Shown here: positions 1 to 64,000 of the stretch, piece after piece
Position numbering within the stretch: position 1 is the stretch's first letter
Layout of the letters: the number at the start of each line of letters is the position of its first letter
Assembly: GCA_964501025.1 (NCBI GenBank)
Contig: CAZCRD010000103.1
Span: 3,412-67,411 of the forward strand
Direction of reading: 5' to 3'
DNA from: an uncultured Candidatus Cloacimonadota bacterium
GTDB lineage: Bacteria; Cloacimonadota; Cloacimonadia; Cloacimonadales; Cloacimonadaceae
Length of the DNA: 64,000 bases
Notes under the pieces: model-generated
What the model saw: only the letters and a program-made list of their open reading frames with translations
Database searches by the model: none
What the model was told of the DNA's origin: nothing
Made by a program: the position numbers and the translations under genes

Positions 1-233
1 CCAATCTTAATGAGTCCGGGTTTATCTGTTCGCAAAACGGATTTCAGGGCTTTTCTGAACAAGCGATCAGATATGGGGTGGACTACCTCCACCCCACAAT
101 TGTTTTGAATCGTGTAACCTGTGGGACAGCAGCAGATCTGATTGCCAAAAAGTGCTGCTACCCTGATATCCTGGTTTAGTCCGGCGCCACCGCTGCTATC
201 CAGAGCGGCAATCGCAAGGATCTGTTTATTCAC
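1..233 (-). CDS. thiD: Hydroxymethylpyrimidine/phosphomethylpyrimidine kinase ThiD, N-terminal part (continues past window start)
   Basis: Manual minus-strand translation gives VNKQILAIAALDSSGGAGLNQDIRVAALFG...DKPGLIKIG. This matches the ThiD N-terminal 'IAGSDSSGGAGIQADIK' glycine-rich motif. The putative GTG start at 233 overlaps the thiC stop. Absent from the ORF track because it has no stop inside the window. Confidence 0.75.
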   Translation of the reverse strand, partial: MNKQILAIAALDSSGGAGLNQDIRVAALFGNQICCCPTGYTIQNNCGVEVVHPISDRLFRKALKSVLRTDKPGLIKI

Positions 234-1500
234 TTGCCTTATCCGTCTTGATAGCACAGAGATTTCCGCACATGCTGCAGTGGTCATTAGCATCCATTGA
301 TGTCGTGGTCTTGCGCTCTCGACTCAGCTCAGGATCCAGGCTCAAAGAGTAGATCTTTTCCCAATCCATGGCACGTCTGGCAATGGATATGGCATCGTCA
401 ATCTCACGAGCATGGGGATGTCCTTTGGCAATATCTGCGACATGTGCAGCGATGCGGCTGGCGATGATGCCTTGTTTCACATCTTCATTTGAGGGTAAAC
501 AAAGATGCTCGGCAGGGGTTACATAACAGAGGAAATCTGCCCCGTGCCATGCGGCAAAAGCAGCGCCAATAGCCCCGGAAATGTGGTCATACCCGCAGGC
601 TATATCAGTGGGTAAGGGTCCCAATACATAAAATGGAGCGCCATCACAGAGGCTTTTCTGCAACTCTACATTAGCCTGAATCTCATTGAGAGGTATGTGT
701 CCGGGACCTTCGATCATTACTTGCACTCCAGCGTTGCGAGCTCTTTTTGCCAGTTCAGCCAGCACAATGAGTTCACCGATCTGAGCGCTATCCGTGGCGT
801 CGACTAAGGCACCGGGGCGTAATCCATCGCCCAGACTCAGACAGAGATCATGCTCGAAACAAATCTTCAGAAGTCGGTCATAATCTTCATAAAGGGGGTT
901 TTCTCTTTTGCTATGGATCATCCAGCGTTTGAGCAGACTGCCGCCGCGGCTCACCACTCCCAATGCACGGCTGTCCTTGAGGTGGCTATCCAAAGAAAAG
1001 CGATTGATCCCGGCATGCACAGTGATAAAATCCACCCCTTGCTCTGCTTGTTTCTGAATCTCATCAAAGAGCATATCGGGTTCAAAGGCGAGGATGTCTT
1101 TGCCGTCTGCTTCAAGCTCTGCCGCCACAGCGTAGATCGGGACAGTGCCCAGGATCAGATCGGTATTTTGCCGCATCTTCAGACGGATTTCGTCCAAGTC
1201 CTTGCCAGTGGAGAGATCCATAACGCTGTCTGCTTTGAATTGGCTGCAGATCTCGAGCTTTTCCAGCTCTTCATCCAAAGAGCTGCCAATAGCTGAACAA
1301 CCGATATTGGCGTTGATCTTGACTCTCATCAAGGATCCGATGCCTATGGCTCTGGCCTTGCCACTTATGTTTTGTGGGATTACCACTCTTCCAGCACGGA
1401 TCTCATCTCTGAGTTTTGAAGGATCTATGTGCTCACGCTTTGCTACTTCATACATTTGGGGAGTGATGATGCCTTGTTGGGCTTGAGAAAGTTGTGTCAT
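226..1500 (-). CDS. thiC: Phosphomethylpyrimidine synthase ThiC (short form)
   Basis: 424-aa ORF with ThiC-type sequence throughout (GIITPQM..., RVKINANIG, C-terminal CSMCG..C cluster motif). 4-nt overlap with thiE. Confidence 0.95.
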   Translation of the reverse strand: MTQLSQAQQGIITPQMYEVAKREHIDPSKLRDEIRAGRVVIPQNISGKARAIGIGSLMRVKINANIGCSAIGSSLDEELEKLEICSQFKADSVMDLSTGKDLDEIRLKMRQNTDLILGTVPIYAVAAELEADGKDILAFEPDMLFDEIQKQAEQGVDFITVHAGINRFSLDSHLKDSRALGVVSRGGSLLKRWMIHSKRENPLYEDYDRLLKICFEHDLCLSLGDGLRPGALVDATDSAQIGELIVLAELAKRARNAGVQVMIEGPGHIPLNEIQANVELQKSLCDGAPFYVLGPLPTDIACGYDHISGAIGAAFAAWHGADFLCYVTPAEHLCLPSNEDVKQGIIASRIAAHVADIAKGHPHAREIDDAISIARRAMDWEKIYSLSLDPELSRERKTTTSMDANDHCSMCGNLCAIKTDKASE

Positions 1501-2123
1501 TTTGCCTCCTTGAGGGCTTGTGTTACTTGGCGTATTCTTTCGCGTAGCTCATTCTCGTCTTTGCTTTGGCAAAATTCTCTGATCATGGCTACATTTCTGA
1601 CGTTGCAGCTTGTAATGCAATCCAGATTTTCCTGGAAGATCCCGCCAATTGCCAGTATTGGGCACTTTTGCAGACTAAGCACAGTGCGTAAGTCTTCTAC
1701 ACCAACTGCGGGATCTGGAATCTCTTTGGCGATCGTGGGGTAGATGGGACCAAAGCTCATGTAGTCCGGAAGCTCCGGTTGAGCCAGGACCTCTCTGGCC
1801 TGGGCAATGCTGTGGGTAGAAACTCCCAAAAGTCCTTTCCAGACTTTGCGAATCATCGGCCACGGCAGATCGTCCTGTCCCAAATGCAATCCATCCGCTT
1901 TACAGAACATTGCTAGATCCAGTCTGTCGTTGACCACAAACTTACTTGATGAAGCAGCAGTGATCTCACGCATTTCTCTGGCCAGGGCATACAGTGCCTT
2001 GTCACTCAGCTTTTTCTCCCGCAATTGGATCAAGGGAACTCTCTCTTCCACGCAAATTTCTGTGAATCGACGGTGTCCCAAGCGGGGATTGGTGATGACT
2101 ATATAAAGGCCAAAATCCTGCAT
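1497..2123 (-). CDS. thiE: Thiamine-phosphate synthase ThiE
   Basis: 208-aa ORF (LYIVITNP..., IQLREK, ADGLHLGQDDLP) typical of ThiE. Lies inside the thi operon. Confidence 0.9.
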   Translation of the reverse strand: MQDFGLYIVITNPRLGHRRFTEICVEERVPLIQLREKKLSDKALYALAREMREITAASSSKFVVNDRLDLAMFCKADGLHLGQDDLPWPMIRKVWKGLLGVSTHSIAQAREVLAQPELPDYMSFGPIYPTIAKEIPDPAVGVEDLRTVLSLQKCPILAIGGIFQENLDCITSCNVRNVAMIREFCQSKDENELRERIRQVTQALKEAK

Positions 2124-2127
2124 AGGG

Positions 2128-2898
2128 CTATGCTCCCAGCTTGGCCGCGATTAGTTCAGCCGCCTTCATCCCCGAAAGCAGCATGCCGCCAAAAATGGGA
2201 CCCATGCGATTGCTGCCGCTCACTCCGCATGCCGCCATACCGCTCACAAAGAGTCCTGGAAAGACTTCCCCGGTATGCTCAACGCAGGCCTTCTCTCCCA
2301 TTGATGCGTTCATGGATCGTTCAAATGCCAGCTCTGTTCTGCCATCAGTGAGGTGGAAATTGTTTTTCCTGGTCAGAATACTTACCACTTCACAAGGATG
2401 ACCGGTAGCGTCCAATACTGTCCTTGCTTCCAGGCAAAGCGGGTCAACATGCATCCTGCGTTCATAGACCGGTGCCCAGTTTATCACAACCCCGGTTACT
2501 GTGTTATCTGTGATTACCAGGTCTTCCACACAAACAGCATTAAACAGAGTTGCGCCATTATGACAGGCATTGTAGATCAAAGCGGATGTAGCCTCACAAG
2601 AATCTGCTGTATAGAGATCTCCTCCGGTATGTTTGTAGGATATCCCGTTTGCTTCCAGTAGATGAATCGCAGATTTTTGGACTACTATTTCGTTAAATAG
2701 CATCGCACCACCCCACATTCCACCTCCGGGCGCGAGCTTCTGCTCGATGATGCTGGTCTTCAGGCCGCGTTTGGCCAACTCGGCAGCGCAGATCAATCCT
2801 GATGGTCCTGCGCCTGTGATAACAACGTCTGATGTGAGTGCTTGCTGCAATTTCTTTGTCCAAGCGGATAGAATCGCAGTAGAGATGTCTTTTTCCAT
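2128..2898 (-). CDS. thi4: Thi4-family thiazole synthase (eukaryote/archaeal-type)
   Basis: 256 aa with an FAD/NAD dinucleotide fold (VVITGAGPSGL), plus APGGGMWGG and VLDATGH motifs characteristic of Thi4. First gene after the TPP riboswitch. Confidence 0.9.
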   Translation of the reverse strand: MEKDISTAILSAWTKKLQQALTSDVVITGAGPSGLICAAELAKRGLKTSIIEQKLAPGGGMWGGAMLFNEIVVQKSAIHLLEANGISYKHTGGDLYTADSCEATSALIYNACHNGATLFNAVCVEDLVITDNTVTGVVINWAPVYERRMHVDPLCLEARTVLDATGHPCEVVSILTRKNNFHLTDGRTELAFERSMNASMGEKACVEHTGEVFPGLFVSGMAACGVSGSNRMGPIFGGMLLSGMKAAELIAAKLGA

Positions 2899-2954
2899 GG
2901 TCTCCCCATTATTAGTATTCAGGGGGGAAATTGATTGGCCTTCGGGAAAAAAAT

Positions 2955-3042
2955 GATTCCTTTCCTACGCCGGCATTACCCGGATCAGGTTCGAAGGGTC
3001 TAATCTCAGCCGGATCTTCTTGATCCAGCACCCCTGTAGAAT
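2955..3042 (-). promoter_or_regulatory. TPP (THI-box) riboswitch controlling thi4-thiE-thiC-thiD
   Basis: Minus-strand sequence reads ...CAGGGGTGCTGG...GGCTGAGATTAGACCCTTCGAACCTGATCCGGGTAATGCCGGCGTAGGAAAGG.... This contains the conserved GGGGUGC, CUGAGA, ACCCUU-GAACCUGAUC-GGUAAUGCC-GCGUAGGGA core of the THI element, about 60 nt upstream of the thi4 ATG. Confidence 0.9.
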
Positions 3043-3229
3043 GCAAAACAAATATCACTGCCATATTCGTCAAGACTAAATATAATGTAGACTAAGAATC
3101 TGATATAGTAAAAGCCCATGGATAAATGCTATAGCTTGCGAGTTTGGAAGATATACGGTGAGTAAAAGGGAAATGATCCAGCGTTGATTTCTGCGTCTGC
3201 GATCTTCGCTTACATTATAATCATCACTA

Positions 3230-3478
3230 GTCTACCAAACAGAACAAGGATCTGAGCTTTTCATTTGACAAAGTTCATGCTTTAGATTTTGTGAATTCTC
3301 TGAGGTAATAAAGATTGAAGACAAACATCTTTTTGCGGGAGATCAAGACAAAGGCGAGCAGCATCTGGCTTGGGAGGGCTGCGATGATGATGCGCACTAC
3401 CTGCCGGCAGGAGTGTATCTGCTGCGTCTCAGCATTGATGGCGAAGCGCAGAAGCCTCAGAAGATCTTGAAATTGTAA
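3230..3478 (+). pseudogene. Relic of a T9SS/FlgD-Ig-like C-terminal sorting domain (no start, frameshifted)
   Basis: Plus-strand translation gives ...DLSFSFDKVHALDFVNSLR* in one frame, then SEVIKIEDKHLFAGDQDKGEQHLAWEGCDDDAHYLPAGVYLLRLSIDGEAQKPQKILKL* in another. The G.H...W.G.DD.....P.GVY..RL......K..L pattern matches the intact CTDs at the ends of the 51100 and 53545 genes. No upstream ORF or start codon. Confidence 0.55.
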
Positions 3479-3540
3479 GTAGTGTGATCTCGGCTGCATC
3501 GGCAAGACTGTGTGAAACTTCCGGTAAAGTCCCGGAGGTT

Positions 3541-6500
3541 TCACTCACGCTTCAGCTTCAGATTCAAGAGATCCTGCATCATCTCCGGCTCCAAATCTCT
3601 GGTATCAAAAAGCATGACGAGGGGCGACAGCATATCTCCTGCCTTAGGATGCAATTTGCTGTAACAGTAGTCGTTAGTACGCATGAAATCTTTGTTTGAA
3701 CTCATCGCCCAATATCTATTGTTGAAGCTCAGGATGTGCAGAGTGGCGCTATCTACCGTTAGTCTGGAAACGCAGCCTTGCGCACTGTGGTGCTCCATCA
3801 GCTTTGAGCAGCGGTATTTATACCATTTGTTGTGAGCATCAGGATAGGAAAACTGTACTTTGGGCATCACGTTCTGCGGATGATAATGAGTCTGCACGCC
3901 AAAACTCAGGTATCCCGTTTTGGAGAGGTCTTGCAGGATTTCCACTGCTACGATGAGGATCGGCACTCCCTTTATCGTGAGGTAGTACTGGCGGTATCTG
4001 AGCCCTTGCAGCGGTTCAAAATGGGCGATTTCGCTTTCCCAGGATAGCCCTTTCCAGATGTTCGCATGTTGATCCCTGAGTTCTGCCTTTTGCAATATAT
4101 GCGTATCCTGCATAAAGTTTATGGCTTTCACGGAGGTCGGAGTGCAGAGGATGCCCCCGGGATAGGGATTGAAGCTAGATCGCGGAACAAAGCCTTGCGG
4201 GATGGGGTCCAGCCATTCCAGGCCTTGGTGCTCAAGGCTCGATATCGTGGGCAAGGCACTGCCTTTCCTGGCTTTAAAGCTGATCGGGCCATTGTCTATA
4301 CATAGGCACTGGTCATCTTCAAAGTAGCTGATAGCTCCGGATTTGTGCAGTAGCAGACGGTGATGCTCGATGGTAAATGCCGGATACGTGATCTGTGCGT
4401 CCAGCACGGCGATCGCTTCGGCTGCAAGCTCGATCTGATAAACCTTTCCCGCTTCGGCCGGGGCGGAAAAATCACGATCAGGAAGCTGAAGCGTGCCCGG
4501 GATTCCCAACTGCTGATGATGCACGATCTCCAATCTGGCCTGCTTATCGTAAAAGGGATTGTGCCCATTGGCAATAAGATCCGCCGAAAACTGCTTGGGG
4601 ATCTTTTCCGTGGTTTCACCCAACACGTAATCCCGCAGCTGATAGGCACTCATGAAGCAATCCAGATAGAAGTGCAGAGCGGGGCTTTGCATGTCCTTCA
4701 TGGCTTTGATCTTAGCCAAATCCAGATCCAGGGATATCCACCAGCGATCAAAGCCCGGTTTCCAACCCTCTTCCCAGACGATGGCCGTGCTGTGCCTGTC
4801 TTTTGAGAAATAGAACCAGGGCTCGGTGACCTCATTGATATCAAAATCAGACAAACACTCATCCTTCATCTGAGGGGCAAGACTGATCAGCTTTTCACCT
4901 TTGGCAAAGGTAAATTCTTCTGTGGGAGCTCCCACCAGTTCCCTCAGACACAGGGTTTCGTGTTCAGGGGGAATGCTTTGGAAGCGCACAATTTGCTGCA
5001 TTTCACCACTGCCAAACAGGGTGCAAATTTTACTGAACTTCAAGCCGGGGTGCTTCTTGCTTTCGTAAAATACTTCCATTCTTGCGCTATCGTCCCTGCA
5101 CTCAAAGGCCATATCCACCGGATCTTCATTCTCAAACTCCGCACTGAAGGGACGCCCGAAATCGGAGGGTCTACAATAAGTGCATGCACTACTGTTATTT
5201 ATCAGATAGCCCCAATTCTTCTGATCCTGCAGAGGGATCTGAAAATAGTTCATTCCTGCCACGAGGAAAGCTTTGTCTTTATTACGTTTAGCATCTGTCC
5301 CCCGCAAGCTGCGCAAGAGAATATCCGGCTCCAGCACAAACTGCATGAGAGGGCTTTCTTTAGTTTTGAACTCCGCCTGCACCATTGGCGTATAAAAGCA
5401 TGAGCCACTTAGGATTATCTCCAGCTCCAGCACTTTCTTTTCTTTGGCATCCACAGTGCAGGTGATCTCGCTTTGGAGAAGCTGCACCTTATCATCTTTT
5501 GGAAAGCTGAGCTTCAGCTTGCAGGCTTGGTCCAGATTGCTCTTTAGGTTCAGATACAGAGTTTGGGGGCAATCCGTACGCAGCATCCTTTTTGCATTCA
5601 AAGCCAACTGAATGGGGTAGCGGATATTCTGAGAATTACCCACGATGATGGCTTTCCCGCCAATGCGCACTTCACTTTTCACTGCAGGCATGGCGTCCCA
5701 TTCGCTGAAGGTTTTGGTGATGGGTAGCAGGCTATATTCTGCCACTGCGTTCTGGATCCCAAAGCAAGAGCCTTGATAAGTGAAATCAAAGCTGATGTTA
5801 TGCTCTGGACGGCTGATGATCTTTAGATCTTCAAAGCCGGGACTGAAGCACTGATAACTGTATGCTACCTTGTGACTGGTGCCAAATACAGGCTTGGCTA
5901 CCCCTACCTTTGTACTGAACAGAAAATCTTTACACTCGATCTCGACAATGCTGCGGGAGGCTTTGTCAAACACCACTCTGAGACGTTTGCCCTCCTTTTG
6001 CCAAAGATAACTGTAATAAATGAAGCCATCTTCTTCTTCCCCGTCAGGTTCGACCTTCAGATCACGCTTGAGGTCATTGTACCAATCAAAGTACTCGAAA
6101 TAGGGCTTCGTGAGTTCATTATTCAGCAGTCCGGGCAGGAAATTCACCAGATAGGTAGCGCTGGCTTCCATTTTCTGCCAGAAAAAGCCGCATTTCTTGT
6201 ACAGCGGGACCGCTTTGGTATTACCCGCCCAAGTGTATAAGGTGATGTACGGCATGTTCAGCTCAGCGGCTTTCAATATGCAACGTTTGAGGAGGGTTTT
6301 ACCCAATCCAGTACCGTGATAGGAGGGAAGCACGTTCAGCATGCCCACGTTGGCAATATCTGCTTCATCCCGATAGAGATTGATATAGCCCACCACCTGG
6401 TCATTATCAATGGCCAGATAAATGGCAATGGCCGTGCTGTTTGCCTCTTCATCCAGAATCTGAGCTTCACTGTAATTGAAGAGATTGCCGTTCCAGGCGT

Positions 6501-6588
6501 CTGTACTGCTGTTCCACATCTCGGCCAGGCTTTTGGCATATTTGGGCTCATAGTCGCAGATGATCACCTTGCTGAGGTCTCGGTGCAT
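3541..6588 (-). CDS. Large GNAT-family N-acetyltransferase fusion protein (GNAT domain plus ~850 aa of unassigned sequence)
   Basis: Residues ~10-165 have GNAT motifs (VVGYINLY..., NVLPSYHGTGLGKTLLKRCI, PLYKKCGFF). The rest has no motif I recognise. The ATG at 6588 is preceded by AGGAGA, and the track's TTG at 6609 is less likely. No signal peptide. Confidence 0.8.
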   Translation of the reverse strand: MHRDLSKVIICDYEPKYAKSLAEMWNSSTDAWNGNLFNYSEAQILDEEANSTAIAIYLAIDNDQVVGYINLYRDEADIANVGMLNVLPSYHGTGLGKTLLKRCILKAAELNMPYITLYTWAGNTKAVPLYKKCGFFWQKMEASATYLVNFLPGLLNNELTKPYFEYFDWYNDLKRDLKVEPDGEEEDGFIYYSYLWQKEGKRLRVVFDKASRSIVEIECKDFLFSTKVGVAKPVFGTSHKVAYSYQCFSPGFEDLKIISRPEHNISFDFTYQGSCFGIQNAVAEYSLLPITKTFSEWDAMPAVKSEVRIGGKAIIVGNSQNIRYPIQLALNAKRMLRTDCPQTLYLNLKSNLDQACKLKLSFPKDDKVQLLQSEITCTVDAKEKKVLELEIILSGSCFYTPMVQAEFKTKESPLMQFVLEPDILLRSLRGTDAKRNKDKAFLVAGMNYFQIPLQDQKNWGYLINNSSACTYCRPSDFGRPFSAEFENEDPVDMAFECRDDSARMEVFYESKKHPGLKFSKICTLFGSGEMQQIVRFQSIPPEHETLCLRELVGAPTEEFTFAKGEKLISLAPQMKDECLSDFDINEVTEPWFYFSKDRHSTAIVWEEGWKPGFDRWWISLDLDLAKIKAMKDMQSPALHFYLDCFMSAYQLRDYVLGETTEKIPKQFSADLIANGHNPFYDKQARLEIVHHQQLGIPGTLQLPDRDFSAPAEAGKVYQIELAAEAIAVLDAQITYPAFTIEHHRLLLHKSGAISYFEDDQCLCIDNGPISFKARKGSALPTISSLEHQGLEWLDPIPQGFVPRSSFNPYPGGILCTPTSVKAINFMQDTHILQKAELRDQHANIWKGLSWESEIAHFEPLQGLRYRQYYLTIKGVPILIVAVEILQDLSKTGYLSFGVQTHYHPQNVMPKVQFSYPDAHNKWYKYRCSKLMEHHSAQGCVSRLTVDSATLHILSFNNRYWAMSSNKDFMRTNDYCYSKLHPKAGDMLSPLVMLFDTRDLEPEMMQDLLNLKLKRE

Positions 6589-6897
6589 AGTGTCTCCTAT
6601 TGTGAGCAAAGACTTTTGGAGCAGTGCTTATCACTGCTCGCAGGCAGTTTTGAGATGCCATAGTATTTGTCAACAATTTTTGCCAGCCATGTAAAATCGG
6701 ACATTTATGCATCCTTCTGATCCTGATCCAGTAGTGGTCTTTTGGCTCTTTTCAAAGTAACAGTCAAAAGTAATCAACTACCTGATGGCAACATTGGTAT
6801 AAGACTCTATGAGCTGAGATATACTTACTGCAGTGCCACATATAATAGCGGTGATATCAATGGATAGCACAAACCCACTCTTTTGACTTGACAAAAA

Positions 6898-6924
6898 TTA
6901 GCAGTCTGAAAAAGTGTTTGCTAA
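6898..6924 (+). promoter_or_regulatory. CIRCE-like inverted repeat (putative HrcA operator) upstream of groES
   Basis: TTAGCAGTC-N9-GTTTGCTAA versus the CIRCE consensus TTAGCACTC-N9-GAGTGCTAA (3 mismatches, correct 9-nt spacer). A TATAAT lies at 6940-6945 and the groES ATG at 6984. Confidence 0.6.
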
Positions 6925-6983
6925 GAACTCGATTCTGACTATAATGATACTTAGGAATCTTACATAACACTATGGAGGTTATT

Positions 6984-7259
6984 ATGAAACTGAGACCTAT
7001 TGAAGACCATGTTGTGGTAAAAATTGCCACAGCGACCGAAGAGAAGAAAGTTGGCGGAATCATCATCCCTGATACCGCAAAAGAGAAGCCGCAGATTGCG
7101 GAGATCATAGCAGTTGGCACCGATGAAGATCTGCAGAAGATCGTTAAGATTGGTGATAAAGTGCTCTATGGCAAGTATGCCGGCACCGAGATTGAGCTGG
7201 ATTCGGTCAAGTACTTGATTTTGTCCAAGAGTGACATTCTTGCCGTGGTGGAAGATTAG
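6984..7259 (+). CDS. groES: Co-chaperonin GroES
   Basis: [13 protein letters not shown]...[14 protein letters not shown]...[14 protein letters not shown] is canonical GroES. GGAGG lies 7 nt before this ATG, so the track start at 6972 is less likely. Confidence 0.93.
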
Positions 7260-7263
7260 GCTT

Positions 7264-7584
7264 ATGGCAATTATCGAAGTAAAGACCGACACCTTTGACA
7301 GCGAAGTCCTCAAGTCCGAGATCCCGGTTTTGGTGGATTTTTGGGCACCCTGGTGTGGTCCCTGTAAAGCCTTATTGCCCATCATGCAAAAGCTTGATGC
7401 CGAAGTAGATGGCAAGGTCAAGATCTGCAAGGTGAATATCGACGAAAACCCCGAAATTGCCAGCAAATACTCGATCATGTCCATCCCTACGCTATTGATC
7501 TTTGCCGACGGCGCGGTGAGCGACCAACTGGTCGGTCTGGTGCAAAAGGACAAGATCATGGCCAAGCTGCAGCCTCATCTGTAG
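7264..7584 (+). CDS. trxA: Thioredoxin
   Basis: 106 aa with a WAPWCGPCK active site and a typical Trx fold sequence. The ATG at 7264 lies 4 nt after the groES stop. Confidence 0.93.
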   Translation: MAIIEVKTDTFDSEVLKSEIPVLVDFWAPWCGPCKALLPIMQKLDAEVDGKVKICKVNIDENPEIASKYSIMSIPTLLIFADGAVSDQLVGLVQKDKIMAKLQPHL

Positions 7585-7614
7585 TATAGCCGACAACAGC
7601 AATCTGAATTGTTA

Positions 7615-7653
7615 GGGCGATAGCCATTGCGGTTTTCGCCCTTTTTGTTTTTT
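7615..7653 (+). terminator. Rho-independent terminator after trxA
   Basis: GGGCGA...TCGCCC stem followed by TTTTTGTTTTTT. Confidence 0.7.
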
Positions 7654-7687
7654 CCCCAATCTAACTTTAGTAATGTGAGATAAGCAA

Positions 7688-7738
7688 AGCTTTTGGCAAA
7701 ACTAATTGATCGGATAGGCTGCCAATTTGCCAAAAGCT
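7688..7738. repeat. Perfect 13-bp inverted repeat with a 25-nt spacer
   Basis: AGCTTTTGGCAAA (7688-7700) and TTTGCCAAAAGCT (7726-7738), in the trxA-rpmH intergenic region. Confidence 0.9.
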
Positions 7739-7833
7739 ATCCTCTCTAAGCTGGAAAAACACTTGACTGAATTGAGCTATCCAAAATTCTGACTATCTAA
7801 TGAAGAAATCATGAAATTCAAAGGAGTAGATAC

Positions 7834-7968
7834 ATGAAAAGGACTTATCAGCCCTCAAACAGATCACGGAAAAATACTCACGGTTTCCGTTGTCGCATGG
7901 CCACCAAAAATGGCCGCAGAGTACTTGCCCGGCGCCGCGCCAAAGGAAGAAAGACTCTCAGTGTGTAA
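7834..7968 (+). CDS. rpmH: 50S ribosomal protein L34
   Basis: Manual translation gives [44 protein letters not shown] (44 aa), canonical L34. AAGGAG lies upstream. Too short for the ORF track. Confidence 0.95.
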
Positions 7969-7970
7969 AG

Positions 7971-8285
7971 ATGATCCGATGGATCAAGTCTCATCAGGAA
8001 TATATGGAATTTACCCGCGCCGAACGCTCGCTGCGAACCCGGAATTTTTACATTCCCTGCCTGCCCGATACTGAAGGACCGGCAATGGGTATCACGATCA
8101 GCAAGAGAGTGTCGAATGCGGTCAAGCGCAACCGGCTAAAACGCAGGATTCGGGCTTGGGCTACCCAGCATAGCGCAGCCCTGCCCTCAGACTGCAAGAT
8201 GAATATCATCGCCAAATCGGGAGCTGCAGAGCTAAGCTGGCCTCAGCTCTGTGAACAACTCGGAGTGCTGGAAAGATGCGAATGA
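7971..8285 (+). CDS. rnpA: Ribonuclease P protein component
   Basis: 104 aa with basic RNase P protein motifs (ISKRVSNAVKRNRLKRRIR). Position immediately after rpmH. Start taken at the ATG at 7971, downstream of the rpmH stop. Confidence 0.85.
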   Translation: MIRWIKSHQEYMEFTRAERSLRTRNFYIPCLPDTEGPAMGITISKRVSNAVKRNRLKRRIRAWATQHSAALPSDCKMNIIAKSGAAELSWPQLCEQLGVLERCE

Positions 8286-8518
8286 CAGCGCAGCTAATTT
8301 TGAGCTTGCCCTCCCGGGCTTTGCTCGTGCTTATCCGCTTTTACCAGATGGCGATCTCACCGGTGTTACCACGAAGCTGCAGGTTTTCGCCCAGCTGTTC
8401 CAGCTACGCATATCAGGCCTTTCAGCGTTATGGCTTTGTCAAAGCGCTGGGTTTGAGTCTTTGGCGGATCCTGCGATGCAATCCCTTTTGCCGCGGTGGC
8501 TACGACCCTTTGCCCTAA
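8276..8518 (+). CDS. yidD: Membrane protein insertion efficiency factor YidD
   Basis: 80 aa with IRFYQ..ISP....CRF.PSCS.Y....... and CNPF..GGYDP motifs. Confidence 0.9.
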   Translation: MRMTAQLILSLPSRALLVLIRFYQMAISPVLPRSCRFSPSCSSYAYQAFQRYGFVKALGLSLWRILRCNPFCRGGYDPLP

Positions 8519-8527
8519 GGAGAAATT

Positions 8528-10159
8528 TTGGATAAACGAACTCTTTCCGCTCTACTTTTGATGCTGGTGCTATATCTGGCTTTTGATCAGTTTGTGTGGA
8601 AACCCCAACGTGAAAGTGCCCGCCTCGCCACTCAATCCGAACAGCTTCCCCAAGATCCTGCATTGGCTGATAGCCTGGATCAGGAAAAGCCAGTATCGGT
8701 ATCTGCTACGGCGGATAGTTTGATCGGCACAGAAAACGCCGAAGTCAAAGAAGTGGAGCTGGAAAACGACTATCTAAAAGTGAGATTTAGCAACAAAGGT
8801 GCCGTAATCACCTCAATCGAGCTCAAAGAATACAATTTCAGTGATGGTGTGGCAGTTGATTTGATCCCGGAGATGGGATCGATCTTAAGCACCACGGTTT
8901 ATCAGGGCTCGCAAAACCTGGATCTTTCGTCCCGCATTTTTGCCTATAGTGAAGATCCGGACACAAAGAGCATTCGCTTCCATCTCGGAGCAGAAGCCTC
9001 ACCGCAGATCCTCAGAGAATACTATCTGGACGATATGTATGGCATCGGAGTGGAAACCAGTATCCAAAATCTGGGAAGTATGAATGGCATCCGGCTGGAT
9101 CTCTCTGCCGGCATAGCGGATAGCGAAAAGCAAACCAAATCCAAGGCTCAGGATTACCGCTTCTTGCTATATGCGGACAACGAACTCCTCAAGCTCTCGC
9201 TGGCCAAGATGAAAAAGAATCCCCCCCAAGGCAGTTTTGGCAGCTATGGATGGGCCGCTGTACGCAGCAAGTATTTTACTCTGGCCTTAAAAGAAAATGA
9301 CCCTGCCTTGAGCAAGAGTTTTAGCAGTGAGATCAATGCAGAAACCGGCAATCCAGGCTTTAGTGTCGATAGTTATCAGCGCAACGCAAAGGCAAATTGG
9401 GATCAGAGCTTTGTGCTTTATGCTGGTCCTGCTGATGCCGGGATCCTGAAAACCTACGGCTGGCAGATGGAAAACATCGCTGAGCGTGGCTACAACTGGC
9501 TCCGCTGGCTGACTAATTTCTTTGCCTGGTTCCTCAATTGGCTGCATGGCTATATCAAAAACTATGGCGTTGTCATCATCATTTTTGCCTTTTTGCTCAA
9601 GATCGTATTGCATCCGCTGACGCACAAGAGTATGTCTGCCACCTTTAAGATGCAGAAGATCCAACCCCAAATGCAGGCTCTGCAAAAGAAGTACAAAGAT
9701 GACCCCAAGACGCTTCAGGTGGAGATGAGCAAGCTCTACAAAGAAGCTGGTGCCAATCCCCTGTCCGGGTGCCTGCCCCTGCTTTTGCAGATGCCGATCT
9801 TCTTTGCTCTTTACAATGTCTTGCGCTATTCTCTGGATATGCGTAACGCAGGTTTTGTTTTTTGGCTCAAGGATCTCTCGGAGCCGGATCCGTATATGGT
9901 GCTTCCCATCATCATGGGTTTGTTTATGATCATTCAATCCAAGATGATGCAGCCCCAACGCGGTAATATCGAAGATATGGATGAAAACCAGAAGCGAGCT
10001 CAGTCCACTCAAAAGATGATGACCTGGATGATGCCGATCATGATGTTCTTCATCTTCAGAGGCATGCCGGCAGGACTGGTATTGTACTGGACCGTATTCA
10101 ATATCTTCTCAGTAATTCAGCAGTATTATCTGCTCAAACATCACAAAAACAAGGAATAA
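8528..10159 (+). CDS. yidC: Membrane protein insertase YidC
   Basis: 543 aa with an N-terminal TM segment, a large periplasmic domain and the conserved C-terminal 60-kDa IMP region (PLSGCLPLLLQMPIFFALY). Alternative TTG start. Confidence 0.92.
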   Translation: MDKRTLSALLLMLVLYLAFDQFVWKPQRESARLATQSEQLPQDPALADSLDQEKPVSVSATADSLIGTENAEVKEVELENDYLKVRFSNKGAVITSIELKEYNFSDGVAVDLIPEMGSILSTTVYQGSQNLDLSSRIFAYSEDPDTKSIRFHLGAEASPQILREYYLDDMYGIGVETSIQNLGSMNGIRLDLSAGIADSEKQTKSKAQDYRFLLYADNELLKLSLAKMKKNPPQGSFGSYGWAAVRSKYFTLALKENDPALSKSFSSEINAETGNPGFSVDSYQRNAKANWDQSFVLYAGPADAGILKTYGWQMENIAERGYNWLRWLTNFFAWFLNWLHGYIKNYGVVIIIFAFLLKIVLHPLTHKSMSATFKMQKIQPQMQALQKKYKDDPKTLQVEMSKLYKEAGANPLSGCLPLLLQMPIFFALYNVLRYSLDMRNAGFVFWLKDLSEPDPYMVLPIIMGLFMIIQSKMMQPQRGNIEDMDENQKRAQSTQKMMTWMMPIMMFFIFRGMPAGLVLYWTVFNIFSVIQQYYLLKHHKNKE

Positions 10160-10164
10160 CTTTA

Positions 10165-11040
10165 ATGAACACGATCGATAGAAGCGGAATCTCGGTAGAA
10201 GAGATCATCCGCAAATTTAGAAGTGAACACAATATCAGTGATCACGAACTCAAGTACGAGATTTTAAAAAAGCCCAATAAAGGTTTTTTTGGCCTGTTTG
10301 CAAATAAGATCGCCCTGGTGCGCTTTCAGCTTCCTGACATTGAGGACAGAGTACGGCTCTTCTGTGAAACTTTATTGGATAAAATGGGAGTTAGTTTCGA
10401 TGGAATCAGCTCCAAGACTGAAGGCAAGACCCTCTTTCTTACCATCGAAGAAGTAGGCGAACCGGGATTTGTGATCGGGAAAAACGGTTCCATGCTGGAA
10501 ACTATTCAGTATTTAGTAAACCGTGTCTTTGAAAATGAAAAGAGCATCGAACGCATCTACCTGGATGCCGATGGATACCGCCAACGCCGGGAATCACAGT
10601 TTCTGAATCGCTATATTTCCGATATCAAGAAGGTCAAAATCCATGGCAAATCCCTCACTCTGGAGCCCATGAGCCCAGGAGAAAGAAGAATAATCCATCG
10701 CCATATCGAACGTGACCGGGGACTCAGAACTCTTACCATCGGTGAAGGCGAAAACAAACGCATCGTGATCTTCTCTTCCAAACAAAAAGAAAGTGAAGTG
10801 CGACAGCAAAATGCCGGAGACAAGAAAGAAGCGAACAAGAATTCCAGACCCAGCCGCTCTCGCAAGCCTCAAAAATCGACAACTAAAAGCGATCAGACTT
10901 CGGAAGCTGCAGAGCAAGCAAATGCTGCGCCCAAGGCTAAAGCCCCTCGCAAACCCCGCCCACCCCGCCGTCCCAGATCAAAACCGAATCCAGATAAGGC
11001 AAAAGCACCCAATTCTGATAACAGTGCCAAAGATATTTAA
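10165..11040 (+). CDS. jag: Jag/KhpB-type RNA-binding protein (Jag_N-KH-R3H) with a long basic C-terminal tail
   Basis: R3H motif (LEPMSPGERRIIHRHI) and a KH-like GFVIGKNG. Conserved position after yidC. The last ~90 aa are K/P/R/S-rich low complexity. Confidence 0.85.
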   Translation: MNTIDRSGISVEEIIRKFRSEHNISDHELKYEILKKPNKGFFGLFANKIALVRFQLPDIEDRVRLFCETLLDKMGVSFDGISSKTEGKTLFLTIEEVGEPGFVIGKNGSMLETIQYLVNRVFENEKSIERIYLDADGYRQRRESQFLNRYISDIKKVKIHGKSLTLEPMSPGERRIIHRHIERDRGLRTLTIGEGENKRIVIFSSKQKESEVRQQNAGDKKEANKNSRPSRSRKPQKSTTKSDQTSEAAEQANAAPKAKAPRKPRPPRRPRSKPNPDKAKAPNSDNSAKDI

Positions 11041-11821
11041 GGTTTACGCTGGCCACTATTGGTCTGATGGGGGTGCTCTGATGGGAGTGCTGCCCTATGC
11101 AATCTGGAGCAAACAGGTGCAGGTGGATGATAAGCGCCGCAAAAAGATGGATCTCAACCTCTTGCTCATTGTCAGCAAAGATCGACGCATTCTGGTCGAT
11201 ACCGGATTGGGAAACCGCCTTAGCGACAAGCAAAAAGAGATCTATCGTCCCAGTGAATTTGCCTTACCGCTCTCGCTGGCAGAATTGGGCTTTCGGGATT
11301 GCGATATCACCGATGTGATCATGACGCATCTGCATTTTGATCATGCTGGTGGCATCGTTACCGGATTGGCAGATAGAGATATCCTCACCTTCCCCGAAGC
11401 CAGATATTGGATCCAAAGCGATGAATGGGCTATGGCCAGGCACCCAGATAGCACAAATCAGGCAGCTTATGCCTTTGAACACCAGCTGGCGCTATTGGAA
11501 AAACTGGGCAAGATCGAGCTGATCGATGGTGAAACTGAGATCGCAGACGGCATTAGCTGCGTGAAAACTGGAGGACATACTGTGGGTAGCCAGTTTGTGC
11601 AGATCGATAGCCCCGATGGCTTTTTTATCTATGCCGGAGATATCATCGCCACCAAGTTCCACACCTCGATGGCCATTACCTCTGCCTACGACGTCTGTCG
11701 CAGCGATACCGTGAAAGCAAAAAGGCTGATCTATGACCGCCTCAAAGCCCGTAATGGTTACCTTTTGCTGGATCACGATACTTCATATTGGCAGATCCCA
11801 ATAGCGGATCTAAGAGTTTGA
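11024..11821 (+). CDS. MBL-fold metallo-hydrolase
   Basis: HLHFDHAGG metal motif and a DGGALMGVLP N-terminal motif of this MBL subfamily. Start is uncertain: GTG at 11024 is proposed, and the track ORF from 10793 overlaps jag and is rejected. Confidence 0.7.
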   Translation: MPKIFKVYAGHYWSDGGALMGVLPYAIWSKQVQVDDKRRKKMDLNLLLIVSKDRRILVDTGLGNRLSDKQKEIYRPSEFALPLSLAELGFRDCDITDVIMTHLHFDHAGGIVTGLADRDILTFPEARYWIQSDEWAMARHPDSTNQAAYAFEHQLALLEKLGKIELIDGETEIADGISCVKTGGHTVGSQFVQIDSPDGFFIYAGDIIATKFHTSMAITSAYDVCRSDTVKAKRLIYDRLKARNGYLLLDHDTSYWQIPIADLRV

Positions 11822-11828
11822 ACATGAT

Positions 11829-11857
11829 AAAAGGCGGAGATTCTCCGCCTTTTGTTT
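11829..11857. terminator. Bidirectional hairpin terminator between convergent genes
   Basis: AAAA-GGCGGAG-att-CTCCGCC-TTTTGTTTT, between the MBL gene (+) and the TPR gene (-). Confidence 0.7.
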
Positions 11858-11872
11858 TGTCAATACTACAGC

Positions 11873-12514
11873 TTACTTTTTCTCTACTTTCTGCTGCAGA
11901 GCCTTGTACAATTCCTCAATCTCAGATTCTGGCAATTCTTCGTCAAAATGGCTGCCTTCCTCTTCGGCTGAAAGTGAAAAAGATGTTTGCAAAGCCTGTA
12001 GAGCTTCCGGATAGCGTTCCAGCTTGTCCAGAGCCATGGCATACCACACATAAGCATCATAGTGCTCCCGATTAGTTTCGATGGACATGGCCAAGGCCTG
12101 AGCTGCATCTTCAAAGTTTCCACTCCTATATAGGGCTTCGCCTTTATGTCGCCAGGGGCAAGACCATCTGGGACTGGCCTCATTGAGCTGATTATAGATC
12201 ATAACTGCTTCATCATATTTCTCCATATTCAGGTATAAGTTTCCCAAGCTGAATTTCTCGCCGGGGCTGAGCAGATCAAGATTGTCCAAAGCCAGGTCCA
12301 TGATGACTTTGGCAAAATGGTTGGATAGATAGGCAAGATTCAGCTTGGCAGAGAGTGATTCTGGATCTTGTGAATCAAGTTTGCTGAGATGGTCTACAGC
12401 CAGTTTGAAACTCCTTATATCCGGATCTTGCAGGTAATCGTTCATGGGATTATCGCTTGCAAACAGGCCCGCGCAAAGCGGGATCAGGGCAATAATCAGC
12501 AGATATCTTTTCAT
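11873..12514 (-). CDS. Secreted/lipoprotein TPR-repeat protein
   Basis: Signal peptide MKRYLLIIALIPLCAGLFA. TPR-like repeats (LGNLYLNMEKYDEAVMIYNQ, GEALYRSGNFEDAAQAL, YAMALDKLERYPEAL). Confidence 0.7.
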   Translation of the reverse strand: MKRYLLIIALIPLCAGLFASDNPMNDYLQDPDIRSFKLAVDHLSKLDSQDPESLSAKLNLAYLSNHFAKVIMDLALDNLDLLSPGEKFSLGNLYLNMEKYDEAVMIYNQLNEASPRWSCPWRHKGEALYRSGNFEDAAQALAMSIETNREHYDAYVWYAMALDKLERYPEALQALQTSFSLSAEEEGSHFDEELPESEIEELYKALQQKVEKK

Positions 12515-12524
12515 TTTTCCCTCC

Positions 12525-12806
12525 TTATTGATATAGACAGATGTACGCAGTCTGCTCTTCGACCCTTACACCAAATCTCTGGTTGGCAGCTACAGTGAAA
12601 CTCTCACCTGCTGCATACTTTTTCCATTCCGGAACACCGGGGAGTTTTACAATCAATGTCCCCGAGACCACCGTCATGTGCTCCACGGTAGTTGTGTCAA
12701 ATTCATATTCCCCAATGTCCATCGCTCCGATGGTGGATTTACCGCGGTTATTGGTCAAAGCAATGGATTTTACTTTGCCCTCAAAATATTCATTGGTATT
12801 GAGCAT
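12525..12806 (-). CDS. ppnP: Pyrimidine/purine nucleoside phosphorylase PpnP (DUF1255/YaiE family)
   Basis: 93 aa. MLNTNEYFEGKVKSI...GEYEF.T...E.MTVVSG.L.V.LP aligns along its whole length with E. coli PpnP as I remember it. Confidence 0.85.
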   Translation of the reverse strand: MLNTNEYFEGKVKSIALTNNRGKSTIGAMDIGEYEFDTTTVEHMTVVSGTLIVKLPGVPEWKKYAAGESFTVAANQRFGVRVEEQTAYICLYQ

Positions 12807-12932
12807 GATACACTCCTATTTTTTCTTTTTTGCCAATTTCCTCACTCTGAGTACATGGTCAAGGAAAATTCCCCTTGGGCTAAACTGGCATCTTGCATAG
12901 ATTGCATTTTGACAAGATAGCACAGAAAATCC

Positions 12933-12961
12933 TTGACAGCTATAAGCATATTTATATATAT
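12933..12961 (+). promoter_or_regulatory. Sigma70-like promoter (TTGACA-N16-TATATA) for the 13098-15208 lipoprotein/LruC pair
   Basis: Consensus -35 TTGACA at 12933-12938 and TATATA at 12955-12960. A second TTGACA lies at 12909. Confidence 0.5.
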
Positions 12962-13097
12962 GGTGCTTAAATAGTTAAATGAAGGAGCAGCGAGCTGGAA
13001 AAGGTTTTACAAAGTACTTATCCGCTCCTCTACGCTGCATCTTATCCAGTAACAAAGCCACATGATTTTGGTGGCAAATTAAAAATGGAGTCCGAAT

Positions 13098-13460
13098 ATG
13101 ACATATAAGATCTTGATAGTTTTGGTCGCAACAATCATATTGATGGTTGCCTGCGACACCAGCTCAGAAAAGCTTACTCAGACAGATATGAACAATCTGA
13201 AGGTGCCGCATGATTTTGATTTTGCAATGAGCTCTCAGGTGGAGGTTGATATCCAGGGAGCCTGGCGCTTACCGCTTTACCTGAAAACCAGGGATGGCAA
13301 TCTGCTGTTCAAAGCGCAGATGAATCCCGAGACCGGCATCTCTACAAAGCTGACTTTACCCAAAACCATCTCAGAAGTAGTAATCCATTACCAGAGTTTT
13401 GAAGTACCGGTAAATGTTAGCAGTGGCAGCTTGAACTTTGACTTTCGTAGTGACTGGTAA
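13098..13460 (+). CDS. Small lipoprotein homologous to the N-terminal domain of the LruC protein at 43911-45890
   Basis: Lipobox LMVAC. VPHDFDFAMSSQVEVDIQG parallels APDFDWQSSRQVELEIEV in the 659-aa paralogue. GGAG RBS. Confidence 0.65.
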   Translation: MTYKILIVLVATIILMVACDTSSEKLTQTDMNNLKVPHDFDFAMSSQVEVDIQGAWRLPLYLKTRDGNLLFKAQMNPETGISTKLTLPKTISEVVIHYQSFEVPVNVSSGSLNFDFRSDW

Positions 13461-13471
13461 GGGAGGGTAAG

Positions 13472-15208
13472 ATGAAACACATATTGATAGTAGTAGGCCT
13501 CCTGGTTTTTAGCCTCGCCCTTTTTGCGCAAGGCACTATCGCGGTTTGGGGAAATCCTCACTCTCAGGTAGCAAGGAATGTGCCTGAAGGCGAGGATTTT
13601 GTTCAGATCTCAGCCGGATACAGATTAGGAATAGCCTTGAGAGCTGATGGCAGCGTAGTCACATGGGGACAAAATAGCAATAACGTTGTAAACCAAAGCC
13701 CAGCCGGATTTGACTTCACAGCTATCTCAGCGGGGCAGGATCATGCCCTGGCTCTGCGCAGTGATGGCAGCGTAATTGGCTGGGGAAATAATGATAATGG
13801 CATGTCAAACTCCCCTCCTCACAGTGACTATGTGAAAATTTCGGCCGGCATTAGCCATAACCTTGCCCTGCGTGCCAATGGAGAAATCCATGCTTGGGGA
13901 AACAGTGCCAATGGTAGACTGGATGTACCTGCCGGCACATATATCGATATCGCCGCCGGTAATACATACAGCCTTGCCATCAATACCGCCGGTGAATTAG
14001 TGGGCTGGGGAGCTGGCTGGAATGGTGAATTGAATCTTCCTGCTGGAAACGACTTTGTGCAAGTCTCTGCAAAATATCTACACTGCCTCGCCCGTCGCGC
14101 CGATGGCAGCATCGAAGCTTGGGGAAACGTCACTGGAAACCTTGATGTACCTGCGGGTACATACCAGGACATGGATGCCGGCTGGCAAGGGAATGTAGCC
14201 CTTACCACGGATGATGTAGTGGTCAACTGGGCAAATCTCTGGGTATTGAAGACAGTTCCAGCTTGGGTGCATGATCTGGACATTGTCAAAATCGCCGCTG
14301 GAGACGAGTTTTACCTGGGGCTAACTGGAGATCTGGCCGAGACTGATTCTGATGGTGATGGTGTGGTAGATGCTCTGGACGAATTTCCCGATGACCCTTC
14401 ACGAGCCTATAGCATAAGCTATCCTTTGGATTCTCCCACGGGATGGGGCACTCTGGCTTTTGAAGATCTCTGGCCACAACAGGGTGACTATGACTTCAAT
14501 GATCTGGTTTTGGGCTACCAACTGAGCCTGATTTTAGATGCTGAGCTCAAGATCAAGGATATCCTTGGTGATTTTCAGCTCAGAGCAGTGGGTGCCACCT
14601 TCCAAAACGCCTTTGCCATTGAATTCCCCTTTGCCGCTTCAAACATTGAACCCGTAACAGGATTGGGGGCTGGGATGGCTTACGATATGCCCCTTACTGA
14701 TGCAGGCTCAAATAGTGTCCTTACTGTGATATCAAACACCAACGATTTTGTCACTGTGCCCGGATCAGGAGTATTGTGGAATACCCAATTGGATCAACCA
14801 ACTTTTGATCCAATCCCAATCAGCTTTGAGCTGACCCTGACAGAAGCGATTGATCAGAGCACCCTGCCCTTGTGGGGCTTTTGGAATCCGTTTTTGATGG
14901 TAAATCGGGATCCCGGACATGAAATTCATTTGCCAGGTTATCCGCCCACCATATTTGCCGATCCTTCTCTCTTTGGTGCTGGCGATGATACCACAGATCC
15001 CGGTTCGGGAAGATATTACAAGACCTCCCGCAATCTGCCCTGGGCTTTGGATTTGCCGATCAATTGGCATTATACCATCGAACACAAAGAGATCACTCAC
15101 GCTTATTACGGTTTTGCCCCCTGGGCTGAGAGTGGTGGCAATATCTACCAAAACTGGTACGAGCTTATCGACGGACAGATCAACCCGGATTACATTTATA
15201 ACCCTTGA
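13472..15208 (+). CDS. Secreted RCC1-repeat (beta-propeller) / LruC-domain fusion protein
   Basis: Signal peptide, then ~5-6 RCC1-like repeats (ISAG..H.LALR.DGSV..WG.N..G). Next comes a calcium-binding TSP3-like DSDGDGVVDALDEFPDDP, then an LruC-type region (WGTLAFEDLWPQQGDYDFNDLV...GHEIHLPGY...WYEL) collinear with the 43911 gene. Confidence 0.8.
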   Translation: MKHILIVVGLLVFSLALFAQGTIAVWGNPHSQVARNVPEGEDFVQISAGYRLGIALRADGSVVTWGQNSNNVVNQSPAGFDFTAISAGQDHALALRSDGSVIGWGNNDNGMSNSPPHSDYVKISAGISHNLALRANGEIHAWGNSANGRLDVPAGTYIDIAAGNTYSLAINTAGELVGWGAGWNGELNLPAGNDFVQVSAKYLHCLARRADGSIEAWGNVTGNLDVPAGTYQDMDAGWQGNVALTTDDVVVNWANLWVLKTVPAWVHDLDIVKIAAGDEFYLGLTGDLAETDSDGDGVVDALDEFPDDPSRAYSISYPLDSPTGWGTLAFEDLWPQQGDYDFNDLVLGYQLSLILDAELKIKDILGDFQLRAVGATFQNAFAIEFPFAASNIEPVTGLGAGMAYDMPLTDAGSNSVLTVISNTNDFVTVPGSGVLWNTQLDQPTFDPIPISFELTLTEAIDQSTLPLWGFWNPFLMVNRDPGHEIHLPGYPPTIFADPSLFGAGDDTTDPGSGRYYKTSRNLPWALDLPINWHYTIEHKEITHAYYGFAPWAESGGNIYQNWYELIDGQINPDYIYNP

Positions 15209-15235
15209 TTGACAGGATAAACCTGATACCCTTAT

Positions 15236-15262
15236 GCCCCGGTCTCAGGATCGGGGCTTTTT
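15236..15262 (+). terminator. Rho-independent terminator after the RCC1-LruC gene
   Basis: GCCCCGgtctcaggatCGGGGC followed by TTTTT. Confidence 0.75.
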
Positions 15263-15288
15263 GATGCTTCATCCGCTATCACAAACAA

Positions 15289-15342
15289 GGTTGAGAGGTT
15301 GAGAAAATTGAGAAAGGTATAGGGGGTTTTTTGAGGTTGAGA
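15289..15342 (+). repeat. Cluster of GGTTGAGA / TTGAGA direct repeats
   Basis: GGTTGAGA-GGTTGAGA-aaa-TTGAGA...GA-GGTTGAGA within 54 bp of intergenic DNA. Confidence 0.8.
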
Positions 15343-15565
15343 CTGCGTGAGCCCCAGCGGGACAATCTTTCAGGTAGCATATTTGCACTCTGAACCGGAG
15401 CATGCTGCCAGAGCATTGGCAGCACGGTCTTATAATTGCGCCATGTGTTCGCCAATCTTAATCAAAACAAAGATTTGCGCTCAAGATGCAGATTTCGCTT
15501 GACCCAAAACTACCGGACATATTAACTGAGCTTAGAAATTTACTTGAAAAAACATGAGGATAATG

Positions 15566-17749
15566 ATGAAGCACATTTTATTCATACTGATCAGCCTGAG
15601 CATACTTTCGCTATCTGCCTATCACAGCGATCCTTTCCCCTTGGGGACATACTCCTTTTTACAGAATGACAACCGTTATTTCTCCGAGCATCGAGACGAA
15701 TTTATCTCCTATATGAAGGATCTGGGATACAACATCAACATGATCCAGACCACAAATAGTGATCGTGATCTGGGCAGCCTGCTTTCGGCTTTGGATGCAG
15801 CCAGGCTTGATGCAGTGCTGGCAGACAAGTGTTGGAGCAACGATCCCTCCGATTCGCGGCACTTCAGCCTCGTGCCTCTTAGCACCTCAAATTATCAGCG
15901 CTTTGAAGCAGAATTTTCCGATGCCAGAGATGTGAAAACCGGAGACAATCAAGAGCCGCGTTTCTGGTACGGAAATAGCAAGGTCACAGACCGTGTTGGC
16001 CGCGTGATTGTAGATTTGGATGCTTCCTACCAGAGAGCCTGGCAGGTGAATCGGGCTACCGACGAGGCCGGCTGGGCTTTTACCGACATCAATTACCGCT
16101 GGCCCGACCCTAAAGGCAATACGGTCAAGCTTCACGACGAAATCCGCCTGCACAAAAGGCATCTGGATGCCAAAAGTGATACAGATTCCCTGTATCTAAA
16201 CTATCGTGTAAAAATCTCCAATATCCCGGAGGATCTGGCTCTCTGTGCTCCCTTGATCAGCTTTCAGTTTTACGGTCATCTGGGAGCCAAAACAGAATTT
16301 GGCAAAAAGACGATCGCTCCCAAAGATCATCGAGGAAAGTCTCTGGAGTATACTGCTTTTACCCTTGCAGATTACATTGCTCTGGGCAGACCCAAAGGCT
16401 ATTTTGACCTGCCCTTTCATATCAGTTACAATGACCTTAAAGCCAGCAAGATCCTTACCGATGATTGGGACGACAATCCCGATACTGCAGCTCACTGGTG
16501 GTGGTTTATCTTTCGCCATTTTGCACCCGGGCTATTTTGGCATGGCAATTGTGATCTGAGCCTGGATTACATCGATATGGAAGATCAATTGCATCGGGAT
16601 TTGCGGGAAAACTACAGCTTTTACAAACAGGGTATCAACCAGCGCATTCGTGCCCACAAAGCCCTCCCTGGGGGTAAGGTGATTCGCTATCTATATAGCC
16701 TGGACGAACCCTTTCAGACTCACCTCAGCTCCTTCAATATGCTCCAAAACATGATCGCTGAAGACAATCCACCCCTGTGTTCTGCTACCTATGACATCGA
16801 TCACCGCACCTTTAGACTGGAAGGCAAGGACAAGTGGTGGAATTTTCCGGATCTCACCCGTGAGATTGCCAAACCCCGGATCATGATGCCAGATGTGTAT
16901 CCGATCCAGCCCGAAGTGGGATACGATCCCGTGGCAGGTGAAAACTTCCTGCAAAACGTCCTGGATCACAAATTGATCAAAGGTTACCGGGATGCCAGAG
17001 ACTATGTGTCACAGCAGCAAGAGCGGGAGTTTCAACCCATAGTCCAAGCTTTTGGCTATTGGAACGGTCATCGCTGGGTTTCCTGGACCCTGCCCCCGGC
17101 CGCCACCCAAAAAGCCCTGCTTTACCTTCCCTTCTGCTATGGTGTGGATGGCATCCATCACTATCAATTGCAAGGCTTTGTCAATGCCAGAAGGGAAGGA
17201 TATTATGCTCCCCTCTTGGGCATCGACAATAAAACTATGCAACGCTTTGACTACACCTACGACGTGCTCAAAGCTGCCAATCCCCGCGTACTTTTTTTTG
17301 GCGAGCAGCTGATAAATTGGGATTGGCTCGGTGCTACCACAGTGATGCTGAACAAAAACTATCCCACTCTGGATCTGTCCGGTAGCGGTATAGCCAGGCT
17401 CAGAGTAAAACCAGCGTGCAATGGCTCCTATGAAGGATACGTTGAAACTGCTCTATATCAAAACTCCTCAGACCAATACGCCATCTTTGCCGTCAATCGC
17501 CGGACTAATGAATTCCACTACACCAGAGCCCATCGCCATCCGGATTTTACTGCCCCTGAGGATTATGACTCTGCATACAGCGAGTTTGCCCCGCAGACCC
17601 TCAGGATCTATCTGGATAATGAACATCGAAACTACACGCTCAAAAATGCCGAAACCGGCGAGATTTATCCTGCCAGACGCAAGAAGATCGAGGTAGAGAT
17701 TCCAGCTGGAGAAGCTCTGCTCTTGCTGCTGATAGAAGAGATGAGATAA
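15566..17749 (+). CDS. Secreted hypothetical protein (~727 aa), possibly glycoside-hydrolase-like
   Basis: Signal peptide MKHILFILISLSILSLSA and a long uninterrupted ORF. No motif I can assign confidently. In-frame ATGs at 15554, 15563 and 15566; the GAGGA position favours 15566. Confidence 0.6.
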   Translation: MKHILFILISLSILSLSAYHSDPFPLGTYSFLQNDNRYFSEHRDEFISYMKDLGYNINMIQTTNSDRDLGSLLSALDAARLDAVLADKCWSNDPSDSRHFSLVPLSTSNYQRFEAEFSDARDVKTGDNQEPRFWYGNSKVTDRVGRVIVDLDASYQRAWQVNRATDEAGWAFTDINYRWPDPKGNTVKLHDEIRLHKRHLDAKSDTDSLYLNYRVKISNIPEDLALCAPLISFQFYGHLGAKTEFGKKTIAPKDHRGKSLEYTAFTLADYIALGRPKGYFDLPFHISYNDLKASKILTDDWDDNPDTAAHWWWFIFRHFAPGLFWHGNCDLSLDYIDMEDQLHRDLRENYSFYKQGINQRIRAHKALPGGKVIRYLYSLDEPFQTHLSSFNMLQNMIAEDNPPLCSATYDIDHRTFRLEGKDKWWNFPDLTREIAKPRIMMPDVYPIQPEVGYDPVAGENFLQNVLDHKLIKGYRDARDYVSQQQEREFQPIVQAFGYWNGHRWVSWTLPPAATQKALLYLPFCYGVDGIHHYQLQGFVNARREGYYAPLLGIDNKTMQRFDYTYDVLKAANPRVLFFGEQLINWDWLGATTVMLNKNYPTLDLSGSGIARLRVKPACNGSYEGYVETALYQNSSDQYAIFAVNRRTNEFHYTRAHRHPDFTAPEDYDSAYSEFAPQTLRIYLDNEHRNYTLKNAETGEIYPARRKKIEVEIPAGEALLLLLIEEMR

Positions 17750-18091
17750 GAGGAGATAGTGATAAGCTGGATCTCGTATATGATGCTGTGGATAGCAATC
17801 TCACAGCTTCAGTTATGCTATTGGGGATCTCTTTCGAAGTGAGTGAGATCAATCATGAATTAGCTTCTGCTTCCAGCAAAAGCTCAACCCTCTCCCCCTT
17901 TACCAATACGGGATCAATACGGGTCAGATCCGTGTTGGTAGCGTAAACGTACTGTATTGATAAGGGGATGCACACAGCTTTGCAGACAGCTTGCTGAATG
18001 CTGGCGGATAATCTCAAAAACATATTTTTTGATCAATGAATGAGCTGCGCTGGATCATTGAGATACAAAATCTGTGATGACAGGAGAACTT

Positions 18092-18226
18092 ATGTCAAGA
18101 CAACAAGATAGAAACAAAGACAAAACAAAGGAGTATGCCCTGGCAGCGGGGGCTGTATTTATCCGGGTTGAGCTGGAGAAATTCACCATTCAAATAGTCA
18201 AATCCAAGCGAGCAAAACATGTCTGA
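18092..18226 (+). CDS. Candidate 44-aa ORF translationally coupled to the ATP-cone/nuclease gene
   Basis: AGGAG lies 6 nt before the ATG. Sequence MSRQQDRNKDKTKEYALAAGAVFIRVELEKFTIQIVKSKRAKHV. Its stop overlaps the downstream ATG (ATGTCTGA), and the downstream gene has no SD of its own. Confidence 0.4.
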   Translation: MSRQQDRNKDKTKEYALAAGAVFIRVELEKFTIQIVKSKRAKHV

Positions 18227-19085
18227 TAAACAGCACAACAACGAAGTCATCATCCAGAAAGCCTCAGGAAAGACAGAAGCTTTTGATGTACGCAAGCTAA
18301 AAACATCACTCAAAAATGCCGGAGCTAATGAAGATGCCATCTCCGAAGTGGTGAGTGATATTCAGAACTGGGTTTACGATGGAGTCACCACCGCCAAGAT
18401 CTATACTCGTGCCTTTCGCATATTCAGGCAGATAAGCACTGCGGGTGCATTGCTATACAACCTCAAAAAAGCTATACTGGACATGGGACCTACCGGATAT
18501 CCCTTTGAACATTTTGTGGGGGAACTCTTCCGGCGACAAGGCTACGAAGTGGAAGTAGGACTGGTAATGGAAGGAGCATCCGTAACTCACGAAATGGATG
18601 TAATTGCCAAAAAAGGCCGGGAGCAAATCTTGGGTGAGTGCAAATTCTCTCACAAACAAGGGCATAGCATCAGCATTCAGGTGCCCTTATACGTACATTC
18701 TCGGGTAAATGACATTGTGGAAAAACTCAAAGAAGAAAAAGCGAATCAAGATATCAATTTTACTGCCTGGATCTTTACCAATGGACGCTTCTCTGCTGAT
18801 TCCATCGAATATAGCAGATGCAAAGGAATCAAGCTCATGGGCTGGGATCATCCTCAAGGCCATGCTCTGAAAGATCTAATCGAGAGAGAAAGGATGTTCC
18901 CCATCACCATCCTCAGCAAGCTAAGCCTCAAGGATAAGAGTAGACTGATGCAGGATGGCATCGTTACCTGTGCTCAACTATTGGAGCAATCCGGAAAATT
19001 GGGAAACATGGGATTCAGTAAGAAAAAGCAGAATCTGATATTAAACGAGCTTAAAGAGCTGTCACGTAAAAGCATAAGCAAGTGA
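18219..19085 (+). CDS. ATP-cone domain / Mrr-like (PD-(D/E)xK) restriction-endonuclease-fold fusion protein
   Basis: The N-terminus (VIIQKASGKTEAFDVRKLKTSLKNAG...AKIYTRAF) fits the ATP-cone pattern. The centre (FEHFVGELFRRQGYEV...THEMDVIAKKG...LGECKF) fits an Mrr_cat-type D...E.K nuclease core. Confidence 0.7.
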   Translation: MSDKQHNNEVIIQKASGKTEAFDVRKLKTSLKNAGANEDAISEVVSDIQNWVYDGVTTAKIYTRAFRIFRQISTAGALLYNLKKAILDMGPTGYPFEHFVGELFRRQGYEVEVGLVMEGASVTHEMDVIAKKGREQILGECKFSHKQGHSISIQVPLYVHSRVNDIVEKLKEEKANQDINFTAWIFTNGRFSADSIEYSRCKGIKLMGWDHPQGHALKDLIERERMFPITILSKLSLKDKSRLMQDGIVTCAQLLEQSGKLGNMGFSKKKQNLILNELKELSRKSISK

Positions 19086-19092
19086 GGTTGAG

Positions 19093-20865
19093 ATGGATCC
19101 AATTCTGGTATTTGTCACATTGGGCTTGGCCCTGATCATGTTCATCTGGGGAAAGATCCGCTATGACTTTGTAGCGCTTTCCGCCTTGTTTCTACTCGTC
19201 GTTGTGGGGATTATCCCGCCTGAACAAGCATTTGCTGGATTTGCTCATACAGCGGTGATTACTGTGGCCGCAGTGATGATCATCGGAGAAGGCATGCTGA
19301 GCTCCGGTGTAATCGATGTGGTGGCCAAGTATTTGCAAAAAATCGGTGATAGCTTCTTTACGCAGATTCTTGTATTGTGCCTCATTACAGCTCTTGCTTC
19401 CGCTTTCATAAACAATGTAGGTGCCCTGGCAATCATGATGCCGGTGGCAATCAAGCTTTCCCGAAACAGCAACAGATCCCCTTCTGCAATCCTGATGCCT
19501 TTGGCTTTTTCCTCACTCTTGGGCGGTATGACCACCTTGGTTGGAACCCCGCCGAATATCATAATTGCATCTCTAAGACAAGAAGCTTTGGGCAAATCGT
19601 TCAGTATGTTTGACTTTTCACCTGTAGGTCTGCCCCTGGCCGGTGCGGGCATCTTGTTCATGGCAGCTGTGGGCTGGAGATTGGTCCCCTTGCGCAAGGC
19701 CAAGCCGGATGATGAAGATCTGTTTAAGATTGAAGACTTCATCACCGAAGTGCAACTAACCGAAGAAAGTGAGATCATCGGCAAATCAATCCAGGAATTG
19801 AGAGATAGCGAGGATTACGAGATCAATATTTTGAGTCTGGTGCGTAACAAACTGCGCATAAACGTACCCAAAGCCAGCGAAACTCTCCAGGAAGGGGATA
19901 TCATTGTCCTCGAATCAGATTCGGAAAACCTGAAGACATTCCTTGATACAGGTAAAGTAACACTGGTGGGAGATCCCAAATCGGAAGATAAAGAAAAGAC
20001 TTCAGCATCCAGTAAACTCACAATCCGCGAAGTGGTGATGCTGGATAGTTCCCGCTTAATCGGCAAGACAGCTGCCAGCATTTACATGCGGGATCGCTAT
20101 GGCGCTAATCTTTTGGCTATTGCCCGAGCTAACCGGAGAATAGTCAAACGCATCGACCATACCAGGTTTAAGGCCGGTGATGTGTTGCTACTGCAAGGCA
20201 GTGAAGACAGATTGAGTGATAGCATCATCAGAATGGGTTGCCTGCCGCTATCGGATCGGAATATTCGCATCGGTCATCCGCAAAGGATAATCAGTGCTCT
20301 GCTGATCTTTGGTGCTGCCATCACCGCTTTGCTCACAGGTTTTTTGCCGGTGCAGATCGCTTTTTCACTGGCTGCGTTGCTCTTTGTGTTTAGTGGCATT
20401 GTTTCTTTCCGGGAAGTATATGAAAACATCAATTGGCCAATCATCGTGCTCCTGGCAGCCATGATACCCGTGGGAATGGCTCTGGAAAGCTCCGGTGCAG
20501 CAGATATGATAGCATCAAACATTGTAAAACATGGTGCCAATCTGGCTGTTTGGCAGATTATCGGCGGGATCATGCTAATCTCCATGTTGCTCTCAAATGT
20601 GGTGAACAACGCTGCCACTGCAGTACTGATGGCACCGATTGCCTTGAAGATCGCCGGCGGTCTCCAGCTCTCTCCTGATGCCTTTCTGATGGCAATTGCC
20701 ATCGGTGCTTCCTCTGCTTTTCTTACCCCCATCGGGCATCAATCAAACACATTGGTGATGAGCCCCGGAGGATACAAGTTCAGCGATTACTGGCGCTTGG
20801 GACTGCCCATCCAGATCCTCGTTCTCTGTCTGGGAACGCTGGTTATCCTTTCTGTATGGCTTTGA
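19093..20865 (+). CDS. SLC13/DASS-family anion permease with two internal TrkA-C (RCK_C) domains
   Basis: 590 aa with polytopic N- and C-terminal halves. Central soluble region has two TrkA-C-like repeats (GKSIQELR...GDIIVLESD; GKTAASIYMR...GDVLLLQGS). Confidence 0.8.
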   Translation: MDPILVFVTLGLALIMFIWGKIRYDFVALSALFLLVVVGIIPPEQAFAGFAHTAVITVAAVMIIGEGMLSSGVIDVVAKYLQKIGDSFFTQILVLCLITALASAFINNVGALAIMMPVAIKLSRNSNRSPSAILMPLAFSSLLGGMTTLVGTPPNIIIASLRQEALGKSFSMFDFSPVGLPLAGAGILFMAAVGWRLVPLRKAKPDDEDLFKIEDFITEVQLTEESEIIGKSIQELRDSEDYEINILSLVRNKLRINVPKASETLQEGDIIVLESDSENLKTFLDTGKVTLVGDPKSEDKEKTSASSKLTIREVVMLDSSRLIGKTAASIYMRDRYGANLLAIARANRRIVKRIDHTRFKAGDVLLLQGSEDRLSDSIIRMGCLPLSDRNIRIGHPQRIISALLIFGAAITALLTGFLPVQIAFSLAALLFVFSGIVSFREVYENINWPIIVLLAAMIPVGMALESSGAADMIASNIVKHGANLAVWQIIGGIMLISMLLSNVVNNAATAVLMAPIALKIAGGLQLSPDAFLMAIAIGASSAFLTPIGHQSNTLVMSPGGYKFSDYWRLGLPIQILVLCLGTLVILSVWL

Positions 20866-21210
20866 ACTTTGTAAGAGGGTGATCCAAAAACCAGAGCCAG
20901 TCCTTTCAGCACTAACCCCTGTCTCACAGCTTTCTTGCTTAGATGAGGTAAGTTATAAAGCGCATAGAATCAAGGGCGATTGATATTTGGTAAATCCTGA
21001 TCCGGCTTCGGGGAAACCATATTTGCTGGCTTCACGGAATTAACAGGAGATATGAAGTGGATTCTAAAACCTGTCAGCACAAAATCGTACTGCTGAAGTA
21101 ACAAAGGTTCTTTGAGATCATGGGATAGTCCTGCGTCATCTCATTGGGAGCCCACCCGGATGCTGGCTCTCATATGGTCTCAAAGTTGAGGTAGCTCAGC
21201 ATATTACAAA

Positions 21211-21654
21211 TCAATATCTTTTCAGATGGCAACTTTGGCTGTAAGTCTCTCCGGGACGCAGATAGTCAGCCAGCTCAGGATCAAATTCGATCAGGGTATA
21301 ATCCGGATCGTCATAACCGCTGAAGTATTGGTCAAAAAAGAAGCAGCGCTCGGAGGCTTCGGCCTTGAGCGCTGCATTTGTCACAATTTTGGCACTGCCA
21401 CTGAGCCGGATATAGCCGGTGTGACCATCTTCGGTCAGGGGGATACAAATCTCTACCAGTTTGTTGTTCTGAATCTGAGCTACCTTAGAATCTGAGCTAA
21501 AAGTGGCAAAGAAATAGCGCTCATCATACAGAAAAAGCACCACCGGACGCACGCGGGCTTGTTTTTTATCGGATGTGGCCAGATAAACATATTGGTTTTG
21601 CCGGATCCATGCCATTAGTTCTTGCTGCAATTGAGATTCGTTTGTGCGTGCCAT
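21211..21654 (-). CDS. Pyridoxamine 5'-phosphate oxidase-like FMN-binding family protein
   Basis: 147 aa. The YVYLATSDKKQARVRPVVLF pattern is typical of the PNPOx-like split-barrel family. Confidence 0.55.
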   Translation of the reverse strand: MARTNESQLQQELMAWIRQNQYVYLATSDKKQARVRPVVLFLYDERYFFATFSSDSKVAQIQNNKLVEICIPLTEDGHTGYIRLSGSAKIVTNAALKAEASERCFFFDQYFSGYDDPDYTLIEFDPELADYLRPGETYSQSCHLKRY

Positions 21655-21667
21655 TGAGTATTATCCT

Positions 21668-22525
21668 TTATTTGGGAAAAGAGATACCTGTGATGAAGGC
21701 TTGATTTTCTGCTTTGGGATTGTCTCTTTCGTCCCGGGGAAGCTGTTCGATCTCATGTACATTGTCCATGCCGGAGGTGACCTTGCCAAAAACGGTGTGC
21801 TTACCATTGAGCCAGGGTGTGCCACCTTCTTTGGTAACGATAAAGAATTGGCTGCCATTGGTATTGGGGCCGCTATTTGCCATGGCGATATTGCCATAAA
21901 GCACTGGAGCTTTGAGGATTTTGTGGTGTACTGCTTCCTCGTGTCCAGCGAGTTGTGCATAATATTCCACAGTGTTTTCCATGATCGGCTCGAGGCTTCT
22001 GGATTCCTGGCATTCTTTTACCAGGGCTGCGATTTCGGCATTGGGGGTGCGATTTTGCTGCATGTGCGGGACAATGATCTGAGTCCAGACCAATTCGGCA
22101 TCAGCTTCGGAGGCAATCTTGCCTGTGAGTGGCTCACCATCTTCGTAGCATTCGTCGTCAATCATGTATCCAGGTCCACCCTGTCCGTCGTTCATGCGAT
22201 TGTCATCCTTGGTATTGGGACATCCACCCTGAATCATAAAATCCGGGATCACGCGGTGGAAATAGGTGTCGTTGTAAAAACCATCACCGGCAAGTGTGAT
22301 GAAGTTTTGCACGGTTTTGGGTGCCAAATCCGGCCACAATTCCAATTCAATCTCACCATAAGTGGTGTTGATTATTGCTTTTACTGTATTTTGAACGGCT
22401 TCGTTCACGGGTTCCTCCTTATCAGGTGTTTCTGGGCTTCTGTTTTGGGTATAAAGCAGGGTTAATCCCAAAATCAGGATAGCCGGAATCAAGATCAGCG
22501 CGAGATAATTTGCTTTGAGTTTCAT
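21668..22525 (-). CDS. Membrane-anchored cyclophilin-type peptidyl-prolyl isomerase with a ~75-aa insertion
   Basis: FHRVIPDFMIQGG, GGPGY and IAMANSGPNTNGSQFFI...LNGKHTVFGKV motifs. N-terminal TM/signal anchor. Extra segment between GGPGYMIDDE and GNIAMAN. Confidence 0.88.
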   Translation of the reverse strand: MKLKANYLALILIPAILILGLTLLYTQNRSPETPDKEEPVNEAVQNTVKAIINTTYGEIELELWPDLAPKTVQNFITLAGDGFYNDTYFHRVIPDFMIQGGCPNTKDDNRMNDGQGGPGYMIDDECYEDGEPLTGKIASEADAELVWTQIIVPHMQQNRTPNAEIAALVKECQESRSLEPIMENTVEYYAQLAGHEEAVHHKILKAPVLYGNIAMANSGPNTNGSQFFIVTKEGGTPWLNGKHTVFGKVTSGMDNVHEIEQLPRDERDNPKAENQAFITGISFPK

Positions 22526-23274
22526 GCTGGGTCTCCTTTTTTCTTGTTATAGATTTTGTTCTGGATATTTCCAGAGTTGATTTCAATGTAAGAGTGGTGA
22601 GATATCCAATCACCGGAATTGGCATAAACACCATCGGAAATCTCGAGTAATTCCGGATTGTGACTGTGTCCCATAATCACAAAATCTGCCCGTCCGCTAT
22701 CAATCAGTTTGCGAGCATAGCTTCTCAAACCCACGTTTTTCCGGACTCTTAGCGGAGGGGGGTCTTTGCGAGCGCGGCTGCTGCGGGACATTCTGCTGCC
22801 CAAGCCCAAGGCGAGATCAGGATGCAGCAAGCCAAAGATCTTTTTCATCAGGGGCAGCCTGATCAAGCGGCGGAAGACCTGATAGCGTATGTCGTTGACG
22901 GTATGGGTATCGCCATGACAGACGTAAATCTTCTTGCCATCAGCCTCAATCTCGAAAGCGTCGGATCTTAGCTCAATGCCCAGATAGTTCGGCAAAAAAT
23001 CGCCAAACCAAAAGTCGTGATTGCCGCTGATATACACAATCCGGCAGCCACTTTGGCTAAGCTCATAGAGCTTGACCAACAAGGGGAAATACTGTTTGAT
23101 GATGGTATATTGCCAATCGTACCAGAGATCAAAGATATCTCCGGCAAGGATCAAGAGCTCATATCTGCCTTTGGCCTGCTCCAGAAAGTCTATGACCAGA
23201 TCTACATTTTCCTGATCCTCGAGCGAGGGTTTGCTGTATTTGCAATGCAAATCAGATATCACGCAGATCCGCAT
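22522..23274 (-). CDS. lpxH: LpxH-like UDP-2,3-diacylglucosamine diphosphatase (calcineurin-like metallophosphoesterase)
   Basis: ISDLH, AGDIFDLW, SGNHDFW, HGD and GHSH motifs in LpxH order and spacing. Confidence 0.65.
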   Translation of the reverse strand: MRICVISDLHCKYSKPSLEDQENVDLVIDFLEQAKGRYELLILAGDIFDLWYDWQYTIIKQYFPLLVKLYELSQSGCRIVYISGNHDFWFGDFLPNYLGIELRSDAFEIEADGKKIYVCHGDTHTVNDIRYQVFRRLIRLPLMKKIFGLLHPDLALGLGSRMSRSSRARKDPPPLRVRKNVGLRSYARKLIDSGRADFVIMGHSHNPELLEISDGVYANSGDWISHHSYIEINSGNIQNKIYNKKKGDPA

Positions 23275-23275
23275 A

Positions 23276-23992
23276 TCACTTCTCCATCATGTAATGGATG
23301 ATATTGAGCCCAAAGCGCAAAGCAATCTGCCTTAGCTGAGGAGGATTATCGTGAGTATCAGGATCCGCCCAGCCATCACTGATATTGGTTTCATAGGTAT
23401 ATAGCATCATCATGCGGCCATCGTCGTCAAACATGGCAAAGGCCTGGGGAGGCTTGTCGTCATGCACATGGATTTTGGGCAAGCCGCTGGAGTAATCATA
23501 GTAGGAGGTAAACAGAGGATGCGAAGAATCGATCTCGATCAGCTCCCGCTCGGGAAAGATGCGTTTGATCTCCCTGCGAAAGCTGTTATCCATGCCATAG
23601 TCATCATCAGCATAGAGAAAACCACCTCGCAACATCCAGAGCCGCAGATTGTTGATTTCAGTATCAGAAAAACGGATGTTGCCATGACCGGTCATATACA
23701 CGAAGGGAAAATCAAAGATTCTGGTATCTGAGGCTTTGACCACAGTCTGATCGATCGGAATGGTAGCTGAGAGCTCTTGATTGACGAATTTGGCGAGATT
23801 GGGCAAGACTTCAGGATCGTTGTACCAATCCCCTCCCCCATCATACTGAAGCCGGGCAAAGCCGGTTTTTACCGGACTATCAAGGCCGGCAAGCTGAGAG
23901 ATGGCTGCCAGGCAGATCATGGCATACAGGAGCAAGATCTTGCCATGCGGTGCAGTATGTGGGCTCTGCAGGGGCATATCAAGTAGCCTCAA
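23276..23992 (-). CDS. DUF4159-domain protein
   Basis: LQYDGGGDWYNDP...FVYMTGHG...LRLWMLRGGFLYADDDYG pattern as remembered for DUF4159. N-terminal hydrophobic segment. Confidence 0.55.
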   Translation of the reverse strand: MRLLDMPLQSPHTAPHGKILLLYAMICLAAISQLAGLDSPVKTGFARLQYDGGGDWYNDPEVLPNLAKFVNQELSATIPIDQTVVKASDTRIFDFPFVYMTGHGNIRFSDTEINNLRLWMLRGGFLYADDDYGMDNSFRREIKRIFPERELIEIDSSHPLFTSYYDYSSGLPKIHVHDDKPPQAFAMFDDDGRMMMLYTYETNISDGWADPDTHDNPPQLRQIALRFGLNIIHYMMEK

Positions 23993-25398
23993 TTGAGGAT
24001 TTTGAGCTGGACACAGATCAAGCCGTCATCCACGATGGCATAAAAGCAATTTGCATAGTTATCGTATGCAGACATACTGTGGATGTTTTCTTTGAAGGTG
24101 ATGGTAGATAGGTTCTCTCCCCGGAAGGCATCGAGGATAGTGATAAATCTGGCTGAGGGTACGACGGTGATGGCGCGATCCAGGCGAGGATCGTCTTCCG
24201 GTCCCACCCTGCTGGGACTCAAAGCTCCGGCATCCCAAAGGGGACTCATGAGCTCTCCTTCCCACAGCATAGTGCCATCGTCTTTGAAGCCATAGCCCAT
24301 ATCTTTTTTCAGGCAGACCAAAAGCACATTGTCAGCATAATAAATGGCGTTGATATGCTCTTCAAAGGACTTCATCCATTTAAGCTCGCGGCTTTTCTTG
24401 TCAAAAGCGATCAGATTCTTATCTGCCGCCAGGAAAATGGTATTGAAGCTAAAGACAGGAGCGCTGGACACCTGGTAGGGCAAGGTGGCACTCCAAAAGA
24501 TATCCAGCTCAATATTGCGAGCAGGCAGATTCACGATCCGTTCCAGATACTTGAGGAAGTTTTGAGTTTCGATTGAGAGGTTGTTTGGGATCTGATCCAA
24601 TTTCAAAGCGGGATTGTGCTGTACATTCATCTTGGTGCGATGCATGGCTTGCTCCAGAAAACGATTGCCAAAGAGCATATAGGCCGTGGCAGCCAGGGTG
24701 AGTACAATGACCACGATTGCGCTGATGTGCAATTTGCTCAGTTTTTTGCGATGGGATTTGAGCAAGCGCGTCCTGCCATCCAAAATCAGCCAGAGGGGAT
24801 TCTCGGATTGGGAAAAGCTCTCGATATAGTGATCCAAAGTAGCCAGATCGCTCTGAGTATCAAATACCTGAGCCCAGAGATTGCCACTGAGTGCGATAAA
24901 ACGATGGTTTCCTCCGATGAAGATGCGTTGCACCCGAATCTTGATATCCTGATCGGCATAGCCCAAAAGATTGAGCTTCTGCAGGGTCTGCATCCTGTGT
25001 TCACGGTAGCTTGCACCCACATGGTGAAGCTTATTGCCATCAGATAAGGCGCAGAAAATGCGACCAAACTGCACAAAAAAGAGCTCGTGATCGTAAATGA
25101 TGCCACAGAATACTGAGAGTCCCTTTTCCTGCAGATCTGTCTTGATGAGATGAGCATGCATCTTCCAGTGCAAATCAGCAAAGAAGCTCTTGAGCCATTT
25201 TTCCACTTCCATGCGGCTGATGGTGTTGGCCGGTGAATTGCGCAAAGCAAGCTTGAGCTCTGCCCCCAGCTCTTCCAGATGCAGGTTTTCCTCCGGATGC
25301 CACATAGCCAAAAACCAGCCATAGCGCCCATCCTGACTGAGATTGGATTCCACCAAGCTATAAGGAGGATTGAAATGCGCGCTTTGCAGGGCAATCAT
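23989..25398 (-). CDS. Hypothetical single-pass membrane protein (cytoplasmic N-domain, TM, periplasmic beta-propeller-like C-domain)
   Basis: 469 aa with a central TM segment (ISAIVVIVLTLAATAYMLF). No confidently assignable motifs. ATGA overlap with the downstream gene. Confidence 0.55.
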   Translation of the reverse strand: MIALQSAHFNPPYSLVESNLSQDGRYGWFLAMWHPEENLHLEELGAELKLALRNSPANTISRMEVEKWLKSFFADLHWKMHAHLIKTDLQEKGLSVFCGIIYDHELFFVQFGRIFCALSDGNKLHHVGASYREHRMQTLQKLNLLGYADQDIKIRVQRIFIGGNHRFIALSGNLWAQVFDTQSDLATLDHYIESFSQSENPLWLILDGRTRLLKSHRKKLSKLHISAIVVIVLTLAATAYMLFGNRFLEQAMHRTKMNVQHNPALKLDQIPNNLSIETQNFLKYLERIVNLPARNIELDIFWSATLPYQVSSAPVFSFNTIFLAADKNLIAFDKKSRELKWMKSFEEHINAIYYADNVLLVCLKKDMGYGFKDDGTMLWEGELMSPLWDAGALSPSRVGPEDDPRLDRAITVVPSARFITILDAFRGENLSTITFKENIHSMSAYDNYANCFYAIVDDGLICVQLKILN

Positions 25399-25399
25399 A

Positions 25400-26482
25400 T
25401 CAGCTCCACCACTTGATAAAGCTGCGATAGCTCACTCTGAGCAGGGTGGGAAGATTCATCAGCATATTGGTGTAAGAAGCATTGGCAAGAGGACACCAGC
25501 ATTCACCGCGGTGTATGCTCTTGCGATCTTTCCTGGCTTTTGGAGACCACCATACTTTGCCAAACTTGTATTTACTGTCTCGCAGATTGCCCAGCGATTT
25601 TGCCCTTACACAGCAGCTCCAGACATCCCCATCCGGAGAGATCTGAGCCGATGCCACTCCAGAATAGCATGGTATCACCTGTTTTTCGTCCCGCATGATC
25701 TCTTTCACCAGATTGTAATACTCGAGCCTGAACGCCATAGTGATCTTGCTGAAGCCTTTGGGTCGCTCGTTTTTGATGCGGTGGATCAGGTAGTCGATGG
25801 CGGATTTGTATGCCACTTTGCCAGGAGTGATATCCATGCCCACGGTATCCAGTTCCACTCTCTCTTCGGCAATCTCGGTGATATAGTTATCCGGCTCCAG
25901 GCGCAGCAGTTCATTGGCCACAGAGTAAAAGCTCTCCACATTGAATCTGGAGATTACCGTGTGGATCCCCACCGAAAGATTGGGTTGAGAAAGGGCTTTC
26001 AACTTGTTGAAGGTAGACACGGCCTTGTTGTAATTTCCTGGTACATTGCGGATCTCATCGTGTTGCTCTTCGATGCCATCGATAGAGACATTTATCACCA
26101 CCCGCGCCTTGGGGCAGGCTTTTGCAATGGCAGCAGTCTTTTCCACGATGGTGTTGACCAGAAGCCCATTGGTCGGGATGTTTATGATGCGAGGACGGGA
26201 GATATTGTAGATGGTGGAAACTACTTCCACGATATCTCTACGCAGGAAGGGCTCACCCCCGCTAAAGGTGATCCAATATGGACTGTGGCCGATGCTTTTG
26301 AAGATCTTGGCATATTCTTCCACGCTCAGATTGCGGGCTTTCTTTTTCCAGATCCGGCAGGTGCTGCAACGTGAATTGCAGGTATATAGCAAACTAACAG
26401 TATAATTCATCGGATTAAGGCGAGGGAAACCAAGATGTTTCATAAGCCAGTAGCCGATGATGCGAAACATGATCTTTAACAT
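25400..26482 (-). CDS. Radical SAM enzyme with a SPASM-type C-terminal Cys cluster and an N-terminal hydrophobic anchor
   Basis: CNSRCSTC (CxxxCxxC) with FSGGEPFLR. C-terminal CYSGV...SPDGDVWSCC...GECWCP auxiliary-cluster cysteines. Hydrophobic N-terminus MLKIMFRIIGYWLM. Confidence 0.8.
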   Translation of the reverse strand: MLKIMFRIIGYWLMKHLGFPRLNPMNYTVSLLYTCNSRCSTCRIWKKKARNLSVEEYAKIFKSIGHSPYWITFSGGEPFLRRDIVEVVSTIYNISRPRIINIPTNGLLVNTIVEKTAAIAKACPKARVVINVSIDGIEEQHDEIRNVPGNYNKAVSTFNKLKALSQPNLSVGIHTVISRFNVESFYSVANELLRLEPDNYITEIAEERVELDTVGMDITPGKVAYKSAIDYLIHRIKNERPKGFSKITMAFRLEYYNLVKEIMRDEKQVIPCYSGVASAQISPDGDVWSCCVRAKSLGNLRDSKYKFGKVWWSPKARKDRKSIHRGECWCPLANASYTNMLMNLPTLLRVSYRSFIKWWS

Positions 26483-26491
26483 GAATATCCT

Positions 26492-27388
26492 TTACGATTT
26501 TACCGCTTTGGTGGAGCGGGAAATTTCCCAAACAAAGGGGTTTTTGCCCCTCACATAAAAATCCCAAGAGCCCAGGAAACGGCAATATGCTTCCAGAGCA
26601 ACTACCAGGATCAGCTTGAAAAGATCCTGCGGCTGTTCTTTGAGCTCTTGCAGCAAGACTCTTTTCAGAGCACTGCCATCTTGTGAGACCACCTGGTACT
26701 GCTGCTTTTTCTTGAGCCAGAGATGTCCGGTTTGGATGCGGCGGCGCTGTTTGATATAGTCCGACACGTTTTCAGGGCCTTTATTAGCAATCAGAGCCGA
26801 CGGCACATACTTCAGCTTCAGCCCTTTTTGCTGGATAATAGCTTCGATACTGGCCTCATCTACAGCAGAATCAGCGGGGATCACATCCATCACTTTGCGA
26901 AAAGCGATCAGCTCTCCCAGTTTGGGCGAAATGAGCGCCATGCGATGATGCAAGCGCCACAAGAGCTGCACTGCATAGCCGATGAATCCCTGCTCTGCAT
27001 TCACGGGCATGGGTCTGCCTCCGGTGGCTCCGATTTCGGGCAGAGAAAACTCGGAGACCAGAAGCTCTATGGCATCCTTTGCGGGAATCACATCCCCGGA
27101 AATCACCACCAGGATCCCGGATCTTGCTTCTGCCATAAAGAGATTGATCGCGTTGGATTTGCCTTCTCGGCGGGGCTGGGTATATAGCCTTACCTGAGGG
27201 TGCTCAAGGGCAAAGCCGCGCACCAGATCATCCGTACGATCGCTGCTGCCGCTGGATACGACTATGATCTCTTCGATGGCCACATCTTGCAGCTTTTGCT
27301 CGCAAACAGAGCGGAGCAAATGCAGGATGTTAGCCTCTTCATTGTGGGCAAAGATGCCGATACTACAGCCGATTCTCATCTCGATCAA
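26492..27388 (-). CDS. Family 2 glycosyltransferase
   Basis: SIGIFAHNEE...IIVVSSGSSDRT...GKSNAINLF...VISGDV is a GT-A / GT2 pattern. Confidence 0.75.
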   Translation of the reverse strand: MIEMRIGCSIGIFAHNEEANILHLLRSVCEQKLQDVAIEEIIVVSSGSSDRTDDLVRGFALEHPQVRLYTQPRREGKSNAINLFMAEARSGILVVISGDVIPAKDAIELLVSEFSLPEIGATGGRPMPVNAEQGFIGYAVQLLWRLHHRMALISPKLGELIAFRKVMDVIPADSAVDEASIEAIIQQKGLKLKYVPSALIANKGPENVSDYIKQRRRIQTGHLWLKKKQQYQVVSQDGSALKRVLLQELKEQPQDLFKLILVVALEAYCRFLGSWDFYVRGKNPFVWEISRSTKAVKS

Positions 27389-27855
27389 GTGGGTATCTGC
27401 CGCCCTGGCATGCTATGCGGGATACCTTTGTTGATGGCATCCAGGATTCCGTTGATAAACTTTCCGGTATGCTCGCTACAAAACTTCTTGGCGATCTCGA
27501 TGCCTTCATTGATGATCACTGCAGCAGGGGTATCGGTAAACATCAGCTCATACACCGCCACGATCAGGATGCTTTTATCCAGATGGGCGATGGATTCCAG
27601 TGACCAGTGCTCGGTATATTTATCGATCTCGGCTTCGATGTCTTCGATATTGATGATGGTGTTTTTGACCAGTTCATCGGCAAAAGCATAGACGTTTGAG
27701 CCGGAATTGATGCTTTCCGCAGAGGTCAGCTGTCGCAGCACTTCAGGGTATTCATTGAGCAAACCGTATTCTCTGAAATCCTCAGTCACTTCGGCAAAAT
27801 CCAATGCATAGATGCATTGAACCGCGAGCTCGCGTGCTTTACGCCGTTGTCCCAT
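27385..27855 (-). CDS. nusB: Transcription antitermination factor NusB
   Basis: [17 protein letters not shown] start and the conserved ribH-nusB arrangement. Confidence 0.88.
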
Positions 27856-28318
27856 TTTTCATCTCCTGCATGAGGTTTACCATTTCCACGGCATTGCTGG
27901 CTGCACTAAACCCTTTGTTGCCGGCTTTGCTACCAGCTCGCTCGATCGCCTGATCCACACTGTCTGTAGTCAGGACTCCAAACATCACCGGTTTGCCGCT
28001 GTGCAATGCAGCCTGAGCCACACCTTTGCTCACTTCGGCAGAGACATACTCAAAATGCGGTGTGCTCCCCCGAATCACTGCTCCCAGGCAGATCACAGCA
28101 TCTGTATCAGGATCCTGAGCTGCTCTCTGAGCTACCAGAGGTATCTCAAAAGCTCCAGGCACCCAGATCACGGTGATATCTTCATCTCGCACTTCACTCC
28201 TGCGCAGACAGTCCAGCGCTCCTTCGAGCAACTTGCCGCTGATCACTTCGTTGAATCTGCTTACCACAATGCTAAAGCGGTAACCTTTGGAGACCAAATT
28301 TCCTTGTATAGTACGCAT
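27839..28318 (-). CDS. ribH: 6,7-dimethyl-8-ribityllumazine synthase
   Basis: [18 protein letters not shown] and G.T.HFEYV motifs. The ATG at 28318 is preceded by GGAG and preferred over the track start at 28348. Confidence 0.92.
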
Positions 28319-28393
28319 TGATAGCTCCTTTGAACTAAAATTATTCATTGTGTGTCAAGATAATTGAAGTGGCAAAACGTTCAAGTAAAATCT

Positions 28394-29671
28394 TCAACTC
28401 AGCACTTGCCAATGATCCCAAAGTTGATCGACCAGCAGCAAGGGATAGCCCAATTGCTGCCTGACTTCCGCCCTGCTTTTGCCATCCAGGGTATAGCCTT
28501 CATGGTTGAAGATCACATCAGGCAGGATCACGGTACAGGGTCCATCTGGAGCAAATTGAGAGCTGATATCAGCCATTGTAAGTAGTCCCGCCACCGAAAT
28601 ATGCTCCCCAAAGAAATCATTATGGATCACCTGCATCTGCACGCGTTGCGTTTTGAGCCGCAAGTTTAGCGCTTTGACCACGCGTCTGATGTGCTGTTGC
28701 GCACTTTGAGAGCAGAGGATAATGTAATCTCCACCGCCTTGCCTGAGTTCTTTGAGCAGTGCCCGTTTGCGCCTGGCAAAAGTCTGTTCTCCCAGGCTCA
28801 GCATGCCAATGCCGTTTTCGAGCTGAGGATAATCCTGATAAAACTCCGCCTCCGGCACTTCCCGCTGCGCCAGCACATAAAACTCATCTGCCGGATAGAT
28901 GATCTGGCTTTGGTAGGTAGATCGTAGCTCATCCAGAAGATCCAGGGTCTTTCTCGCCCCTGGTTCGTCATAGGCTTGCAGCTGGCAGAGATGATCGCGA
29001 TATCGAGTCAAACCCACCGGGACGATGCCGATGGAGAGGATGTTCAGGCTCTCATCCATAAGATCTGTAATGGTTTGCCGCAGCTCTACCCCATCATTAT
29101 AGCCAGGTACAGATACGATCTGGATATGAAACTCTATCCCTTGTTCTGAAAGCTGACGGATCACCTTGATCGGATCCACTGGATTTACTGAGCGCATCAA
29201 TTGCTGCCTCATATTCAGATTGCTACTATGCAGAGAGACATACAGCGGACTGATGTGCTGAGCGCAGATGCGATTCAGATCCGCCTCACTGAGATTGGTA
29301 AGCGTGATGTAATTTCCAAACACAAAGGAATACAGGTAGTCGTCATCCTTGCCATACAGGCTGGGGCGCATTCCCGGAGGCATTTGATCGATAAAGCAAA
29401 AGATGCAGTGATTTTTACAATTCCGATAGCGGTAGTCTTCGGGGATAATGCCCAAGGGCTTCGCTGTTTCACGAAAGATGCTTAGCTCGCGAAGCTTGGC
29501 CGAGGGATCTTCCAGCACAAAATCCAGACGAAAATCTGAGCAATAAAACTCCAAATCCAAAAAATCCCGGATCTTGATATTATTCACCGAGATGATCTTA
29601 TCTCCTGCAATCAGGCCAAATTCTTGAGCCAGGCTGCCTGGCTCTATCGCTTTTATTCTCAGTGGCATCAA
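28394..29671 (-). CDS. PDZ / radical-SAM-like / DUF512 protein
   Basis: N-terminal PDZ-like segment (IEPGSLAQEFGLIAGDKIISVNN). CKNHCIFCF cysteine motif. Overall length and pattern match the DUF512 family. Confidence 0.65.
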   Translation of the reverse strand: MMPLRIKAIEPGSLAQEFGLIAGDKIISVNNIKIRDFLDLEFYCSDFRLDFVLEDPSAKLRELSIFRETAKPLGIIPEDYRYRNCKNHCIFCFIDQMPPGMRPSLYGKDDDYLYSFVFGNYITLTNLSEADLNRICAQHISPLYVSLHSSNLNMRQQLMRSVNPVDPIKVIRQLSEQGIEFHIQIVSVPGYNDGVELRQTITDLMDESLNILSIGIVPVGLTRYRDHLCQLQAYDEPGARKTLDLLDELRSTYQSQIIYPADEFYVLAQREVPEAEFYQDYPQLENGIGMLSLGEQTFARRKRALLKELRQGGGDYIILCSQSAQQHIRRVVKALNLRLKTQRVQMQVIHNDFFGEHISVAGLLTMADISSQFAPDGPCTVILPDVIFNHEGYTLDGKSRAEVRQQLGYPLLLVDQLWDHWQVLS

Positions 29672-30450
29672 AAGACTTCGATAGGTATCTTGAGATGAAA
29701 ACAGCTACCCACTCCCACCTGTGATGTAGCGCTGATCTCACCACCCAAGAGCTCCACGATTTTACTGGATATTCCCAAACCAAGCCCCATTCCCGGATAG
29801 GCACGAGTGATGCTGTTATCTGCCTGTTCAAAAACATCAAAGATGTTTACCAGCCGCTCTTGTTCGATGCCGCAGCCGGTGTCTTCCACCTCGATATCCA
29901 GCCACGGCTCTTCGTTTTGCCTGTAGATCAGATGAAGTCTCAGGCACACAGAGCCGGATACCGTGAATTTGATGGCATTGGAGATGATGAAGCTCAATAC
30001 TCGCTCCAGCTTTTCACAATCAAGCCTGGCAAAAGGCAGGTTTTCTTGTACTTCCAGGATGGGTTTGAGGTTTTTTTGCGCGATTTGAGGGCGGTAAAGC
30101 TGCCAGATGTTTTCGATAGATCGTGCGAGATTACATTCCACGGGATGAAGTGTCGTCTTCCGCATCTGCAGATTAGATAGATCCAGCAAGTTTCCGATCA
30201 TCACCAGGAGCTTGTTGCCGCTTTCCAGGATCACATCTACATAATCCGCTTGTTTGGGATCCAAATCAGTGGCTTTCAACATCTGGGCAAAGCCCATTAT
30301 GGCATTCATCGGAGTCCGAATCTCATGGCTCACATTGGAGATAAAGGCGTTTTTCGCTTTGGTATAGCTATCGACCTGCTCATCATGCTGCGCTTTGGAC
30401 CAAGCAATACGACGCTGTTGATCTTGCTTTGCGCGGTGATGCTTTTTCAT
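29668..30450 (-). CDS. Soluble histidine kinase core (HisKA + HATPase_c) without a sensor domain
   Basis: H-box SHEIRTPMNAIMGF. N/G boxes (ISNAIKFT, DTGCGI, GMGLGLGISSKIVELLGG). Only ~35 aa precede the H-box and there is no TM segment. Confidence 0.85.
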   Translation of the reverse strand: MKKHHRAKQDQQRRIAWSKAQHDEQVDSYTKAKNAFISNVSHEIRTPMNAIMGFAQMLKATDLDPKQADYVDVILESGNKLLVMIGNLLDLSNLQMRKTTLHPVECNLARSIENIWQLYRPQIAQKNLKPILEVQENLPFARLDCEKLERVLSFIISNAIKFTVSGSVCLRLHLIYRQNEEPWLDIEVEDTGCGIEQERLVNIFDVFEQADNSITRAYPGMGLGLGISSKIVELLGGEISATSQVGVGSCFHLKIPIEVF

Positions 30451-31568
30451 GTGTTCCGAATCCTGTCATAGCGGTATTTAAACCGTTTGATGCCTTCAAA
30501 GATGGTACGCGCCAGGCGTTGCTGGTATTCATCTTTGACCAGAAGTAATTCTTCCGCTGGATTGGAGATAAAACCCAGCTCGATCAGGATAGACGGCATG
30601 AAGGCTCCTCTTAGCACATAAAAATTTGCCTGTTTTACGCCTCGATCATACAATTGAGAGCCGGCAATCAGGTTTTGCTGCACATTACTGGCCAGATCAT
30701 TGCTGCTTTCCAGATGCTCAGTCTGGCTCAAATCACTGAGGATAAAATCCAGATCATCATACTTGCTGCGGGCTGATGCTCCTCCTTCATATAGCTCCAC
30801 CACCTGGTTTTCCAAGGCTTCCACTGCTCTGGCATCGGATGTCACTGCCGTAGCCAGATAGTAGGTTTCTGCCCCATGTGAAGAGCTGTTCTTGGACGCA
30901 TTGGCATGAATGCTGATAAAAAGATCAGCCTTGTTTTCATTGGCAAAACGGGTACGATCTCCCAGCGAGACAAAGCGATCATCCGCTCTGGTCATCAGCA
31001 CTTGCACATCCAATTCACTTTCCAAAAGCTGTTTTAGCTTCAGTGCCACAGAGAGATTGATGTCCTTTTCTTTGGCCTTGAGTTTTTTGCCCACTGCGCC
31101 GGGGTCTTTGCCTCCGTGACCCGGATCCAATACGATCACCTGGACACTGTGATCCACGGGCTTTTTGACCTGCAAGGTTCCGATCTCATAGTCTGCATCT
31201 TGATCAAAATGCAGGGGAACATGCTCACTGAGAAAAACCACCGGCAAATAGTACTCGGCTGAGATTCGCCTTAGGGGGTAATGCATATTGTAAGAATCAA
31301 TCTTATAGCTATAATACGAGCTCCCTTCCAAAAAGATGAAGGTTTCACCATAGATATGCAAATACAGCCTCTGATCCTGGCGCTCTTGTTTGTGAATGCA
31401 GCGCAAAATCGGACTCAAGTCTTTGATCGACACATAGCTGATGCCATCGATTTCGGTCTCGGGGATGCCAAATCTTTGGCCTTCTTCCCGGATTTCGATA
31501 TTTATGGCACTCAGGCCAAGTGTAATCAGCAACAGGCTGAGCCAGGACAATAGGTATCTCATAGACAA
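30447..31568 (-). CDS. N-acetylmuramoyl-L-alanine amidase (Amidase_3, AmiC-like)
   Basis: Signal peptide; VLDPGHGGKDPGAVG...SIHANA...AETYY motifs. Confidence 0.88.
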   Translation of the reverse strand: MSMRYLLSWLSLLLITLGLSAINIEIREEGQRFGIPETEIDGISYVSIKDLSPILRCIHKQERQDQRLYLHIYGETFIFLEGSSYYSYKIDSYNMHYPLRRISAEYYLPVVFLSEHVPLHFDQDADYEIGTLQVKKPVDHSVQVIVLDPGHGGKDPGAVGKKLKAKEKDINLSVALKLKQLLESELDVQVLMTRADDRFVSLGDRTRFANENKADLFISIHANASKNSSSHGAETYYLATAVTSDARAVEALENQVVELYEGGASARSKYDDLDFILSDLSQTEHLESSNDLASNVQQNLIAGSQLYDRGVKQANFYVLRGAFMPSILIELGFISNPAEELLLVKDEYQQRLARTIFEGIKRFKYRYDRIRNT

Positions 31569-32485
31569 ACTCCACTTTTTGCTTTGCTCTCAGATTCTAT
31601 CCTGTGAAAATCCGGAGTCCAGGCGTCGCTGCAGCAAAGCTCCTGCGTATAGACGTCTGCAAACCCCAATGCTGTTGCAGTATCAACCACCGCTTGATAT
31701 TCAGCTTGATTGATACCGCGATTTAGCTCTGGATACAGCTCTGCCCGTGCTGCAGGATAGTATTGCGCCATCAAGCTGACAGGCAGGTTTGTGCCAAATT
31801 CATCAGCCAGCATTCGTAACGTGGCTTTGGTTCCGCTCAGAGCATTTGGCAAAACTAAAAGCCTCACCAAAACTCCCTGTGTGGCAATCCCCTCTGAGTC
31901 TGTCCGCAAAAAACCGCATTGCGCTACCATTTCTTTCAAAGCAGCTAATGCCACCGCGGGATAATCACGGGCTTGAGAATATTTCCCCGCATACACAGGA
32001 TGAAAGTATTTGTAATCCGGCAAATAGATATCCACCAATCCCGCCAGCTGGCGCAAGGTCTTTACGCTTTCATAGGCACTGCTATTCCAGAGGATAGGGA
32101 TCTTCAGATTCTGTGCTTTGGCTTGGATGAGTACTTCACGCAATTGGATACTATAGTGAGTGGGGGTTACCAGATTGATGTTTTGCGCCCCTTGCCCTGC
32201 AAGCTCAAACATCAGCTGCAACAAATCTGCTTCACTGATGCTATGTCCCTCTCCACCAATGCTGATCATATAGTTTTGACAATATACGCAACGCAGGTTG
32301 CAATGACAAAAGAAGATCGTCCCACTACCCCGGCTGCCCGAGATGGGCGGTTCTTCGCCATGGTGCAATTGAGCCAGATTGATGCTGATCTCTGCTCCGG
32401 CATTACAATATCCCACTGTCTCATAACGATCTTGCTGGCAAGCTCGAGGGCATATTGCACACTGGCGAAGCTCAGGATAGATCAC
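31559..32485 (-). CDS. PflX-type radical SAM protein (putative glycyl-radical/other activase family)
   Basis: CAICPRAC...GYC N-terminal cluster. HHGEEPPISGSRGSGTIFFCHCNLRCVYCQNY is the pattern of the COG1313/PflX group. Confidence 0.75.
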   Translation of the reverse strand: MIYPELRQCAICPRACQQDRYETVGYCNAGAEISINLAQLHHGEEPPISGSRGSGTIFFCHCNLRCVYCQNYMISIGGEGHSISEADLLQLMFELAGQGAQNINLVTPTHYSIQLREVLIQAKAQNLKIPILWNSSAYESVKTLRQLAGLVDIYLPDYKYFHPVYAGKYSQARDYPAVALAALKEMVAQCGFLRTDSEGIATQGVLVRLLVLPNALSGTKATLRMLADEFGTNLPVSLMAQYYPAARAELYPELNRGINQAEYQAVVDTATALGFADVYTQELCCSDAWTPDFHRIESESKAKSGVCL

Positions 32486-32865
32486 AATCGAAAAGCTCCC
32501 GGTAAGAGTTCTGAGATTGTGGATTCGATGGTTTCATTGTGATTGGCATAGATCACAACCATGTCCGGCGCAAATTCACTGATCACCTGACGGCAAGCCC
32601 CGCAGGGAGGGAAGATTTTGTCGCTATCCACATAGATGGCAATTGCCGAAAACTCCCGATTCCCCTCACTCACAGCCTTAAAGATCGCAGTGCGTTCAGC
32701 ACAGATGGTGAGCGAGAAAGAAGCATTTTCGATATTGCATCCGCTGTATATACTACCATCCTTGCACCTTACCGCACTGCCGACCCGGTATCCCGAATAT
32801 GGCACATAAGCCTGAGCACTTGCTTGCTTTGCTCGCTCCAACAGGGCATTTAATTCTGAAGTCAT
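32482..32865 (-). CDS. cdd: Cytidine deaminase
   Basis: 127 aa with the zinc motifs CAERTA and PCGACRQ. Confidence 0.9.
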   Translation of the reverse strand: MTSELNALLERAKQASAQAYVPYSGYRVGSAVRCKDGSIYSGCNIENASFSLTICAERTAIFKAVSEGNREFSAIAIYVDSDKIFPPCGACRQVISEFAPDMVVIYANHNETIESTISELLPGAFRL

Positions 32866-32875
32866 GTGGTGTCTC

Positions 32876-33976
32876 CTAAGCCAATAGCGAAAGGATCAAA
32901 CCTCCGGCAATCACCGAAGATATCTGTCCCCCCACATTTACGCTGACAGCCGGCATCAAAAGGAAATTGAAAGGATCCTCTTTTTGCCCCATCTGATGGA
33001 TGACCCGGGCACTCATGGGAAAGGCGGAGATACCACAGGCTCCGATCATCGGATTCACCTTGTCCTTGCGAATCAGATTGAGCAGCTTGGCAAAAAGCAC
33101 GCCGCCGGCAGTATCGAAGATAAAGGCGATCAATCCCAATACCAGAATAAACAGAGTCTGCGGCCGCAAAAAGTATTCCCCCTGCATCTTGGTGGCAATG
33201 GTAAGACCCAAAAGGATGGTAACGATATTACCCAGTTCATTTTGGGCTGATTTGGAAAGGCTGTCCACCACTTTGCATTCCCGCAGCAGATTGCCAAACA
33301 TCAAAAAGCCGATCAAAGCTAATGAAGCCGGCACAAAGATCCCCGCCACGATGGTGATGGAGATGGGAAACAGGATCTTGAGTGTCTTGGACACATCGCC
33401 GGAGTGATAATCCATGCGAATCCGGCGCTCTTTTTGCGAGGTAAGGGCACGGATGACCGGTGGCTGGATGATCGGTACCAAAGCCATATATGAGTAGGCA
33501 GCCACCGAGATGGGACCCAATAGATCCGGAGCAAAACGATTGGCCACATAGATCGAGGTAGGTCCATCTGCTGCCCCAATGATCCCGATCGAAGCAGCTT
33601 CTTTGATGTCAAAACCCCAAGCGGCAGCCACTACGATGGTGACAAAGATGCCAAATTGCGCTGCTGCGCCAAACAGCAACATGAAGGGATTTTTGAGTAA
33701 GGGAGTAAAATCTATCATCGCCCCAATGGCAATAAAGATCAGAAGCGGAAACAGCTCTGTATCGATCCCGGCTTTGAAGAGGATAGTCAGTGGACCATGT
33801 TCTCCGATGGCTGCCGAAAGCGGAATATTGGCCAAAATCGTGCCAAAACCTATCGGCAACAACAACGCAGGCTCATACTTTTTGTCTATCGCCAGCCAGA
33901 TCAGCACCAGCCCCACGATGATCATCACGACCTGGGAGAGCTGAAACTCCAGCAGAGCGGAAAACATTGATTCCAT
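32876..33976 (-). CDS. Sodium-ion-translocating decarboxylase beta subunit (OadB/GcdB/MmdB family)
   Basis: 366-aa polytopic protein. Family-typical N-terminus and GAADGPT, NPMIGACGISAFPM motifs. Confidence 0.85.
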   Translation of the reverse strand: MESMFSALLEFQLSQVVMIIVGLVLIWLAIDKKYEPALLLPIGFGTILANIPLSAAIGEHGPLTILFKAGIDTELFPLLIFIAIGAMIDFTPLLKNPFMLLFGAAAQFGIFVTIVVAAAWGFDIKEAASIGIIGAADGPTSIYVANRFAPDLLGPISVAAYSYMALVPIIQPPVIRALTSQKERRIRMDYHSGDVSKTLKILFPISITIVAGIFVPASLALIGFLMFGNLLRECKVVDSLSKSAQNELGNIVTILLGLTIATKMQGEYFLRPQTLFILVLGLIAFIFDTAGGVLFAKLLNLIRKDKVNPMIGACGISAFPMSARVIHQMGQKEDPFNFLLMPAVSVNVGGQISSVIAGGLILSLLA

Positions 33977-34433
33977 TTCATCTCCATAATTATCTTATAG
34001 ATTGGCAGTAAATTTTACATTGCAATTTTTGTCAAGTCTGCTGTGGGTTTTTGCCCCTTCCGGCAGCTTTTTTTCCAATATTCACTGCTCATAAGAGAGG
34101 TTCTATCCGAATCAGACTCCAGACCCATAAAGCAGAAACTCGGCTACAAGGCAAACCTGCCGATGCCCAAGCTAAGTGGTATAGCGCAGTTCTGCCACGG
34201 CATTCATCGGCCTGATCTCAAGCTGATATCAAGCCCTAATCTTCCCGTAGTCATGGGTTTATTACGGCTTGGTGCAGGCTGAATACTGGTCGAATCGGTG
34301 TGGGATGCAGCAAGCGGCCGAGCCGGGACATAACTGACTGATTTGGGCGAATTTACTGTTTTGCAAACATTTCCTTTACAAAATCAGCCCCTCGTAAATC
34401 ATGACAGGATAAATACCTAAAAGGACAGATCAA

Positions 34434-36212
34434 GTGACAAAATTTACCGACATCACACTCCCGGAGCCAATCCAGCGCGCTGCCAGAAAGCTGGGATTTG
34501 AAAGCCCCACACCCATACAAGCCTTGTGCATCCCCTGGATTCTCGAGCATGAAAACGACCTCATCGCCGTGGCCCAGACCGGCACTGGCAAGACCGCCGC
34601 GTTCGGATTTCCCCTGCTCAGCGAGACGGATATAGAGTTCAGCGACACCCAGAGCATCATTCTCTGCCCCACCCGTGAGCTCTGCATTCAGATCACCAAA
34701 GACCTGGAGTCTTACGCTTTTTACATGACCCGAATCCGCACTGTGCCAGTATATGGTGGTGCACCCATTTATCGCCAAAAAGAAGCCCTCAAGGCTGGCG
34801 CACACATCGTGGTGGGCACACCAGGACGCGTGGCAGATATGATCCGGCAGGGAGCATTGAAGCTGCACAGAGTCTCCCGTCTGGTTTTGGACGAGGCCGA
34901 TGAAATGCTGAATATGGGATTCAAGGATGAGCTCTTTGAGATCATGAAAAGCATCCCCGAGAACCGTCAAACCCTGCTCTTTTCTGCCACTATGCCCAAA
35001 GATGTAGAGCATCTTGCCAACAAATTTATGCAAGAACCGCATCGCATTAGTGTGGGCAGTGAAGATAAGGGAGCAGAGAATATCCAGCATTTTTATTACA
35101 AAGTACAAGCCCGGGACAAGTATCTGGCGTTGAAGCGAATAGCAGATATGAGCCCGGATATCTATGGCATTATTTTCTGCCGGACGCGTAAGGAAACCCA
35201 GGAAATTGCCGATAAATTGCAGCATGATGGGTACAATGCCGATGCTCTGCACGGAGATCTTTCTCAGGGACAAAGAGAGCTGGTGATGAGCCGCTTTCGC
35301 AGCAAGTTCGTTCCGCTCCTGGTGGCAACAGATGTGGCAGCCAGGGGACTCGATGTGGATGATCTTACGCATATCATCAATTTCCATGTGCCCACCGAGG
35401 CCGATATCTATATCCATCGCTCCGGACGCACGGGCAGAGCCGGCAAGAGCGGGATTTCGATCACGATCATGCACAGCAAGGAAATCAGTGCTCTCAGGGC
35501 AGTAGAAAAGAGACTCGGCTTCCCCATCGTCTGGCAAAAAGTGCCTGGAGGCAGGGAAATCTGTGAAAAACAACTGTTTCACTTTATCGACACGGTGGAA
35601 CGCATCGAAATCAATGAAGCCGAGATGGAGTCATTTTTGCACAATGTTTATAAAAAACTGAGCTGGATGACCCGGGAAGAGCTGATCAAACGCTTTGTAT
35701 CGGTAGAGTTTAACCGTTTTTTGAACTATTACAAGGATATTCGGGATCTGGACAGTGCTCCGCAGATCAGCGAGAGCAGAGACAAGAGTAGCTTTGCTTT
35801 CTCTGCCTTCCGGCTCAGCATTGGCCACAATGTCGGGCTTACAAAACGGGATTTGATGCGCTATATAAACACTCTGAAACCAGGACGCGGCATTGAGATC
35901 GGGCAGATCACCATCTTTTCTGATTACTGTCTCATCGATCTGGATTCCCGCCTGGAAAGCGAGATGCAAAAAGCCATCGTCAATAGCCCCTACAAAGGTA
36001 CACCGATCAAAGTACAGGTCTCAAAATCCAAAGTTCAAGGCGGCAGTGGCAGACCTTCTTCAAAGCGAAAAAATGAGTCTGCCGGCCACCGTAATGAATC
36101 CTGGCAAAGCCGAAAAAAAGCTAAGCCGGAATATGACGGAAAGCGCTCCAGACCCAGCACCAGAGATCTCGACAAAGCTGCTTTTAAACGCAAGAGAAAA
36201 GAAAAAGCTTGA
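34434..36212 (+). CDS. deaD: DEAD-box ATP-dependent RNA helicase with a DbpA-like C-terminal RNA-binding domain and a basic tail
   Basis: Q motif (GFESPTPIQ), AQTGTGKT, DEAD, SAT and HRSGRTGRAG. GTG start with AAGGA upstream. Roughly 400-nt upstream non-coding region. Confidence 0.9.
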   Translation: MTKFTDITLPEPIQRAARKLGFESPTPIQALCIPWILEHENDLIAVAQTGTGKTAAFGFPLLSETDIEFSDTQSIILCPTRELCIQITKDLESYAFYMTRIRTVPVYGGAPIYRQKEALKAGAHIVVGTPGRVADMIRQGALKLHRVSRLVLDEADEMLNMGFKDELFEIMKSIPENRQTLLFSATMPKDVEHLANKFMQEPHRISVGSEDKGAENIQHFYYKVQARDKYLALKRIADMSPDIYGIIFCRTRKETQEIADKLQHDGYNADALHGDLSQGQRELVMSRFRSKFVPLLVATDVAARGLDVDDLTHIINFHVPTEADIYIHRSGRTGRAGKSGISITIMHSKEISALRAVEKRLGFPIVWQKVPGGREICEKQLFHFIDTVERIEINEAEMESFLHNVYKKLSWMTREELIKRFVSVEFNRFLNYYKDIRDLDSAPQISESRDKSSFAFSAFRLSIGHNVGLTKRDLMRYINTLKPGRGIEIGQITIFSDYCLIDLDSRLESEMQKAIVNSPYKGTPIKVQVSKSKVQGGSGRPSSKRKNESAGHRNESWQSRKKAKPEYDGKRSRPSTRDLDKAAFKRKRKEKA

Positions 36213-36265
36213 CATTGCGACCATTAACCGCTTTCATGAAAAAAATTGGATCTCAAGGAGATATC

Positions 36266-36658
36266 ATGAAACACATTGCCTACATCCTTCTCATCGCTAT
36301 GGCACTGCTGGCTTTGACAGCTTGCGGAAACAAGGTGGAAAATGCAGCCAAGTCTTTCTTTGACGCAATGGAAAGACAGGATTTTGAAGCTGCCAAGGCA
36401 TACACTACCGAGCAGGGGCAACAACTGCTGAGCATGATGCAATCCTTCGCTGAAAACATGAGTGAAGAGCAAAAAGAAGGCTATGAAAAACTGAAGTATA
36501 ATATCCTCGAAACCGTGGAAGATGGCGATAGTGCTATCGTTACATTTGAGCAGTGGGAAGTGAACAACCCTGAGGATAAGGATGTCCATGAACTCAAACT
36601 CAAAAAGATCGATGGCTCCTGGAAAGTGGATCTTGCCAAGGAAGATTTGGACAAATAA
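36266..36658 (+). CDS. Small lipoprotein (DUF4878-like)
   Basis: Lipobox LALTAC. The AKSFFDAMERQDFEAAKAYT... pattern is typical of DUF4878 lipoproteins. Start moved to the ATG at 36266. Confidence 0.6.
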   Translation: MKHIAYILLIAMALLALTACGNKVENAAKSFFDAMERQDFEAAKAYTTEQGQQLLSMMQSFAENMSEEQKEGYEKLKYNILETVEDGDSAIVTFEQWEVNNPEDKDVHELKLKKIDGSWKVDLAKEDLDK

Positions 36659-37259
36659 GCACTGGATTATTTTCCTGTGCATAATCTCAATTTTCATATT
36701 AGTAAGCTCTGCCTCAAAAGGTGGAGCTTACTCTTTGCCCGCGATTGATGCTTATCCAATAGTTTCCCTCATTGAGCCAGATCTGGAAGAGGGCGATATC
36801 TTGCTCAGAAGAGGGAGCTCTTTTGTATCTACTCTGATTTCAAGAGCTTCTCCTTCTGCCGGGGGAATGTCTCACTGCGGGATCGTGGTTCGGGATCAGG
36901 GAGATTGGCAGATTATTCATAGCATCTCCGGCAGTATCTCGGATCAAGACGGAATTCGCATGGAGAATCTACAGTCCTTTGCAGATAAGGCATATAGGGC
37001 AAAGATCAAACTCGTGAAACCAGCTTTTGAGATCGATCGTCAGCTCCTGGCACAACGGGCACGATATTATCTGAATCAAGGCGCAGCCTTTGATCATGAA
37101 TTTGATCTGGAAGACAGCAGTCGGCTGTATTGCTCGGAATTGATCCGGGCGGTGTATCTGGATAGCGGTGCCGAGGATGTCTTTTCCTACAGCAGAGTGG
37201 CGGGGAAAAATCTGGTGGACCTGAGCTCTTTTTTCCAGGAAGCTTATTGGCTGCAATAG
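36612..37259 (+). CDS. YiiX/YaeF-like permuted papain-fold (NlpC/P60 superfamily) protein
   Basis: GDILLRRGSSFVS...MSHCGIV...RLYCSELI pattern. Start is uncertain: the ATG at 36612 overlaps the upstream gene by 47 nt. Confidence 0.55.
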   Translation: MAPGKWILPRKIWTNKHWIIFLCIISIFILVSSASKGGAYSLPAIDAYPIVSLIEPDLEEGDILLRRGSSFVSTLISRASPSAGGMSHCGIVVRDQGDWQIIHSISGSISDQDGIRMENLQSFADKAYRAKIKLVKPAFEIDRQLLAQRARYYLNQGAAFDHEFDLEDSSRLYCSELIRAVYLDSGAEDVFSYSRVAGKNLVDLSSFFQEAYWLQ

Positions 37260-37396
37260 TGCTGGATAGTCCTTTAGGGACGACATTTTCGATAGCTAAA
37301 GCTACCCAATAGACACCGTCGAGTCTTGTCCGGAAGACATTTCCAAAGGACGCTTCGGCCCATTCAAAGATGGGCAGCCCAATCAATTCTGCGGGA

Positions 37397-38080
37397 TCAG
37401 ATCCCCTTCATCACCAGTTTTTCCCAGGGTTTTCGCAGAGTATAGCTCATCACCCGGCGTGTCTTACCCAAAAGTCCATCCGGAACCCGATCCTCATATT
37501 CATCGAGCACAAGGTATTCATCAAAGCTAAGTCCTTTGAGATCAGCTGCTTCCTGCACGATGCGAATGCCGTCTTCCACCAAAGCCTGGTTTGTGTATTC
37601 CATGAGATTGGTATTGCAGATCAGCTCCTGGATCTTCAGTTTGGCGGCGTTTTCCAGCATCCCGATCATGGTGATGATCTCTTCTGCATTGCTGGTAAAG
37701 GGTCTGGAAGTATTGACCACCAGGCACATGTGATAGCCACGAGTAGTGATGGCATCCACAAAACGTCCCAGCGTCCGGCAACCCGCTGGATCCCCACCCA
37801 CATCCAGGATCACGGTGCGCTGGGTATTCTCTATCGCACCTTTGATGCGGGGAGAGATCATGGGTAGATCAGCATGGGAATACTCACCTTCGGGGGCAAT
37901 CACGTCTATGCCTTCTGCGGCAAATATATCGCGCACATCCCGGCTCCTGAAATAGGGATTTACCACATCCATATCCGCCAGGGATACCGCCTCTTTTGCA
38001 GCATTCAATCTGCGCGCCAGATCTATGCTATACTCGCTCTTACCACTGCCGTAAGCACCGGCAATAATGTACATATTCAT
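37397..38080 (-). CDS. P-loop NTPase of unknown function (MinD/ParA/CooC-like)
   Basis: Deviant Walker A IIAGAYGSGKSEY at the extreme N-terminus and a DVGGDPAG switch-like motif. 227 aa. Confidence 0.55.
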   Translation of the reverse strand: MNMYIIAGAYGSGKSEYSIDLARRLNAAKEAVSLADMDVVNPYFRSRDVRDIFAAEGIDVIAPEGEYSHADLPMISPRIKGAIENTQRTVILDVGGDPAGCRTLGRFVDAITTRGYHMCLVVNTSRPFTSNAEEIITMIGMLENAAKLKIQELICNTNLMEYTNQALVEDGIRIVQEAADLKGLSFDEYLVLDEYEDRVPDGLLGKTRRVMSYTLRKPWEKLVMKGI

Positions 38081-38748
38081 ATCTTTACTCTCAATTTCTT
38101 TAGTTCTCGGCTAATCTCAGCATAATCCAGACAAAAGGCATCTGCCACTTGTTTGATCTGCTCATGGTGTTTGCGGCTGTCGGCATCATAGATGCCCAGG
38201 CAATGCATACCCGCCGCCCGCACTGCCTGCACTCCGCTTAAAGTGTCTTCGATGGCCACACACTCCGCCGGATCTACCTCCAGGCCTTGGGCACAGCGCA
38301 AAAAGAGATCCGGAAAAGGTTTGCCCAGGACATCCATATCACCGGTGGCAGCATAGGCAAAGTGTTTCCATACTCCATTGAATACGAGGCTGGTCTCAGC
38401 CAGATGATAGGAATTGCTGGTAGCCAGACCGATCTTGATCCCGGCGACCTGCAAGCGCTTGAGCAAATCCCCGGCACCGGCTTTGAGCCGAACCGTGCTG
38501 CGGTAATGCCCAGCCACCATATCGGTCCAGATCTGCATGATCTCCACCTGGCTTTCCATCAGGGAAAAACGGTCTTTGAAATATTGAGCGGTTTGGATGA
38601 AGCTATTGCCTGCAGGCAGATGGTCAAAGAGATCTTCGGGCACAGCAATGCCACGGGACATGAGAAACTCTTCATCTACCTCACGCCACAGGCCCATGGA
38701 ATCTATCAGAGTGCCATCGAGATCAAATATTATCGCTTTTATCTTCAT
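38077..38748 (-). CDS. HAD-superfamily hydrolase (subfamily IA, beta-PGM-like)
   Basis: FDLDGTLIDS, LATSN, GKPFPD and IEDTLSG motifs. Confidence 0.85.
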   Translation of the reverse strand: MKIKAIIFDLDGTLIDSMGLWREVDEEFLMSRGIAVPEDLFDHLPAGNSFIQTAQYFKDRFSLMESQVEIMQIWTDMVAGHYRSTVRLKAGAGDLLKRLQVAGIKIGLATSNSYHLAETSLVFNGVWKHFAYAATGDMDVLGKPFPDLFLRCAQGLEVDPAECVAIEDTLSGVQAVRAAGMHCLGIYDADSRKHHEQIKQVADAFCLDYAEISRELKKLRVKI

Positions 38749-38755
38749 AAAAAAA

Positions 38756-38830
<75 letters not shown>

Positions 38831-38839
38831 TAATAAAAA

Positions 38840-38926
38840 TGGTACCAGAGGCCGGACTTGAACCGGCACGGGCTTGCACCCGAGGGATTTTAAGTCCCTT
38901 GTGTCTACCTGTTCCACCACTCCGGC
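38840..38926 (-). tRNA. tRNA-Leu (UAA), long variable arm, CCA encoded
   Basis: GCCGGAGTGGTGGAACAGGTAGACACAAGGGACTTAAAATCCCTCGGGTGCAAGCCCGTGCCGGTTCAAGTCCGGCCTCTGGTACCA. Anticodon loop CTTAAAA. Position 1:72 would be a G:U pair. Confidence 0.85.
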
Positions 38927-38988
38927 AAATCTTATCTGCTGTGGACGGAAGATCCGTCACAAACTATATACTCTTGGTCAAAAAAAAC

Positions 38989-39062
<74 letters not shown>

Positions 39063-39071
39063 TCAAAACTC

Positions 39072-39146
<75 letters not shown>

Positions 39147-39226
39147 TCTGCTATGTGAAAAAACCAATAGCCATGATGCCCTTTTTTTGTCAATCAAAAA
39201 AATGAAGATGAGCCTCGGAACTGTTT

Positions 39227-39337
39227 TCAAGCCCTGGGCAGCTCGATCACAAAGGCGGTACCCACACCCAATTCTGAGCTGACATTCAAGCTTCCTTTCA
39301 TTTTCTTGATCGAATCGCGGCAGAGGATCCAGGTCAA
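39227..39337 (-). pseudogene. Relic of the C-terminal end of a histidine kinase ATPase domain
   Basis: Minus-strand frame reads LTWILCRDSIKKMKGSLNVSSELGVGTAFVIELPRA*. This resembles the G2-box-to-C-terminus segment of HATPase_c (G.GL.....i....G.i.v.SE.G.GT.F...LP). It is preceded by stop codons and lies next to the tRNA cluster. Confidence 0.45.
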
Positions 39338-39454
39338 CTAAGCTCATCCTGAAATGCAAGAGCTGCCGATATCACTGAAACTTGCACATAGACCATGAGC
39401 GTAGCTAAGGAAAGCTCCGGTACTTTTCCTGGGTAATAGTCTGTATCGCTGAGA

Positions 39455-39994
39455 TTATTCCTCTGCAAAGATCTCCGCGCTGAAACGGTAGAGCTGCGCA
39501 CCATCATCCTGCCAGGCCTGATCCGGCAAACCAGCTTTTCTGCATACTTGCTGCAAAAAAGTATCCCGATCCCAGTTCCACTCAGTGGCTACCTGCGGCA
39601 GCAGCAAACCTGAAGAATAGGGGTGATCCAGATAGAGGCCATCGCGTCCGATGGTGATTTCGGAAATATCCTGCACCGGTTCCATGGGGCTGAGCAGGGA
39701 GATTTCGATGCTGATATCCGGTAATTCATCTGCTTGCACGGGCGGGAAGCGGGGATCTCGGAAAGCAGCAGCCAATGCCATTTCTTTGACTGTATCCAGG
39801 ATGGATTTGTAAGCATGGATATAGCCGATGCAACCGCGGAGCTTCCCGAATATGTGAAGGGTCACAAACATACCCCGTTTTTCGGCAAAGGCGGGATCAT
39901 CAGGACTGGTGTAAGTACTATGATGCAGACGGGCATGGATCACATCGCGAGCGAGCTTTAGCAAGCTCTGTTTTTGAGTATCACTGAGCATCAA
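39455..39994 (-). CDS. AMMECR1-domain protein (AmmeMemoRadiSam system protein A)
   Basis: GMFVTLHIFGKLRGCIGY...AAFRDPRFPPV...ISLLS motifs. Confidence 0.85.
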   Translation of the reverse strand: MMLSDTQKQSLLKLARDVIHARLHHSTYTSPDDPAFAEKRGMFVTLHIFGKLRGCIGYIHAYKSILDTVKEMALAAAFRDPRFPPVQADELPDISIEISLLSPMEPVQDISEITIGRDGLYLDHPYSSGLLLPQVATEWNWDRDTFLQQVCRKAGLPDQAWQDDGAQLYRFSAEIFAEE

Positions 39995-40000
39995 TCCTCC

Positions 40001-40819
40001 TTAGCAGACCAGCTTGGCAGCCAGATAACCAACCACCTGGGTGTTCATCCCGGATACCTTGCCGGAATGGGTGTAGTGTATGATTCTAGATTCGATGGCG
40101 CTGTAATGCTCTGCCAGCTTGAGCAAGGTCATAATGCCACCGATGCCGCAGGCTTCGAGTTTGCCTCGCTGCATGGCAGTCCACATCCCTTCGGAATCTC
40201 GCTGTATGAAGTACTGTGACAATAGCTTATCCATCTCCTCTGCTCGAGCAGCCGGATGATAGTGAGAGAGATCGCTGGAGACCAGGATCAATATCCGGCG
40301 GCTGGAGCGATATACCACGTTGTACAATATCTCCGACAAGCGCTCAGCGACGGCGGGGATCTGGTTTCCGATCATCACCGGGCAGATCCTGACAGCAGGG
40401 AAAAAATAGCGTAGCAAAGGTAGCTGGATTTCCAGAGAATGCTCCAGCTGATGATAGGTCAGATCCACATCCTGATTTGCGTGGGGACTGATCTGGGCAT
40501 AGATATCCGTATCCAATTCCAGATTCCCCAGAGGAGTCTCGTATTCTGAAAAAGGAGACACGCTGAAGTCAAAATGATTGGCTTGATGCGAAGGATGTAG
40601 TACAATGACGGCATCCAGAGGTTCTTTGCCGATCGAGGAAAGACCCAGCGTGGCACAATGCCCAGAATATATGTATCCGGCATGAGGAAGCAGTAGTCCC
40701 AGACAGCGTTCACTCTCTGGAGCCGGGCTGGCTTCTTTGAGCCAGGATTCGATCTGCGCCCGGATCTGCTCGGCAAAACGCGGATAAAAGGTACCAGCAT
40801 GCACTGTTTTCCTGATCAT
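40001..40819 (-). CDS. MEMO1-family protein (AmmeMemoRadiSam system protein B)
   Basis: HAGTFYP...LLLPHAGYIYSG...HPSH...DLSHY motifs. Confidence 0.85.
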   Translation of the reverse strand: MIRKTVHAGTFYPRFAEQIRAQIESWLKEASPAPESERCLGLLLPHAGYIYSGHCATLGLSSIGKEPLDAVIVLHPSHQANHFDFSVSPFSEYETPLGNLELDTDIYAQISPHANQDVDLTYHQLEHSLEIQLPLLRYFFPAVRICPVMIGNQIPAVAERLSEILYNVVYRSSRRILILVSSDLSHYHPAARAEEMDKLLSQYFIQRDSEGMWTAMQRGKLEACGIGGIMTLLKLAEHYSAIESRIIHYTHSGKVSGMNTQVVGYLAAKLVC

Positions 40820-41694
40820 TTACCTTCCTCCTCAGGAGTATCTGGCATGAGGATAAGATGAGTCCCCGGCATCCTTGCATCTTCTTTTTGCATAAGGGCT
40901 TCCCTGCCCTCGGATACTTGCGGTGTGATTACTGCAATCTTTTTGTCCGGAAGAGCGTTTTGCAGACGGGAGACAGTACCCAAAAAACTGCGCGAATGAA
41001 AGTCCCCATTGAAATGGATGACCCTGGCCTTGGGGCTATTTCTCAAAGCCAACGCAATGCTTTCCGCCATGGTGTCATCTTTGATACACTGAGCCATATA
41101 CATTGATTGCAGACTTTCCTGATTCAGGGGATGTCCGCTCATATTGCCCATGGTCTCGAAAAAAGCCTGGCGATAATCGTCGTCTGGCGCTGTAAGCTCG
41201 GAGGCAATCCAGGCTCTCTCTTCCGGAGGTAATGTCTTTACGAAGTCCCAGCCTTCTTTAGCCGTGCGGTTGGCATAGATTCTGGGGATATTTGCCGCCA
41301 CAGCTTTTAAGTTCTGCTTTTGGGCAAAGATGAGCAGCGGACGGTAATCCCGATAGTTTGGCCAGGCTCTACTCATCCGGGTAAATTCCTCTTCTGGCAT
41401 CTCTCTGGCCACAAAGGCATCCAGGTGCTCCTGAGTATCACGTTCCCACATCTCAAAAGAAAGGATGAGCTCTCGTTCATCGTCCAGCAATCCCGGTAAG
41501 ATTTGGCTTTGCAATTGGTGCAAATGCTGGTCGCCATGCCATTCGCCAAAGAAGATCACGTCATAGGCTCTGAGGTCTTTGCCCAGAGACTTTGCATCCA
41601 GCCTGGCTCCACTTTCTGCTTTGATGATGCTGATTTCGGCAGCAAGACCAAAGATGAGCAGTATCAATAATACCAGAGTTAATAACTTTTTCAT
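40816..41694 (-). CDS. ChaN-family (Tiki/haem-binding-uptake superfamily) secreted protein
   Basis: Signal peptide; FFGEWHGDQHLH, KDDTMAESIA and HFNGDFHS motifs. Confidence 0.6.
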   Translation of the reverse strand: MKKLLTLVLLILLIFGLAAEISIIKAESGARLDAKSLGKDLRAYDVIFFGEWHGDQHLHQLQSQILPGLLDDERELILSFEMWERDTQEHLDAFVAREMPEEEFTRMSRAWPNYRDYRPLLIFAQKQNLKAVAANIPRIYANRTAKEGWDFVKTLPPEERAWIASELTAPDDDYRQAFFETMGNMSGHPLNQESLQSMYMAQCIKDDTMAESIALALRNSPKARVIHFNGDFHSRSFLGTVSRLQNALPDKKIAVITPQVSEGREALMQKEDARMPGTHLILMPDTPEEEGK

Positions 41695-41697
41695 TCT

Positions 41698-42303
41698 TTA
41701 TCCTCCTGATAAATAATCTAATCTGCCCAAAGCCTTATAGCCATCCAAAAATTTGCAAAATGCTATAGCTTCAGACAGGGGGATTTTTACTTTGATTGAG
41801 ACCTTTTCACTGAAGACAGCATCAGTTTCACTGCCGTCCAATTGTGTGATCTGATGCCGGATGATCTCCAGCAAACTGTACTGAGCATCAATGCTGAATT
41901 GCTGATACTGCTGATACTGCACCAAAGTGGCGGATTCAATCGCCAATGTGGTCGCCTCAGTATAAGCTTCGATCAGCCCTTTGATCCCCAATTTGATGCC
42001 GCCATAATAACGGGTCACGATCGCCAATACGCCGGAGAGTTCATTGCGCAACAGACTGTTTAAGATCGGTTTACCAGCGCTGCCTCCAGGCTCTCCGGCA
42101 TCTGAGTAATACTGCGTTTCGCTATCGTAGCCCAAGACATAGGCAAAGCAATTGTGTGTGGCATTCATATACTCCTGTTGATGCTGATGCAAGACCTCTT
42201 GTGCACCCTGAGCATCAGCCACCGGATAGATAAAGGCGATGAACTCACTGCGTTGGATTTTAATGGCAGCTTTTACTGCCGTTTTGATGGTAACAGGCAT
42301 CAT
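41698..42303 (-). CDS. yigZ: YigZ / IMPACT-family protein
   Basis: IQRSEFIAFIYPV...ATHNCFAY...DAGEPGGSAGKPIL...VTRYYGGIKLG motifs. Start at the ATG at 42303, forming an ATGA overlap with the umuC stop. Confidence 0.85.
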   Translation of the reverse strand: MMPVTIKTAVKAAIKIQRSEFIAFIYPVADAQGAQEVLHQHQQEYMNATHNCFAYVLGYDSETQYYSDAGEPGGSAGKPILNSLLRNELSGVLAIVTRYYGGIKLGIKGLIEAYTEATTLAIESATLVQYQQYQQFSIDAQYSLLEIIRHQITQLDGSETDAVFSEKVSIKVKIPLSEAIAFCKFLDGYKALGRLDYLSGG

Positions 42304-43589
42304 TTTACCTTGGGAATATCCTTCCACCGAGTGGTATAGCTGGGGCTCAATTGCGCCCGCTTCATCTGCCACTTCTTTTTGATGCCGCTGCTGGCATATT
42401 GCACAGTATCGCGTCCATGCCGGCGGTTCAAGCTATCTATGGCTTGCATCAGTTTGCCTCGCTTATCATCCAGATAGTTTGTCTCAATAAAGCTCAGCGG
42501 TACATCTTCTTCGGCAATGATATCGGTGAGCATGACCCCAGCCTTTTTGTATTCAAAGCCGGGTAACCACAATTCCCGCAATAGCTCCAAGCCCTGCTGG
42601 ATCATGACAGCAGTGTATGCTGTGGGCGGAAAGAGAGTGCAAGAGATGGAGTTGTTGTATTGCGGACCTTCCTTAAAACGGTTTGTGGACAGAAAGATCA
42701 TCATGTGCCCAGCCACAGAATTTTGATCCCGCAGCTTTTCTGCACTCCGGGTGATGTAGCTGGAGACCGCTTCTTCCAGTTCTTCGATCTCCACCACCTG
42801 TTTACCGAAGGATCTGGAGGTTACGATGCTCTTTTTGGTCGCGGGTGCATCTTCAAGCTCGATGCAGGCATATCCTCTGAGCTCAAGGATCGTCTTGTGC
42901 CCCACCACGGTCATATAGTGGTCAATGAATTTGTCGTCCGCATCCCTGAGCTGCAGAGCCGTCTCAATCTTGTTTTGCCGCAAAAACTTGTCATATTGCC
43001 TGCCGATGCCCCAGATATCCCCCACCTTGATTCGCGTTAAGGCTTCAGCGATGCGTTCAGCATCCAAAAGACACAAAGCTCCCCCAAAAGCTGCTATCCT
43101 CTTGGCATGGTGGTTTGCGATCTTGGCCAGAGTCTTGGTGCGGGAAATCCCCACCGAGACGGGGATGCCGGTATAGCGATACACAGTGCGCTTGAGCTTG
43201 CGTCCCCACTCTTCCCAATCCTCTTCCCGGATTCCGGTAAGCCCCAAAAACGCTTCATCGATGGAGTATATCTCCAGCTCGGCACAAAATTTGCCAAGTA
43301 CATCCATCACGCGGGAGCTCATATCACCATAAAGAGCGTAGTTTGAAGAAAGCAGCTCTCCCCCATGTTTTTTGATCAGGGCTTCGTATTTGAAACCGGG
43401 CGCACCCATGGGAATCTTCAGGGCTTTGATTTCATTGCTGCGGGAGACGATGCAGCCATCGTTGTTTGACAATACAGCCACCGGAACCTTGTGCAGACGT
43501 GGATTGAAGACCCGCTCGCAGGACACATAGAAGTTGTTGCAATCCACAAGTGCAATGATCTGCTTATCTGACAATCCAGTGCTATCCAT
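42300..43589 (-). CDS. umuC: Y-family DNA polymerase, UmuC-like
   Basis: ALVDCNNFYVSCERVFNPRL...VAVLSNNDGCIVSRSNEIKALKIPMG closely parallels the E. coli UmuC N-terminus. The ATG at 43589 has an AAGGAG RBS and is preferred over the track start at 43619. Confidence 0.85.
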   Translation of the reverse strand: MDSTGLSDKQIIALVDCNNFYVSCERVFNPRLHKVPVAVLSNNDGCIVSRSNEIKALKIPMGAPGFKYEALIKKHGGELLSSNYALYGDMSSRVMDVLGKFCAELEIYSIDEAFLGLTGIREEDWEEWGRKLKRTVYRYTGIPVSVGISRTKTLAKIANHHAKRIAAFGGALCLLDAERIAEALTRIKVGDIWGIGRQYDKFLRQNKIETALQLRDADDKFIDHYMTVVGHKTILELRGYACIELEDAPATKKSIVTSRSFGKQVVEIEELEEAVSSYITRSAEKLRDQNSVAGHMMIFLSTNRFKEGPQYNNSISCTLFPPTAYTAVMIQQGLELLRELWLPGFEYKKAGVMLTDIIAEEDVPLSFIETNYLDDKRGKLMQAIDSLNRRHGRDTVQYASSGIKKKWQMKRAQLSPSYTTRWKDIPKVK

Positions 43590-43609
43590 AATACTCCTTA
43601 TCAATGCCA

Positions 43610-43637
43610 AAATATCCATGCGCTTTTGTTTGTCAAG
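43610..43637 (-). promoter_or_regulatory. Candidate sigma70-like promoter for umuC (TTGACA-N16-TATTTT)
   Basis: Minus-strand TTGACA at 43637-43632 and TATTTT at 43615-43610. Consistent with the downstream start at 43589. Confidence 0.35.
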
Positions 43638-43844
43638 GAACGAGCAAGCTCTGGACCAATATCAAGAGAGTACTGTTAAAACAAACCATTCTCTTTGCAA
43701 CGGCATTGGGGCTCAAGAATAGCTTTACACTTTTGCTATCCGAAAGCCTTCTCTGCTCCAAACCTGCAACCTGGCATCGTGTTCCTGTTGCTCAAAATCC
43801 GCGCCTCAGTAAGCTCCATTACAGAAAATGCAATATTCACAGAT

Positions 43845-43887
43845 AAAAAAAGATGCGCCCGCCACAGGAGTCTGGATGGCAGGCGCA
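43845..43887 (-). terminator. Rho-independent terminator after the LruC gene
   Basis: Minus strand reads TGCGCCTGCCA-tccagactcc-TGTGGCGGGCGCA, a 10-bp stem with one G:U pair, followed by TCTTTTTTT. Confidence 0.8.
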
Positions 43888-43910
43888 CAATTGCATCGGA
43901 GGGAATATGC

Positions 43911-45890
43911 TTAGGGAAGCTGGTAGATATAGGCTTCATCGCGGTAGCCAGGAAGGTCTTGATACCAATCCTGATAGCTGCCACCTGAGCTTTGAGCCCA
44001 ATGTTTGAATTTCAGATATCCTTTGGATACTTGTACCTTTTCGATCGGATAATCCCAGATCTGCGGGATATTGACAGCCCAATTCAGATAATCGTCAGTT
44101 TTATACCAGTTATCAGGCAAACTGGCATCATCGCCGGTGCCAAAAAGATCCATGTTCATCCTGGCAGTGGGTTCATAACCCGGTAGATGAATCTCGTGGG
44201 AGCGTACACCATTGACAAAGATGAAAGGATTGTATGGTGCGGAAGGCTCGATTCCGGAGATTGCCACCGGATTGGTAAGCATAAAGTTCACCGAGAAATC
44301 CACAGGATCAATGTAGCTATCAGCAATTTCCGTATTGATGAAGCTACCCGGTACTTCCGGAATGAGATCAAAGGCACTGTCATACATCTTCATCACAGCT
44401 GTGGGACTATCTGTTTCGTGTTCAAAGAGCTGGGGATGACTGGGGGTGACGTCGTAGATATTGGAGCTGAGGAAGGGAACCTGAACGCCGAATCCATTTG
44501 CCCAACGTGCTCCAAGAGCTTTGAGCGTGAAGCTCATCTCGACTTTTTTGACCCGATTCCCAGCCTGGGTGATCTGATTGTAGTTATAATCCACCACCAT
44601 GTCGTTAAAATCATAATCGCCTACATCCGGCCAGAGGTCTTCAAAAGCCAAAGTGCCCAAGCCAGATGGTCCATAAGTGTAATTGTTGAAAGCCAGATCA
44701 GGATCTTCCGGATAGTCGTCAAAGACATCGTTGATGCCATCGTCATCTGTATCCACATAAGTATCCATCGGGGGTACGCCGGTAAGATCTGCTGCAGTGA
44801 TCGGATCTACGGTCAGGAAGAAAACCAGGTCGTTAAAATCATCATCCGAGCCGGAATTTCGCGGCAAATCCTCAAATCCGATTACGAGTCGCTGCGAAAT
44901 ATCGTCAAAGACCAGGATGCTGTGTTGCTGGTCCGCAGGATTTGGCTCCGGATTTAGATGTGGACTGGAGTAGTATCGCAAAGCTGTGGTGCTGATATTG
45001 GTGCCGGGAGGACCCTGCGTAAAGCCATCAGCTACCAAAAACCAACCCATGGTGATTCCGGCCTCAAAAGCTCCCAGATAGACTGTGTCACCCGAAGTCA
45101 GCTTGCCGCCACTGCCATTTAGCGAGGCATTGGGCAAGACTATCGTGTGCGAACCTACCTCAGCCGGAGTTTGCGGTTCGGCAGCAGAAGGATATGTGTG
45201 AAACCCGAGCGCATTGAGGTATCCCGCTCCTTCAGTGACGAAGGTTAGCCAGATATTGGATGGTTCCACCAGTTTCAGATTGGTCTGAACATCGGGATCC
45301 AGATATTGGGGATGAGATACATCAATGGGCACACTCTCAGGCAAAGTGGTATTTACCCTGGATAAGAAATCAGCTTCCAACGGGGTATTGGTCATCGGGC
45401 TGGGCTTGCCATGAGGAGAGAAGGTCATACCCGGCAAAAAAGTCCAGTCTTTGGAATCCGGCAACGAATACTTTTGGGGAGCAGAGCTTTCCACATAGGC
45501 TCCTCCGATGGATACTGTTGCCATGTTACCAGAGATGGGAATCTCGTATACACCCATGTAGCCGCGTGCCCATACCTTGGTGATAGCCGTGGGCAGGGTA
45601 AGGCTGCTAAGATATTTGCCATCTTCCAGAGTCACACCCTTGGCAATCGGAGAACTCAAGGGCTGCGGCTGGCTGGTGAAAATCTCAAAAACTATGTTAT
45701 CAATCGGTACGTTTGCGCTGTTTAGCACCTCGATCTCAAGCTCCACCTGGCGGCTGGACTGCCAGTCAAAATCCGGAGCAATGGTCAGATCTTCCATGGC
45801 CACAAAGGCATCGTCATCCTTTTCCGTACAAGCTACCATCATTAGACTCATCAGCAGCAAGAACAGAAGCATTTTGTATGAATATTTCAT
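43911..45890 (-). CDS. LruC-domain lipoprotein
   Basis: Lipobox LMMVAC; TSP3-like DTDDDGINDVFDDYPEDP; LGTLAFEDLWPDVGDYDFNDMVV...SHEIHLPGY...YQDWY. Collinear with the C-terminal half of the 13472 gene. Confidence 0.8.
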   Translation of the reverse strand: MKYSYKMLLFLLLMSLMMVACTEKDDDAFVAMEDLTIAPDFDWQSSRQVELEIEVLNSANVPIDNIVFEIFTSQPQPLSSPIAKGVTLEDGKYLSSLTLPTAITKVWARGYMGVYEIPISGNMATVSIGGAYVESSAPQKYSLPDSKDWTFLPGMTFSPHGKPSPMTNTPLEADFLSRVNTTLPESVPIDVSHPQYLDPDVQTNLKLVEPSNIWLTFVTEGAGYLNALGFHTYPSAAEPQTPAEVGSHTIVLPNASLNGSGGKLTSGDTVYLGAFEAGITMGWFLVADGFTQGPPGTNISTTALRYYSSPHLNPEPNPADQQHSILVFDDISQRLVIGFEDLPRNSGSDDDFNDLVFFLTVDPITAADLTGVPPMDTYVDTDDDGINDVFDDYPEDPDLAFNNYTYGPSGLGTLAFEDLWPDVGDYDFNDMVVDYNYNQITQAGNRVKKVEMSFTLKALGARWANGFGVQVPFLSSNIYDVTPSHPQLFEHETDSPTAVMKMYDSAFDLIPEVPGSFINTEIADSYIDPVDFSVNFMLTNPVAISGIEPSAPYNPFIFVNGVRSHEIHLPGYEPTARMNMDLFGTGDDASLPDNWYKTDDYLNWAVNIPQIWDYPIEKVQVSKGYLKFKHWAQSSGGSYQDWYQDLPGYRDEAYIYQLP

Positions 45891-45977
45891 TTTGTCACCT
45901 CTTGTAGTGTTTGATATATTACCAAGTTAACCGATACGTGGCAGTCGTCAAGAAATATTTTGCATTTTTGCAATACT

Positions 45978-46931
45978 CTATCTGAAAGGGCGGATAAAGG
46001 CTCTCACCTGGGTCGAGATTGAGTAGCGTGTGCATCTGGCTAAGTAGCGTAAATGGGCTCGTGTTTGTTCGATTCTGCGATTTTGAGCTTGCAATGAGTA
46101 TGGGATTACCGGTAGTTTGATCTCTTGCTGCCTTGCCCAATTGATCAGGGTGTCTATCAAAGTTATCCTGCTCAGTGCCTCCCTGGTGAGATGTTGCCAG
46201 GGCTTGGGTTTGAGACCAAAGTGGATGCAGGAGGCATCAGGATCTTTATCCATCAGATACTCGGCCGTTGGGGGAGCTTGGGAAGAGAATGCCATCAGAG
46301 AGTTTAAGACAGATTCATCGGTCATCGAATAGGCTACGCTACGTTTGTTGTATACACCTTTGGTGTCTTCCGGTATCACCTTCAACATCTGCTCTTGCCA
46401 TAGCTCGATAAAACTGAGGTGAGAGCGGTTTAACACAAAGCAATTAGTCTGATACACGGTTTCGATGCGATGGATAGTGAGATCATCCACATCCTTTTGC
46501 CAGATTTGCAGCACTCGGCTGGGGATTTTACCCATGCTATCGGCTGCTTTGTAATAATTTCTGAATATCGTGGCAGTTTCATCCTGTTGACGTTTACGGA
46601 TCTGAAGCTTGTTTTCCGGTGTCACAAAAAAACTCTCGATGTTTCCACTCACTATGCAATCCGCATCCATCCAGACAATAATATCAGTTTCGGCGGTGGC
46701 GATAGCCATGGGTTTTTGCGTGCATACACTGCGGGTATCAGGTTTGGCTCCGGGGAAAAGCCTGGTATTGGGGATGCTGCTGAGGATTTTGCTCTCGGCA
46801 TCGCTAAGATCATAGGCCAAGATGTGATAGGGGCAATCCATTTTATGATAACGCAGGGAAAGCCCTAACAGCAGTGCTCCCCACACAAAATTGTGGTCAC
46901 AGGCGGTTACAACGGTCTTGTCCTTAGCCAT
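45978..46931 (-). CDS. GT8-like nucleotide-sugar glycosyltransferase
   Basis: N-terminal VTACDHNFVWGALLLGLSL, DxD (WMDADC) and HFGLKPKPW, arranged as in family 8 glycosyltransferases. Confidence 0.55.
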   Translation of the reverse strand: MAKDKTVVTACDHNFVWGALLLGLSLRYHKMDCPYHILAYDLSDAESKILSSIPNTRLFPGAKPDTRSVCTQKPMAIATAETDIIVWMDADCIVSGNIESFFVTPENKLQIRKRQQDETATIFRNYYKAADSMGKIPSRVLQIWQKDVDDLTIHRIETVYQTNCFVLNRSHLSFIELWQEQMLKVIPEDTKGVYNKRSVAYSMTDESVLNSLMAFSSQAPPTAEYLMDKDPDASCIHFGLKPKPWQHLTREALSRITLIDTLINWARQQEIKLPVIPYSLQAQNRRIEQTRAHLRYLARCTRYSISTQVRAFIRPFR

Positions 46932-47004
46932 CTACAATGGCTCCTTTAGCTGAGTCCAAGCCGATAAACCGGCAGATGACCTGCTCTTTAGCTTTTGCGC
47001 TCAT
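46924..47004 (-). CDS. Candidate 26-aa upstream ORF coupled to the GT8-like gene
   Basis: GGAGG lies 8 nt upstream of the ATG. Sequence MSAKAKEQVICRFIGLDSAKGAIVDG. Its stop overlaps the GT8 start (ATGGCTAA). Confidence 0.3.
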   Translation of the reverse strand: MSAKAKEQVICRFIGLDSAKGAIVDG

Positions 47005-47118
47005 CACCTAAGCCTCCGTGAGATTCACATTTGGGACAGTAAATTGCAATGATCTGCATACGTCAAGTAATATCATCTTTGCGAGCCTATTGCAGAGCCG
47101 ATGCCGTTTTGCTGCGCT

Positions 47119-48546
47119 CTAATCCAGATATCGCTTCAGGCGGTTTACGGATATCCCCAGATATCTTGCCGTTTGGCTTTTGTTGTTGTTATGCAAAGCC
47201 AAAGCCTTATGGATGATGCTACTGATCGCCTTGTTCAAGCCAAAATCCGTTTCCGGAAACTCCAAAAAGAGCTGTCTCTTGCCCAGTGCGTCGAAATTTA
47301 TGGGGCTATTGGGCAACAGGAAAGAGAAGTAATCTGGAGCGATTTCTATAGCTTCCGAGATCAGATACGCACGTTCCATCGCTCCCTGCAATTCGCGCAC
47401 ATTGCCCGGCCAGGAGTATTCACGCAAAAGTCTGGCAGTATCATTGGTCAGAAACTTCAAGGGCTGATGTTTTTTCGCGGATATCTGTTTGAGAAACAGC
47501 TGTGCCAGCGGAATGATCTCATCACGTCGCTCACGCAGAGGCGGGATCTTGATGAAGACTGTGGAGATGCGATAGAATAGATCACTGCGAAATTGCTGAT
47601 CCGCAACGAGAGTCTGCAGATCGTGATGAGTGGCAAAGAGAAAGCGAATATCCAGAGCAATGCTTTTGGTGCCTCCCACCCGATACATCTCGCGTTCTTG
47701 AATCACGCGCAAAAGTTTTGGCTGCATATCAAGGGGCAGATCTCCGATTTCATCCAGCAGCAGCGTGCCACCATTGGCCATTTCCAGTTTGCCGATTTTC
47801 CCCTCGCGATTGCTGCCGGTGAAGGCACCCCGTTCATAGCCAAAGAGTTCGCTTTCAAAAAGAGTGGGCGGAATGGCAGAGCAATTCAAAGTAATAAAGG
47901 GACGCGTGTTTGATTCCTCACCAAAATGGATGAGCCTGGCGATAAGTTCTTTGCCGGTGCCGGTTTCACCAGTGATGAGTACCGGCAGATCACGGTCTTT
48001 ATGGATTCTCAGACACAGGCTCGTGATCTGACGCATGGCTTCAGAATAGACCCCCATTCCCTTGAAACCAAGCTCTTGCTGATATTCACTTTGCAATGCT
48101 GCCAGCTCTTTCTTGACTGCATCCAGGCGAGCTTGGAGGGCAGTTTCAAAATCCTGCTTCAGCAGCTTCAATTCCCTGCGTTCCTGCAAGATAACTCCGA
48201 GTTGCTTGATTTTTGTAGCCAGAAGTTCCAAAGACAAGGATTTGGGCAAGACCTCATCTGCTCCATACTCCAAAGCTTTCAATTGGGCTTCCGTGTCGGT
48301 TTCACCACACAGGACAATGATCGTGCCATTCCATAGCTGCCCTTTGAGATGATCCATGAGATCAAAACTGTCCAGACCCGGCATCATCAATTCGCTGATG
48401 ATCATATCCGGCATCGCAGTGGGTAAAATATCCAAGGCTGCTTCGATGCTGGAGCAAGCTTGGCAATTGTGCCCCAATTGCACTTTGAGAAAGTTCTGTA
48501 TGGCTTCAAGGAAGAGCGAGTCACTTTCTATTACCAGTATGTTCAT
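47119..48546 (-). CDS. Sigma54-dependent response regulator (REC - AAA+ - Fis-type HTH; NtrC family)
   Basis: REC (NILVIESD...DMIISELMMPG), Walker A GETGTGKE, GAFTG loop, ESELFGY and a C-terminal HTH (KSQTARYLGISVNRLKRYL). The ATG at 48546 forms an ATGA overlap with the kinase stop. Confidence 0.9.
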   Translation of the reverse strand: MNILVIESDSLFLEAIQNFLKVQLGHNCQACSSIEAALDILPTAMPDMIISELMMPGLDSFDLMDHLKGQLWNGTIIVLCGETDTEAQLKALEYGADEVLPKSLSLELLATKIKQLGVILQERRELKLLKQDFETALQARLDAVKKELAALQSEYQQELGFKGMGVYSEAMRQITSLCLRIHKDRDLPVLITGETGTGKELIARLIHFGEESNTRPFITLNCSAIPPTLFESELFGYERGAFTGSNREGKIGKLEMANGGTLLLDEIGDLPLDMQPKLLRVIQEREMYRVGGTKSIALDIRFLFATHHDLQTLVADQQFRSDLFYRISTVFIKIPPLRERRDEIIPLAQLFLKQISAKKHQPLKFLTNDTARLLREYSWPGNVRELQGAMERAYLISEAIEIAPDYFSFLLPNSPINFDALGKRQLFLEFPETDFGLNKAISSIIHKALALHNNNKSQTARYLGISVNRLKRYLD

Positions 48547-50201
48547 TGCATATCTCCAAAGTGCAGGCGAAATCCCCAAGCATCGTCTTTTTTGTGAATG
48601 TTTAGCCTGTAACCATAATGGTCACAGAGATATTTCACGATAGCCATACCCATCTCGGAAGCGGCATTTTGGGTATCTGGTGAAAGGGGATTGTATAGCT
48701 GATTCATCATCTCACGGGTAACTTCAACCCCGTTTTGCATGATGTCCAAACAGAGTTTGCCATCAGCGCAGCAAGCTTCGATCTTGAGCACCTTTTGTTT
48801 TCTAGGACATCGTTCCAGGATACTCACACAGTGGGCTAAGAGGTTTATGATAATCTGTTGCAAATGTGTGGGCGCTGCTTTGATGGGAGGAAAGGAACCG
48901 CAGCCCAGGCTGATGAGCTCGATTCCGCCAGCAAAGATTCTGCGGCTGAGCAGGCACAGAGATTGCTCGATGGTCTCATCCAAGCTGCAAAGCTTGATCT
49001 CAGCCGTCTTTCCCGAGTTCCAAAACTGACGGATCTGCTGGAGGAAGGCTTCAATGCGCTTTACCCCTTCCATGATGTGCGCCAATTCCTGATTGAAGTT
49101 CATCGGCAAAGTAATTTCCTCGCGCTTGAGCCAATAGAGGATGCTTTCCGTGGATATTCGGATGGCTGAAAGAGGTTGATTTAACTCGTGGGTAATCCCC
49201 GAAGAAAGGATGCCCAGTGTAGCCAGACGCGCAGAACGTTCGGTAAGGTTCATCGAGATCAGATTCCGGTTTTCCCGCGCATAATAGCTCTGGATACTAT
49301 TTGCTTTCTTGATGGTATCGGAACTAATGATCTGTCCATATAGCTGGCTGTAAGCGAATTGAGCCTTGAAGGCCGCTTCCCATTGCTGCTGTTCGGCATA
49401 ATAATCGGCCAACAGAGCTTGACTTTTCAATTGATAATTCTGCAGCAAATTTTGTTCTGCTTGATCCTTGGCCTCCAATAGTAGCTGCAGTGCCAATTCC
49501 TGATTCCCCAGTGCTTTGTTTGCCATCGCCTGGTTCAAGCTCAAAGCGCAGGAAATTTCTTTGGGGGTTTCCACCGTGCTCGAATGCATCAAAGCAGAGG
49601 CTTCATCCAGCTCCGCCAATGCGGCTTCAGGTTCTTGCTGCTTGCACAGGATATCACTGATGTTGATGTGGCTGATGATCATGCTGCGGATATTCCGGTT
49701 TTCTTGGGCTATGGCCAGCGCTTGACGGTAGTATCCGATAGCTGCATCCAATTCTCCCTTGAGCATGCGCAAATAGCCGAGATTGTTCACACTGCGTTCA
49801 TAGCCGGAATGTAGAGCATGTGACTTCTCAAAACACTCGGTGGCCTTGGGAATATTTGAGAGCTGGATAAAAATGTCGCCCATGCTGTTATAGGCTTCAG
49901 CTTCCCAGTTTTTATTTCCCAATTGCTGGTTCAAGCGCTGTGCTCTCAGGTAATACTCCAAAGCAGCGTCGTAATCATCCAAATAGGCGTAAAAAGTACC
50001 GATCAGGTGCAAGGCCTCAGCCTGAACACTTTCTTCACCCAGATTCATCCCCAGCTCAAGAGCTGCTTCAGCAAAGGTCTTGCCGGAATTGTATTCACCG
50101 GTTTTCCATGCTTCAGCAGCAAGCTCCAAGAGCAGCTTCGAACGCTGATGCGGATCTGTACTTTCTTTTAGCTGTTGCTTCAATTGCGTAATGTCTTTCA
50201 T
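48543..50201 (-). CDS. Cytoplasmic TPR-repeat sensor histidine kinase
   Basis: About 250 aa of TPR-like repeats. H-box GITHELNQPLSAI and an HATPase_c C-terminus. No TM segment. Confidence 0.85.
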   Translation of the reverse strand: MKDITQLKQQLKESTDPHQRSKLLLELAAEAWKTGEYNSGKTFAEAALELGMNLGEESVQAEALHLIGTFYAYLDDYDAALEYYLRAQRLNQQLGNKNWEAEAYNSMGDIFIQLSNIPKATECFEKSHALHSGYERSVNNLGYLRMLKGELDAAIGYYRQALAIAQENRNIRSMIISHINISDILCKQQEPEAALAELDEASALMHSSTVETPKEISCALSLNQAMANKALGNQELALQLLLEAKDQAEQNLLQNYQLKSQALLADYYAEQQQWEAAFKAQFAYSQLYGQIISSDTIKKANSIQSYYARENRNLISMNLTERSARLATLGILSSGITHELNQPLSAIRISTESILYWLKREEITLPMNFNQELAHIMEGVKRIEAFLQQIRQFWNSGKTAEIKLCSLDETIEQSLCLLSRRIFAGGIELISLGCGSFPPIKAAPTHLQQIIINLLAHCVSILERCPRKQKVLKIEACCADGKLCLDIMQNGVEVTREMMNQLYNPLSPDTQNAASEMGMAIVKYLCDHYGYRLNIHKKDDAWGFRLHFGDMQ

Positions 50202-50696
50202 TTTTAGTCCTGAGGATAAATATTTGGATGCGGCTAAGACTGTCCAGTAAAATCTGCTTGGGGTAGATCCCGACCCTTTGTTTTCTGATCCTCAACTCGT
50301 TGTGCTATCCAGATGATAAAGTGATGATATTGCTACTAATTAGGCTCTCTTCATGCTCAAGGAGCTAAGATACTTCTTCCCCCATAGCATTGCGGCATCA
50401 CTACGCCATCATTGCGGGTCACACCCGTATTGATACCGTAGTGATAAAGGGATAGGGGTGCTGATCCCAAGATGTCAAAATGGCACAATCTCTTAGATAG
50501 GCAAGAGTACCAAAAAGAAAAGTAAATCAGCACATCACAGCTGCGCGCACCGCCGCCATTCAGGAGTACATATCCGTTTTGAATTAGCCAAATCCGATAC
50601 TCTATCCATTATGGATGAGTCAGGGGAAAGACATCCCTTCCCACAACTGTATATTATTACAAGCTCTTAGGTCACAGACTGCCAGTTTGGCGGGAT

Positions 50697-50712
50697 TGGT
50701 ACAAAAATTGGA
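50697..50712 (+). promoter_or_regulatory. Candidate sigma54 (-24/-12) promoter
   Basis: TGGTACaaaaaTTGGA versus the consensus TGGCAC-N5-TTGCW. GG and TTG are correctly spaced, but the -12 GC is GG. It lies ~27 nt upstream of the CheY-like ATG, before AAGGAG. Confidence 0.4.
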
Positions 50713-50738
50713 TTTATCAATGGCAAAGGAGAAAACGT

Positions 50739-51113
50739 ATGGTAGCCATAATCGTTCAGGACGACCTGATCCGCCAAGCATTACAGGGACTCTTGCAAAG
50801 AGCCGGAGTAAGAGCCAGGTTCTACAGCAAGATTAGTGAATCAAGTGCCGCAATCATGGAAAATCCAGCTGACTTGGAAGCCGTGATCATTGATTATGAC
50901 ATTGATCCCGATCTCTGCAGATGGCTGATATCAGGCATTATCAAGCTTACCGAACAGGTTAAGATACTTGTTTATTCAGATTTTCCCATCTTTGGTTTTC
51001 GGGAACCAGACACGAGGAATCCCTATCTCTGCCTCAAAGAGAAACCCTTTATTCTCAGTGATATACTGGAAACAATAACAAGCGATACAAGGAGGAAACA
51101 TGTCTCGCTATAG
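50739..51113 (+). CDS. Stand-alone CheY-like receiver protein
   Basis: 124 aa with IIVQDD (acidic pocket), VIIDYDI (putative phospho-Asp), ILVYSD and KEKPF (conserved Lys-Pro). AAGGAG RBS. Confidence 0.6.
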   Translation: MVAIIVQDDLIRQALQGLLQRAGVRARFYSKISESSAAIMENPADLEAVIIDYDIDPDLCRWLISGIIKLTEQVKILVYSDFPIFGFREPDTRNPYLCLKEKPFILSDILETITSDTRRKHVSL

Positions 51114-53535
51114 AAAGTCCTTAATTCGTGCTCGTCGCATACTCTTTATTTTGATGTTGGCTGGCCTTTCCGGGAGTTTATTTGCATCGTACTCCAAGCT
51201 GCCTGAGGCTCGCATTAGTCCTTATAACCAGGTTAATCAAGCAATACCCAGGGTCAATGATTTTAAAGCAGACCAAAATGATGCCTCAAACTGGCAGGCT
51301 TATCTGAATCCTTACAACTTCTCTGCCATGATCGAGGATGGTGACTATTTGTGGTTTGCCAGTCCCATGGGAGTCTTGAAGCACAATACCCTTTCCGGTC
51401 AAACCGAATTGATCAATACCGCCAATAGCGGAATAAACTCGAATTTTGTATCCGATATGATGCTACACTCATCCGGTGACTATTGGTTTGCACACACTAC
51501 CTTGGTTTCAGATGACAATAGCTGTGGTGGCATCAGCATCTTGCATCCCGATGGCAGCTGGACCGTCTGGAACTATGAGAATGCGCCTTTTCATTCAAAC
51601 AACATCATGTGTTTGGGCGAAGATGATATTGGTAGAGTGTGGATTGGCTATGGTATGAACGGATATTCCGAAGGCGGGATGTCTATGTATGACCCCTCCA
51701 ATGGAGAATGGCAATACTTCAACAAACACAATTCCGATATGCCTTCGAATACAGTATATTCCTTTCATTTGGCAGCTGACGGCAAGCTTTGGGTAAGCCT
51801 CACGGGTGACGTGGATCCGGATCCCTATGAGGGCGGTGGTTTAATGAGCATACAAGGTTACGATTGGCAGGTCTATACTACTCAGATTGCCGATGATCCA
51901 GCAGAACCGCTCAAAGAATGGTCGATCAAAAACATAGTGGAAGATAGCCAGGGAAATCTCTGGTTTGCCCTTTCCGGATCTGTGGATTCGGCATTGTACC
52001 AGTATGACGGTGAAAATTTCATCCGCTATGAAGCACCATTTGTTGCCATGTATTGGGATGTCGCCATCGATGCCCAGGATAACATTTATGTGAATGGTAT
52101 CGTGAGCCGGGTTTACAAGTTTGACGGAACAAACTGGACAACCCTGCCCGATCCTGATGCCATAGCCGATGGCAATTACATCCAGAACATTTGGATGGAC
52201 TCCAACAGCAAATTGTGGGTAGCTCTATATGATGGTTATCTGGTTACTTACGAAAACGATACTTATACATATCCAAATCTGGAGTTGGATAGTCCGGTCA
52301 AAGGCTTAAACAGCTTTTGGACTATGGATTCTGATGGGCTTGGTAACACATACTTCGGTACTGGTTGGTATGTATGGGGAGCCATCCCCACCGCAGCATC
52401 GCTGATGCATTGGGATGAAAGCCAGTGGCAGAGCTTTAATTACACCTCCTATCAAAACTATGTAGTAAATGATATCGCCTGGGATATGCAAGGCAAGCTC
52501 TTGATCGCCACCGGAGATTCGAACTCTGATGCAGCAAATCTCTTTGACATGTACGGCTCGGTATGCCGTCAGACGGAGAATGGCTGGATCAAGTATGATT
52601 ATGAAACCACCGGCTATCCCTTTATCTATGCAAAACTGGCACAAGAGGATTACAATGCTTTTCTCTGGGCTGGCACCAATACCAATGGTCTTGCAGTTTA
52701 CGATGGCGTGGATTGGACGGTATATGACAGCAATAATGTTCCCAATATGTCTGTGATGATTATGGACATTCTGGCCAGTCACAATGAGCCCGTAGTATGG
52801 GTAGCCACTGCCAGCGGAATATTCAGAGTGGATATCAGTGATTCGGAAAACTATATCTGGGAACACTACCATCCTCTCAATTCTGAGCTCCCGGCATGGT
52901 GTGTAAACACTTTGGCCTGGGATGCAGATGGAAGTCTGTTGATCGGGACAGAATCCGGTCTGGCGAGATTTCAAAACAATGAACTCAGCGTAATGCAGGA
53001 TCTTGACGGAGTCTATATCACAGATCTTAGCATGGATGAAAATGGTGATCTTTGGCTCGGAACCATTAGCAATGGTTTGCTATGTGTTGCGGATGATTCG
53101 GTGACAGCTTATACCCGCAGCAATAGCCCCTTGCCCTCAAACACTATTTACTATGTAGCTTCGGATCAACGAGGTACGCTGTGGATTCATCCACATAATA
53201 ACGGTTTGTATCGCATGGACTACAACAGCTCCACCGCTGATGATCCAGCTCTGCCCCGGCCCGTTGCTCAGCTCAAAAACTATCCCAATCCCTTTAATCC
53301 GGAGACTGCAATCAGTTTTGAGCTACCTGAGGCCAATGATGCTAAGATCGGTATCTACAACCTGAAAGGACAATTGGTAAAAAGCTATCCCAAGACCAGA
53401 TATCCTGGAGGTATTCATCAAATCAGCTGGGATGGCAAGTCCGACCAAGGTGTTCCCTGCAGCAGCGGAATCTACTTCGTTCGTGTGCAATCAGACAACT
53501 ATAGCCTAAACCACAAAATGACCCTGATGAAATAG
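51100..53535 (+). CDS. Secreted protein with two-component-regulator-propeller (Reg_prop-like) repeats and a T9SS/FlgD-Ig-like C-terminal sorting domain
   Basis: Signal anchor. Many repeats of the type D..G.LW.GT..GL..YD...W..Y....S.LPSN.I. The C-terminus reads NYPNPFNPETAISFELPEA...IGIYNLKGQLV...SGIYFVRVQ...KMTLMK. Confidence 0.75.
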   Translation: MSRYRKSLIRARRILFILMLAGLSGSLFASYSKLPEARISPYNQVNQAIPRVNDFKADQNDASNWQAYLNPYNFSAMIEDGDYLWFASPMGVLKHNTLSGQTELINTANSGINSNFVSDMMLHSSGDYWFAHTTLVSDDNSCGGISILHPDGSWTVWNYENAPFHSNNIMCLGEDDIGRVWIGYGMNGYSEGGMSMYDPSNGEWQYFNKHNSDMPSNTVYSFHLAADGKLWVSLTGDVDPDPYEGGGLMSIQGYDWQVYTTQIADDPAEPLKEWSIKNIVEDSQGNLWFALSGSVDSALYQYDGENFIRYEAPFVAMYWDVAIDAQDNIYVNGIVSRVYKFDGTNWTTLPDPDAIADGNYIQNIWMDSNSKLWVALYDGYLVTYENDTYTYPNLELDSPVKGLNSFWTMDSDGLGNTYFGTGWYVWGAIPTAASLMHWDESQWQSFNYTSYQNYVVNDIAWDMQGKLLIATGDSNSDAANLFDMYGSVCRQTENGWIKYDYETTGYPFIYAKLAQEDYNAFLWAGTNTNGLAVYDGVDWTVYDSNNVPNMSVMIMDILASHNEPVVWVATASGIFRVDISDSENYIWEHYHPLNSELPAWCVNTLAWDADGSLLIGTESGLARFQNNELSVMQDLDGVYITDLSMDENGDLWLGTISNGLLCVADDSVTAYTRSNSPLPSNTIYYVASDQRGTLWIHPHNNGLYRMDYNSSTADDPALPRPVAQLKNYPNPFNPETAISFELPEANDAKIGIYNLKGQLVKSYPKTRYPGGIHQISWDGKSDQGVPCSSGIYFVRVQSDNYSLNHKMTLMK

Positions 53536-53544
53536 GAGAACTCA

Positions 53545-56500
53545 ATGATACGCAACATCTTGATAATAGTATTTTGCCTGTGCTCCATTCTTCATGCTGT
53601 ATACCTGCATGAAGGATGGGACGCGGGCTCCTTTGCAGCCAATGCCTGGCACAAAGATGCCTCGTGTGAAAACTGGCAGGTGATGAATATAGGTGGATAC
53701 CACTTACGTTTTGGCGGTTTTCCGGAACTGGAGAACTATAATAGCAGCCTGCAATCCCAGATCTTTGATCTTGCCGGTGTAAGCTCGCTATCGCTGGAGT
53801 TTAAGCTCAAAGGAATCAGCCTGGAAGCCACACAAAGTGAATATATGGCAGTAGAATACAGGATTGACAATTCTGAATGGATAGCGATATTCGATATCGA
53901 AGCGACAATAGGCGATGTAATGGATCCCCTTGAATCATACAGCTATAGCTTCAGTGAACCAATCGCAGGAAACACTATTCGCTTTCGCTTTAGGGCTTAT
54001 GGCGAGAACAGCGCAAACTTCATGTTTTGGCAAATTGACGACATCCTGCTCAAAGACCAGGATTATCAAGCTCCAGCCATTATCAGCGGAATTGTGACTG
54101 ATTCTAACATGCAAGCCATTGCAGATGCATTGGTTAGCGATGGCCAAAACTATGTTCGCACTGGATTTTCCGGTACTTATACTTTGCCGGTGCAGCCCTC
54201 AGCTCAAATTGCAGTCACCGCCAGGGCTTTCAGCTATTACGATGGCTCTGCCCAGCTAATCAACATCGAATCCGAGGCTTCAGCCATAGCGGATATCACG
54301 CTGCAAGCTGAAGACGGAGAGCTCATGGATCCTTTTGCTATGAATGCCAGTGTGTATTACTCTGATACGGGCGCTTCTTGCGGTGTGTACTGGAATGCAG
54401 TGCATGAGTTTCCTGGAGATGGAGTATTAGAATTGGCTTACGACTCTCCTCCTGTAGATTACTTCTACAATCCTTTCATGATCAATGAATGTGAGTACAT
54501 GGTGGTAAAGTATGAACGGGATTGGGATCTCAATCTCGGAGCCGTGAAACTGGCACTCAGAAGTATGATGCCTACATCGGTGGAACTGGTTGCTTTTTAT
54601 GAGAGCAATGGTCAGCCAGATCTGAATAATCCCGTCTTTGATAGCCCTCAGATATTTGATTTTGTGCCTGAGGTCTCGGGATATCCGCAATGGCAGCAGT
54701 TTCCTCTGCCCTTCTTCATAGAGGCTCAGACTCCCTTTTATCTGGGAGTAAAATATCGAAATGGAGATCTCTATAGCGTTGGCATCACTCCGACTGATGA
54801 GAGCAGAACCTACTATAGTTTCGACAGTGAAAACGATTGGGAAATCAGCAGCGGTGAAGCAGCCATGATTCGCCTCTTGGGCAATGAATATGAACCATGG
54901 GATGCACGCAATCTGCTGGGATACAATCTCTACCACAATCATCAATTGGTGAACGATACTCCCCTGATGGGAAGCTATTATTATGATGATCAGCTTGATT
55001 GGGGGGAACACATATACTATGCCACAGCGGTTTACAGCACTGGCGAGAGCAATATCACCAACAGCGTGTGCGTAAACGTCAGACCGGTGGCAATCAGCTC
55101 CGTAAACCTCAATCAAAACCCCAGCGGAGATCAATATGTCATCGTGAGTATGATTGCCTACAAGGTCCATGGAGGTGTATCAAGCCTGAGCTTGCTGCGA
55201 AACGGAATAGAGATCTACAACTATGCAAATCCCGATCCCGAACAAAACTTGCTCGAATGCATCCACTTGGATTACAATCTGGAAAACGACACCGCGGTCG
55301 AGTATCAGCTACTGGCCAGTTATCTGGACGGCAGCAGTTCTCTGAGTGCTGTGTATCAATATCGCTGTTTATTGCCTCCAGAAAATCTTGTGGCAGAAGG
55401 ATGTGAGGCCGGCGTAGCGCTATCTTGGGATGCACCCGTGTCGCCCAATCGTGCTTTACTGGGCTATCGCATCAGCCGAAACGGTAATGGAGATTATCTG
55501 GAGTTTGATACTTTGATTCTGGAAACCGAGTATCTGGATACTGGAATGGAACTGGGTTTGGTTTACGATTATCTGGTTTCCGCAGTATATGAAGATGGCG
55601 TGGCAGATTCACCCTTAGTATCCGTGGTGGCAGGTCCTGCTGTATATCATCCGGTTACAAATCTGGAATCTGCCATCGAAAACAATCAAGTCAAGCTAAG
55701 ATGGGATCGCCCTGATGATACCTACATGATCTTAAGCAAAAATGCTCCGGGAAAATCCCAGGGTTTTGCTCCGGGACACAACTTCACTGCCGGCATCAAC
55801 TTCATCCCCGGGCAAATGATGGACGCCATCAATCACATTAGTGCAGGTCTGGCCTTCATACCTGTGTCCGATGCCCCGGTAACAGTGAGAGCCTACAATT
55901 GCAGCAATCCCGAAGAAGAGTATCTTTGTGATGAGATAGTATTGGAAACTCCCACTGCCGGCGAATGGAACTTCGTGCCTTGCTATAGTATAAACGTGGA
56001 GTCTATGCTGGCTGCATACAGATTTGAGCTGGAAACAGATGGTGGGCTGATGCTGGATGATGCCACCAGCCCTGTAGCCGGAGCCAATGCTATCATGGTC
56101 GATGGTGAGATCAGCGATCTGCAAACCCAATATGGGATCAACCAAAACTGGAAGTTTGCCATCAAACTAAAAGAGACGGATCATGTCAACCCCTGTACTC
56201 GCGATCTCTATCCTGTGCTAACCGGCTATAAAGTGGTATGCAACTCTGAAGAGATCTCCATGGAAAGCGAATTCGATCAATTCTATCAGGAGCCAGCAAG
56301 CAATGACGAATATCGTGCATACTACATCCTTGCCGTTTATGACACTGGAGAATCCGATCCCAGCAATACAGTGGAAGTGGCACCAGTATCGATCTCTGAT
56401 GAGGATATAGCTGTCCCGTCAATCGCCCTGCAAAATCATCCTAATCCCTTTAACCCCAATACCAAGATCAGTTTTAATCTGCGTGAAGCGTCTGATATAA

Positions 56501-56691
56501 AACTACAGATATTCAACGTGAAGGGGCAAATAGTAAAAACGCTGCACCAGGGTCATTTAGCAGCCGGAAAACACACGCTAATATGGAATGGAATAGATGA
56601 TAACAAGCGACCAGTAAGCTCGGGAATCTACTTCCTGCGTCTGGACGACGGACGTAAGATCAATCACAAGAAAATGTGCTTACAAAAATAA
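53545..56691 (+). CDS. Giant secreted multidomain protein (carboxypeptidase-regulatory-like and FN3-like modules) with a T9SS/FlgD-Ig-like C-terminal sorting domain
   Basis: Signal peptide. ISGIVTDSNMQAI...GTYTLPV (CarboxypepD_reg-like). PPENLVAEG...ALSWDAP...GYRISRNG (FN3-like). The C-terminus reads NHPNPFNPNTKISFNL...LQIFNVKGQIV...SGIYFLRL...KKMCLQK. Confidence 0.7.
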   Translation: MIRNILIIVFCLCSILHAVYLHEGWDAGSFAANAWHKDASCENWQVMNIGGYHLRFGGFPELENYNSSLQSQIFDLAGVSSLSLEFKLKGISLEATQSEYMAVEYRIDNSEWIAIFDIEATIGDVMDPLESYSYSFSEPIAGNTIRFRFRAYGENSANFMFWQIDDILLKDQDYQAPAIISGIVTDSNMQAIADALVSDGQNYVRTGFSGTYTLPVQPSAQIAVTARAFSYYDGSAQLINIESEASAIADITLQAEDGELMDPFAMNASVYYSDTGASCGVYWNAVHEFPGDGVLELAYDSPPVDYFYNPFMINECEYMVVKYERDWDLNLGAVKLALRSMMPTSVELVAFYESNGQPDLNNPVFDSPQIFDFVPEVSGYPQWQQFPLPFFIEAQTPFYLGVKYRNGDLYSVGITPTDESRTYYSFDSENDWEISSGEAAMIRLLGNEYEPWDARNLLGYNLYHNHQLVNDTPLMGSYYYDDQLDWGEHIYYATAVYSTGESNITNSVCVNVRPVAISSVNLNQNPSGDQYVIVSMIAYKVHGGVSSLSLLRNGIEIYNYANPDPEQNLLECIHLDYNLENDTAVEYQLLASYLDGSSSLSAVYQYRCLLPPENLVAEGCEAGVALSWDAPVSPNRALLGYRISRNGNGDYLEFDTLILETEYLDTGMELGLVYDYLVSAVYEDGVADSPLVSVVAGPAVYHPVTNLESAIENNQVKLRWDRPDDTYMILSKNAPGKSQGFAPGHNFTAGINFIPGQMMDAINHISAGLAFIPVSDAPVTVRAYNCSNPEEEYLCDEIVLETPTAGEWNFVPCYSINVESMLAAYRFELETDGGLMLDDATSPVAGANAIMVDGEISDLQTQYGINQNWKFAIKLKETDHVNPCTRDLYPVLTGYKVVCNSEEISMESEFDQFYQEPASNDEYRAYYILAVYDTGESDPSNTVEVAPVSISDEDIAVPSIALQNHPNPFNPNTKISFNLREASDIKLQIFNVKGQIVKTLHQGHLAAGKHTLIWNGIDDNKRPVSSGIYFLRLDDGRKINHKKMCLQK

Positions 56692-56717
56692 GCCTCCAGT
56701 AACCATACAGCACACTC

Positions 56718-56743
56718 AAGCCCCGATTTTTCGGGGCTTTTTT
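56718..56743 (+). terminator. Rho-independent terminator after the 53545 gene
   Basis: AAGCCCCGA-ttt-TCGGGGCTT followed by TTTTT. Confidence 0.8.
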
Positions 56744-56988
56744 GTCTGCTGAAAGCTTGAAAGTAAGATCAGCTTAAGCTATACATGAGGGTATTGTGTT
56801 TGTGACTTGCAAGTTAGCATCAAAATCTCGCAGCTCTGTTGCGGATACAAAGTGAGAAGAGCCCATATCCAGAAGGCGACTTGCTAAAGTGCGAGGCACC
56901 GGCCATCAAACATTTTCATTGACAGCTTTTGCCCTTCATGAGATCCATCAACGAACATGAAATTGGTCCCATATTTGAGGTGTGTATT

Positions 56989-59955
56989 ATGAAAATGGAA
57001 GAGCTTAATTATTACTACAATAAATTTAAGTTCGGAGAAGACATCTTTCATCAATTGATGCAAAGACGTGTGCGGGATATCCTCTTGGTTTCTACCTTTT
57101 ACGATGCCTTTATCTTTGAGCAGGATGGCAGACTATCGGAGCAAATCTTTGGTGAATATCGGCAGCTAAATCTCTCCACAGCGCCCCGGATCACTTCTGT
57201 GCCCACCGGAGCTGAGGCTTTGGAAAAACTGAAGACTCACTCCTACGATCTGGTAATAACGATGATGCGCATTGGCGAAATCGGTCCTTTTGAGCTGGCA
57301 AAACAGGTGAAAGAAGATCATCCGGATCTGACCGTGCTCTTGCTGCTAAACGTGGCCTCGGACTATGTGATCTGGGAAAATCACGAAGAGGAACGGCAGT
57401 ACATCGACGACGTCTTTCTTTGGAATGGCGATACCAAGCTCTTTTTGGCTATGGTAAAAAATGTGGAAGACAATATAAATGTGGAATACGACACGTCCCA
57501 CGGCCTGGTGAGGGTGATCCTGCTGGTGGAGGATTCTGTCCATTACTATTCCATGTTTTTACCTTCTTTATATTCTGTGATCATGAAACAGACTCAAAAA
57601 CTCATCGAAGAAGAGGTGAGCGACATCAATAAGCACCTGCGCATGAGGGTGCGTCCCAAAGTGCTCCTGGCACACGATTATGAGGAAGCCGTGCGTCTGT
57701 ATGAGAAATACAAGGAGTATATCCTCTGCGTGATCTCGGATGTTCGCTACCGAGTGGCCGGGGAGATCGATGCCCATGCCGGGATCAAATTGATCCGCCA
57801 TGTGATGGCCAAAAACCGCGATCTGCCCATGATCCTGCAATCTTCCGAAGATGAGAATGAAGCAGTCGCCCAAGACTTGAACGTGCATTTTTTGAACAAA
57901 AACTCCAAGCATCTCTTCAAAGACCTGCGTGAGTACATGGTGTTTAGCTTGGGCTTTGGCAATTTCATCTTTCGCAGCCCCAAAGGCAAGATCATCGATG
58001 AAGCTTCAAACATAGCGGAATTTGAAGATAAGATCCTCAAGATCCCGGTTGATTCTCTGGAGTTTCACAGTAGATTTAATCACTTTTCAAACTGGCTGAT
58101 CGCCCATGGTGAGATTCAAATCGCCAAGAAGATCCGGCCCATGAAGATCGAAGACTTTGAATCCAGAAATGAATTGCGGCAATTTTTGTATCACATCTTC
58201 CGCACGGTGCGCATCGAGAAAAACCGCGGCAAAATCATCAATTTTGACGCAGTGTCACTGGCGGAAATGAATCAGATCATCCGACTCACAGAAGGCTCAT
58301 TGGGTGGCAAGGGACGTGGCCTGGCCTTTCTGAATGCGCTGCTGTGTACCATGGATTATGAAAAGAAATTTGAGAACACTTCGATATCTCTACCTTCCAC
58401 GGCAATCATCGGCACTAATGAGTTTGACCAGTTTGTAGAACGCAATCACATAGTGGAAAAAATCCAGGGCAAGACCGATGAGGAAATCGACGAGCTTTTT
58501 ATCGAGAGCGAGCTCTCGGAAGGTCTGGTACGCCGACTGGAGATATATCTGGATGCCGTGAAGTATCCCATAGCGGTGAGATCTTCCAGCCTGCTGGAGG
58601 ATTCTCAGGCGCAGCCTCTGGCTGGAGTGTATCGCACTTTTATGTTGCCAAACAATCATGCCGACAAGATGCACCGGTTACGCCAGCTCATGGACGCCAT
58701 CAAGCTGGTCTTTGCCTCAGTGTATCTCAGCGATGCACGCAATTTCCTGGATTCCCTCAATTTCAAAGCGGAAGAGGAAAAAATGGCTGTGATCATCCAG
58801 GAAACTGTGGGTTGCCTGATCGGTGATAAGTATTACTATCCGCATATCTCTGGCGTGGCGCAATCTTACAATTTCTATCCCACTTCGCACATGCAACATG
58901 CAGATGGCATTGCCAATATCGCACTGGGTTTGGGGAAATCTGTGGTAGAAGGGAAGCTGAACTACCGGTTTTGTCCCCGCTATCCGGATATCGACATGCT
59001 GCCTCCAGAAGAGATGATGCGCAATTCCCAGAAGGAGTTTTACGCCCTGAATCTGGCCAACAACGACTTTGACCTGATCGGCGGAGAAGAGATCACGCTT
59101 TCCAAGCTCACGCTCAAGGATGCCGAAAAGCATGATACCATCCGCTATCTCGCCTCGGTCTGGGATTATGAAAACTATCGGCTCACAGACAATCTGCAGG
59201 AACGGGGAATGAAAGTCCTCACCTTTTCCAGCATCCTCAAATACAATTACTTCCCCCTGGCCAAGATCGTGGAAGAACTGCTGGAAATCGGGGAAATAGC
59301 TTTGGGCATCCCGGTGGAGATCGAATTTGCCGTCAATCTGGATTACAAGAATTGCTATACCAACAAACCCACCTTTTACATCCTGCAAATCCGCCCGCTT
59401 TCGGTAAGCACTGATGCCTATCACATTGATACGGAAAAACTGGATAAGAGTGAGCTATTGATGTTTACCGAACATGGCATGGGCAATGGAGTGATCGAAG
59501 AGCTGCGTGATGTGATCTATCTGGATCCTAATACTTTTGACAAAACCATGACCCACGAAATGCAGGCTGAGATCGAGAATTTCAATGCCAAGATGGCTCA
59601 GCAAGGCAAACGCTATATCCTGATCGGACCGGGACGCTGGGGCTCCAGAGACAAGTTTTTGGGGATCCCGGTGCGCTGGCCTCAGATCAACCGTGCTAAA
59701 GTGATCCTGGAAACGGGACTTCGGGATTTCATCGTGGAAGCGAGTCAGGGTACGCACTTCTTCCACAATCTGGTAGCTATGAACGTGGGGTATTTTACCA
59801 TACCCTATGTCTCACAAACCGATTTTGTAGATATTGACTGGTTGCTCAGCCAACCCCACTGCGAAAAAGGAGAATACTTTGTGCATATTGAATTTGACCA
59901 TCCGCTTCTGGTGATGATGGATGGAAAGACCGGTACCGCAATAATCCACAAATAG
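56989..59955 (+). CDS. Pseudo-receiver / receiver / PPDK_N-type ATP-grasp (PEP/pyruvate-binding-domain family) protein, paralogue 1
   Basis: REC-like 1 (ILLVSTFYD...YDLVITMM). REC 2 (ILLVEDS...CVISDVRY...ILQSS). ATP-grasp motifs GGKGRGLAFLN, AVRSSSLLED...AGVYRTF and ILQIRPLS. Conserved unassigned tail. Start at the ATG at 56989 after GAGG. Confidence 0.75.
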   Translation: MKMEELNYYYNKFKFGEDIFHQLMQRRVRDILLVSTFYDAFIFEQDGRLSEQIFGEYRQLNLSTAPRITSVPTGAEALEKLKTHSYDLVITMMRIGEIGPFELAKQVKEDHPDLTVLLLLNVASDYVIWENHEEERQYIDDVFLWNGDTKLFLAMVKNVEDNINVEYDTSHGLVRVILLVEDSVHYYSMFLPSLYSVIMKQTQKLIEEEVSDINKHLRMRVRPKVLLAHDYEEAVRLYEKYKEYILCVISDVRYRVAGEIDAHAGIKLIRHVMAKNRDLPMILQSSEDENEAVAQDLNVHFLNKNSKHLFKDLREYMVFSLGFGNFIFRSPKGKIIDEASNIAEFEDKILKIPVDSLEFHSRFNHFSNWLIAHGEIQIAKKIRPMKIEDFESRNELRQFLYHIFRTVRIEKNRGKIINFDAVSLAEMNQIIRLTEGSLGGKGRGLAFLNALLCTMDYEKKFENTSISLPSTAIIGTNEFDQFVERNHIVEKIQGKTDEEIDELFIESELSEGLVRRLEIYLDAVKYPIAVRSSSLLEDSQAQPLAGVYRTFMLPNNHADKMHRLRQLMDAIKLVFASVYLSDARNFLDSLNFKAEEEKMAVIIQETVGCLIGDKYYYPHISGVAQSYNFYPTSHMQHADGIANIALGLGKSVVEGKLNYRFCPRYPDIDMLPPEEMMRNSQKEFYALNLANNDFDLIGGEEITLSKLTLKDAEKHDTIRYLASVWDYENYRLTDNLQERGMKVLTFSSILKYNYFPLAKIVEELLEIGEIALGIPVEIEFAVNLDYKNCYTNKPTFYILQIRPLSVSTDAYHIDTEKLDKSELLMFTEHGMGNGVIEELRDVIYLDPNTFDKTMTHEMQAEIENFNAKMAQQGKRYILIGPGRWGSRDKFLGIPVRWPQINRAKVILETGLRDFIVEASQGTHFFHNLVAMNVGYFTIPYVSQTDFVDIDWLLSQPHCEKGEYFVHIEFDHPLLVMMDGKTGTAIIHK

Positions 59956-59987
59956 AAATCCCGTGTGTGTGAATTGAGGTTTTTGTT

Positions 59988-62927
59988 GTGATTGCCACAA
60001 ACTTTTGGGCAGAAGAAGCAGGGCTCCTGGAAGCACTGATGCCGGTGAGGGTGCGTAGTGTACTCTTGATCTCATCGCTGTATGACTCTTTTGTCTTTGA
60101 AGTGGATGGCTTTTTGGCAGAGCAGGTGGCAGAGGATTTTTATCTTCTGAATCTGAGCAATTTCCCCAATATCCATCATGCCTCATCTTTGGAAAAAGCT
60201 CTGAGTCTCTTGCAGCTGGAGAAGATCGACCTGGTGATCATCCATCTGGCATCCCAACGAGCGATTGCTTTGGATCTTTTGACCAAGATCAAGGAATATG
60301 ATTCCACCCTGCCCATATTCTTCTTTTTGGGTGTTCCCCAGGATTTGATGTTTATTGAAAACCATCTGCCAGAGCTGGATCAGGTGGAAGATTTCTTTTA
60401 TTGGAACGGCGATTCCAAACTCTTTCTGGCTGTGATCAAGCAATGGGAAGAGCGGCAAAACATTGATCATGATGCCGAAATCTATGATCTGCCCATCATC
60501 ATGGTGGTGGAAACCTTCATCCCTTATTACTCGCAGTTTTTGCCGCTGCTTTATGAACAAACCATGCAGCTCAATCAATCCGTGATTCGTAGTGAACATC
60601 AGGACAGCAACAAGGGCTTGTATCTGAATGCTCGTCCCAGGATCCTGCTCGTGCATGATTTTGCGGCAGCCAAGGCAGCTTATGAGGCTTATTCCCGCTC
60701 GATCATCGGCATCATCAGCAATGTGAATTATAACCATCGGGGAAATCAACACCGGGATGGAGGAATTCAGCTTCTGCAATACATCCGCAAGGTGAATCCC
60801 AGCCTGCCATTCCTCTTGCAATCCTTCAACCCCATGTACCGGGATATCGTGAGCAGCAATGAAGGTGACTTCCTTTACAAAGACTTGCCAGGATTGTCTC
60901 AGCAGCTGCTGAGATGGCTGAAGACCGAAGCAGGTTTTGGAGCTTTTAGCTTTCGAGGCGAGCAACGCAATACCATTGCCGAAGCTCATACTTTGATTGG
61001 TTTTCACAGCGCAATCCAAGAGATCCCGGATGACATCCTCTGCTATCACTGGCAGAATCGTCACATTCACCACTGGTTTGCCACACATGCGGAATTGGGA
61101 TTATGCCGGTATCTGGCAAATCTGCCTTTGGAGATCAATGCTGCTGAGATCAGAGCCTCTTTGTGTGCAGCCCTGGAATCCTTAATCGCTTACCGCAGAC
61201 GGGAAAAGATCCAGGAATTTAATGATGAAGCGGATTTCCGGCTCCCGCTTATCTACAAGATCGGCGAAGATTCCATCGGGGGCAAAGGGCGCGGTCTGGC
61301 CTTTCTGAATGTAGTGCTAAACCGCTTTAGCAGCATCTGTGAGAAATACCCCGCTGTGGAAATCACTGTACCTGTGGCAGCTGTATTGGCCACCGGTATC
61401 TTTGACGAATTCATCCTGCACAATTCGGCATTACATGATATCGAAGCCCTGGAAGATCTTTCTGACCAGGAGATTGACGAGATTTTCCTGCATGCTGATC
61501 TCGCTCCGGCTGCTTTTGAAAGCCTGGAGCATATCATCCGGCTGTGTGATTTTCCCCTGGCTGTCCGTTCTTCAAGCGTCCTGGAAGACCACATCACCAA
61601 TCCCTTTGCCGGTGTGTTTCGCACTTTCATCATTGCAAACAACCATCCCGACAAAGAACAGCGGCTCTGCCAACTGATCGACGCGGTAAAACTCGTCTAT
61701 GCTTCAATGTTCCTAAAAAGTGCCAGAGTCTATCGGGAATCCCTAAACATCCCGGCCCGAGAAGAAAAAATGGCAGTGATCATTCAGAAAGTGGCGGGAT
61801 CTCATCATGGCAATTTGTTTTATCCTCTGGTATCTGGAGTAGCTCAGTCTTACAATTACTATCCCGGCATCGGCATGAACCACGAAGATGGCGTGGTCAC
61901 GCTCTCTACCGGCCTTGGCAAAAACGCTGTGGAACGCGGACGCACCTTTGCCTTTTGCCCTCGCCATCCCAACAAAGATATGTTCCCGGCCGTAGATATT
62001 GTCAAAAATGCCCAACGCTATTTCTACGCCTTGTCGGATCAGCAACAGGATCTGAATCTCAAAGACGATGAATCTGCCACTCTGGTCAAAGTCCGGATTT
62101 CCAACTCTCTGTTGGAAGGTCATCTGCAAGTACTTTCTTCGGTGTGGGATCACAACAATCTGGAATTTCTCAGTGGCAAATATGTGCGAGGTCCGAGAGT
62201 AATCACATATCGGGATCTACTGCATTACAAGACCTATCCCCTGGCCGATATCATCATGGATTTCCTGGAATTGGGAAGAGTGGTATTGGGTTGTGAATCC
62301 GAGATAGAATTTGCCTTTGATATCAATGAAGATAGCGGCAAAGCTACGTTTAGCCTTCTGCAGATCAGACCGATCTCAGTAAATAAATTACTCTATAGCG
62401 AGGCTCTGGAGGGATATCTGAAGCGCAAAGACGAGATTCTGCTCTTTTCTTCCTATGCTCTGGGCAGTGATATCACTACAGAGATTACCGATGTGGTCTG
62501 CCTGCGTCCAGAGCGCTTTGATATCGTCAAGACCGAGCTAATGGCGCTGGAGATCGAGAGGATAAACGAGCAATACAAAAACACTCAAACAAAGTATATC
62601 CTGATGGCACCGGGGCGATGGGGATCTTCAGATCGCTTTTTGGGCATTCCCGTGGCCTGGAGTCAGATCACGGCAGTGGCTGTAATCGTGGAATTGGTCT
62701 TGCCAAATATGAGCATTGAGGCCAGTCATGGCAGTCATTTCTTCCACAATCTGTTCAGCATGGGAGTAGCATATCTGACTGTGCTGCAAGACAAAGACTA
62801 TGTCAATTGGCAATGGCTGGATACCTTGCCTCTTGTTTATGAAGAGCAGTACTTTGAAGTACGCCGCAGCCCCCAACCCTTTAATATTCTCTTTGACGGC
62901 AAGAATTCCGTGATCAAAAAAGGATAG
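59988..62927 (+). CDS. Pseudo-receiver / degenerate receiver / PPDK_N-type ATP-grasp protein, paralogue 2
   Basis: Collinear with paralogue 1 (GGKGRGLAFLN, AVRSSSVLED...AGVFRTF, LLQIRPIS, APGRWGSSDRFLGIPV, GSHFFHNL). The second receiver has GIISNVNY, with Asn at the Asp position. GTG start. Confidence 0.75.
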   Translation: MIATNFWAEEAGLLEALMPVRVRSVLLISSLYDSFVFEVDGFLAEQVAEDFYLLNLSNFPNIHHASSLEKALSLLQLEKIDLVIIHLASQRAIALDLLTKIKEYDSTLPIFFFLGVPQDLMFIENHLPELDQVEDFFYWNGDSKLFLAVIKQWEERQNIDHDAEIYDLPIIMVVETFIPYYSQFLPLLYEQTMQLNQSVIRSEHQDSNKGLYLNARPRILLVHDFAAAKAAYEAYSRSIIGIISNVNYNHRGNQHRDGGIQLLQYIRKVNPSLPFLLQSFNPMYRDIVSSNEGDFLYKDLPGLSQQLLRWLKTEAGFGAFSFRGEQRNTIAEAHTLIGFHSAIQEIPDDILCYHWQNRHIHHWFATHAELGLCRYLANLPLEINAAEIRASLCAALESLIAYRRREKIQEFNDEADFRLPLIYKIGEDSIGGKGRGLAFLNVVLNRFSSICEKYPAVEITVPVAAVLATGIFDEFILHNSALHDIEALEDLSDQEIDEIFLHADLAPAAFESLEHIIRLCDFPLAVRSSSVLEDHITNPFAGVFRTFIIANNHPDKEQRLCQLIDAVKLVYASMFLKSARVYRESLNIPAREEKMAVIIQKVAGSHHGNLFYPLVSGVAQSYNYYPGIGMNHEDGVVTLSTGLGKNAVERGRTFAFCPRHPNKDMFPAVDIVKNAQRYFYALSDQQQDLNLKDDESATLVKVRISNSLLEGHLQVLSSVWDHNNLEFLSGKYVRGPRVITYRDLLHYKTYPLADIIMDFLELGRVVLGCESEIEFAFDINEDSGKATFSLLQIRPISVNKLLYSEALEGYLKRKDEILLFSSYALGSDITTEITDVVCLRPERFDIVKTELMALEIERINEQYKNTQTKYILMAPGRWGSSDRFLGIPVAWSQITAVAVIVELVLPNMSIEASHGSHFFHNLFSMGVAYLTVLQDKDYVNWQWLDTLPLVYEEQYFEVRRSPQPFNILFDGKNSVIKKG

Positions 62928-62990
62928 ATTGCCTGCATGAAGTCTATATATGAGTTTTTTTGTGTATAAACCCTAAAACGTGTAAAATAA

Positions 62991-64000
<1,010 letters not shown>

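Follow-up and report, generated by a model that had tools for sequence, protein, structure and literature searches.

The window (the whole 64,000-nucleotide stretch of DNA that was analyzed) contains a gene for a 288-aa protein whose start is overlapped by a 44-aa ORF and which is followed by the gene for an anion transporter (Table 1). The stop of the 44-aa ORF overlaps the ATG of the larger gene by 8 nt (ATGTCTGA). An earlier note, made from the sequence alone, had described both ORFs, their overlap, and the AGGAG preceding the smaller one, and all are as it described them.

Table 1. Features of the locus in window coordinates.
Feature	Position	Strand	Basis
Weak sigma-70-like promoter match, CAGACA-18-GATAAT, 5' of the relic	17983..18012	+	Consensus scan only, 9/12 matches
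AGGAG, Shine-Dalgarno-like, 5 nt before the ATG of the relic ORF	18082..18086	+	Read from sequence
44-aa ORF (from ATG); codons 14-37, putative remains of a type-IIA P-type ATPase (last transmembrane helix and C-terminus)	18092..18226	+	Alignment to L088 tail
Gene for the 288-aa protein: ATP-cone, AF1548-type PD-(D/E)xK nuclease, and putative helical DNA-binding domain	18219..19085	+	ORF, Pfam, PDB, AF2, Foldseek
Divergent ATP-cone, residues ~11-88; motif K14-A-S-G17...E20.F22...K26-L27...T58...Y62...Y80.LK83	18249..18482	+	Pfam, fold match, profile alignment, invariant residues
PD-(D/E)xK nuclease core, residues ~93-212; catalytic E97, D127, E140-C-K142	18495..18854	+	Mrr_cat, invariant residues
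C-terminal AF1548-like helical domain, residues ~227-283; putative DNA-binding	18897..19067	+	PF22357, 1Y88 alignment, five-helix model
CitMHS/TrkA-C anion-transporter gene, 7 nt downstream of the nuclease	19093..20865	+	Pfam

Domains of the 288-aa protein

The 288-aa protein had been described as an ATP-cone fused to a PD-(D/E)xK nuclease. The nuclease part stands: Mrr_cat (PF04471) matches residues 93-207 at E=7.3e-7, with 29.8 bits against a Pfam cut-off of 21, and the catalytic residues are conserved among homologues, E97, D127, E140, and K142 being invariant in 109/109 of them and likewise in an alignment of 21; the equivalent columns are also invariant in a sister clade. A RecB-like QxxxY motif (Q154-x3-Y158) occurs in the window's clade, but its Q is replaced by K in the sister clade, and the motif was not used. 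The two-domain description was incomplete, in that it missed a third domain, AF1548-like_C (PF22357), found at residues 227-280 (E=9e-5; 22.9 bits against a cut-off of 23.9), which we take to be DNA-binding. Residues 97-281 align with a solved relative, PDB 1Y88, at E=5e-24. Structure prediction, which had been proposed as a check, gave an AF2 model (pLDDT 89.3) with five helices in its C-terminal domain; it matches both 1Y88 (Foldseek E=5e-15, target-normalised TM 0.85) and the cones of NrdR and ribonucleotide reductases (RNRs). The next structural neighbours after 1Y88 include MspJI, Can2, and Cdn1. Neither Mrr_N nor any other modification-reading domain was matched by Pfam in the protein, the N-terminus of which is the ATP-cone.

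ATP-cones are the adenine-nucleotide sensors of RNRs and NrdR. The Pfam profile (PF03477) finds the domain here at E=1e-4, over profile positions 3-59 only, with 23.2 bits in hmmscan and 25.4 bits in a six-frame search, both just below the cut-off of 25.8; the precomputed version of this match is carried by about half of the homologues. In Foldseek, the N-terminal domain of the AF2 model (pLDDT 82-91 over residues 11-70) matches NrdR 7p37 with an rmsd of 1.9 A over 69 columns and a probability of 1.00, and also matches several RNR cones, including those of E. coli and Aquifex. A weak profile alignment (E~0.1-0.3) places positions 6-81 against E. coli NrdA residues 2-78. In the homologues, K14, E20, K26, T58, Y62, Y80, and K83 show little or no variation, and Ala takes the place of the second basic residue in the canonical K-R pair (K14-A15) throughout the family. 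From a mapping made by eye, we take K..G..E.F...KL, T58, Y62, and Y80/K83 to correspond to NrdA K9, E15, K21, T55, H59, and F87/K91. No Zn-ribbon was matched ahead of the cone, which begins at residue ~11. Judged by sequence and model together, the N-terminal domain is a slightly divergent ATP-cone that is predicted to bind nucleotide.

It is very hard to credit that the protein is a nuclease-dead, NrdR-like, nucleotide-sensing repressor whose PD-(D/E)xK and helical domains only bind DNA, given that the four catalytic residues are invariant across the 109 homologues and the sister clade and that the gene is never beside RNR genes in the loci examined. What speaks for such a repressor is that no NrdR was detected in the genome, where NrdD and the 288-aa gene are the only ATP-cone matches, and that NrdR itself shows a cone able to gate DNA binding (PMC9110341).

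The 44-aa ORF and the nuclease start

The 44-aa ORF and the nuclease gene had been proposed to form a two-component unit. The ORF has no match in Pfam, NCBIfam, or PADLOC and is absent from the orthologous loci L081 (81% identical), L082, and L085 (71% identical); its existence as a conserved protein was therefore rejected. When the 98 loci of the window's own clade were searched by tblastn, the sole match was the tail of an ATPase at L088. At this locus, which is from the same genus and has an orthologue 68% identical to the window's nuclease, a P-type ATPase (Cation_ATPase_C) ends 11 nt inside the nuclease gene. Residues 14-37 of the 44-aa ORF are identical to the ATPase tail at 15/24 positions and are equally far from the nuclease ATG, YPLAAGALVFVIVELEKYITLKII of L088 pairing with YALAAGA-VFIRVELEKF-TIQIV of the ORF. 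The match is short, with E=0.22 against the whole window, but it carries weight because of its position and because of a shuffle test at the nucleotide level: the local alignment of relic and tail, in the same register, scores 32, versus 15.1 +/- 2.1 for shuffled sequences, and 0/1000 shuffles reach 32.

An ATPase is also found directly 5' of the nuclease at L012, L014, L016, and L019, and its tail overlaps the nuclease start by 4-17 nt in four of the five intact loci. The CitMHS transporter is again the downstream partner at L081 (84% identity) and at L014 (51% identity), where the ATPase is intact and the complete order ATPase, nuclease, CitMHS is preserved. Because it is missing in the closest orthologues and its residues 14-37 match the end of an ATPase, the 44-aa ORF cannot be counted as a partner gene; as far as sequence comparison can tell, it is what decay has left of the 3' end of a gene for a Ca-type (IIA) P-type ATPase. 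By the same comparison, the start/stop overlap is ancestral, and the ancestral partner of the nuclease is a full-length ion pump. An Arg now lies within the former transmembrane helix of the relic, which suggests that the helix is decaying freely. No such P-type ATPase was found in the window's own genome, and tblastn detected no further ATPase remnants in 17750-18092. The window's genome would then descend from one carrying an ATPase-nuclease-CitMHS transporter cassette, the pump having since been lost. The case advises caution: "small basic ORFs" that form a start/stop overlap with a gene can be the tails of deleted neighbours.

The claim that the nuclease has no Shine-Dalgarno sequence of its own holds in the sense that no good one is present, AAGCGAG standing where the orthologues have AAGGAG (L081) or AAGGAA (L088). 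Such a start is not unusual in the window, 12/42 of its long ORFs (29%) having no SD-like 4-mer. Speculatively, ribosomes might still reach the SD-less nuclease start by way of the relic, whose SD-ATG would be either fortuitous or retained. In its full form, this idea makes the 44-aa ORF functional, as a leader, a coupling ORF, or a micro-protein, the remnant having gained an SD-ATG after loss of the pump so that terminating ribosomes restart at the nuclease ATG. This is compatible with a relic origin and agrees with the good AGGAG, the 8-nt overlap, the ancestral nature of an overlap with an upstream ORF, and the degeneration of the nuclease SD relative to its orthologues. We nevertheless judge it unlikely, in view of the Arg in the former transmembrane helix, the commonness of SD-less long ORFs in the window, and the presence of the 44-aa ORF in no other genome.

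The promoter-like match 5' of the relic is possibly the start of a nuclease-transporter transcript, although the count of such sites in the region is close to the shuffled expectation. A leader RNA or riboswitch was considered for the upstream region and rejected, Rfam returning nothing at E<=1 and the fold z-score being -0.42. No convincing alignment was obtained between the upstream regions of the window, L081, L082, and L085; a "CTTGACGGAATCTG" stretch is common to L081 and L085 and missing from the window.

Family, genomic context, and proposed role

The three-domain family to which the window's gene belongs, as an intact member, is very large and experimentally uncharacterised. Its representatives at 50% identity number 1572, nearly all of them ~280 aa long and matched from end to end; the sister clade comprises at least 7522 clusters, and a family gene is carried by at least 596 species genomes. 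Cultivable carriers of an orthologue include Ancylomarina, Mariniphaga, Pontibacter actiniarum, and Flavobacterium. The architecture is uniform, and identity is 45-80% across phyla. Databases label members "restriction endonuclease" or "ATP cone domain-containing protein", and some sources annotate them "Holliday junction resolvase". As the earlier note had said, no characterised member is known: no experimental or biochemical report was found in the literature for any member of the family, nor any paper on ATP-cone/nuclease fusions. Within the window's phylum, the gene is present in 15/151 genomes and in 9/16 genomes of the genus, a patchy spread of the kind that an accessory or defence gene could show as well.

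The sister-clade gene heads a conserved operon of beta-CASP nuclease, archaeal-type nucleoside/AMP phosphorylase, PRPP synthetase (Prs), PPK2, and P-type ATPase, and the same operon is present on Pontibacter and Criblamydia plasmids. A beta-CASP MBL nuclease or a P-type ATPase is immediately adjacent on the same strand in 47/65 metagenome loci of this clade. Where 8 kb was available on both sides (28 sister-clade loci), MBL was found in 22, P-type ATPase in 21, the archaeal-type phosphorylase in 17, PRPP synthetase in 16, and PPK2 in 9. The trio of MBL, Prs, and phosphorylase is induced by microoxia in Bradyrhizobium diazoefficiens (PMC6515984). Among the 98 loci of the window's own clade, there is no MBL, phosphorylase, or Prs neighbour, and the ATPase is a neighbour in only five. 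The beta-CASP MBL, phosphoketolase, glucoamylase-family, and P-type ATPase genes of the sister module are absent from the window's genome, which elsewhere contains only generic homologues of thymidine phosphorylase, Prs, acetate kinase, and glucan phosphorylase. The window's nuclease is an ordinary, solitary family member without the sister-clade operon.

The logic of a nuclease that senses the nucleotide pool had been likened to that of anti-phage effectors. On such a reading, the cone would sense a phage-induced change in the dNTP or ATP pool and free the nuclease to destroy phage or host DNA, the enzyme being a solitary Mrr-like (type IV-like) or abortive-infection nuclease. The gene is indeed patchy in its phylum and encodes a stand-alone nuclease with a restriction-enzyme fold; PADLOC gives a domain-level match to the Mrr-like nuclease of ZorD (E=4e-5), and MspJI, Can2, and Cdn1 are among the nearest structures after 1Y88. 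However, no homologue was found in 50,697 phage genome records or in IMG/VR, and only two full-length matches were found on 72,556 plasmids. The earlier note had also suggested looking for defence islands, but the neighbours (~88 upstream and 86 downstream) are heterogeneous housekeeping and metabolic genes, with no defence enrichment (PADLOC on the 88 upstream neighbours), and there is neither a methylase nor, as noted above, a modification-reading domain. In addition, the family is uniform and conserved, with invariant catalytic and cone residues and without the diversification typical of conflict genes, and its sister clade lies within a metabolic and ion-pump operon. A defence function is consequently quite improbable.

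The same neighbours bear on whether the protein is a structure-specific endonuclease of DNA repair or recombination, following the logic of XPF/Hef/Mus81 and Hjc, with the cone tying the processing of forks or junctions to the supply of dATP or ATP. DnaN, PIF1 helicase, and PriA do occur beside family genes, but they are few: DnaN in 2/86 and PIF1 in 4/86 downstream neighbours, and PriA at one locus. A PD-(D/E)xK core joined to a helical (HhH-like) domain, as in AF1548, would suit such an enzyme, as would fold matches to Hjc and EndoMS/NucS and the resolvase annotation of some members. Conversely, the conserved surroundings that prevail in the sister clade are those of nucleotide catabolism and an ion pump rather than of repair, and the gene is absent from 90% of the genomes of the window's phylum. 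We regard a repair role as unlikely.

The best reading, which we hold with moderate confidence, is that the protein is an adenine-nucleotide-gated endonuclease of nucleic-acid turnover and that, in the window, an ATPase-nuclease-transporter cassette has been reduced to a solitary remnant. When the cone binds ATP, dATP, or a different adenine nucleotide, the oligomeric state or the packing of the domains would change, and this change would switch a sequence-unspecific endonuclease on or off. By guilt by association, the enzyme may act, when energy or oxygen is limiting, as the regulated entry step into the turnover of nucleic acids and the salvage of nucleotides. Turnover and salvage, rather than restriction or defence, are the likely role on this basis, the operon support coming from a sister clade at ~35% identity and not from the window's own clade.

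A broader proposal can be offered only tentatively. Alongside RNRs and NrdR, the ATP-cone/AF1548 nucleases might form a third functional class among the ATP-cone proteins: endonucleases that respond to energy charge or dATP and open cellular nucleic acid for salvage, the later steps falling to a beta-CASP exonuclease, an AMP-type phosphorylase, Prs, and PPK2. Their genes would be coupled genetically, and often translationally, to a Ca-type P-type ATPase; the window would then be a snapshot of this coupling being dismantled. If this were true, a cone-gated nuclease would take a textbook allosteric module into processes other than dNTP synthesis, and thousands of bacteria could prove to have a regulated route into nucleic-acid catabolism that is so far undescribed. 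The genes of nuclease and P-type ATPase are paired recurrently, often with an overlap, and this link is testable.

Comparison with known systems

AF1548 of Archaeoglobus fulgidus (1Y88; Mrr_cat plus AF1548-like_C) is a structural-genomics protein with the same PD-(D/E)xK core and C-terminal helical domain. In the literature found, only the GOS paper mentions it, as a predicted restriction endonuclease, and that paper also predicted its catalytic residues D38, E51, and K53, equivalent to those of the window's nuclease (PMC1821046). Unlike the 288-aa protein, the 1Y88 chain begins at the nuclease core in the alignment and has no ATP-cone. The cones of RNRs and NrdR (PF03477) share their fold and the K..G..E.F...KL motif with the 288-aa protein, but there the cone is joined to a reductase or to a Zn-ribbon, whereas here it is joined to a nuclease. 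NrdR in particular has an N-terminal Zn-ribbon and is RNR-linked, and the 288-aa gene shows neither property in the loci examined. Mrr and the type IV restriction endonucleases have the catalytic family (PF04471) in common with the 288-aa family, which differs from them in being highly conserved and uniform, without the Mrr_N winged helix and without a defence context.

The sister clade, represented by Pontibacter actiniarum WP_237151220 and Criblamydia sequanensis WP_176454803 (both "ATP cone domain-containing protein" in RefSeq), has the same three domains and is 35-36% identical to the 288-aa protein over 94% of its length. A recurrent link to a P-type ATPase is common to this clade and the window's family; the sister-clade genes head an operon, whereas the window's gene retains only the pump relic and the CitMHS transporter.

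A three-domain ATP-cone nuclease

The 288-aa protein combines an N-terminal ATP-cone, a nuclease core, and a C-terminal AF1548-like_C domain; the earlier note had the first two right but left the third unmentioned. Mrr_cat confirms the core, and this is of the AF1548 type because residues 97-281 match AF1548 of Archaeoglobus fulgidus (1Y88, E=5e-24) in a PDB sequence search. An AlphaFold2 model, with an input alignment of 109 homologues, was confident (pLDDT 89.3, pTM 0.72), and 1Y88 was its top Foldseek match in the PDB (E=5e-15, TM 0.85 on target). Lower matches were the PD-(D/E)xK nucleases MspJI, Can2/Cdn1, R2 endonuclease, EndoMS, and Hjc. That the protein acts in repair or recombination, by an XPF/Hjc-like logic, is an unlikely reading.

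Coordinates and assignments of the features of the locus and of the sister-clade operon partners
Feature	Location	Strand	Basis or remark
AGGAG	18082-18086		upstream of 44-aa ORF; read from sequence
44-aa ORF	18092 (ATG) to 18226	+	TGA inside ATGTCTGA, 8 nt into nuclease gene
288-aa ORF	18219-19085	+	ORF listing
ATP-cone	residues 12-61 of 288-aa protein		Pfam E=1e-4, 23.2 bits vs cut-off 25.8
Mrr_cat	residues 93-207 of 288-aa protein		Pfam E=7e-7, above its cut-off
AF1548-like_C	residues 227-280 of 288-aa protein		Pfam E=9e-5, 22.9 bits vs cut-off 23.9
Operon partner MBL			NCBIfam: beta-CASP ribonuclease-like protein
Operon partner phosphorylase			NCBIfam: archaeal-type, above ARCH_P_rylase cut-off, close to AMP phosphorylase
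Operon partner Prs			NCBIfam: subfamily PRK07199
Operon partner PPK2			NCBIfam: a PPK2
Operon partner GAPDH			NCBIfam: type II GAPDH, some loci

By Foldseek, the N-terminal part of the model matches the ATP-cone of NrdR 7p37 (rmsd 1.9 A over 69 columns) and those of the E. coli and Aquifex RNRs. Profile searches reached RNR cones weakly (E about 0.1-0.3), yet across the full cone length, and the NrdD cone of the same genome aligns with the first 35 residues of this one. A six-frame Pfam search of the whole genome (assembly 94% complete) matched the ATP-cone model only to NrdD (contig C19) and the 288-aa gene (25.4 bits), and no NrdR was seen. The cone is divergent, having K-A family-wide in place of the canonical K-R pair, but K14, G17, K26, L27, and Y62 are invariant in the 109 homologues, and S16, E20, F22, and T58 nearly so. 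The catalytic residues E97, D127, E140, and K142 are likewise invariant in this set, making a nuclease-dead regulator highly improbable. We infer that the cone would bind an adenine nucleotide, thereby gating the nuclease.

At a homologous locus in Halalkalibaculum sp. DA3122 (L073), two genes come directly after that of the nuclease (5846-7719): the first is glutaredoxin-like (110 aa), and the second encodes a 509-aa protein in which a K-A-S-G cone like that of the nuclease (Pfam 26.6 bits, above cut-off) is fused to PF10091, "putative glucoamylase". Because it is joined to both the nuclease and PF10091, this cone subtype is a mobile, putative sensor module attached to different enzymes.

The 288-aa gene is a further member of a known, uncharacterised family, which is both large and uniform. 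A word-indexed search found at least 540 homologues with full-length identities of 45-81%, in Cloacimonadota, Bacteroidales, Ignavibacteriales, Fidelibacterota, and Balneolales, and the gene occurs in at least 596 GTDB species genomes. The exhaustive profile search gave 1572 representatives at 50% identity (553 below 1e-30), of which the best 150 are nearly all ~280 aa and match end to end; a sister clade at 35% identity, exemplified by proteins from Pontibacter and Criblamydia, has at least 7522 clusters. Annotations range over "restriction endonuclease", "ATP cone domain-containing protein", "ATPase", and "Holliday junction resolvase"; a published characterisation of any member was not found in the literature, AF1548 itself being a predicted restriction endonuclease (PMC1821046). 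Within the phylum the distribution is patchy (15/151 genomes, all from one family; 9/16 in the genus), and the window's genome has one copy. In another genome of that family, the orthologue (L090, G138:C116:665-1513) has one in-frame TAG, which may reflect either pseudogenization or a sequencing error.

Origin of the 44-aa ORF

The 44-aa ORF, its AGGAG, and its overlap with the nuclease start were all correctly described in the earlier note; the two-component partnership read into them was not borne out. Gene prediction gave no small ORF ahead of the 81% identical orthologue (L081) or of the two at 71% identity (L082 and L085), and the ORF listing shows nothing similar there. Across 98 homologous loci, tblastn with the peptide gave a single match, just upstream of the nuclease gene of L088, a locus from the window's genus with a 68% identical orthologue. 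The matched stretch is the 3' end of a long ORF encoding a P-type ATPase, closest to type IIA Ca-ATPases (NCBIfam), in which Cation_ATPase_C reaches within 13 residues of the end (Pfam) and the stop codon falls 11 nt into the nuclease gene. The ATPase tail YPLAAGALVFVIVELEKYITLKII is identical to the small ORF's YALAAGA-VFIRVELEKF-TIQIV at 15/24 residues. When the 159 nt preceding the two nuclease start codons were compared, the DNA aligned in the same register with a score of 32, whereas shuffles gave 15.1 +/- 2.1 and 0/1000 reached 32.

P-type ATPases also lie directly upstream of the nuclease in L012, L014, L016, and L019, and in 4/5 intact loci there is a 4-17 nt overlap between pump stop and nuclease ATG, compared with 8 nt in the window. 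In L014 (Ignavibacteriales) the order is ATPase, nuclease, CitMHS transporter, the last 51% identical to that of the window; the window shows this same order, except that there the pump is no longer intact. Neither a homologue of the L088-type ATPase nor any type-II P-type ATPase was found in the window's genome at 94% completeness. From the tail match, the shared register, the overlapping pump stops, the L014 order, and the loss of the pump, we conclude that a pump gene was deleted here and that the 44-aa ORF is its decayed 3' end; the start/stop overlap is inherited. The relic now has an Arg within the former membrane helix, and neither its first 13 codons nor the SD-ATG is homologous to the pump.

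The relic might still be translated and aid ribosomes toward the nuclease start, which is compatible with its origin as a pump remnant. The nuclease SD is degenerate here (AAGCGAG) whereas orthologues have AAGGAG and AAGGAA, but an SD-like 4-mer is missing from 12 of the window's 42 long ORFs (present in 30), so that SD absence is not rare, and we consider such a coupling role rather unlikely.

The leader upstream of the nuclease has no Rfam match and its fold is not unusual. The 340-nt spacer preceding the relic contains, at 17904-17923 and 17969-17992, CAATACGGG twice at 11-nt spacing and a tandem 12-mer TGCA(C/G)ACAGCTT, the repeat to which the earlier note gave a separate entry; a 10-nt inverted repeat (17881-17890 / 18165-18174) flanks the region. 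Where the relic matches the ATPase tail it also contains a terminator-like hairpin, GCCCTGGCAGCGGGGGC followed by TGTATTTATC (18137-18153), which is probably incidental to the sequence encoding PLAAG. The ATPases of L012, L014, L016, and L019 are 69-76% identical to one another despite MAG labels of Bacteroidales, Ignavibacteriales, and Rikenellaceae, which suggests that the ATPase-nuclease cassette spread horizontally.

Neighbours, defence, and the sister-clade operon

The anti-phage logic put forward in the earlier note was not supported. The family is absent from phages and from defence contexts: searches of IMG/VR and of 50,697 phage genomes found no copies, and PADLOC gave no defence signal among the neighbours in the window's clade. 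These are housekeeping or metabolic genes and highly diverse (by Pfam, 96 families in 88 upstream genes and 111 families in 86 downstream genes), the P-type ATPase being the only recurrent partner apart from CitMHS, which was seen in three loci. A defence effector is accordingly a distinctly unlikely reading.

The sister clade is organized differently. Its two full-length plasmid matches, in Pontibacter actiniarum and Criblamydia sequanensis, stand first in one and the same operon, where the ATP-cone gene is followed in order by those for an MBL-fold hydrolase, a ~500-aa protein of the thymidine-phosphorylase family, and ribose-phosphate pyrophosphokinase; the Criblamydia cluster further includes a P-type ATPase, phosphoketolase, glucan phosphorylase, acetate kinase, and a glucoamylase-family gene. 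Its profile found 80 metagenome loci; in 47 of the 65 with enough flanking sequence in both directions, a co-oriented beta-CASP MBL or P-type ATPase gene is the direct neighbour, and the 28 with 8 kb on each side include MBL in 22, phosphorylase in 17, Prs in 16, PPK2 in 9, and P-type ATPase in 21. Sister-clade loci such as L105, L108, and L110 often have an archaeal-type (type II) GAPDH upstream and also include an unannotated 229-aa protein, with PPK2 often separating Prs from the P-type ATPase.

In Bradyrhizobium diazoefficiens, microoxia induces the trio of MBL, Prs, and phosphorylase (PMC6515984). Because of the sister-clade operon, we infer by analogy that the nuclease would open nucleic acid, under regulation, for salvage or energy at low energy or low oxygen. 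Two genes downstream of the nuclease, on the minus strand (21211-21654), is a pyridoxamine-5'-phosphate-oxidase-family gene, and a member of that family is among the microoxia-induced B. diazoefficiens proteins (PMC6515984); this match is probably a coincidence. The locus itself is of moderate to low significance, and the family-level hypothesis matters more, if biochemistry bears it out. Compared with the sister-clade module, the window's genome is without the beta-CASP, phosphoketolase, glucoamylase-family, and pump genes, and its nuclease gene is a solitary survivor, paired solely with a CitMHS/TrkA-C transporter.

Follow-up and report, generated by a model that had tools for sequence, protein, structure and literature searches.

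The 64,000-nucleotide stretch of DNA analysed here (the window) belongs to a 2.18-Mb Cloacimonadaceae MAG, which carries rpoN and the SprA translocon and encodes 10 enhancer-binding proteins and some 60 T9SS tails. Five open reading frames, two on the minus strand (47119-48579 and 48543-50201) and three on the plus strand (50739-51113, 51100-53535 and 53545-56691), were arranged divergently around a 537-bp intergenic region (50202-50738); recomputing the ORF coordinates returned the positions and spacer length given in a preliminary description of this DNA. The minus-strand genes, encoding a nominal TPR histidine kinase and a sigma-54 activator, shared the ATGA overlap reported for them (kinase stop TGA at 48545-48543, activator ATG at 48546-48544). 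For the activator, a 486-aa ORF with a TTG start was replaced by the 475-aa frame starting at 48546, whose ATG overlaps the kinase stop. On the opposite side, the gene of a 124-aa receiver-like protein overlapped by 14 nt the gene of an 811-aa protein, itself separated by 9 nt from the gene of a 1048-aa protein. Because of this spacing and of the strong intrinsic terminator found after the third gene (56718-56749, plus strand; a 9-bp stem, 6 pairs of which are GC, ahead of a T run), the three cargo-side genes were considered as an operon. The REC/ATP-grasp paralogues located further downstream had been noted as following the module immediately; the same terminator intervenes and sets them apart from it, and no orthologous locus has REC/ATP-grasp genes next door.

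The five genes were found together in 8 further Cloacimonadaceae species, with different flanking genes each time. Full-length cargo orthologues were present in 9 of the 232 Cloacimonadota genomes, all from one family. Judged from this distribution, the five genes are an accessory cassette of Cloacimonadaceae. The preliminary description had proposed a self-contained regulator-plus-cargo module and had made this proposal depend on conservation of the arrangement in relatives; both points held, as all five genes were kept in the eight other species amid unrelated flanks. A sister family carried the same module in fully canonical form (kinase, activator, small receiver and GC at -12).

A candidate sigma-54 promoter, TGGTAC-N5-TTGGA (TGGTACAAAAATTGGA), was located upstream of the cargo operon, at the exact position first assigned to it (50697-50712, plus strand). 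The rpoN gene, which it had been proposed to search for, was encoded as a 490-aa frame on contig C48 (Sigma54_DBD, 165 bits). The candidate matched sigma-54 promoters by its GG at -24 and its 10-nt spacing and retained TTG in the -14 to -12 region, but displayed G instead of C at -12. The -12 dinucleotide was GG in the window and GG or GA in orthologues, the -12 position being G or A, and in none the canonical C, in Cloacimonadaceae cassettes. The -24/-12 motif lay 43 to 47 nt before the end of the start codon in 7 of the 8 distinct species, and canonical GG-N10-GC elements stood ahead of the same cargo genes in sister-family modules (n = 2; TGGCAC-N5-ATGCT and TGGTAT-N5-ATGCA). The G102 cassette harbored TGGCAC-N5-TTGGT at the promoter site, while no -24 GG was detected in G118 (loci L015 and L018), where the genes are intact. 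TGG-N9-TG was matched once per orthologous spacer, always on the cargo strand, with one additional overlapping match in the window. The expected recurrence of TGGTAC-N5-TTGG at other promoters was not observed, as the sole intergenic match among 6 in the genome was the 50697-50712 site itself; TTGG-type motifs showed no genome-wide enrichment outside genes, and the other intergenic sigma-54 candidates of the host genome had the canonical GC. Support for the element thus comes from the orthologous loci and not from genome-wide recurrence. Transcription of the cargo operon is predicted to start near 50723, next to the GCAAAGGAG block (50724-50731, plus strand), which would combine the transcript 5' end and the Shine-Dalgarno sequence; this block was unchanged across seven aligned loci and present in 7 of 7 members of another comparison set.

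The lack of C at -12 in all family members, the absence of GG in G118 and a weak sigma-70-like match at 50628-50657 could also be read as signs that the TGGYWC-N5-TTGR block is an operator or another promoter part, the operon being read by a housekeeping sigma factor. This appeared highly improbable, however, as the distance of the block to the start codon and its spacing were fixed, a sigma-54 activator gene adjoined it in every case, the two sister-family modules had their canonical elements at the equivalent site, and sigma-70-like matches in the region stood at the level of shuffled sequences (20 vs a mean of 17.4).

Three other elements were distinguished in the spacer. The palindrome ATCCATTATGGAT (50604-50616), lying 88 bp upstream of the -24 GG and occurring only once in the 2.18-Mb genome, is a candidate enhancer to which the activator may bind, in line with the related palindromes or half-sites (TGTCCA/ATCCA ... 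TGGAT/TGGACA) found 124 to 179 nt before the ATG in orthologous spacers (degenerate in L014). On the minus strand, a consensus scan and positional conservation point to TGGACA-16-AATATT (50219-50246) as a putative sigma-70-like promoter of the regulator operon, every orthologue having a TGTCCAG box 35 to 54 nt away from the kinase start. An imperfect 23-nt inverted repeat (50397-50445) fell within the extra 280 bp or so of the window spacer and had a relative in the closest relative only (L013/L010).

The sigma-54 enhancer-binding protein (475 aa; 47119-48546, minus strand) comprised an atypical receiver, a helical linker of about 55 residues, an AAA+ domain and a Fis-type HTH, as displayed by Pfam matches to Response_reg, Sigma54_activat (PF00158, 209 bits), AAA_lid_14 and HTH_8 (PF02954, 24.9 bits vs a cut-off of 22). 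These scores, along with rpoN in the genome, bore out its assignment to the NtrC-type activators. The Walker A motif (GETGTGKE) and the GAFTGS loop were invariant in activator orthologues, and the HTH helix was conserved. The receiver domain, on the other hand, lacked most of the residues that mark a phosphorylatable receiver (acceptor Asp, acidic pair, Thr/Ser and Lys): in the window, the acceptor Asp was replaced by Glu, the acidic pair by Glu-Ser and the Thr/Ser by Cys, while Lys was kept. The acceptor was Glu in 6 of the 7 activator orthologues (G035 retains Asp), and the acidic pair and Thr/Ser were lost in all seven. As controls, six other REC-bEBPs of the host genome were canonical and kept the acceptor Asp, and the activator and small receiver of the sister family were canonical as well (Response_reg, 96 and 64 bits). 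To our knowledge, Glu at the acceptor position of a receiver cannot take phosphate from a kinase, and the Cloacimonadaceae versions have probably given up His-to-Asp transfer to the activator.

The nominal kinase (552 aa; 48543-50201, minus strand) was identified from Pfam matches and alignment to ZraS and FixL as a TPR-DHp protein whose catalytic domain has degenerated. No hydrophobic window of at least 1.6 was found in its sequence, so it was considered soluble, in agreement with the cytoplasmic location proposed earlier. It matched TPR, HisKA exactly at the cut-off (26.9 bits) and, weakly, HATPase_c (29.4 bits vs a cut-off of 26.4), and the best solved match to its kinase core was ZraS (9jfj). 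Its H-box ITHELNQPLSAI (H338), of the FixL/ZraS type (HELNQPL), was invariant in orthologues. The N, G1 and G2 boxes needed for ATP binding by HisKA-type kinases were NLLAHC, QNGVE and SEMGMA in the window and departed from the NLxxNA, DxGxG and GxGLGL present in ZraS and FixL as well as in four further kinases encoded by the host genome. Across the seven orthologues, the second Asn of the N box was H, Y or F, Gln (in G035, Thr) took the place of the G1 Asp and G2 had lost its glycines, whereas the control kinase of the sister family was canonical (HATPase_c, 69 bits). These losses suggest that the protein no longer binds ATP. As the replaced motifs were conserved among orthologues, the alignments argue for a constrained new role rather than decay.

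Both members of the regulatory pair, the nominal kinase and the response regulator, had hence lost the residues needed for passing phosphate, and their assumed reading as a classical TPR-kinase/NtrC phosphotransfer pair was not supported. In a classical system, the TPR kinase would autophosphorylate on H338 and transfer phosphate to the activator receiver, leading to assembly and switching the sigma-54 promoter on. We consider this clearly unlikely: although the domain order is that of the NtrB/NtrC, AtoS/AtoC and ZraS/ZraR pairs, the H-box is invariant and the sister-family module looks exactly so, the acceptor is Glu in the window and five other orthologues, with the acid pocket and Thr/Ser lost, and the degeneration of all three ATP-binding boxes is not shared by the other kinases of the genome.

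The 124-aa protein encoded by the first gene of the cargo operon (50739-51113, plus strand) matched no Pfam or NCBIfam model, Response_reg included, even at E ≤ 10. Its structure model (pLDDT 81) displayed an alternating beta-alpha (flavodoxin-like) fold with an Asp pocket, helix 4 being missing. Receiver domains were among its top Foldseek matches (TM 0.61 to 0.76), and hhalign related its profile to the canonical sister-family receiver at the same operon position (E 3e-5); profile matches to the PDB were weak (3jte, E 0.06). As modelled, the protein folds as a receiver, and the stand-alone receiver initially proposed was retained on the structural and sister-family evidence but not by any family model. 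D8, D52, D54 and K102-P103 were invariant down to 31% identity, while G118 carried Arg in place of S80 and variation was seen at the second acidic residue. The invariant H-box His, like the invariant D8, D52 and K102 in the small receiver, suggests that phosphoryl chemistry may persist to some extent in the cassette.

The small receiver could even be the sole phospho-acceptor, charged either by an unlinked kinase or from acetyl phosphate, with the outcome passed to the activator by contact; the TPR-DHp protein would then act, as part of the same scheme, as a phosphatase or phosphotransferase (ChpT, Spo0B-like) or as a reader (DivL with DivK-like). The receiver fold with its invariant residues, the canonical sister-family counterpart, the invariant DHp His and a catalytic domain resembling the ATP-blind domains of phosphotransferases are consistent with such a relay, for which DivL, a pseudokinase reading the single-domain receiver DivK, provides a precedent (PMC4211667). 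The cassette has no linked donor kinase, however, and the Arg in G118, the varying second acid and the helix missing from the model weaken the case, leaving it possible but rather unlikely. It overlaps with the contact-based explanation preferred below, the sole difference being whether phosphate is still used.

The two large proteins displayed signal-like hydrophobic N-termini, the sole signal-peptide criterion seen, and type A T9SS tails (TIGR04183, 40.2 and 30.7 bits vs a cut-off of 23), and SprA was encoded on contig C62 (527 bits). The 811-aa protein (51100-53535, plus strand), recognized by Pfam, NCBIfam and its N-terminus, is a predicted exported beta-propeller protein matching Reg_prop, FlgD_ig and Por_Secre_tail. 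The 1048-aa protein (53545-56691, plus strand), a predicted exported all-beta protein from Pfam, PDB matches and its model, scored above the cut-offs for FlgD_ig and Por_Secre_tail. Reg_prop, Por_Secre_tail and FlgD_ig had thus been rightly anticipated, while CarboxypepD_reg stayed below its cut-off (27.5 vs 32.3) and FN3-like stretches were recovered through PDB matches. The N-terminal domain of the 1048-aa protein was jelly-roll-like, the first half of its model was poorly predicted (mean pLDDT 68), and domain and structure searches found no catalytic domain in it. The sorting domains of the two proteins, previously called near-identical, shared 50% identity, which by sequence comparison is ordinary for this genome, whose 60 or so tails are 40 to 52% identical to them.

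The Reg_prop protein had also been singled out as exported without an attached kinase. This architecture was observed: Y_Y_Y and the kinase/regulator part of hybrid two-component systems were absent from the 811-aa protein and its orthologues, which consist of just Reg_prop and the tail. It is not unusual, though, as PorZ and many uncharacterised Reg_prop/Por_Secre_tail proteins share it, and the combination of Reg_prop and T9SS tail is encountered recurrently. The closest solved relative of the propeller body was the Reg_prop periplasmic sensor BT4663 of a Bacteroides hybrid two-component system (PDB 4a2l, E 4.5e-18), from which the 811-aa protein differs by lacking Y_Y_Y, membrane segment, kinase and regulator and by its predicted T9SS-type export. 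PorZ of Porphyromonas gingivalis (PDB 5M11) is likewise an exported, kinase-less Reg_prop-type propeller bearing a T9SS tail, but the 811-aa tail was of the cargo type and the PorZ equivalog score stayed below its cut-off (101 vs 260 bits). Its patchy distribution (9/232 genomes) indicates that the 811-aa protein is not a core component.

The propeller could nevertheless be a PorZ-like helper that attaches the 1048-aa cargo to the surface (anionic LPS delivery to the sortase) without being a binder itself. Its similar size and its propeller body with tail, its second rank among the NF052228 matches of the genome (protein, 101 bits; best stretch when scanning the genome, 68.7 bits) and the constant position of its gene directly ahead of the cargo gene, in the sister family too, speak for this role. 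We nonetheless consider it very unlikely, as 101 bits is far under the family cut-off, contig C69 holds a better PorZ candidate, and a glycan-sensor domain (4a2l) is the propeller's nearest relative of solved structure. Moreover, the 811-aa tail could be aligned with that of the cargo from one end to the other (88 residues, 2 gaps) and hence has neither the extra hairpin nor the length that mark the uncleaved tails of PorZ and PorU (PMC11285876).

We regard the sigma-54-controlled surface-protein operon as real and its two-component system as probably phosphorylation-independent. The overall explanation that we favor, at slightly better than even confidence, is a sigma-54 cassette with a contact-controlled activator and a surface cargo pair. 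Gene order, conservation of cis-elements, presence of rpoN and T9SS, the lost residues and the canonical form of the sister module were observed in silico; binding at each step, the way in which feedback runs and what the cargo does are inferred. The sigma-70-type promoter would probably supply two soluble regulators, the TPR-DHp protein with its dead-looking catalytic domain and the enhancer-binding protein. Sitting at the palindrome (50604-50616), the activator would open the sigma-54 promoter (50697-50712) with its intact AAA+ motor, giving a single transcript for the small receiver, the Reg_prop beta-propeller protein and the beta-sandwich protein. The two large proteins would cross the inner membrane via Sec and the outer membrane via T9SS, together forming most likely a surface binding or adhesion pair. 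Protein contact would control the activator, the TPR domain taking up the input and receiver domains docking on the DHp helix, and feedback by the co-induced small receiver may act on either the DHp protein or the receiver of the activator.

Parallels to this scheme exist in Alphaproteobacteria, the cassette itself being known from sequence alone. Osp is a pathway-induced single-domain regulator that binds the kinase transmitter domain of CckA (PMC9430884). As in Osp-CckA and DivL-DivK, an output-induced single-domain receiver would act back on a transmitter and a kinase-like protein that is not a kinase would read a receiver; the lineages and outputs are unrelated, and those systems involve no sigma-54. 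The NtrB/NtrC class (AtoS/AtoC, ZraS/ZraR) shares with the cassette a kinase gene followed by a REC-AAA+-HTH_8 activator gene and an adjacent sigma-54 promoter target with an upstream palindrome (here candidates), and the activator scored 283 to 308 bits to NtrC and AtoC models, with all equivalog scores below cut-offs. It differs in that the cassette sensor is soluble with TPR repeats, its ATP boxes are degenerate, the acceptor is Glu and the target operon encodes an extra single-domain receiver. Sigma-54 control of sorting-signal cargo has been described for PrsK/PrsR/PrsT (Haft et al. 2006; PMC1569441), where genes for proteins with C-terminal sorting signals, each preceded by a sigma-54 motif, are associated with an NtrC-family sigma-54 activator, a kinase and a TPR protein. 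Sorting relies there on PEP-CTERM/exosortase and here on a T9SS tail, and the cassette has TPR fused to the kinase and one local target instead of a regulon. PEP_resp_reg was the third-best NCBIfam match of the cassette activator (298 bits vs a cut-off of 502.6).

The five open reading frames of the feature were found where the preliminary description had placed them, and the five-gene feature is real. The minus strand carries a sigma-54 enhancer-binding protein (the activator, 475 aa, 47119-48546) and a TPR-DHp protein of kinase type (552 aa, 48543-50201), and the plus strand a small receiver (124 aa, 50739-51113), a propeller protein (811 aa, 51100-53535) and a beta-sandwich protein (1048 aa, 53545-56691), the latter two forming the cargo pair. 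As described earlier, the kinase stop TGA (48545-48543) shares an ATGA with the ATG at 48546-48544, and the activator was set at 475 aa because this ATG overlaps the kinase stop. The same length was called for the activator orthologue in L013, a metagenome contig of the closest relative, and a 486-aa activator from a TTG start was rejected as an artefact of ORF listing. The intergenic spacer of 537 bp, with TGGTACAAAAATTGGA at 50697-50712, was likewise recovered. The small receiver and propeller genes share 14 nt, and a gap of 9 nt follows before the beta-sandwich gene. An intrinsic terminator (9-bp GC-rich hairpin and T run) lies at 56718-56749, so the transcription unit ends before the REC/ATP-grasp paralogues. 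The parts of the cassette are of known kinds; its new and testable element is the eroded signalling chemistry together with a canonical module in a sister family of the same order.

The window corresponds to C103:3412-67411 in a genome of 2.18 Mb and 129 contigs (94% complete, GC 48%), and homologues of the window proteins carry the NCBI names Candidatus Cloacimonetes, Cloacimonadaceae and Syntrophosphaera. Of 232 Cloacimonadota species genomes, 9 encoded a full-length orthologue of the 1048-aa protein, all from one family and from five genera. Small receiver homologues were present in four of the 24 sampled species of the genus (the window's own genome counted) and in one other genus. The idea of a module held up: the five-gene layout recurred in relatives, and wherever the contig allowed, each locus had its two regulator genes (activator, TPR kinase) on one strand and the three others (receiver, propeller, beta-sandwich protein) on the opposite one. 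Flanking genes differed at every locus (e.g., transglutaminase and CitMHS transporter; S-adenosylmethionine synthase and a GTPase with MMR_HSR1/GTP-bdg domains; ETF with lysine-fermentation genes), so the GT8-like, DUF4842 and REC/ATP-grasp genes that flank the cassette in the window are incidental. These flanks, along with the terminator, ruled out a linkage of the module to the downstream REC/ATP-grasp paralogues. The module is thus a conserved, portable cassette. At L010 (G009:C144, 4802-9743), in a relative whose genome is 67% complete, frameshifts or an in-frame TGA interrupted each of the three genes for small receiver, propeller and beta-sandwich protein, through either assembly error or decay of the copy; all three were intact in the nearly identical L013.

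Each distinct spacer contained one TGG-N9-TG word, with one extra overlapping match in the window, always on the cargo strand and 43-47 nt from the end of the start codon. The candidate -24/-12 element reads TTGGTAC-aaaaa-TTGGA in the window, TTGGCAC-aagaa-TTGGA in L013, TTGGCTC-gattg-TTGAG in L014, TTGGCTC-gtttt-TTGGA in L016, TTGGCAC-gttta-TTGAT in G035, TTGGCTC-ggttg-TTGAA in G016 and TTGGCAC-ggttt-TTGGT in G102, and the sequence around it is otherwise weakly conserved among loci. The -24 GG was absent only in G118 (L015/L018, GCA_046485025.1, 7140-7185), which reads CTGAGAAC-aactt-TTGTT and has all five genes intact. A GCAAAGGAG block, 12 nt past the -12 position and invariant in the loci compared, is predicted to be the transcript 5' end and ribosome-binding site, which puts the predicted start near 50723. 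The -12 base in the window's family was G or A, never the canonical C, and other intergenic sigma-54 candidates in the window's genome have TTGC (e.g., TGGCACGGAGATTGCA on contig C40). Reportedly (Barrios et al. 1999; work from the Gralla laboratory), conservation of this C is high without being absolute, and losing it mainly loosens closed-complex silencing. Recurrence of the promoter word across the genome, earlier put forward as a check, was unsupportive: TGGYAY-N5-TTGS gave about 97 matches, about 9 of them intergenic, a share close to that of non-coding DNA under crude gene calls, and the TTGG subtype showed no intergenic enrichment in the genome-wide scan.

A palindrome, ATCCATTATGGAT, lies at 50604-50616, 88 bp upstream of the -24 GG, and is a candidate enhancer for the activator. 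Counterparts were found 124-179 nt before the ATG in relatives (TGTCCATTATGGAT in L016, ATCCACTATGGACA in G035, ATCCGAAATGGAT in L013 and ATCCATTTTGGAT in G102), while G118 showed an inverted arrangement, G016 separated half-sites and L014 a degenerate copy only. The palindrome ATCCATTATGGAT was present as a single copy in the window's genome, which is compatible with a dedicated, single-target activator. On the regulator side, a TGTCCAG box was found 35-54 nt from the kinase start at all loci. The regulator operon was judged not to have a sigma-54 promoter, as this box, read on the minus strand, gives species-variable spacings (GG-N8, N9 or N11-GC), and TGG-N9-TG had no match on the minus strand of any spacer. 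The box is better read as a -35 hexamer, and the minus-strand TGGACA-16-AATATT is a candidate sigma-70-like promoter of the regulator operon by consensus match. An imperfect 23-nt inverted repeat (ATCACTACGCCATCATTGCGGGT / ACCCGTATTGATACCGTAGTGAT, 50397-50445) sits within an extra 280 bp or so, which makes the window spacer twice as long as that of most relatives; in the closest relative (L013, 6895-6976) a 39-nt version consists of ATCACCGTATC repeats, each 11 bp long. The window repeat may represent a small element that was inserted, or else an additional operator.

The kinase H-box ITHELNQPLSAI is perfect when aligned to ZraS (9jfj) and FixL, as expected of a classical kinase and regulator pair, a reading that we regard as quite improbable in view of the remaining motifs. 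The N box, NLLAHC, has His at the Mg-binding Asn (Tyr or Phe in some orthologues), the G1 box is QNGVE instead of DxGxG, and the G2 box is SEMGMA instead of GxGLGL, whereas four other kinases of the same genome, used as a control, are canonical at all three boxes. The activator receiver reads IISELMMPG, in contrast to xxxDxxxP in the six other receiver-bearing enhancer-binding proteins of the genome. Of 7 orthologues, 6 had Glu at the acceptor position. The acidic pair was ES, DS or NN instead of DD, and the Thr/Ser position was Cys, Ser or Leu in all orthologues; the G035 activator retained the Asp, its pocket still being degenerate. Judged from these motifs, the kinase and activator are probably not a working phosphotransfer pair. 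The substituted motifs were conserved among orthologues at 46-81% identity, which points to a constrained new role rather than decay.

Two more enhancer-binding proteins were noted outside the window (C89:12094-12597 and C25:676-1176, in frames of 879 and 749 aa); they have no receiver, and the long N-terminal region that adjoins their AAA+ domain resembles TPR on visual inspection; if these are truly TPR, such input to sigma-54 activators would be a theme in this organism. About 1-2.6 kb past the window end (C103:68438-70022), a second kinase gene, with canonical G1 and G2 boxes and its N box in an alignment gap, accompanies a canonical receiver-bearing enhancer-binding protein gene.

Pfam domains were as the preliminary description had them, except that the 124-aa protein gave no match even at E<=10. 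Its AlphaFold2 model (six orthologues, pLDDT 81) displayed alternating strands and helices with a loop in place of helix 4, and Foldseek retrieved receiver domains almost exclusively, including PmrA, Spo0F, KdpE and NtrC1 (top matches at TM 0.61-0.76, identity 12-20%). The sister-family gene at the same position is a canonical receiver (Response_reg, 64 bits) and aligned with the 124-aa family by hhalign (E 3e-5), with D52, the YSD block and the KP motif matched. Model and alignment together identify the 124-aa protein as a receiver. D8, D52, D54 and K102-P103 were invariant down to 31% identity, and S80 was mostly retained (Arg in G118). Such an intact pocket would suit phosphate still flowing through the small receiver and H338, which we consider unlikely. 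We lean instead, with a little more than even confidence, towards a mechanism in which the activator, bound at the palindrome, would switch on the sigma-54 promoter, its activity being governed by contact with the TPR-DHp protein, and in which the co-induced small receiver would feed back on the system. Precedents exist for such feedback in Osp acting on CckA (PMC9430884) and for the pseudokinase reading in DivK acting on DivL (PMC4211667).

In the sister family, genome G059 (L020) encoded TPR kinase, activator, small receiver, propeller and beta-sandwich proteins all on one strand. Its kinase boxes are intact (NIVVNA, DNGAG, GMGLGL; HATPase_c, 69 bits), its activator keeps the Asp (LLISDIRMPG; Response_reg, 96 bits), its small receiver is canonical, and a TGGCAC-N5-ATGCT element lies 47 nt before the receiver start. 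In G142 (L023), TGGTAT-N5-ATGCA is directly upstream of the beta-sandwich gene, followed by TPR kinase and activator. The link between regulator, sigma-54 promoter and cargo pair therefore survives changes in gene order, and the version of the module in the window's family is derived and eroded. At two further sister-family loci, L021 (G046:C21) and L022 (G177:C107), the propeller/beta-sandwich pair stands among several other tail-bearing genes, and the 13-18 kb read there contained neither a TPR kinase nor an activator. The two cargo genes can therefore exist without regulators beside them.

The -12 base normally keeps sigma-54 promoters silent. More tentatively, the two-component system may have given up phosphotransfer as a unit within one family, leaving the small receiver as signal carrier of a contact-based feedback switch: the kinase would have become an ATP-blind TPR-DHp scaffold, in the activator a phosphomimetic Glu would have become fixed and the acid pocket would have gone, the -12 base would have drifted from C to a purine, and the Asp pocket would persist intact only in the small receiver, a product of the target operon itself. 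For this possibility the canonical sister-family module offers a natural before-and-after pair, and the two versions make a case study of a kinase/response-regulator pair turning phosphorylation-independent. The system could also show whether a natural Asp-to-Glu receiver acts like NtrC D54E, the engineered constitutive variant.

Cloacimonadota, a phylum of uncultured fermenters and syntrophs, are abundant in anaerobic digesters, and to our knowledge almost nothing is known about control of their cell surface. The cassette ties a defined regulator and DNA site to two T9SS surface proteins and is rebuildable in a laboratory host. Sigma-54 is well established as a regulator of the cell exterior and of cargo that bears sorting signals (PMC3162934, PMC1569441), and Cloacimonadota are listed among the phyla that may possess T9SS (PMC11285876). 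Both cargo proteins had signal-like N-termini and type A T9SS tails above cut-off, and the window's genome encoded SprA and about 60 type A tails. These share 40-52% mutual identity, and their number is a very high surface-cargo load for a genome as small as 2.18 Mb; a special relatedness of the two cargo tails was ruled out against the others.

The 1048-aa model was all-beta, with a mean pLDDT of 68 and good quality beginning at residue 460, and resembled FN3/Ig ectodomain arrays, including the MAM-Ig-FN3 ectodomain of RPTP mu. Family scans returned CarboxypepD_reg, FN3 and an RGI-lyase beta-sheet domain. No enzyme function or catalytic domain was found for this protein in Pfam, NCBIfam, PDB sequence search or Foldseek, which gave FN3/Ig-type ectodomain matches only, and the SGL and RGI_lyase matches were discarded as catalytic evidence, being fold-level beta-propeller or beta-sandwich similarity. 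The cargo is most economically read as a surface binding pair, probably for a polymer or a partner cell.

The closest solved relative of the propeller protein is the BT4663 sensor domain (4a2l, E 4.5e-18). Its distant relatives are either Reg_prop and Y_Y_Y sensor kinases or cyclases, or kinase-less Reg_prop and Por_Secre_tail proteins; the architecture is therefore recurrent, and an exported Reg_prop protein with no kinase is not the oddity it had been taken for. Assignment as PorZ was rejected: the score of 101 bits falls short of the 260-bit cut-off, the tail is of cargo type, and contig C69 carries a better candidate. The best PorZ-like candidate of the genome lies at C69:4176-6641, and distant paralogues of the propeller protein (about 21% identity) were found at C103:631-2634, just before the window, and at C16:3053-4912.

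Follow-up and report, generated by a model that had tools for sequence, protein, structure and literature searches.

The characterised enzymes that contain the PPDK_N ATP-grasp nucleotide-binding domain use ATP to phosphorylate a carrier residue, and all of them pass the phosphate through a canonical swivel histidine domain. Most of them act on small molecules: pyruvate in the case of PEP synthase (PpsA) and pyruvate phosphate dikinase (PPDK), rifampicin in the case of rifampicin phosphotransferase (Rph), and prodigiosin precursors in the case of the PigC/RedH-type enzymes. PpsA and PPDK carry in addition a C-terminal PEP/pyruvate-binding TIM barrel, whereas Rph and PigC/RedH lack this barrel but have a dedicated substrate-binding domain. 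In signal transduction, PleD-type proteins combine a phosphorylatable receiver and an aspartate-less receiver in tandem ahead of a GGDEF output domain. Aspartate-less receivers and response regulators with a receiver and a pyruvate phosphate dikinase domain have been listed in censuses (Galperin et al. 2018, PMC5847659; Maule et al. 2015, PMC4395418). These papers only catalogue the combination and, at least in the passages that we consulted, mention no function, no C-terminal domain and no link to glutamate dehydrogenase (GDH); we found no functional study and no biochemical data for any member of the family described here. Finally, the 2-oxoglutarate node is subject to covalent or phospho-dependent control by unrelated protein families, i.e. 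by AceK acting on isocitrate dehydrogenase and by PknG with GarA/OdhI acting on ODH and GDH.

In a 64,000-nt stretch of DNA from an uncultured Cloacimonadota bacterium (referred to as the window), two neighbouring genes encode proteins of 988 and 979 amino acids that are 38% identical over 974 residues (BLASTP, E = 0). The first open reading frame could start at 56929 or 56989; homologues of 988 aa and a 100%-identical 979-aa database protein (P0121) fix the starts at ATG 56989 and GTG 59988, respectively. Both proteins consist of the same five parts (see the table). The observation made in a first-pass annotation of the sequence, i.e. two end-to-end paralogues with two receiver-like domains each, a PPDK_N-type domain, a conserved tail of about 170 residues and neither a swivel-histidine nor a PEP/pyruvate domain, is confirmed, and its reading of the domains was correct on every point that could be tested.

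Features of the window, with the residues that define them and the basis for each assignment (coordinates are those of the 64,000-nt window)
Coordinates	Strand	Feature	Residues and codons	Basis
56718..56739	+	Intrinsic-terminator-like hairpin plus T-run after the upstream secreted-protein gene; marks the pair as the start of a new transcription unit		Terminator scan and sequence
56989..59955	+	Paralogue 1 CDS (988 aa): pseudo-REC, REC, DUF5752-like linker, PPDK_N ATP-grasp, orphan C-terminal domain		ORF, translation, Pfam, homologues of 988 aa, AF2 model (pLDDT 84.6)
57070..57504	+	REC1, aspartate-less receiver (aa ~28-172)	Acceptor position Met92 (codon 57262-57264)	Pfam Response_reg 60-119, 6e-8; alignment to receiver 3a0r; AF2 (beta-alpha)5 for residues 30-172; Met conserved in nearly all family members
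57508..57951	+	REC2, canonical receiver with insertions (aa ~174-321)	E181, D182, D251 (codon 57739-57741), S285, K304	AF2 secondary structure; Foldseek hits to PleD and other tandem receivers; residue conservation
57952..58296	+	Linker domain (aa 322-436), beta-hairpin followed by a helical bundle, DUF5752-like		DUF5752 E 0.043 for this protein; homologues; AF2 secondary structure
58297..59433	+	PPDK_N-type ATP-grasp nucleotide-binding domain (aa 437-815)	GGKGRG (K441), AVRSSSLLED (R531), EIEFA (E779), LQIRP (Q800, R802)	Pfam 1.5e-36; closest solved sequence Listeria rifampin phosphotransferase 5hv6/5fbs, 5.5e-8; Foldseek PPDK 1ggo, 2e-4; invariant columns
59446..59952	+	C-terminal domain (aa 820-988), predicted alpha/beta fold with no detectable relative	G882, R883, G885, D888, E908, S919, G921, H923 (codon 59755-59757), F924, F925, N927, all invariant	AF2 domain model (pLDDT 88.6, pTM 0.87); no Foldseek, Pfam, PDB or hhalign match
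59988..62927	+	Paralogue 2 CDS (979 aa), same five-part architecture	REC1 acceptor position His86; REC2 Asn245 (codon 60720-60722) in place of the acceptor Asp, acidic pair E-T; ATP-grasp and tail invariants intact, including His917 (codon 62736-62738)	Translation, Pfam, BLASTP, identical database protein, orthologue statistics
62991..64000	+	5' part of an NADP-type glutamate dehydrogenase gene (gdhA), starting 64 nt after paralogue 2 and running off the window; no terminator predicted in between		Clusters with GDH genes of 29 related loci; NCBIfam PRK09414 passes its cut-off for orthologues; terminator scan
47119..50201	-	Candidate cognate two-component genes: TPR-HisKA-HATPase_c sensor kinase (48543-50201) and REC-sigma54-AAA-HTH_8 activator (47119-48579)		Pfam; gene clusters of related loci

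The two receivers differ in their predicted competence. In paralogue 2, Response_reg matches REC1 at residues 53-113 (0.0015). REC2 is not seen by Pfam in the window proteins, even though some homologues hit Response_reg or OKR_DC_1_N at this position. However, the AF2 model folds residues 176-321 as (beta-alpha)5 with a lengthened helix 1 (184-220) and a beta-hairpin after strand 3 (254-261), and the best Foldseek matches of the full-length model are the tandem-receiver proteins PleD (E 5e-8) and 3mf4/3luf, with hits to single receivers of TM up to 0.77 on the target. As compared to PleD, the order is reversed with the pseudo-receiver first, the output is an ATP-grasp rather than a GGDEF domain, and REC2 carries insertions. 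The acidic pair, the acceptor Asp, the Ser and the Lys of a phosphorylatable receiver are all present in REC2 of paralogue 1, but not in REC1 of either protein and not in REC2 of paralogue 2. For the linker, paralogue 1 scores 13.6 bits against the DUF5752 (PF19027) gathering score of 23, whereas 30 of 50 homologues match at E<=0.01 (best 2.3e-8), always with partial profile coverage between REC2 and PPDK_N.

The PPDK_N domain (PF01326) is also found in paralogue 2 (428-800, 1.6e-30) and in 50 of 50 homologues. The nearest sequence relatives of this part are the His-phosphocarrier enzymes Rph, PpsA and PigC/RedH, with PigC as the best NCBIfam hit (1.8e-12). The domain is homologous to that of PpsA and PPDK, with the GGK, RSS..ED, ExEF and LQxR motifs, and as in these enzymes a domain carrying an invariant His follows the ATP-grasp domain in the chain. 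Yet the proteins are not PpsA, PPDK or Rph: NCBIfam scores are 15-48 bits against cut-offs of about 500-1350, with 36.3 and 40.8 bits against 739.75 for TIGR01418, 35.3 and 36.7 against 598 for PRK06464, and 15.7 and 31.8 against 999 for the Rph model NF041857. No PEP-utilizers or PEP-utilizers_C hit was found anywhere, Pfam and NCBIfam coverage does not extend beyond PPDK_N, and only about 170 residues, predicted to fold as a small alpha/beta domain, follow it. PDB profile matches to Rph (Listeria 5hv1/5fbs) cover only the ATP-grasp segment 477-609. Like Rph and PigC/RedH, the family has PPDK_N without a TIM barrel and would use other domains for the acceptor; in contrast to these enzymes it has receivers, and neither a swivel domain nor a substrate-binding domain was found.

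The C-terminal domain resisted all attempts at assignment. None of 23 tails had a Pfam hit at E<=10 (including PF00391), there was no hit among PDB sequences, and the best Foldseek E-values for the tail model were 0.033 against PDB and 0.035 against BFVD, with no PPDK, EI, PpsA, SCS or ACLY chain among the 50 listed PDB hits. Our attempt to show that the tail is a divergent swivel domain failed: hhalign probabilities were below 1% against PpsA, PtsI and a 7-sequence His-domain alignment, although the swivel domain of Rph is easily detected from PpsA, and hmmsearch scores were no better than those of reversed or shuffled controls. Similarly, no similarity to the phosphohistidine domain of succinyl-CoA synthetase was detected (hhalign probability 0.09% against E. 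coli SucD).

The family is large: at least 594 loci are present in GTDB species genomes, and a profile of the tail finds 2162 representative proteins (clusters at 50% identity). In all nine architectures tested, the tail directly follows PPDK_N, whatever the N-terminus, and PPDK_N plus tail is an obligate core. The REC2 residues E181, D182, D251, S285 and K304 are conserved in 127/127 paralogue-1-like clusters and in nearly all GTDB members. K441, R531, E779, Q800 and R802 as well as the tail residues R883, D888, E908, S919, H923 and N927 are invariant or nearly so in more than 300 sequences, including the Asn-bearing paralogue. The first-pass annotation had regarded the two proteins as an active plus degenerate pair, but this applies only to the receiver of paralogue 2: the D-to-N and D-to-T changes are fixed in 65/66 and 66/66 orthologue clusters, respectively, while all catalytic-looking residues are retained. 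Thus, paralogue 2 is not decaying but is a conserved, phosphorylation-blind and, judged from its sequence, probably enzymatically competent protein. This arrangement is specific to Cloacimonadota; in the Bacteroidota tandem pairs of our sample both copies keep the acceptor Asp.

The strongest functional clue, which the first-pass annotation had missed, is the conserved linkage to NADP-glutamate dehydrogenase. A gdh gene lies within the flanks of the family genes in 29 of 80 GTDB loci, whereas we roughly estimate that less than one locus would be expected by chance. The other 51 loci show no gdh within the flanks, although many of these contigs are short. Moreover, gdh is adjacent in this window and in three further distant loci from Fidelibacterota, Marinimicrobia and one further lineage, and in the last, two kinase genes are followed by two gdh genes. 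The duplications in Cloacimonadota and Bacteroidota are independent, yet among the gdh-linked tandem pairs gdh follows the second copy in Cloacimonadota and in most Bacteroidota loci. In Bacteroidota, the gdh downstream of copy 2 and the gdh divergent from copy 1 form separate clades. The neighbour-joining trees of this analysis are rough and have no support values. Less often, the family is linked to 2-oxoacid metabolism: 2-oxoacid:acceptor (ferredoxin) oxidoreductase alpha/beta genes lie directly upstream in 16-17 loci, and NuoE/F-like genes are nearby in several others. Finally, a cluster of NtrC-type sigma54 activators lies beside the family/gdh cluster in four other loci of the GTDB set (L001, L004, L007 and L059), three of which (L001, L007, L059) also carry an adjacent kinase cluster whose L001 member is HisKA/HATPase_c. 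In the window, the corresponding genes are about 6.8 kb upstream, and this link is tentative.

The interpretation given in the first-pass annotation, a phosphorylation-gated ATP-dependent phosphotransferase with an unknown substrate, is partly supported: gating and ATP dependence fit the anatomy, whereas phosphotransferase chemistry and the role of the tail His, which had been proposed there as a speculative phospho-acceptor, remain inferences. Our analysis demonstrates the five-part architecture, the family-specific C-terminal domain with an invariant His in an S-x-G-(T/S)-H-F-F-x-N motif, PPDK_N plus tail as the conserved, putatively catalytic core, and the genomic tie to GDH; all that concerns mechanism, including phosphorylation by a kinase, catalysis and the target, is inferred. 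We tentatively suggest that the proteins are response-regulator-gated, dikinase-like phosphotransferases acting at the glutamate/2-oxoglutarate node. In this view, a histidine kinase, possibly the nearby TPR-HisKA kinase, would phosphorylate Asp251 of REC2, and as in PleD this would rearrange or dimerise the pseudo-REC/REC stem and switch on the ATP-grasp domain. The latter would phosphorylate a carrier residue, with His923 as the best candidate, even though this role rests on position and invariance only. The phosphoryl group would then pass to a target, most simply the neighbouring GDH, as a covalent on/off control, in functional analogy to AceK or PknG. Paralogue 2 would be a phosphorylation-blind isoform that is either constitutive or controlled by heterodimerising with paralogue 1. 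It should be kept in mind that no acceptor-binding domain is recognisable, and that gene adjacency does not distinguish between an action on GDH, co-regulation with GDH, and the use of glutamate or 2-oxoglutarate.

It is also possible, but less likely, that the core phosphorylates or ligates a metabolite of the glutamate/2-oxoglutarate pool, as a 2-oxoacid or amino-acid dikinase analogous to the conversion of pyruvate to PEP or as an ATP-grasp ligase using glutamate, with the tail as substrate-binding or catalytic domain and the receivers tuning the flux. The small-molecule substrates of most characterised PPDK_N enzymes, the dense set of invariant polar residues (R, D, E, S, H, N) in the tail, typical of an active site, and the metabolic neighbours of the same node would agree with this idea. 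However, the one-to-one pairing of paralogue lineages with GDH clades and the locus with two kinase genes followed by two gdh genes look more like regulator-target pairs than a pathway step, the elaborate double receiver is unusual for a pathway enzyme, and no transporter or follow-on enzyme for a phosphorylated product is conserved nearby. Even less probable is a non-covalent regulator that binds GDH or another partner and uses the ATP-grasp domain as an adenylate or energy sensor, with receiver phosphorylation changing the interaction. Many receiver proteins do act by protein-protein interaction, neither an acceptor nor a swivel domain is detectable, and the GDH linkage would fit as well, but the conservation, even in the Asn paralogue, of the residues aligned with the Mg/phosphate ligands of PPDK-type ATP-grasp domains (EIEFA, LQIRP, GGKGRG and RSS..ED) argues for catalysis rather than mere binding.

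We consider an internal relay, in which the ATP-grasp domain loads His923 to phosphorylate the REC2 Asp of the same protein or of its paralogue independently of a histidine kinase, as very unlikely. The His and Asp sites do coexist in one chain and are both conserved, and many loci have no adjacent histidine kinase; yet members without any receiver (such as the short copies in loci L009 and L059) keep PPDK_N plus tail, the Asn paralogue keeps the His and the ATP-grasp residues, so that the core must have an output other than the receiver, and histidine kinases are adjacent in several loci. An ordinary PEP synthase, PPDK or Rph, as suggested by the presence of PPDK_N and by database entries that call some homologues phosphoenolpyruvate synthase, is refuted by the searches described above.

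In this family, a clade of thousands of proteins has replaced the canonical swivel histidine domain of PPDK_N enzymes by a domain without recognisable relatives and has placed the enzyme part under a double-receiver switch. The family is common in gut and sediment Bacteroidales, in anaerobic-digester Cloacimonadota, and in Marinimicrobia/Fidelibacterota, and cultured hosts such as Odoribacter, Marinifilum and Mariniphaga anaerophila DSM 26910 make the question accessible to experiments. A reversible in-vivo inactivation of GDH in Bacteroides was reportedly described in the 1980s without a mechanism, and the family is a concrete, testable candidate for that role. It is tempting to speculate, although we regard this as unlikely on present evidence, that the C-terminal domain is a new kind of phosphohistidine carrier or catalytic domain, and that the family would be a two-component-controlled protein dikinase that covalently switches its neighbouring GDH on or off. 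This would be a previously unknown post-translational control of the glutamate/2-oxoglutarate branch point in Bacteroidota, Cloacimonadota and related phyla, with cognate kinase-GDH pairs and, in Cloacimonadota, a signal-blind partner isoform. The repeated, lineage-matched placement of the family beside glutamate dehydrogenase points to an unknown control layer on the main entry and exit point between carbon and nitrogen metabolism in these organisms.

The window carries two adjacent ORFs, and both the length of their homologues (988 aa) and a 979-aa database protein (P0121 in our listing) that is 100% identical to paralogue 2 fix the starts at ATG 56989 and GTG 59988, in agreement with the first-pass annotation. 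The two proteins align end to end, with 38% identity over 974 residues. A strong terminator-like hairpin precedes the pair, whereas no terminator is predicted in the 32-nt gap between the two genes or in the 64-nt gap before the next gene. The leader of about 250 nt between the hairpin and the start of paralogue 1 has no convincing sigma70-type promoter, although the promoter types of this phylum are not covered by the scan, and neither the leader nor the spacer between the pair and gdhA gave an Rfam match at E<=1 that would indicate a riboswitch or another RNA element. The closest homologues (up to 93% identity) come from Cloacimonadota metagenome bins, which places the window in that phylum. 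An exact-sequence search did not find paralogue 1 in the collection, and the cluster of paralogue 2 carries only the name "hypothetical protein". The coordinates of the features discussed here are compiled in the table.

Coordinates of the features at the locus in the window and at other loci of the family (L numbers are our labels for family loci examined in other genomes)
Locus	Position	Strand	Feature
Window	32876-33976	-	OAD_beta family gene (Na+-translocating decarboxylase beta subunit, 1e-154)
Window	47119-48579	-	NtrC-type sigma54 activator (REC-AAA-HTH_8), overlapping by 37 nt with the kinase gene
Window	48543-50201	-	TPR-HisKA-HATPase_c kinase
Window	51100-53535 and 53545-56691	+	Two large secreted-type proteins with FlgD_ig and Por_Secre_tail (type IX secretion sorting) C-termini, one with Reg_prop/SGL beta-propeller repeats and the other with CarboxypepD_reg
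Window	56718-56739		Terminator-like hairpin
Window	56740-56988		Untranslated leader of ~250 nt
Window	56989 (ATG)	+	Start of paralogue 1
Window	59988 (GTG)	+	Start of paralogue 2
Window	62991 to window end		NADP-type glutamate dehydrogenase gene
L004	10998-13109		PAS-PAS-HD_5 (HD-GYP-like) protein inserted between the family gene and gdh
L009	11122-13473		Short form (~780 aa) after the full-length copy, non-Bacteroidota locus
L059	10977-13322		Short form (~780 aa) after the full-length copy, non-Bacteroidota locus
L011	10968-17186		NuoE-like, NuoF-like and large Fe-S/flavin (GltD-like Pyr_redox_2/Fer4_20) genes next to the family gene
L085	14424-18622		NuoE-like, NuoF-like and large Fe-S/flavin (GltD-like Pyr_redox_2/Fer4_20) genes next to the family gene
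L087/L088	5011-13960		Two tandem family genes followed directly by two tandem glutamate dehydrogenase genes (453 and 455 aa), then a DDAH/ADI-family gene

Several lines of evidence define the domain anatomy of the two proteins. Pfam finds the PPDK_N ATP-grasp domain at residues 437-815 of paralogue 1 (1.5e-36) and 428-800 of paralogue 2 (1.6e-30) as well as a partial Response_reg match in the first ~120 residues. NCBIfam matches to PpsA, PigC/RedH and Rph cover only the ATP-grasp part and score 15-48 bits against cut-offs of roughly 500-1350. An AF2 model of the full-length protein, calculated from a 50-sequence alignment (mean pLDDT 84.6, pTM 0.71), shows two consecutive (beta-alpha)5 receiver folds (residues 30-172 and 176-321), the second of which has a lengthened helix 1 and a beta-hairpin after strand 3. 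These are followed by a linker made up of a beta-hairpin and helices (322-436), the ATP-grasp domain, and a separate alpha/beta domain (820-988). A Foldseek search with the whole model returned the tandem-receiver proteins PleD (5e-8) and 3mf4/3luf, single receivers, PorX, and the PPDK structure 1ggo (2e-4). In the first receiver (REC1), the acceptor position is occupied by Met92 in paralogue 1 and by His86 in paralogue 2. The second receiver (REC2) of paralogue 1 has the full set of residues E181, D182, D251, S285 and K304, whereas paralogue 2 has E-T at the acidic pair and Asn245 at the acceptor position. The linker is DUF5752-like: the match is sub-threshold here but appears in 30 of 50 homologues. 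The observation made in the first-pass annotation is thus real and was described accurately, as every one of its structural statements is confirmed.

The nature of the C-terminal domain was the open point. We suspected a divergent swivel phosphohistidine domain, since the order of the secondary-structure elements matches that of PEP-utilizers and since three motifs look alike: YILIGPGRW against ILVtxxTdPxW, SQGTHFFHNLVAMNVGY against GGxTSHAAIVARELGIPAV, and the terminal MDGKxGxAxI against vDGxxGxV. However, every test of this idea was negative. A domain-only AF2 model (pLDDT 88.6, pTM 0.87) has no significant Foldseek match in the PDB (best E 0.033, TM <= 0.35) or in BFVD. Pfam searches with 23 tails at E<=10 gave nothing coherent, and a profile search of PDB sequences at E<=10 gave nothing relevant. 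The alignment of a 100-sequence tail profile with hhalign gave probabilities below 1% against E. coli PpsA and PtsI as well as against a 7-sequence His-domain alignment built from E. coli genes and PDB alignments, and the one weak alignment used a different register that is incompatible with the AF2 secondary structure. Finally, an HMM of the His domain scored 236 real tails no better than reversed or shuffled tails. The possibility that the tail is a His-loop domain like that of succinyl-CoA synthetase was also rejected, since hhalign against E. coli SucD again gave a probability below 1%. Thus, the earlier claim that a swivel-His domain is absent stands, our alternative is not supported, and only a possible topological resemblance remains. 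The domain is confidently folded in the model, has no detectable relative, and carries a tight set of invariant polar residues (R883, D888, E908, S919, G921, H923, N927). The histidine sits at the start of a helix after a Gly-containing loop.

The family exceeds 7000 proteins in the 90% clusters, and at least 594 loci occur in GTDB species representatives. They span Cloacimonadota, many Bacteroidales (including the cultured Odoribacter, Marinifilum, Mariniphaga and Carboxylicivirga), Riflebacteria, Spirochaetes, Desulfobacterales, Chlorobiota and others. A profile of the tail alone finds 2162 representatives at 50% clustering. In all nine differently sized members that were examined, the tail directly follows PPDK_N, while the N-terminus varies and may be a double receiver, DUF5752 only, or 600-970 unassigned residues. 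PPDK_N plus tail is thus an obligate core, and the receivers are one of several regulatory front ends. Across the family, the acceptor position of REC1 is almost always Met, and REC2 keeps the canonical residue set.

Full-length tandem pairs on the same strand occur in 18 of 80 loci, and about 22 loci carry a second copy of any kind if short and inverted copies are counted. In the two loci with a short form of ~780 aa (L009 and L059), this form lacks the first receiver and the REC2 acceptor region but keeps the ATP-grasp and tail invariants, with Asn927 replaced by Asp. A rough NJ tree places the duplications in Cloacimonadota and in Bacteroidota as independent events. In the Bacteroidota tandem pairs of the sample, both copies keep the acceptor Asp, whereas the second copy has lost it in Cloacimonadota: among 66 orthologue clusters of paralogue 2 (48-100% identity), the change from Asp to Asn is found in 65 and the change from Asp to Thr in the acidic pair in all 66. 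Yet K441, R531, E779, Q800, R802, R883, D888, E908, S919, H923 and N927 are unchanged in all 66 clusters. Paralogue 2, which had been regarded as the degenerate partner of an active enzyme, is therefore a stably maintained, phosphorylation-blind version with an apparently intact enzyme rather than a decaying copy.

The main new clue comes from the genomic context. When the ORFs of the 80 loci and the window were clustered, an NADP-type glutamate dehydrogenase (GDH) was the only widely shared neighbour. It is present in 29 of 80 loci and in the window, and since many contigs are short, 29 is a lower bound. Our back-of-envelope estimate of the chance expectation, for one to two (1-2) gdh genes per 3-5 Mb genome and flanks of +/-8 kb, is below one locus. 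The identity as GDH is confirmed by NCBIfam, as PRK09414 passes its cut-off. There are two recurrent arrangements: gdh lies either immediately downstream on the same strand, usually after copy 2, or is divergently transcribed just upstream of copy 1, and three loci have both. Three further lineages that were looked up separately all have gdh within two genes, i.e. Fidelibacterota, Marinimicrobia, and a locus with two kinase genes followed by two gdh genes. In a GDH tree, the Bacteroidota gdh genes downstream of copy 2 form their own clade, separate from those divergent from copy 1. Each paralogue lineage thus travels with its own GDH lineage.

Other neighbours are shared less widely. The alpha and beta subunits of 2-oxoacid:acceptor oxidoreductase are encoded directly upstream in 16-17 Bacteroidales/Chlorobiota loci, and NuoE/NuoF-like genes appear in 7-8 loci and in Fidelibacterota. 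Together with the large Fe-S/flavin gene that lies next to the family gene in several Bacteroidales loci and in Fidelibacterota, the NuoE/NuoF-like genes look like an NAD(P)H/ferredoxin-linked redox module near GDH. The cluster of sigma54 activators recurs in the window and beside the family/gdh cluster in four other loci (L001, L004, L007 and L059), and a kinase cluster, whose L001 member is HisKA/HATPase_c, sits beside it in L001, L007 and L059. By contrast, the two genes for secreted-type proteins immediately upstream of the pair are not conserved next to the family elsewhere. Conserved partner genes for PpsA, PPDK or PtsI were not found by tblastn in the 80 loci or in the window, and the genes further upstream in the window (32-47 kb) show no obvious link. 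The OAD_beta family found there includes the glutaconyl-CoA decarboxylase of glutamate fermenters, and the gene may be relevant to amino acid fermentation in this organism.

Our analysis establishes the architecture, the conservation pattern, the core module and the linkage to GDH, whereas the mechanism, including receiver phosphorylation, the chemistry and the target, is inferred. The interpretation of the first-pass annotation as a phosphorylation-gated ATP-dependent phosphotransferase is therefore only partly supported. By analogy with PleD, phosphorylation of D251 in REC2 would change the stem formed by the pseudo-receiver and the receiver and would activate the ATP-grasp domain. This domain would then load a carrier residue, as in PpsA, PPDK, Rph and PigC. 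His923 is the candidate, since it is the only invariant His and lies in the domain that occupies the place of the swivel domain in the chain. The phosphoryl group would go to a target at the glutamate/2-oxoglutarate node. We favour GDH itself because of the lineage-matched pairing, but a metabolite acceptor or non-covalent regulation cannot be excluded. Paralogue 2 would be constitutive, or would be controlled through heterodimerisation. We are highly confident of the architecture, and we regard a functional tie to GDH or glutamate metabolism as likely. In contrast, phosphotransfer via His923 is a tentative proposal, and it is doubtful on present evidence that GDH is the direct substrate.

The ATP-grasp part of the proteins is a member of PPDK_N, but the proteins fail the other defining features of PpsA/PPDK and Rph, i.e. 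the swivel domain, the TIM barrel or rifampicin domain, and the curated cut-offs, and they should not be filed there. They are response regulators by fold and, in the case of paralogue 1, also by residues. Literature searches on PPDK_N in response regulators, on DUF5752, on pyruvate-binding domain proteins with GDH, on gdhA in Bacteroides together with response regulators and PEP synthase, and on the reversible inactivation of GDH in Bacteroides found no functional study, no description of the C-terminal domain and no mention of the link to GDH, but as most subscription journals were outside the literature searched, this absence is not proof. Only census mentions were found, and the combination of domains as such is therefore already recorded. 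What distinguishes the family from the PPDK_N enzymes with which we compared it is the orphan C-terminal domain and the control by receivers. The conserved, paired association with glutamate dehydrogenase and the availability of cultured hosts make this family a good experimental target.
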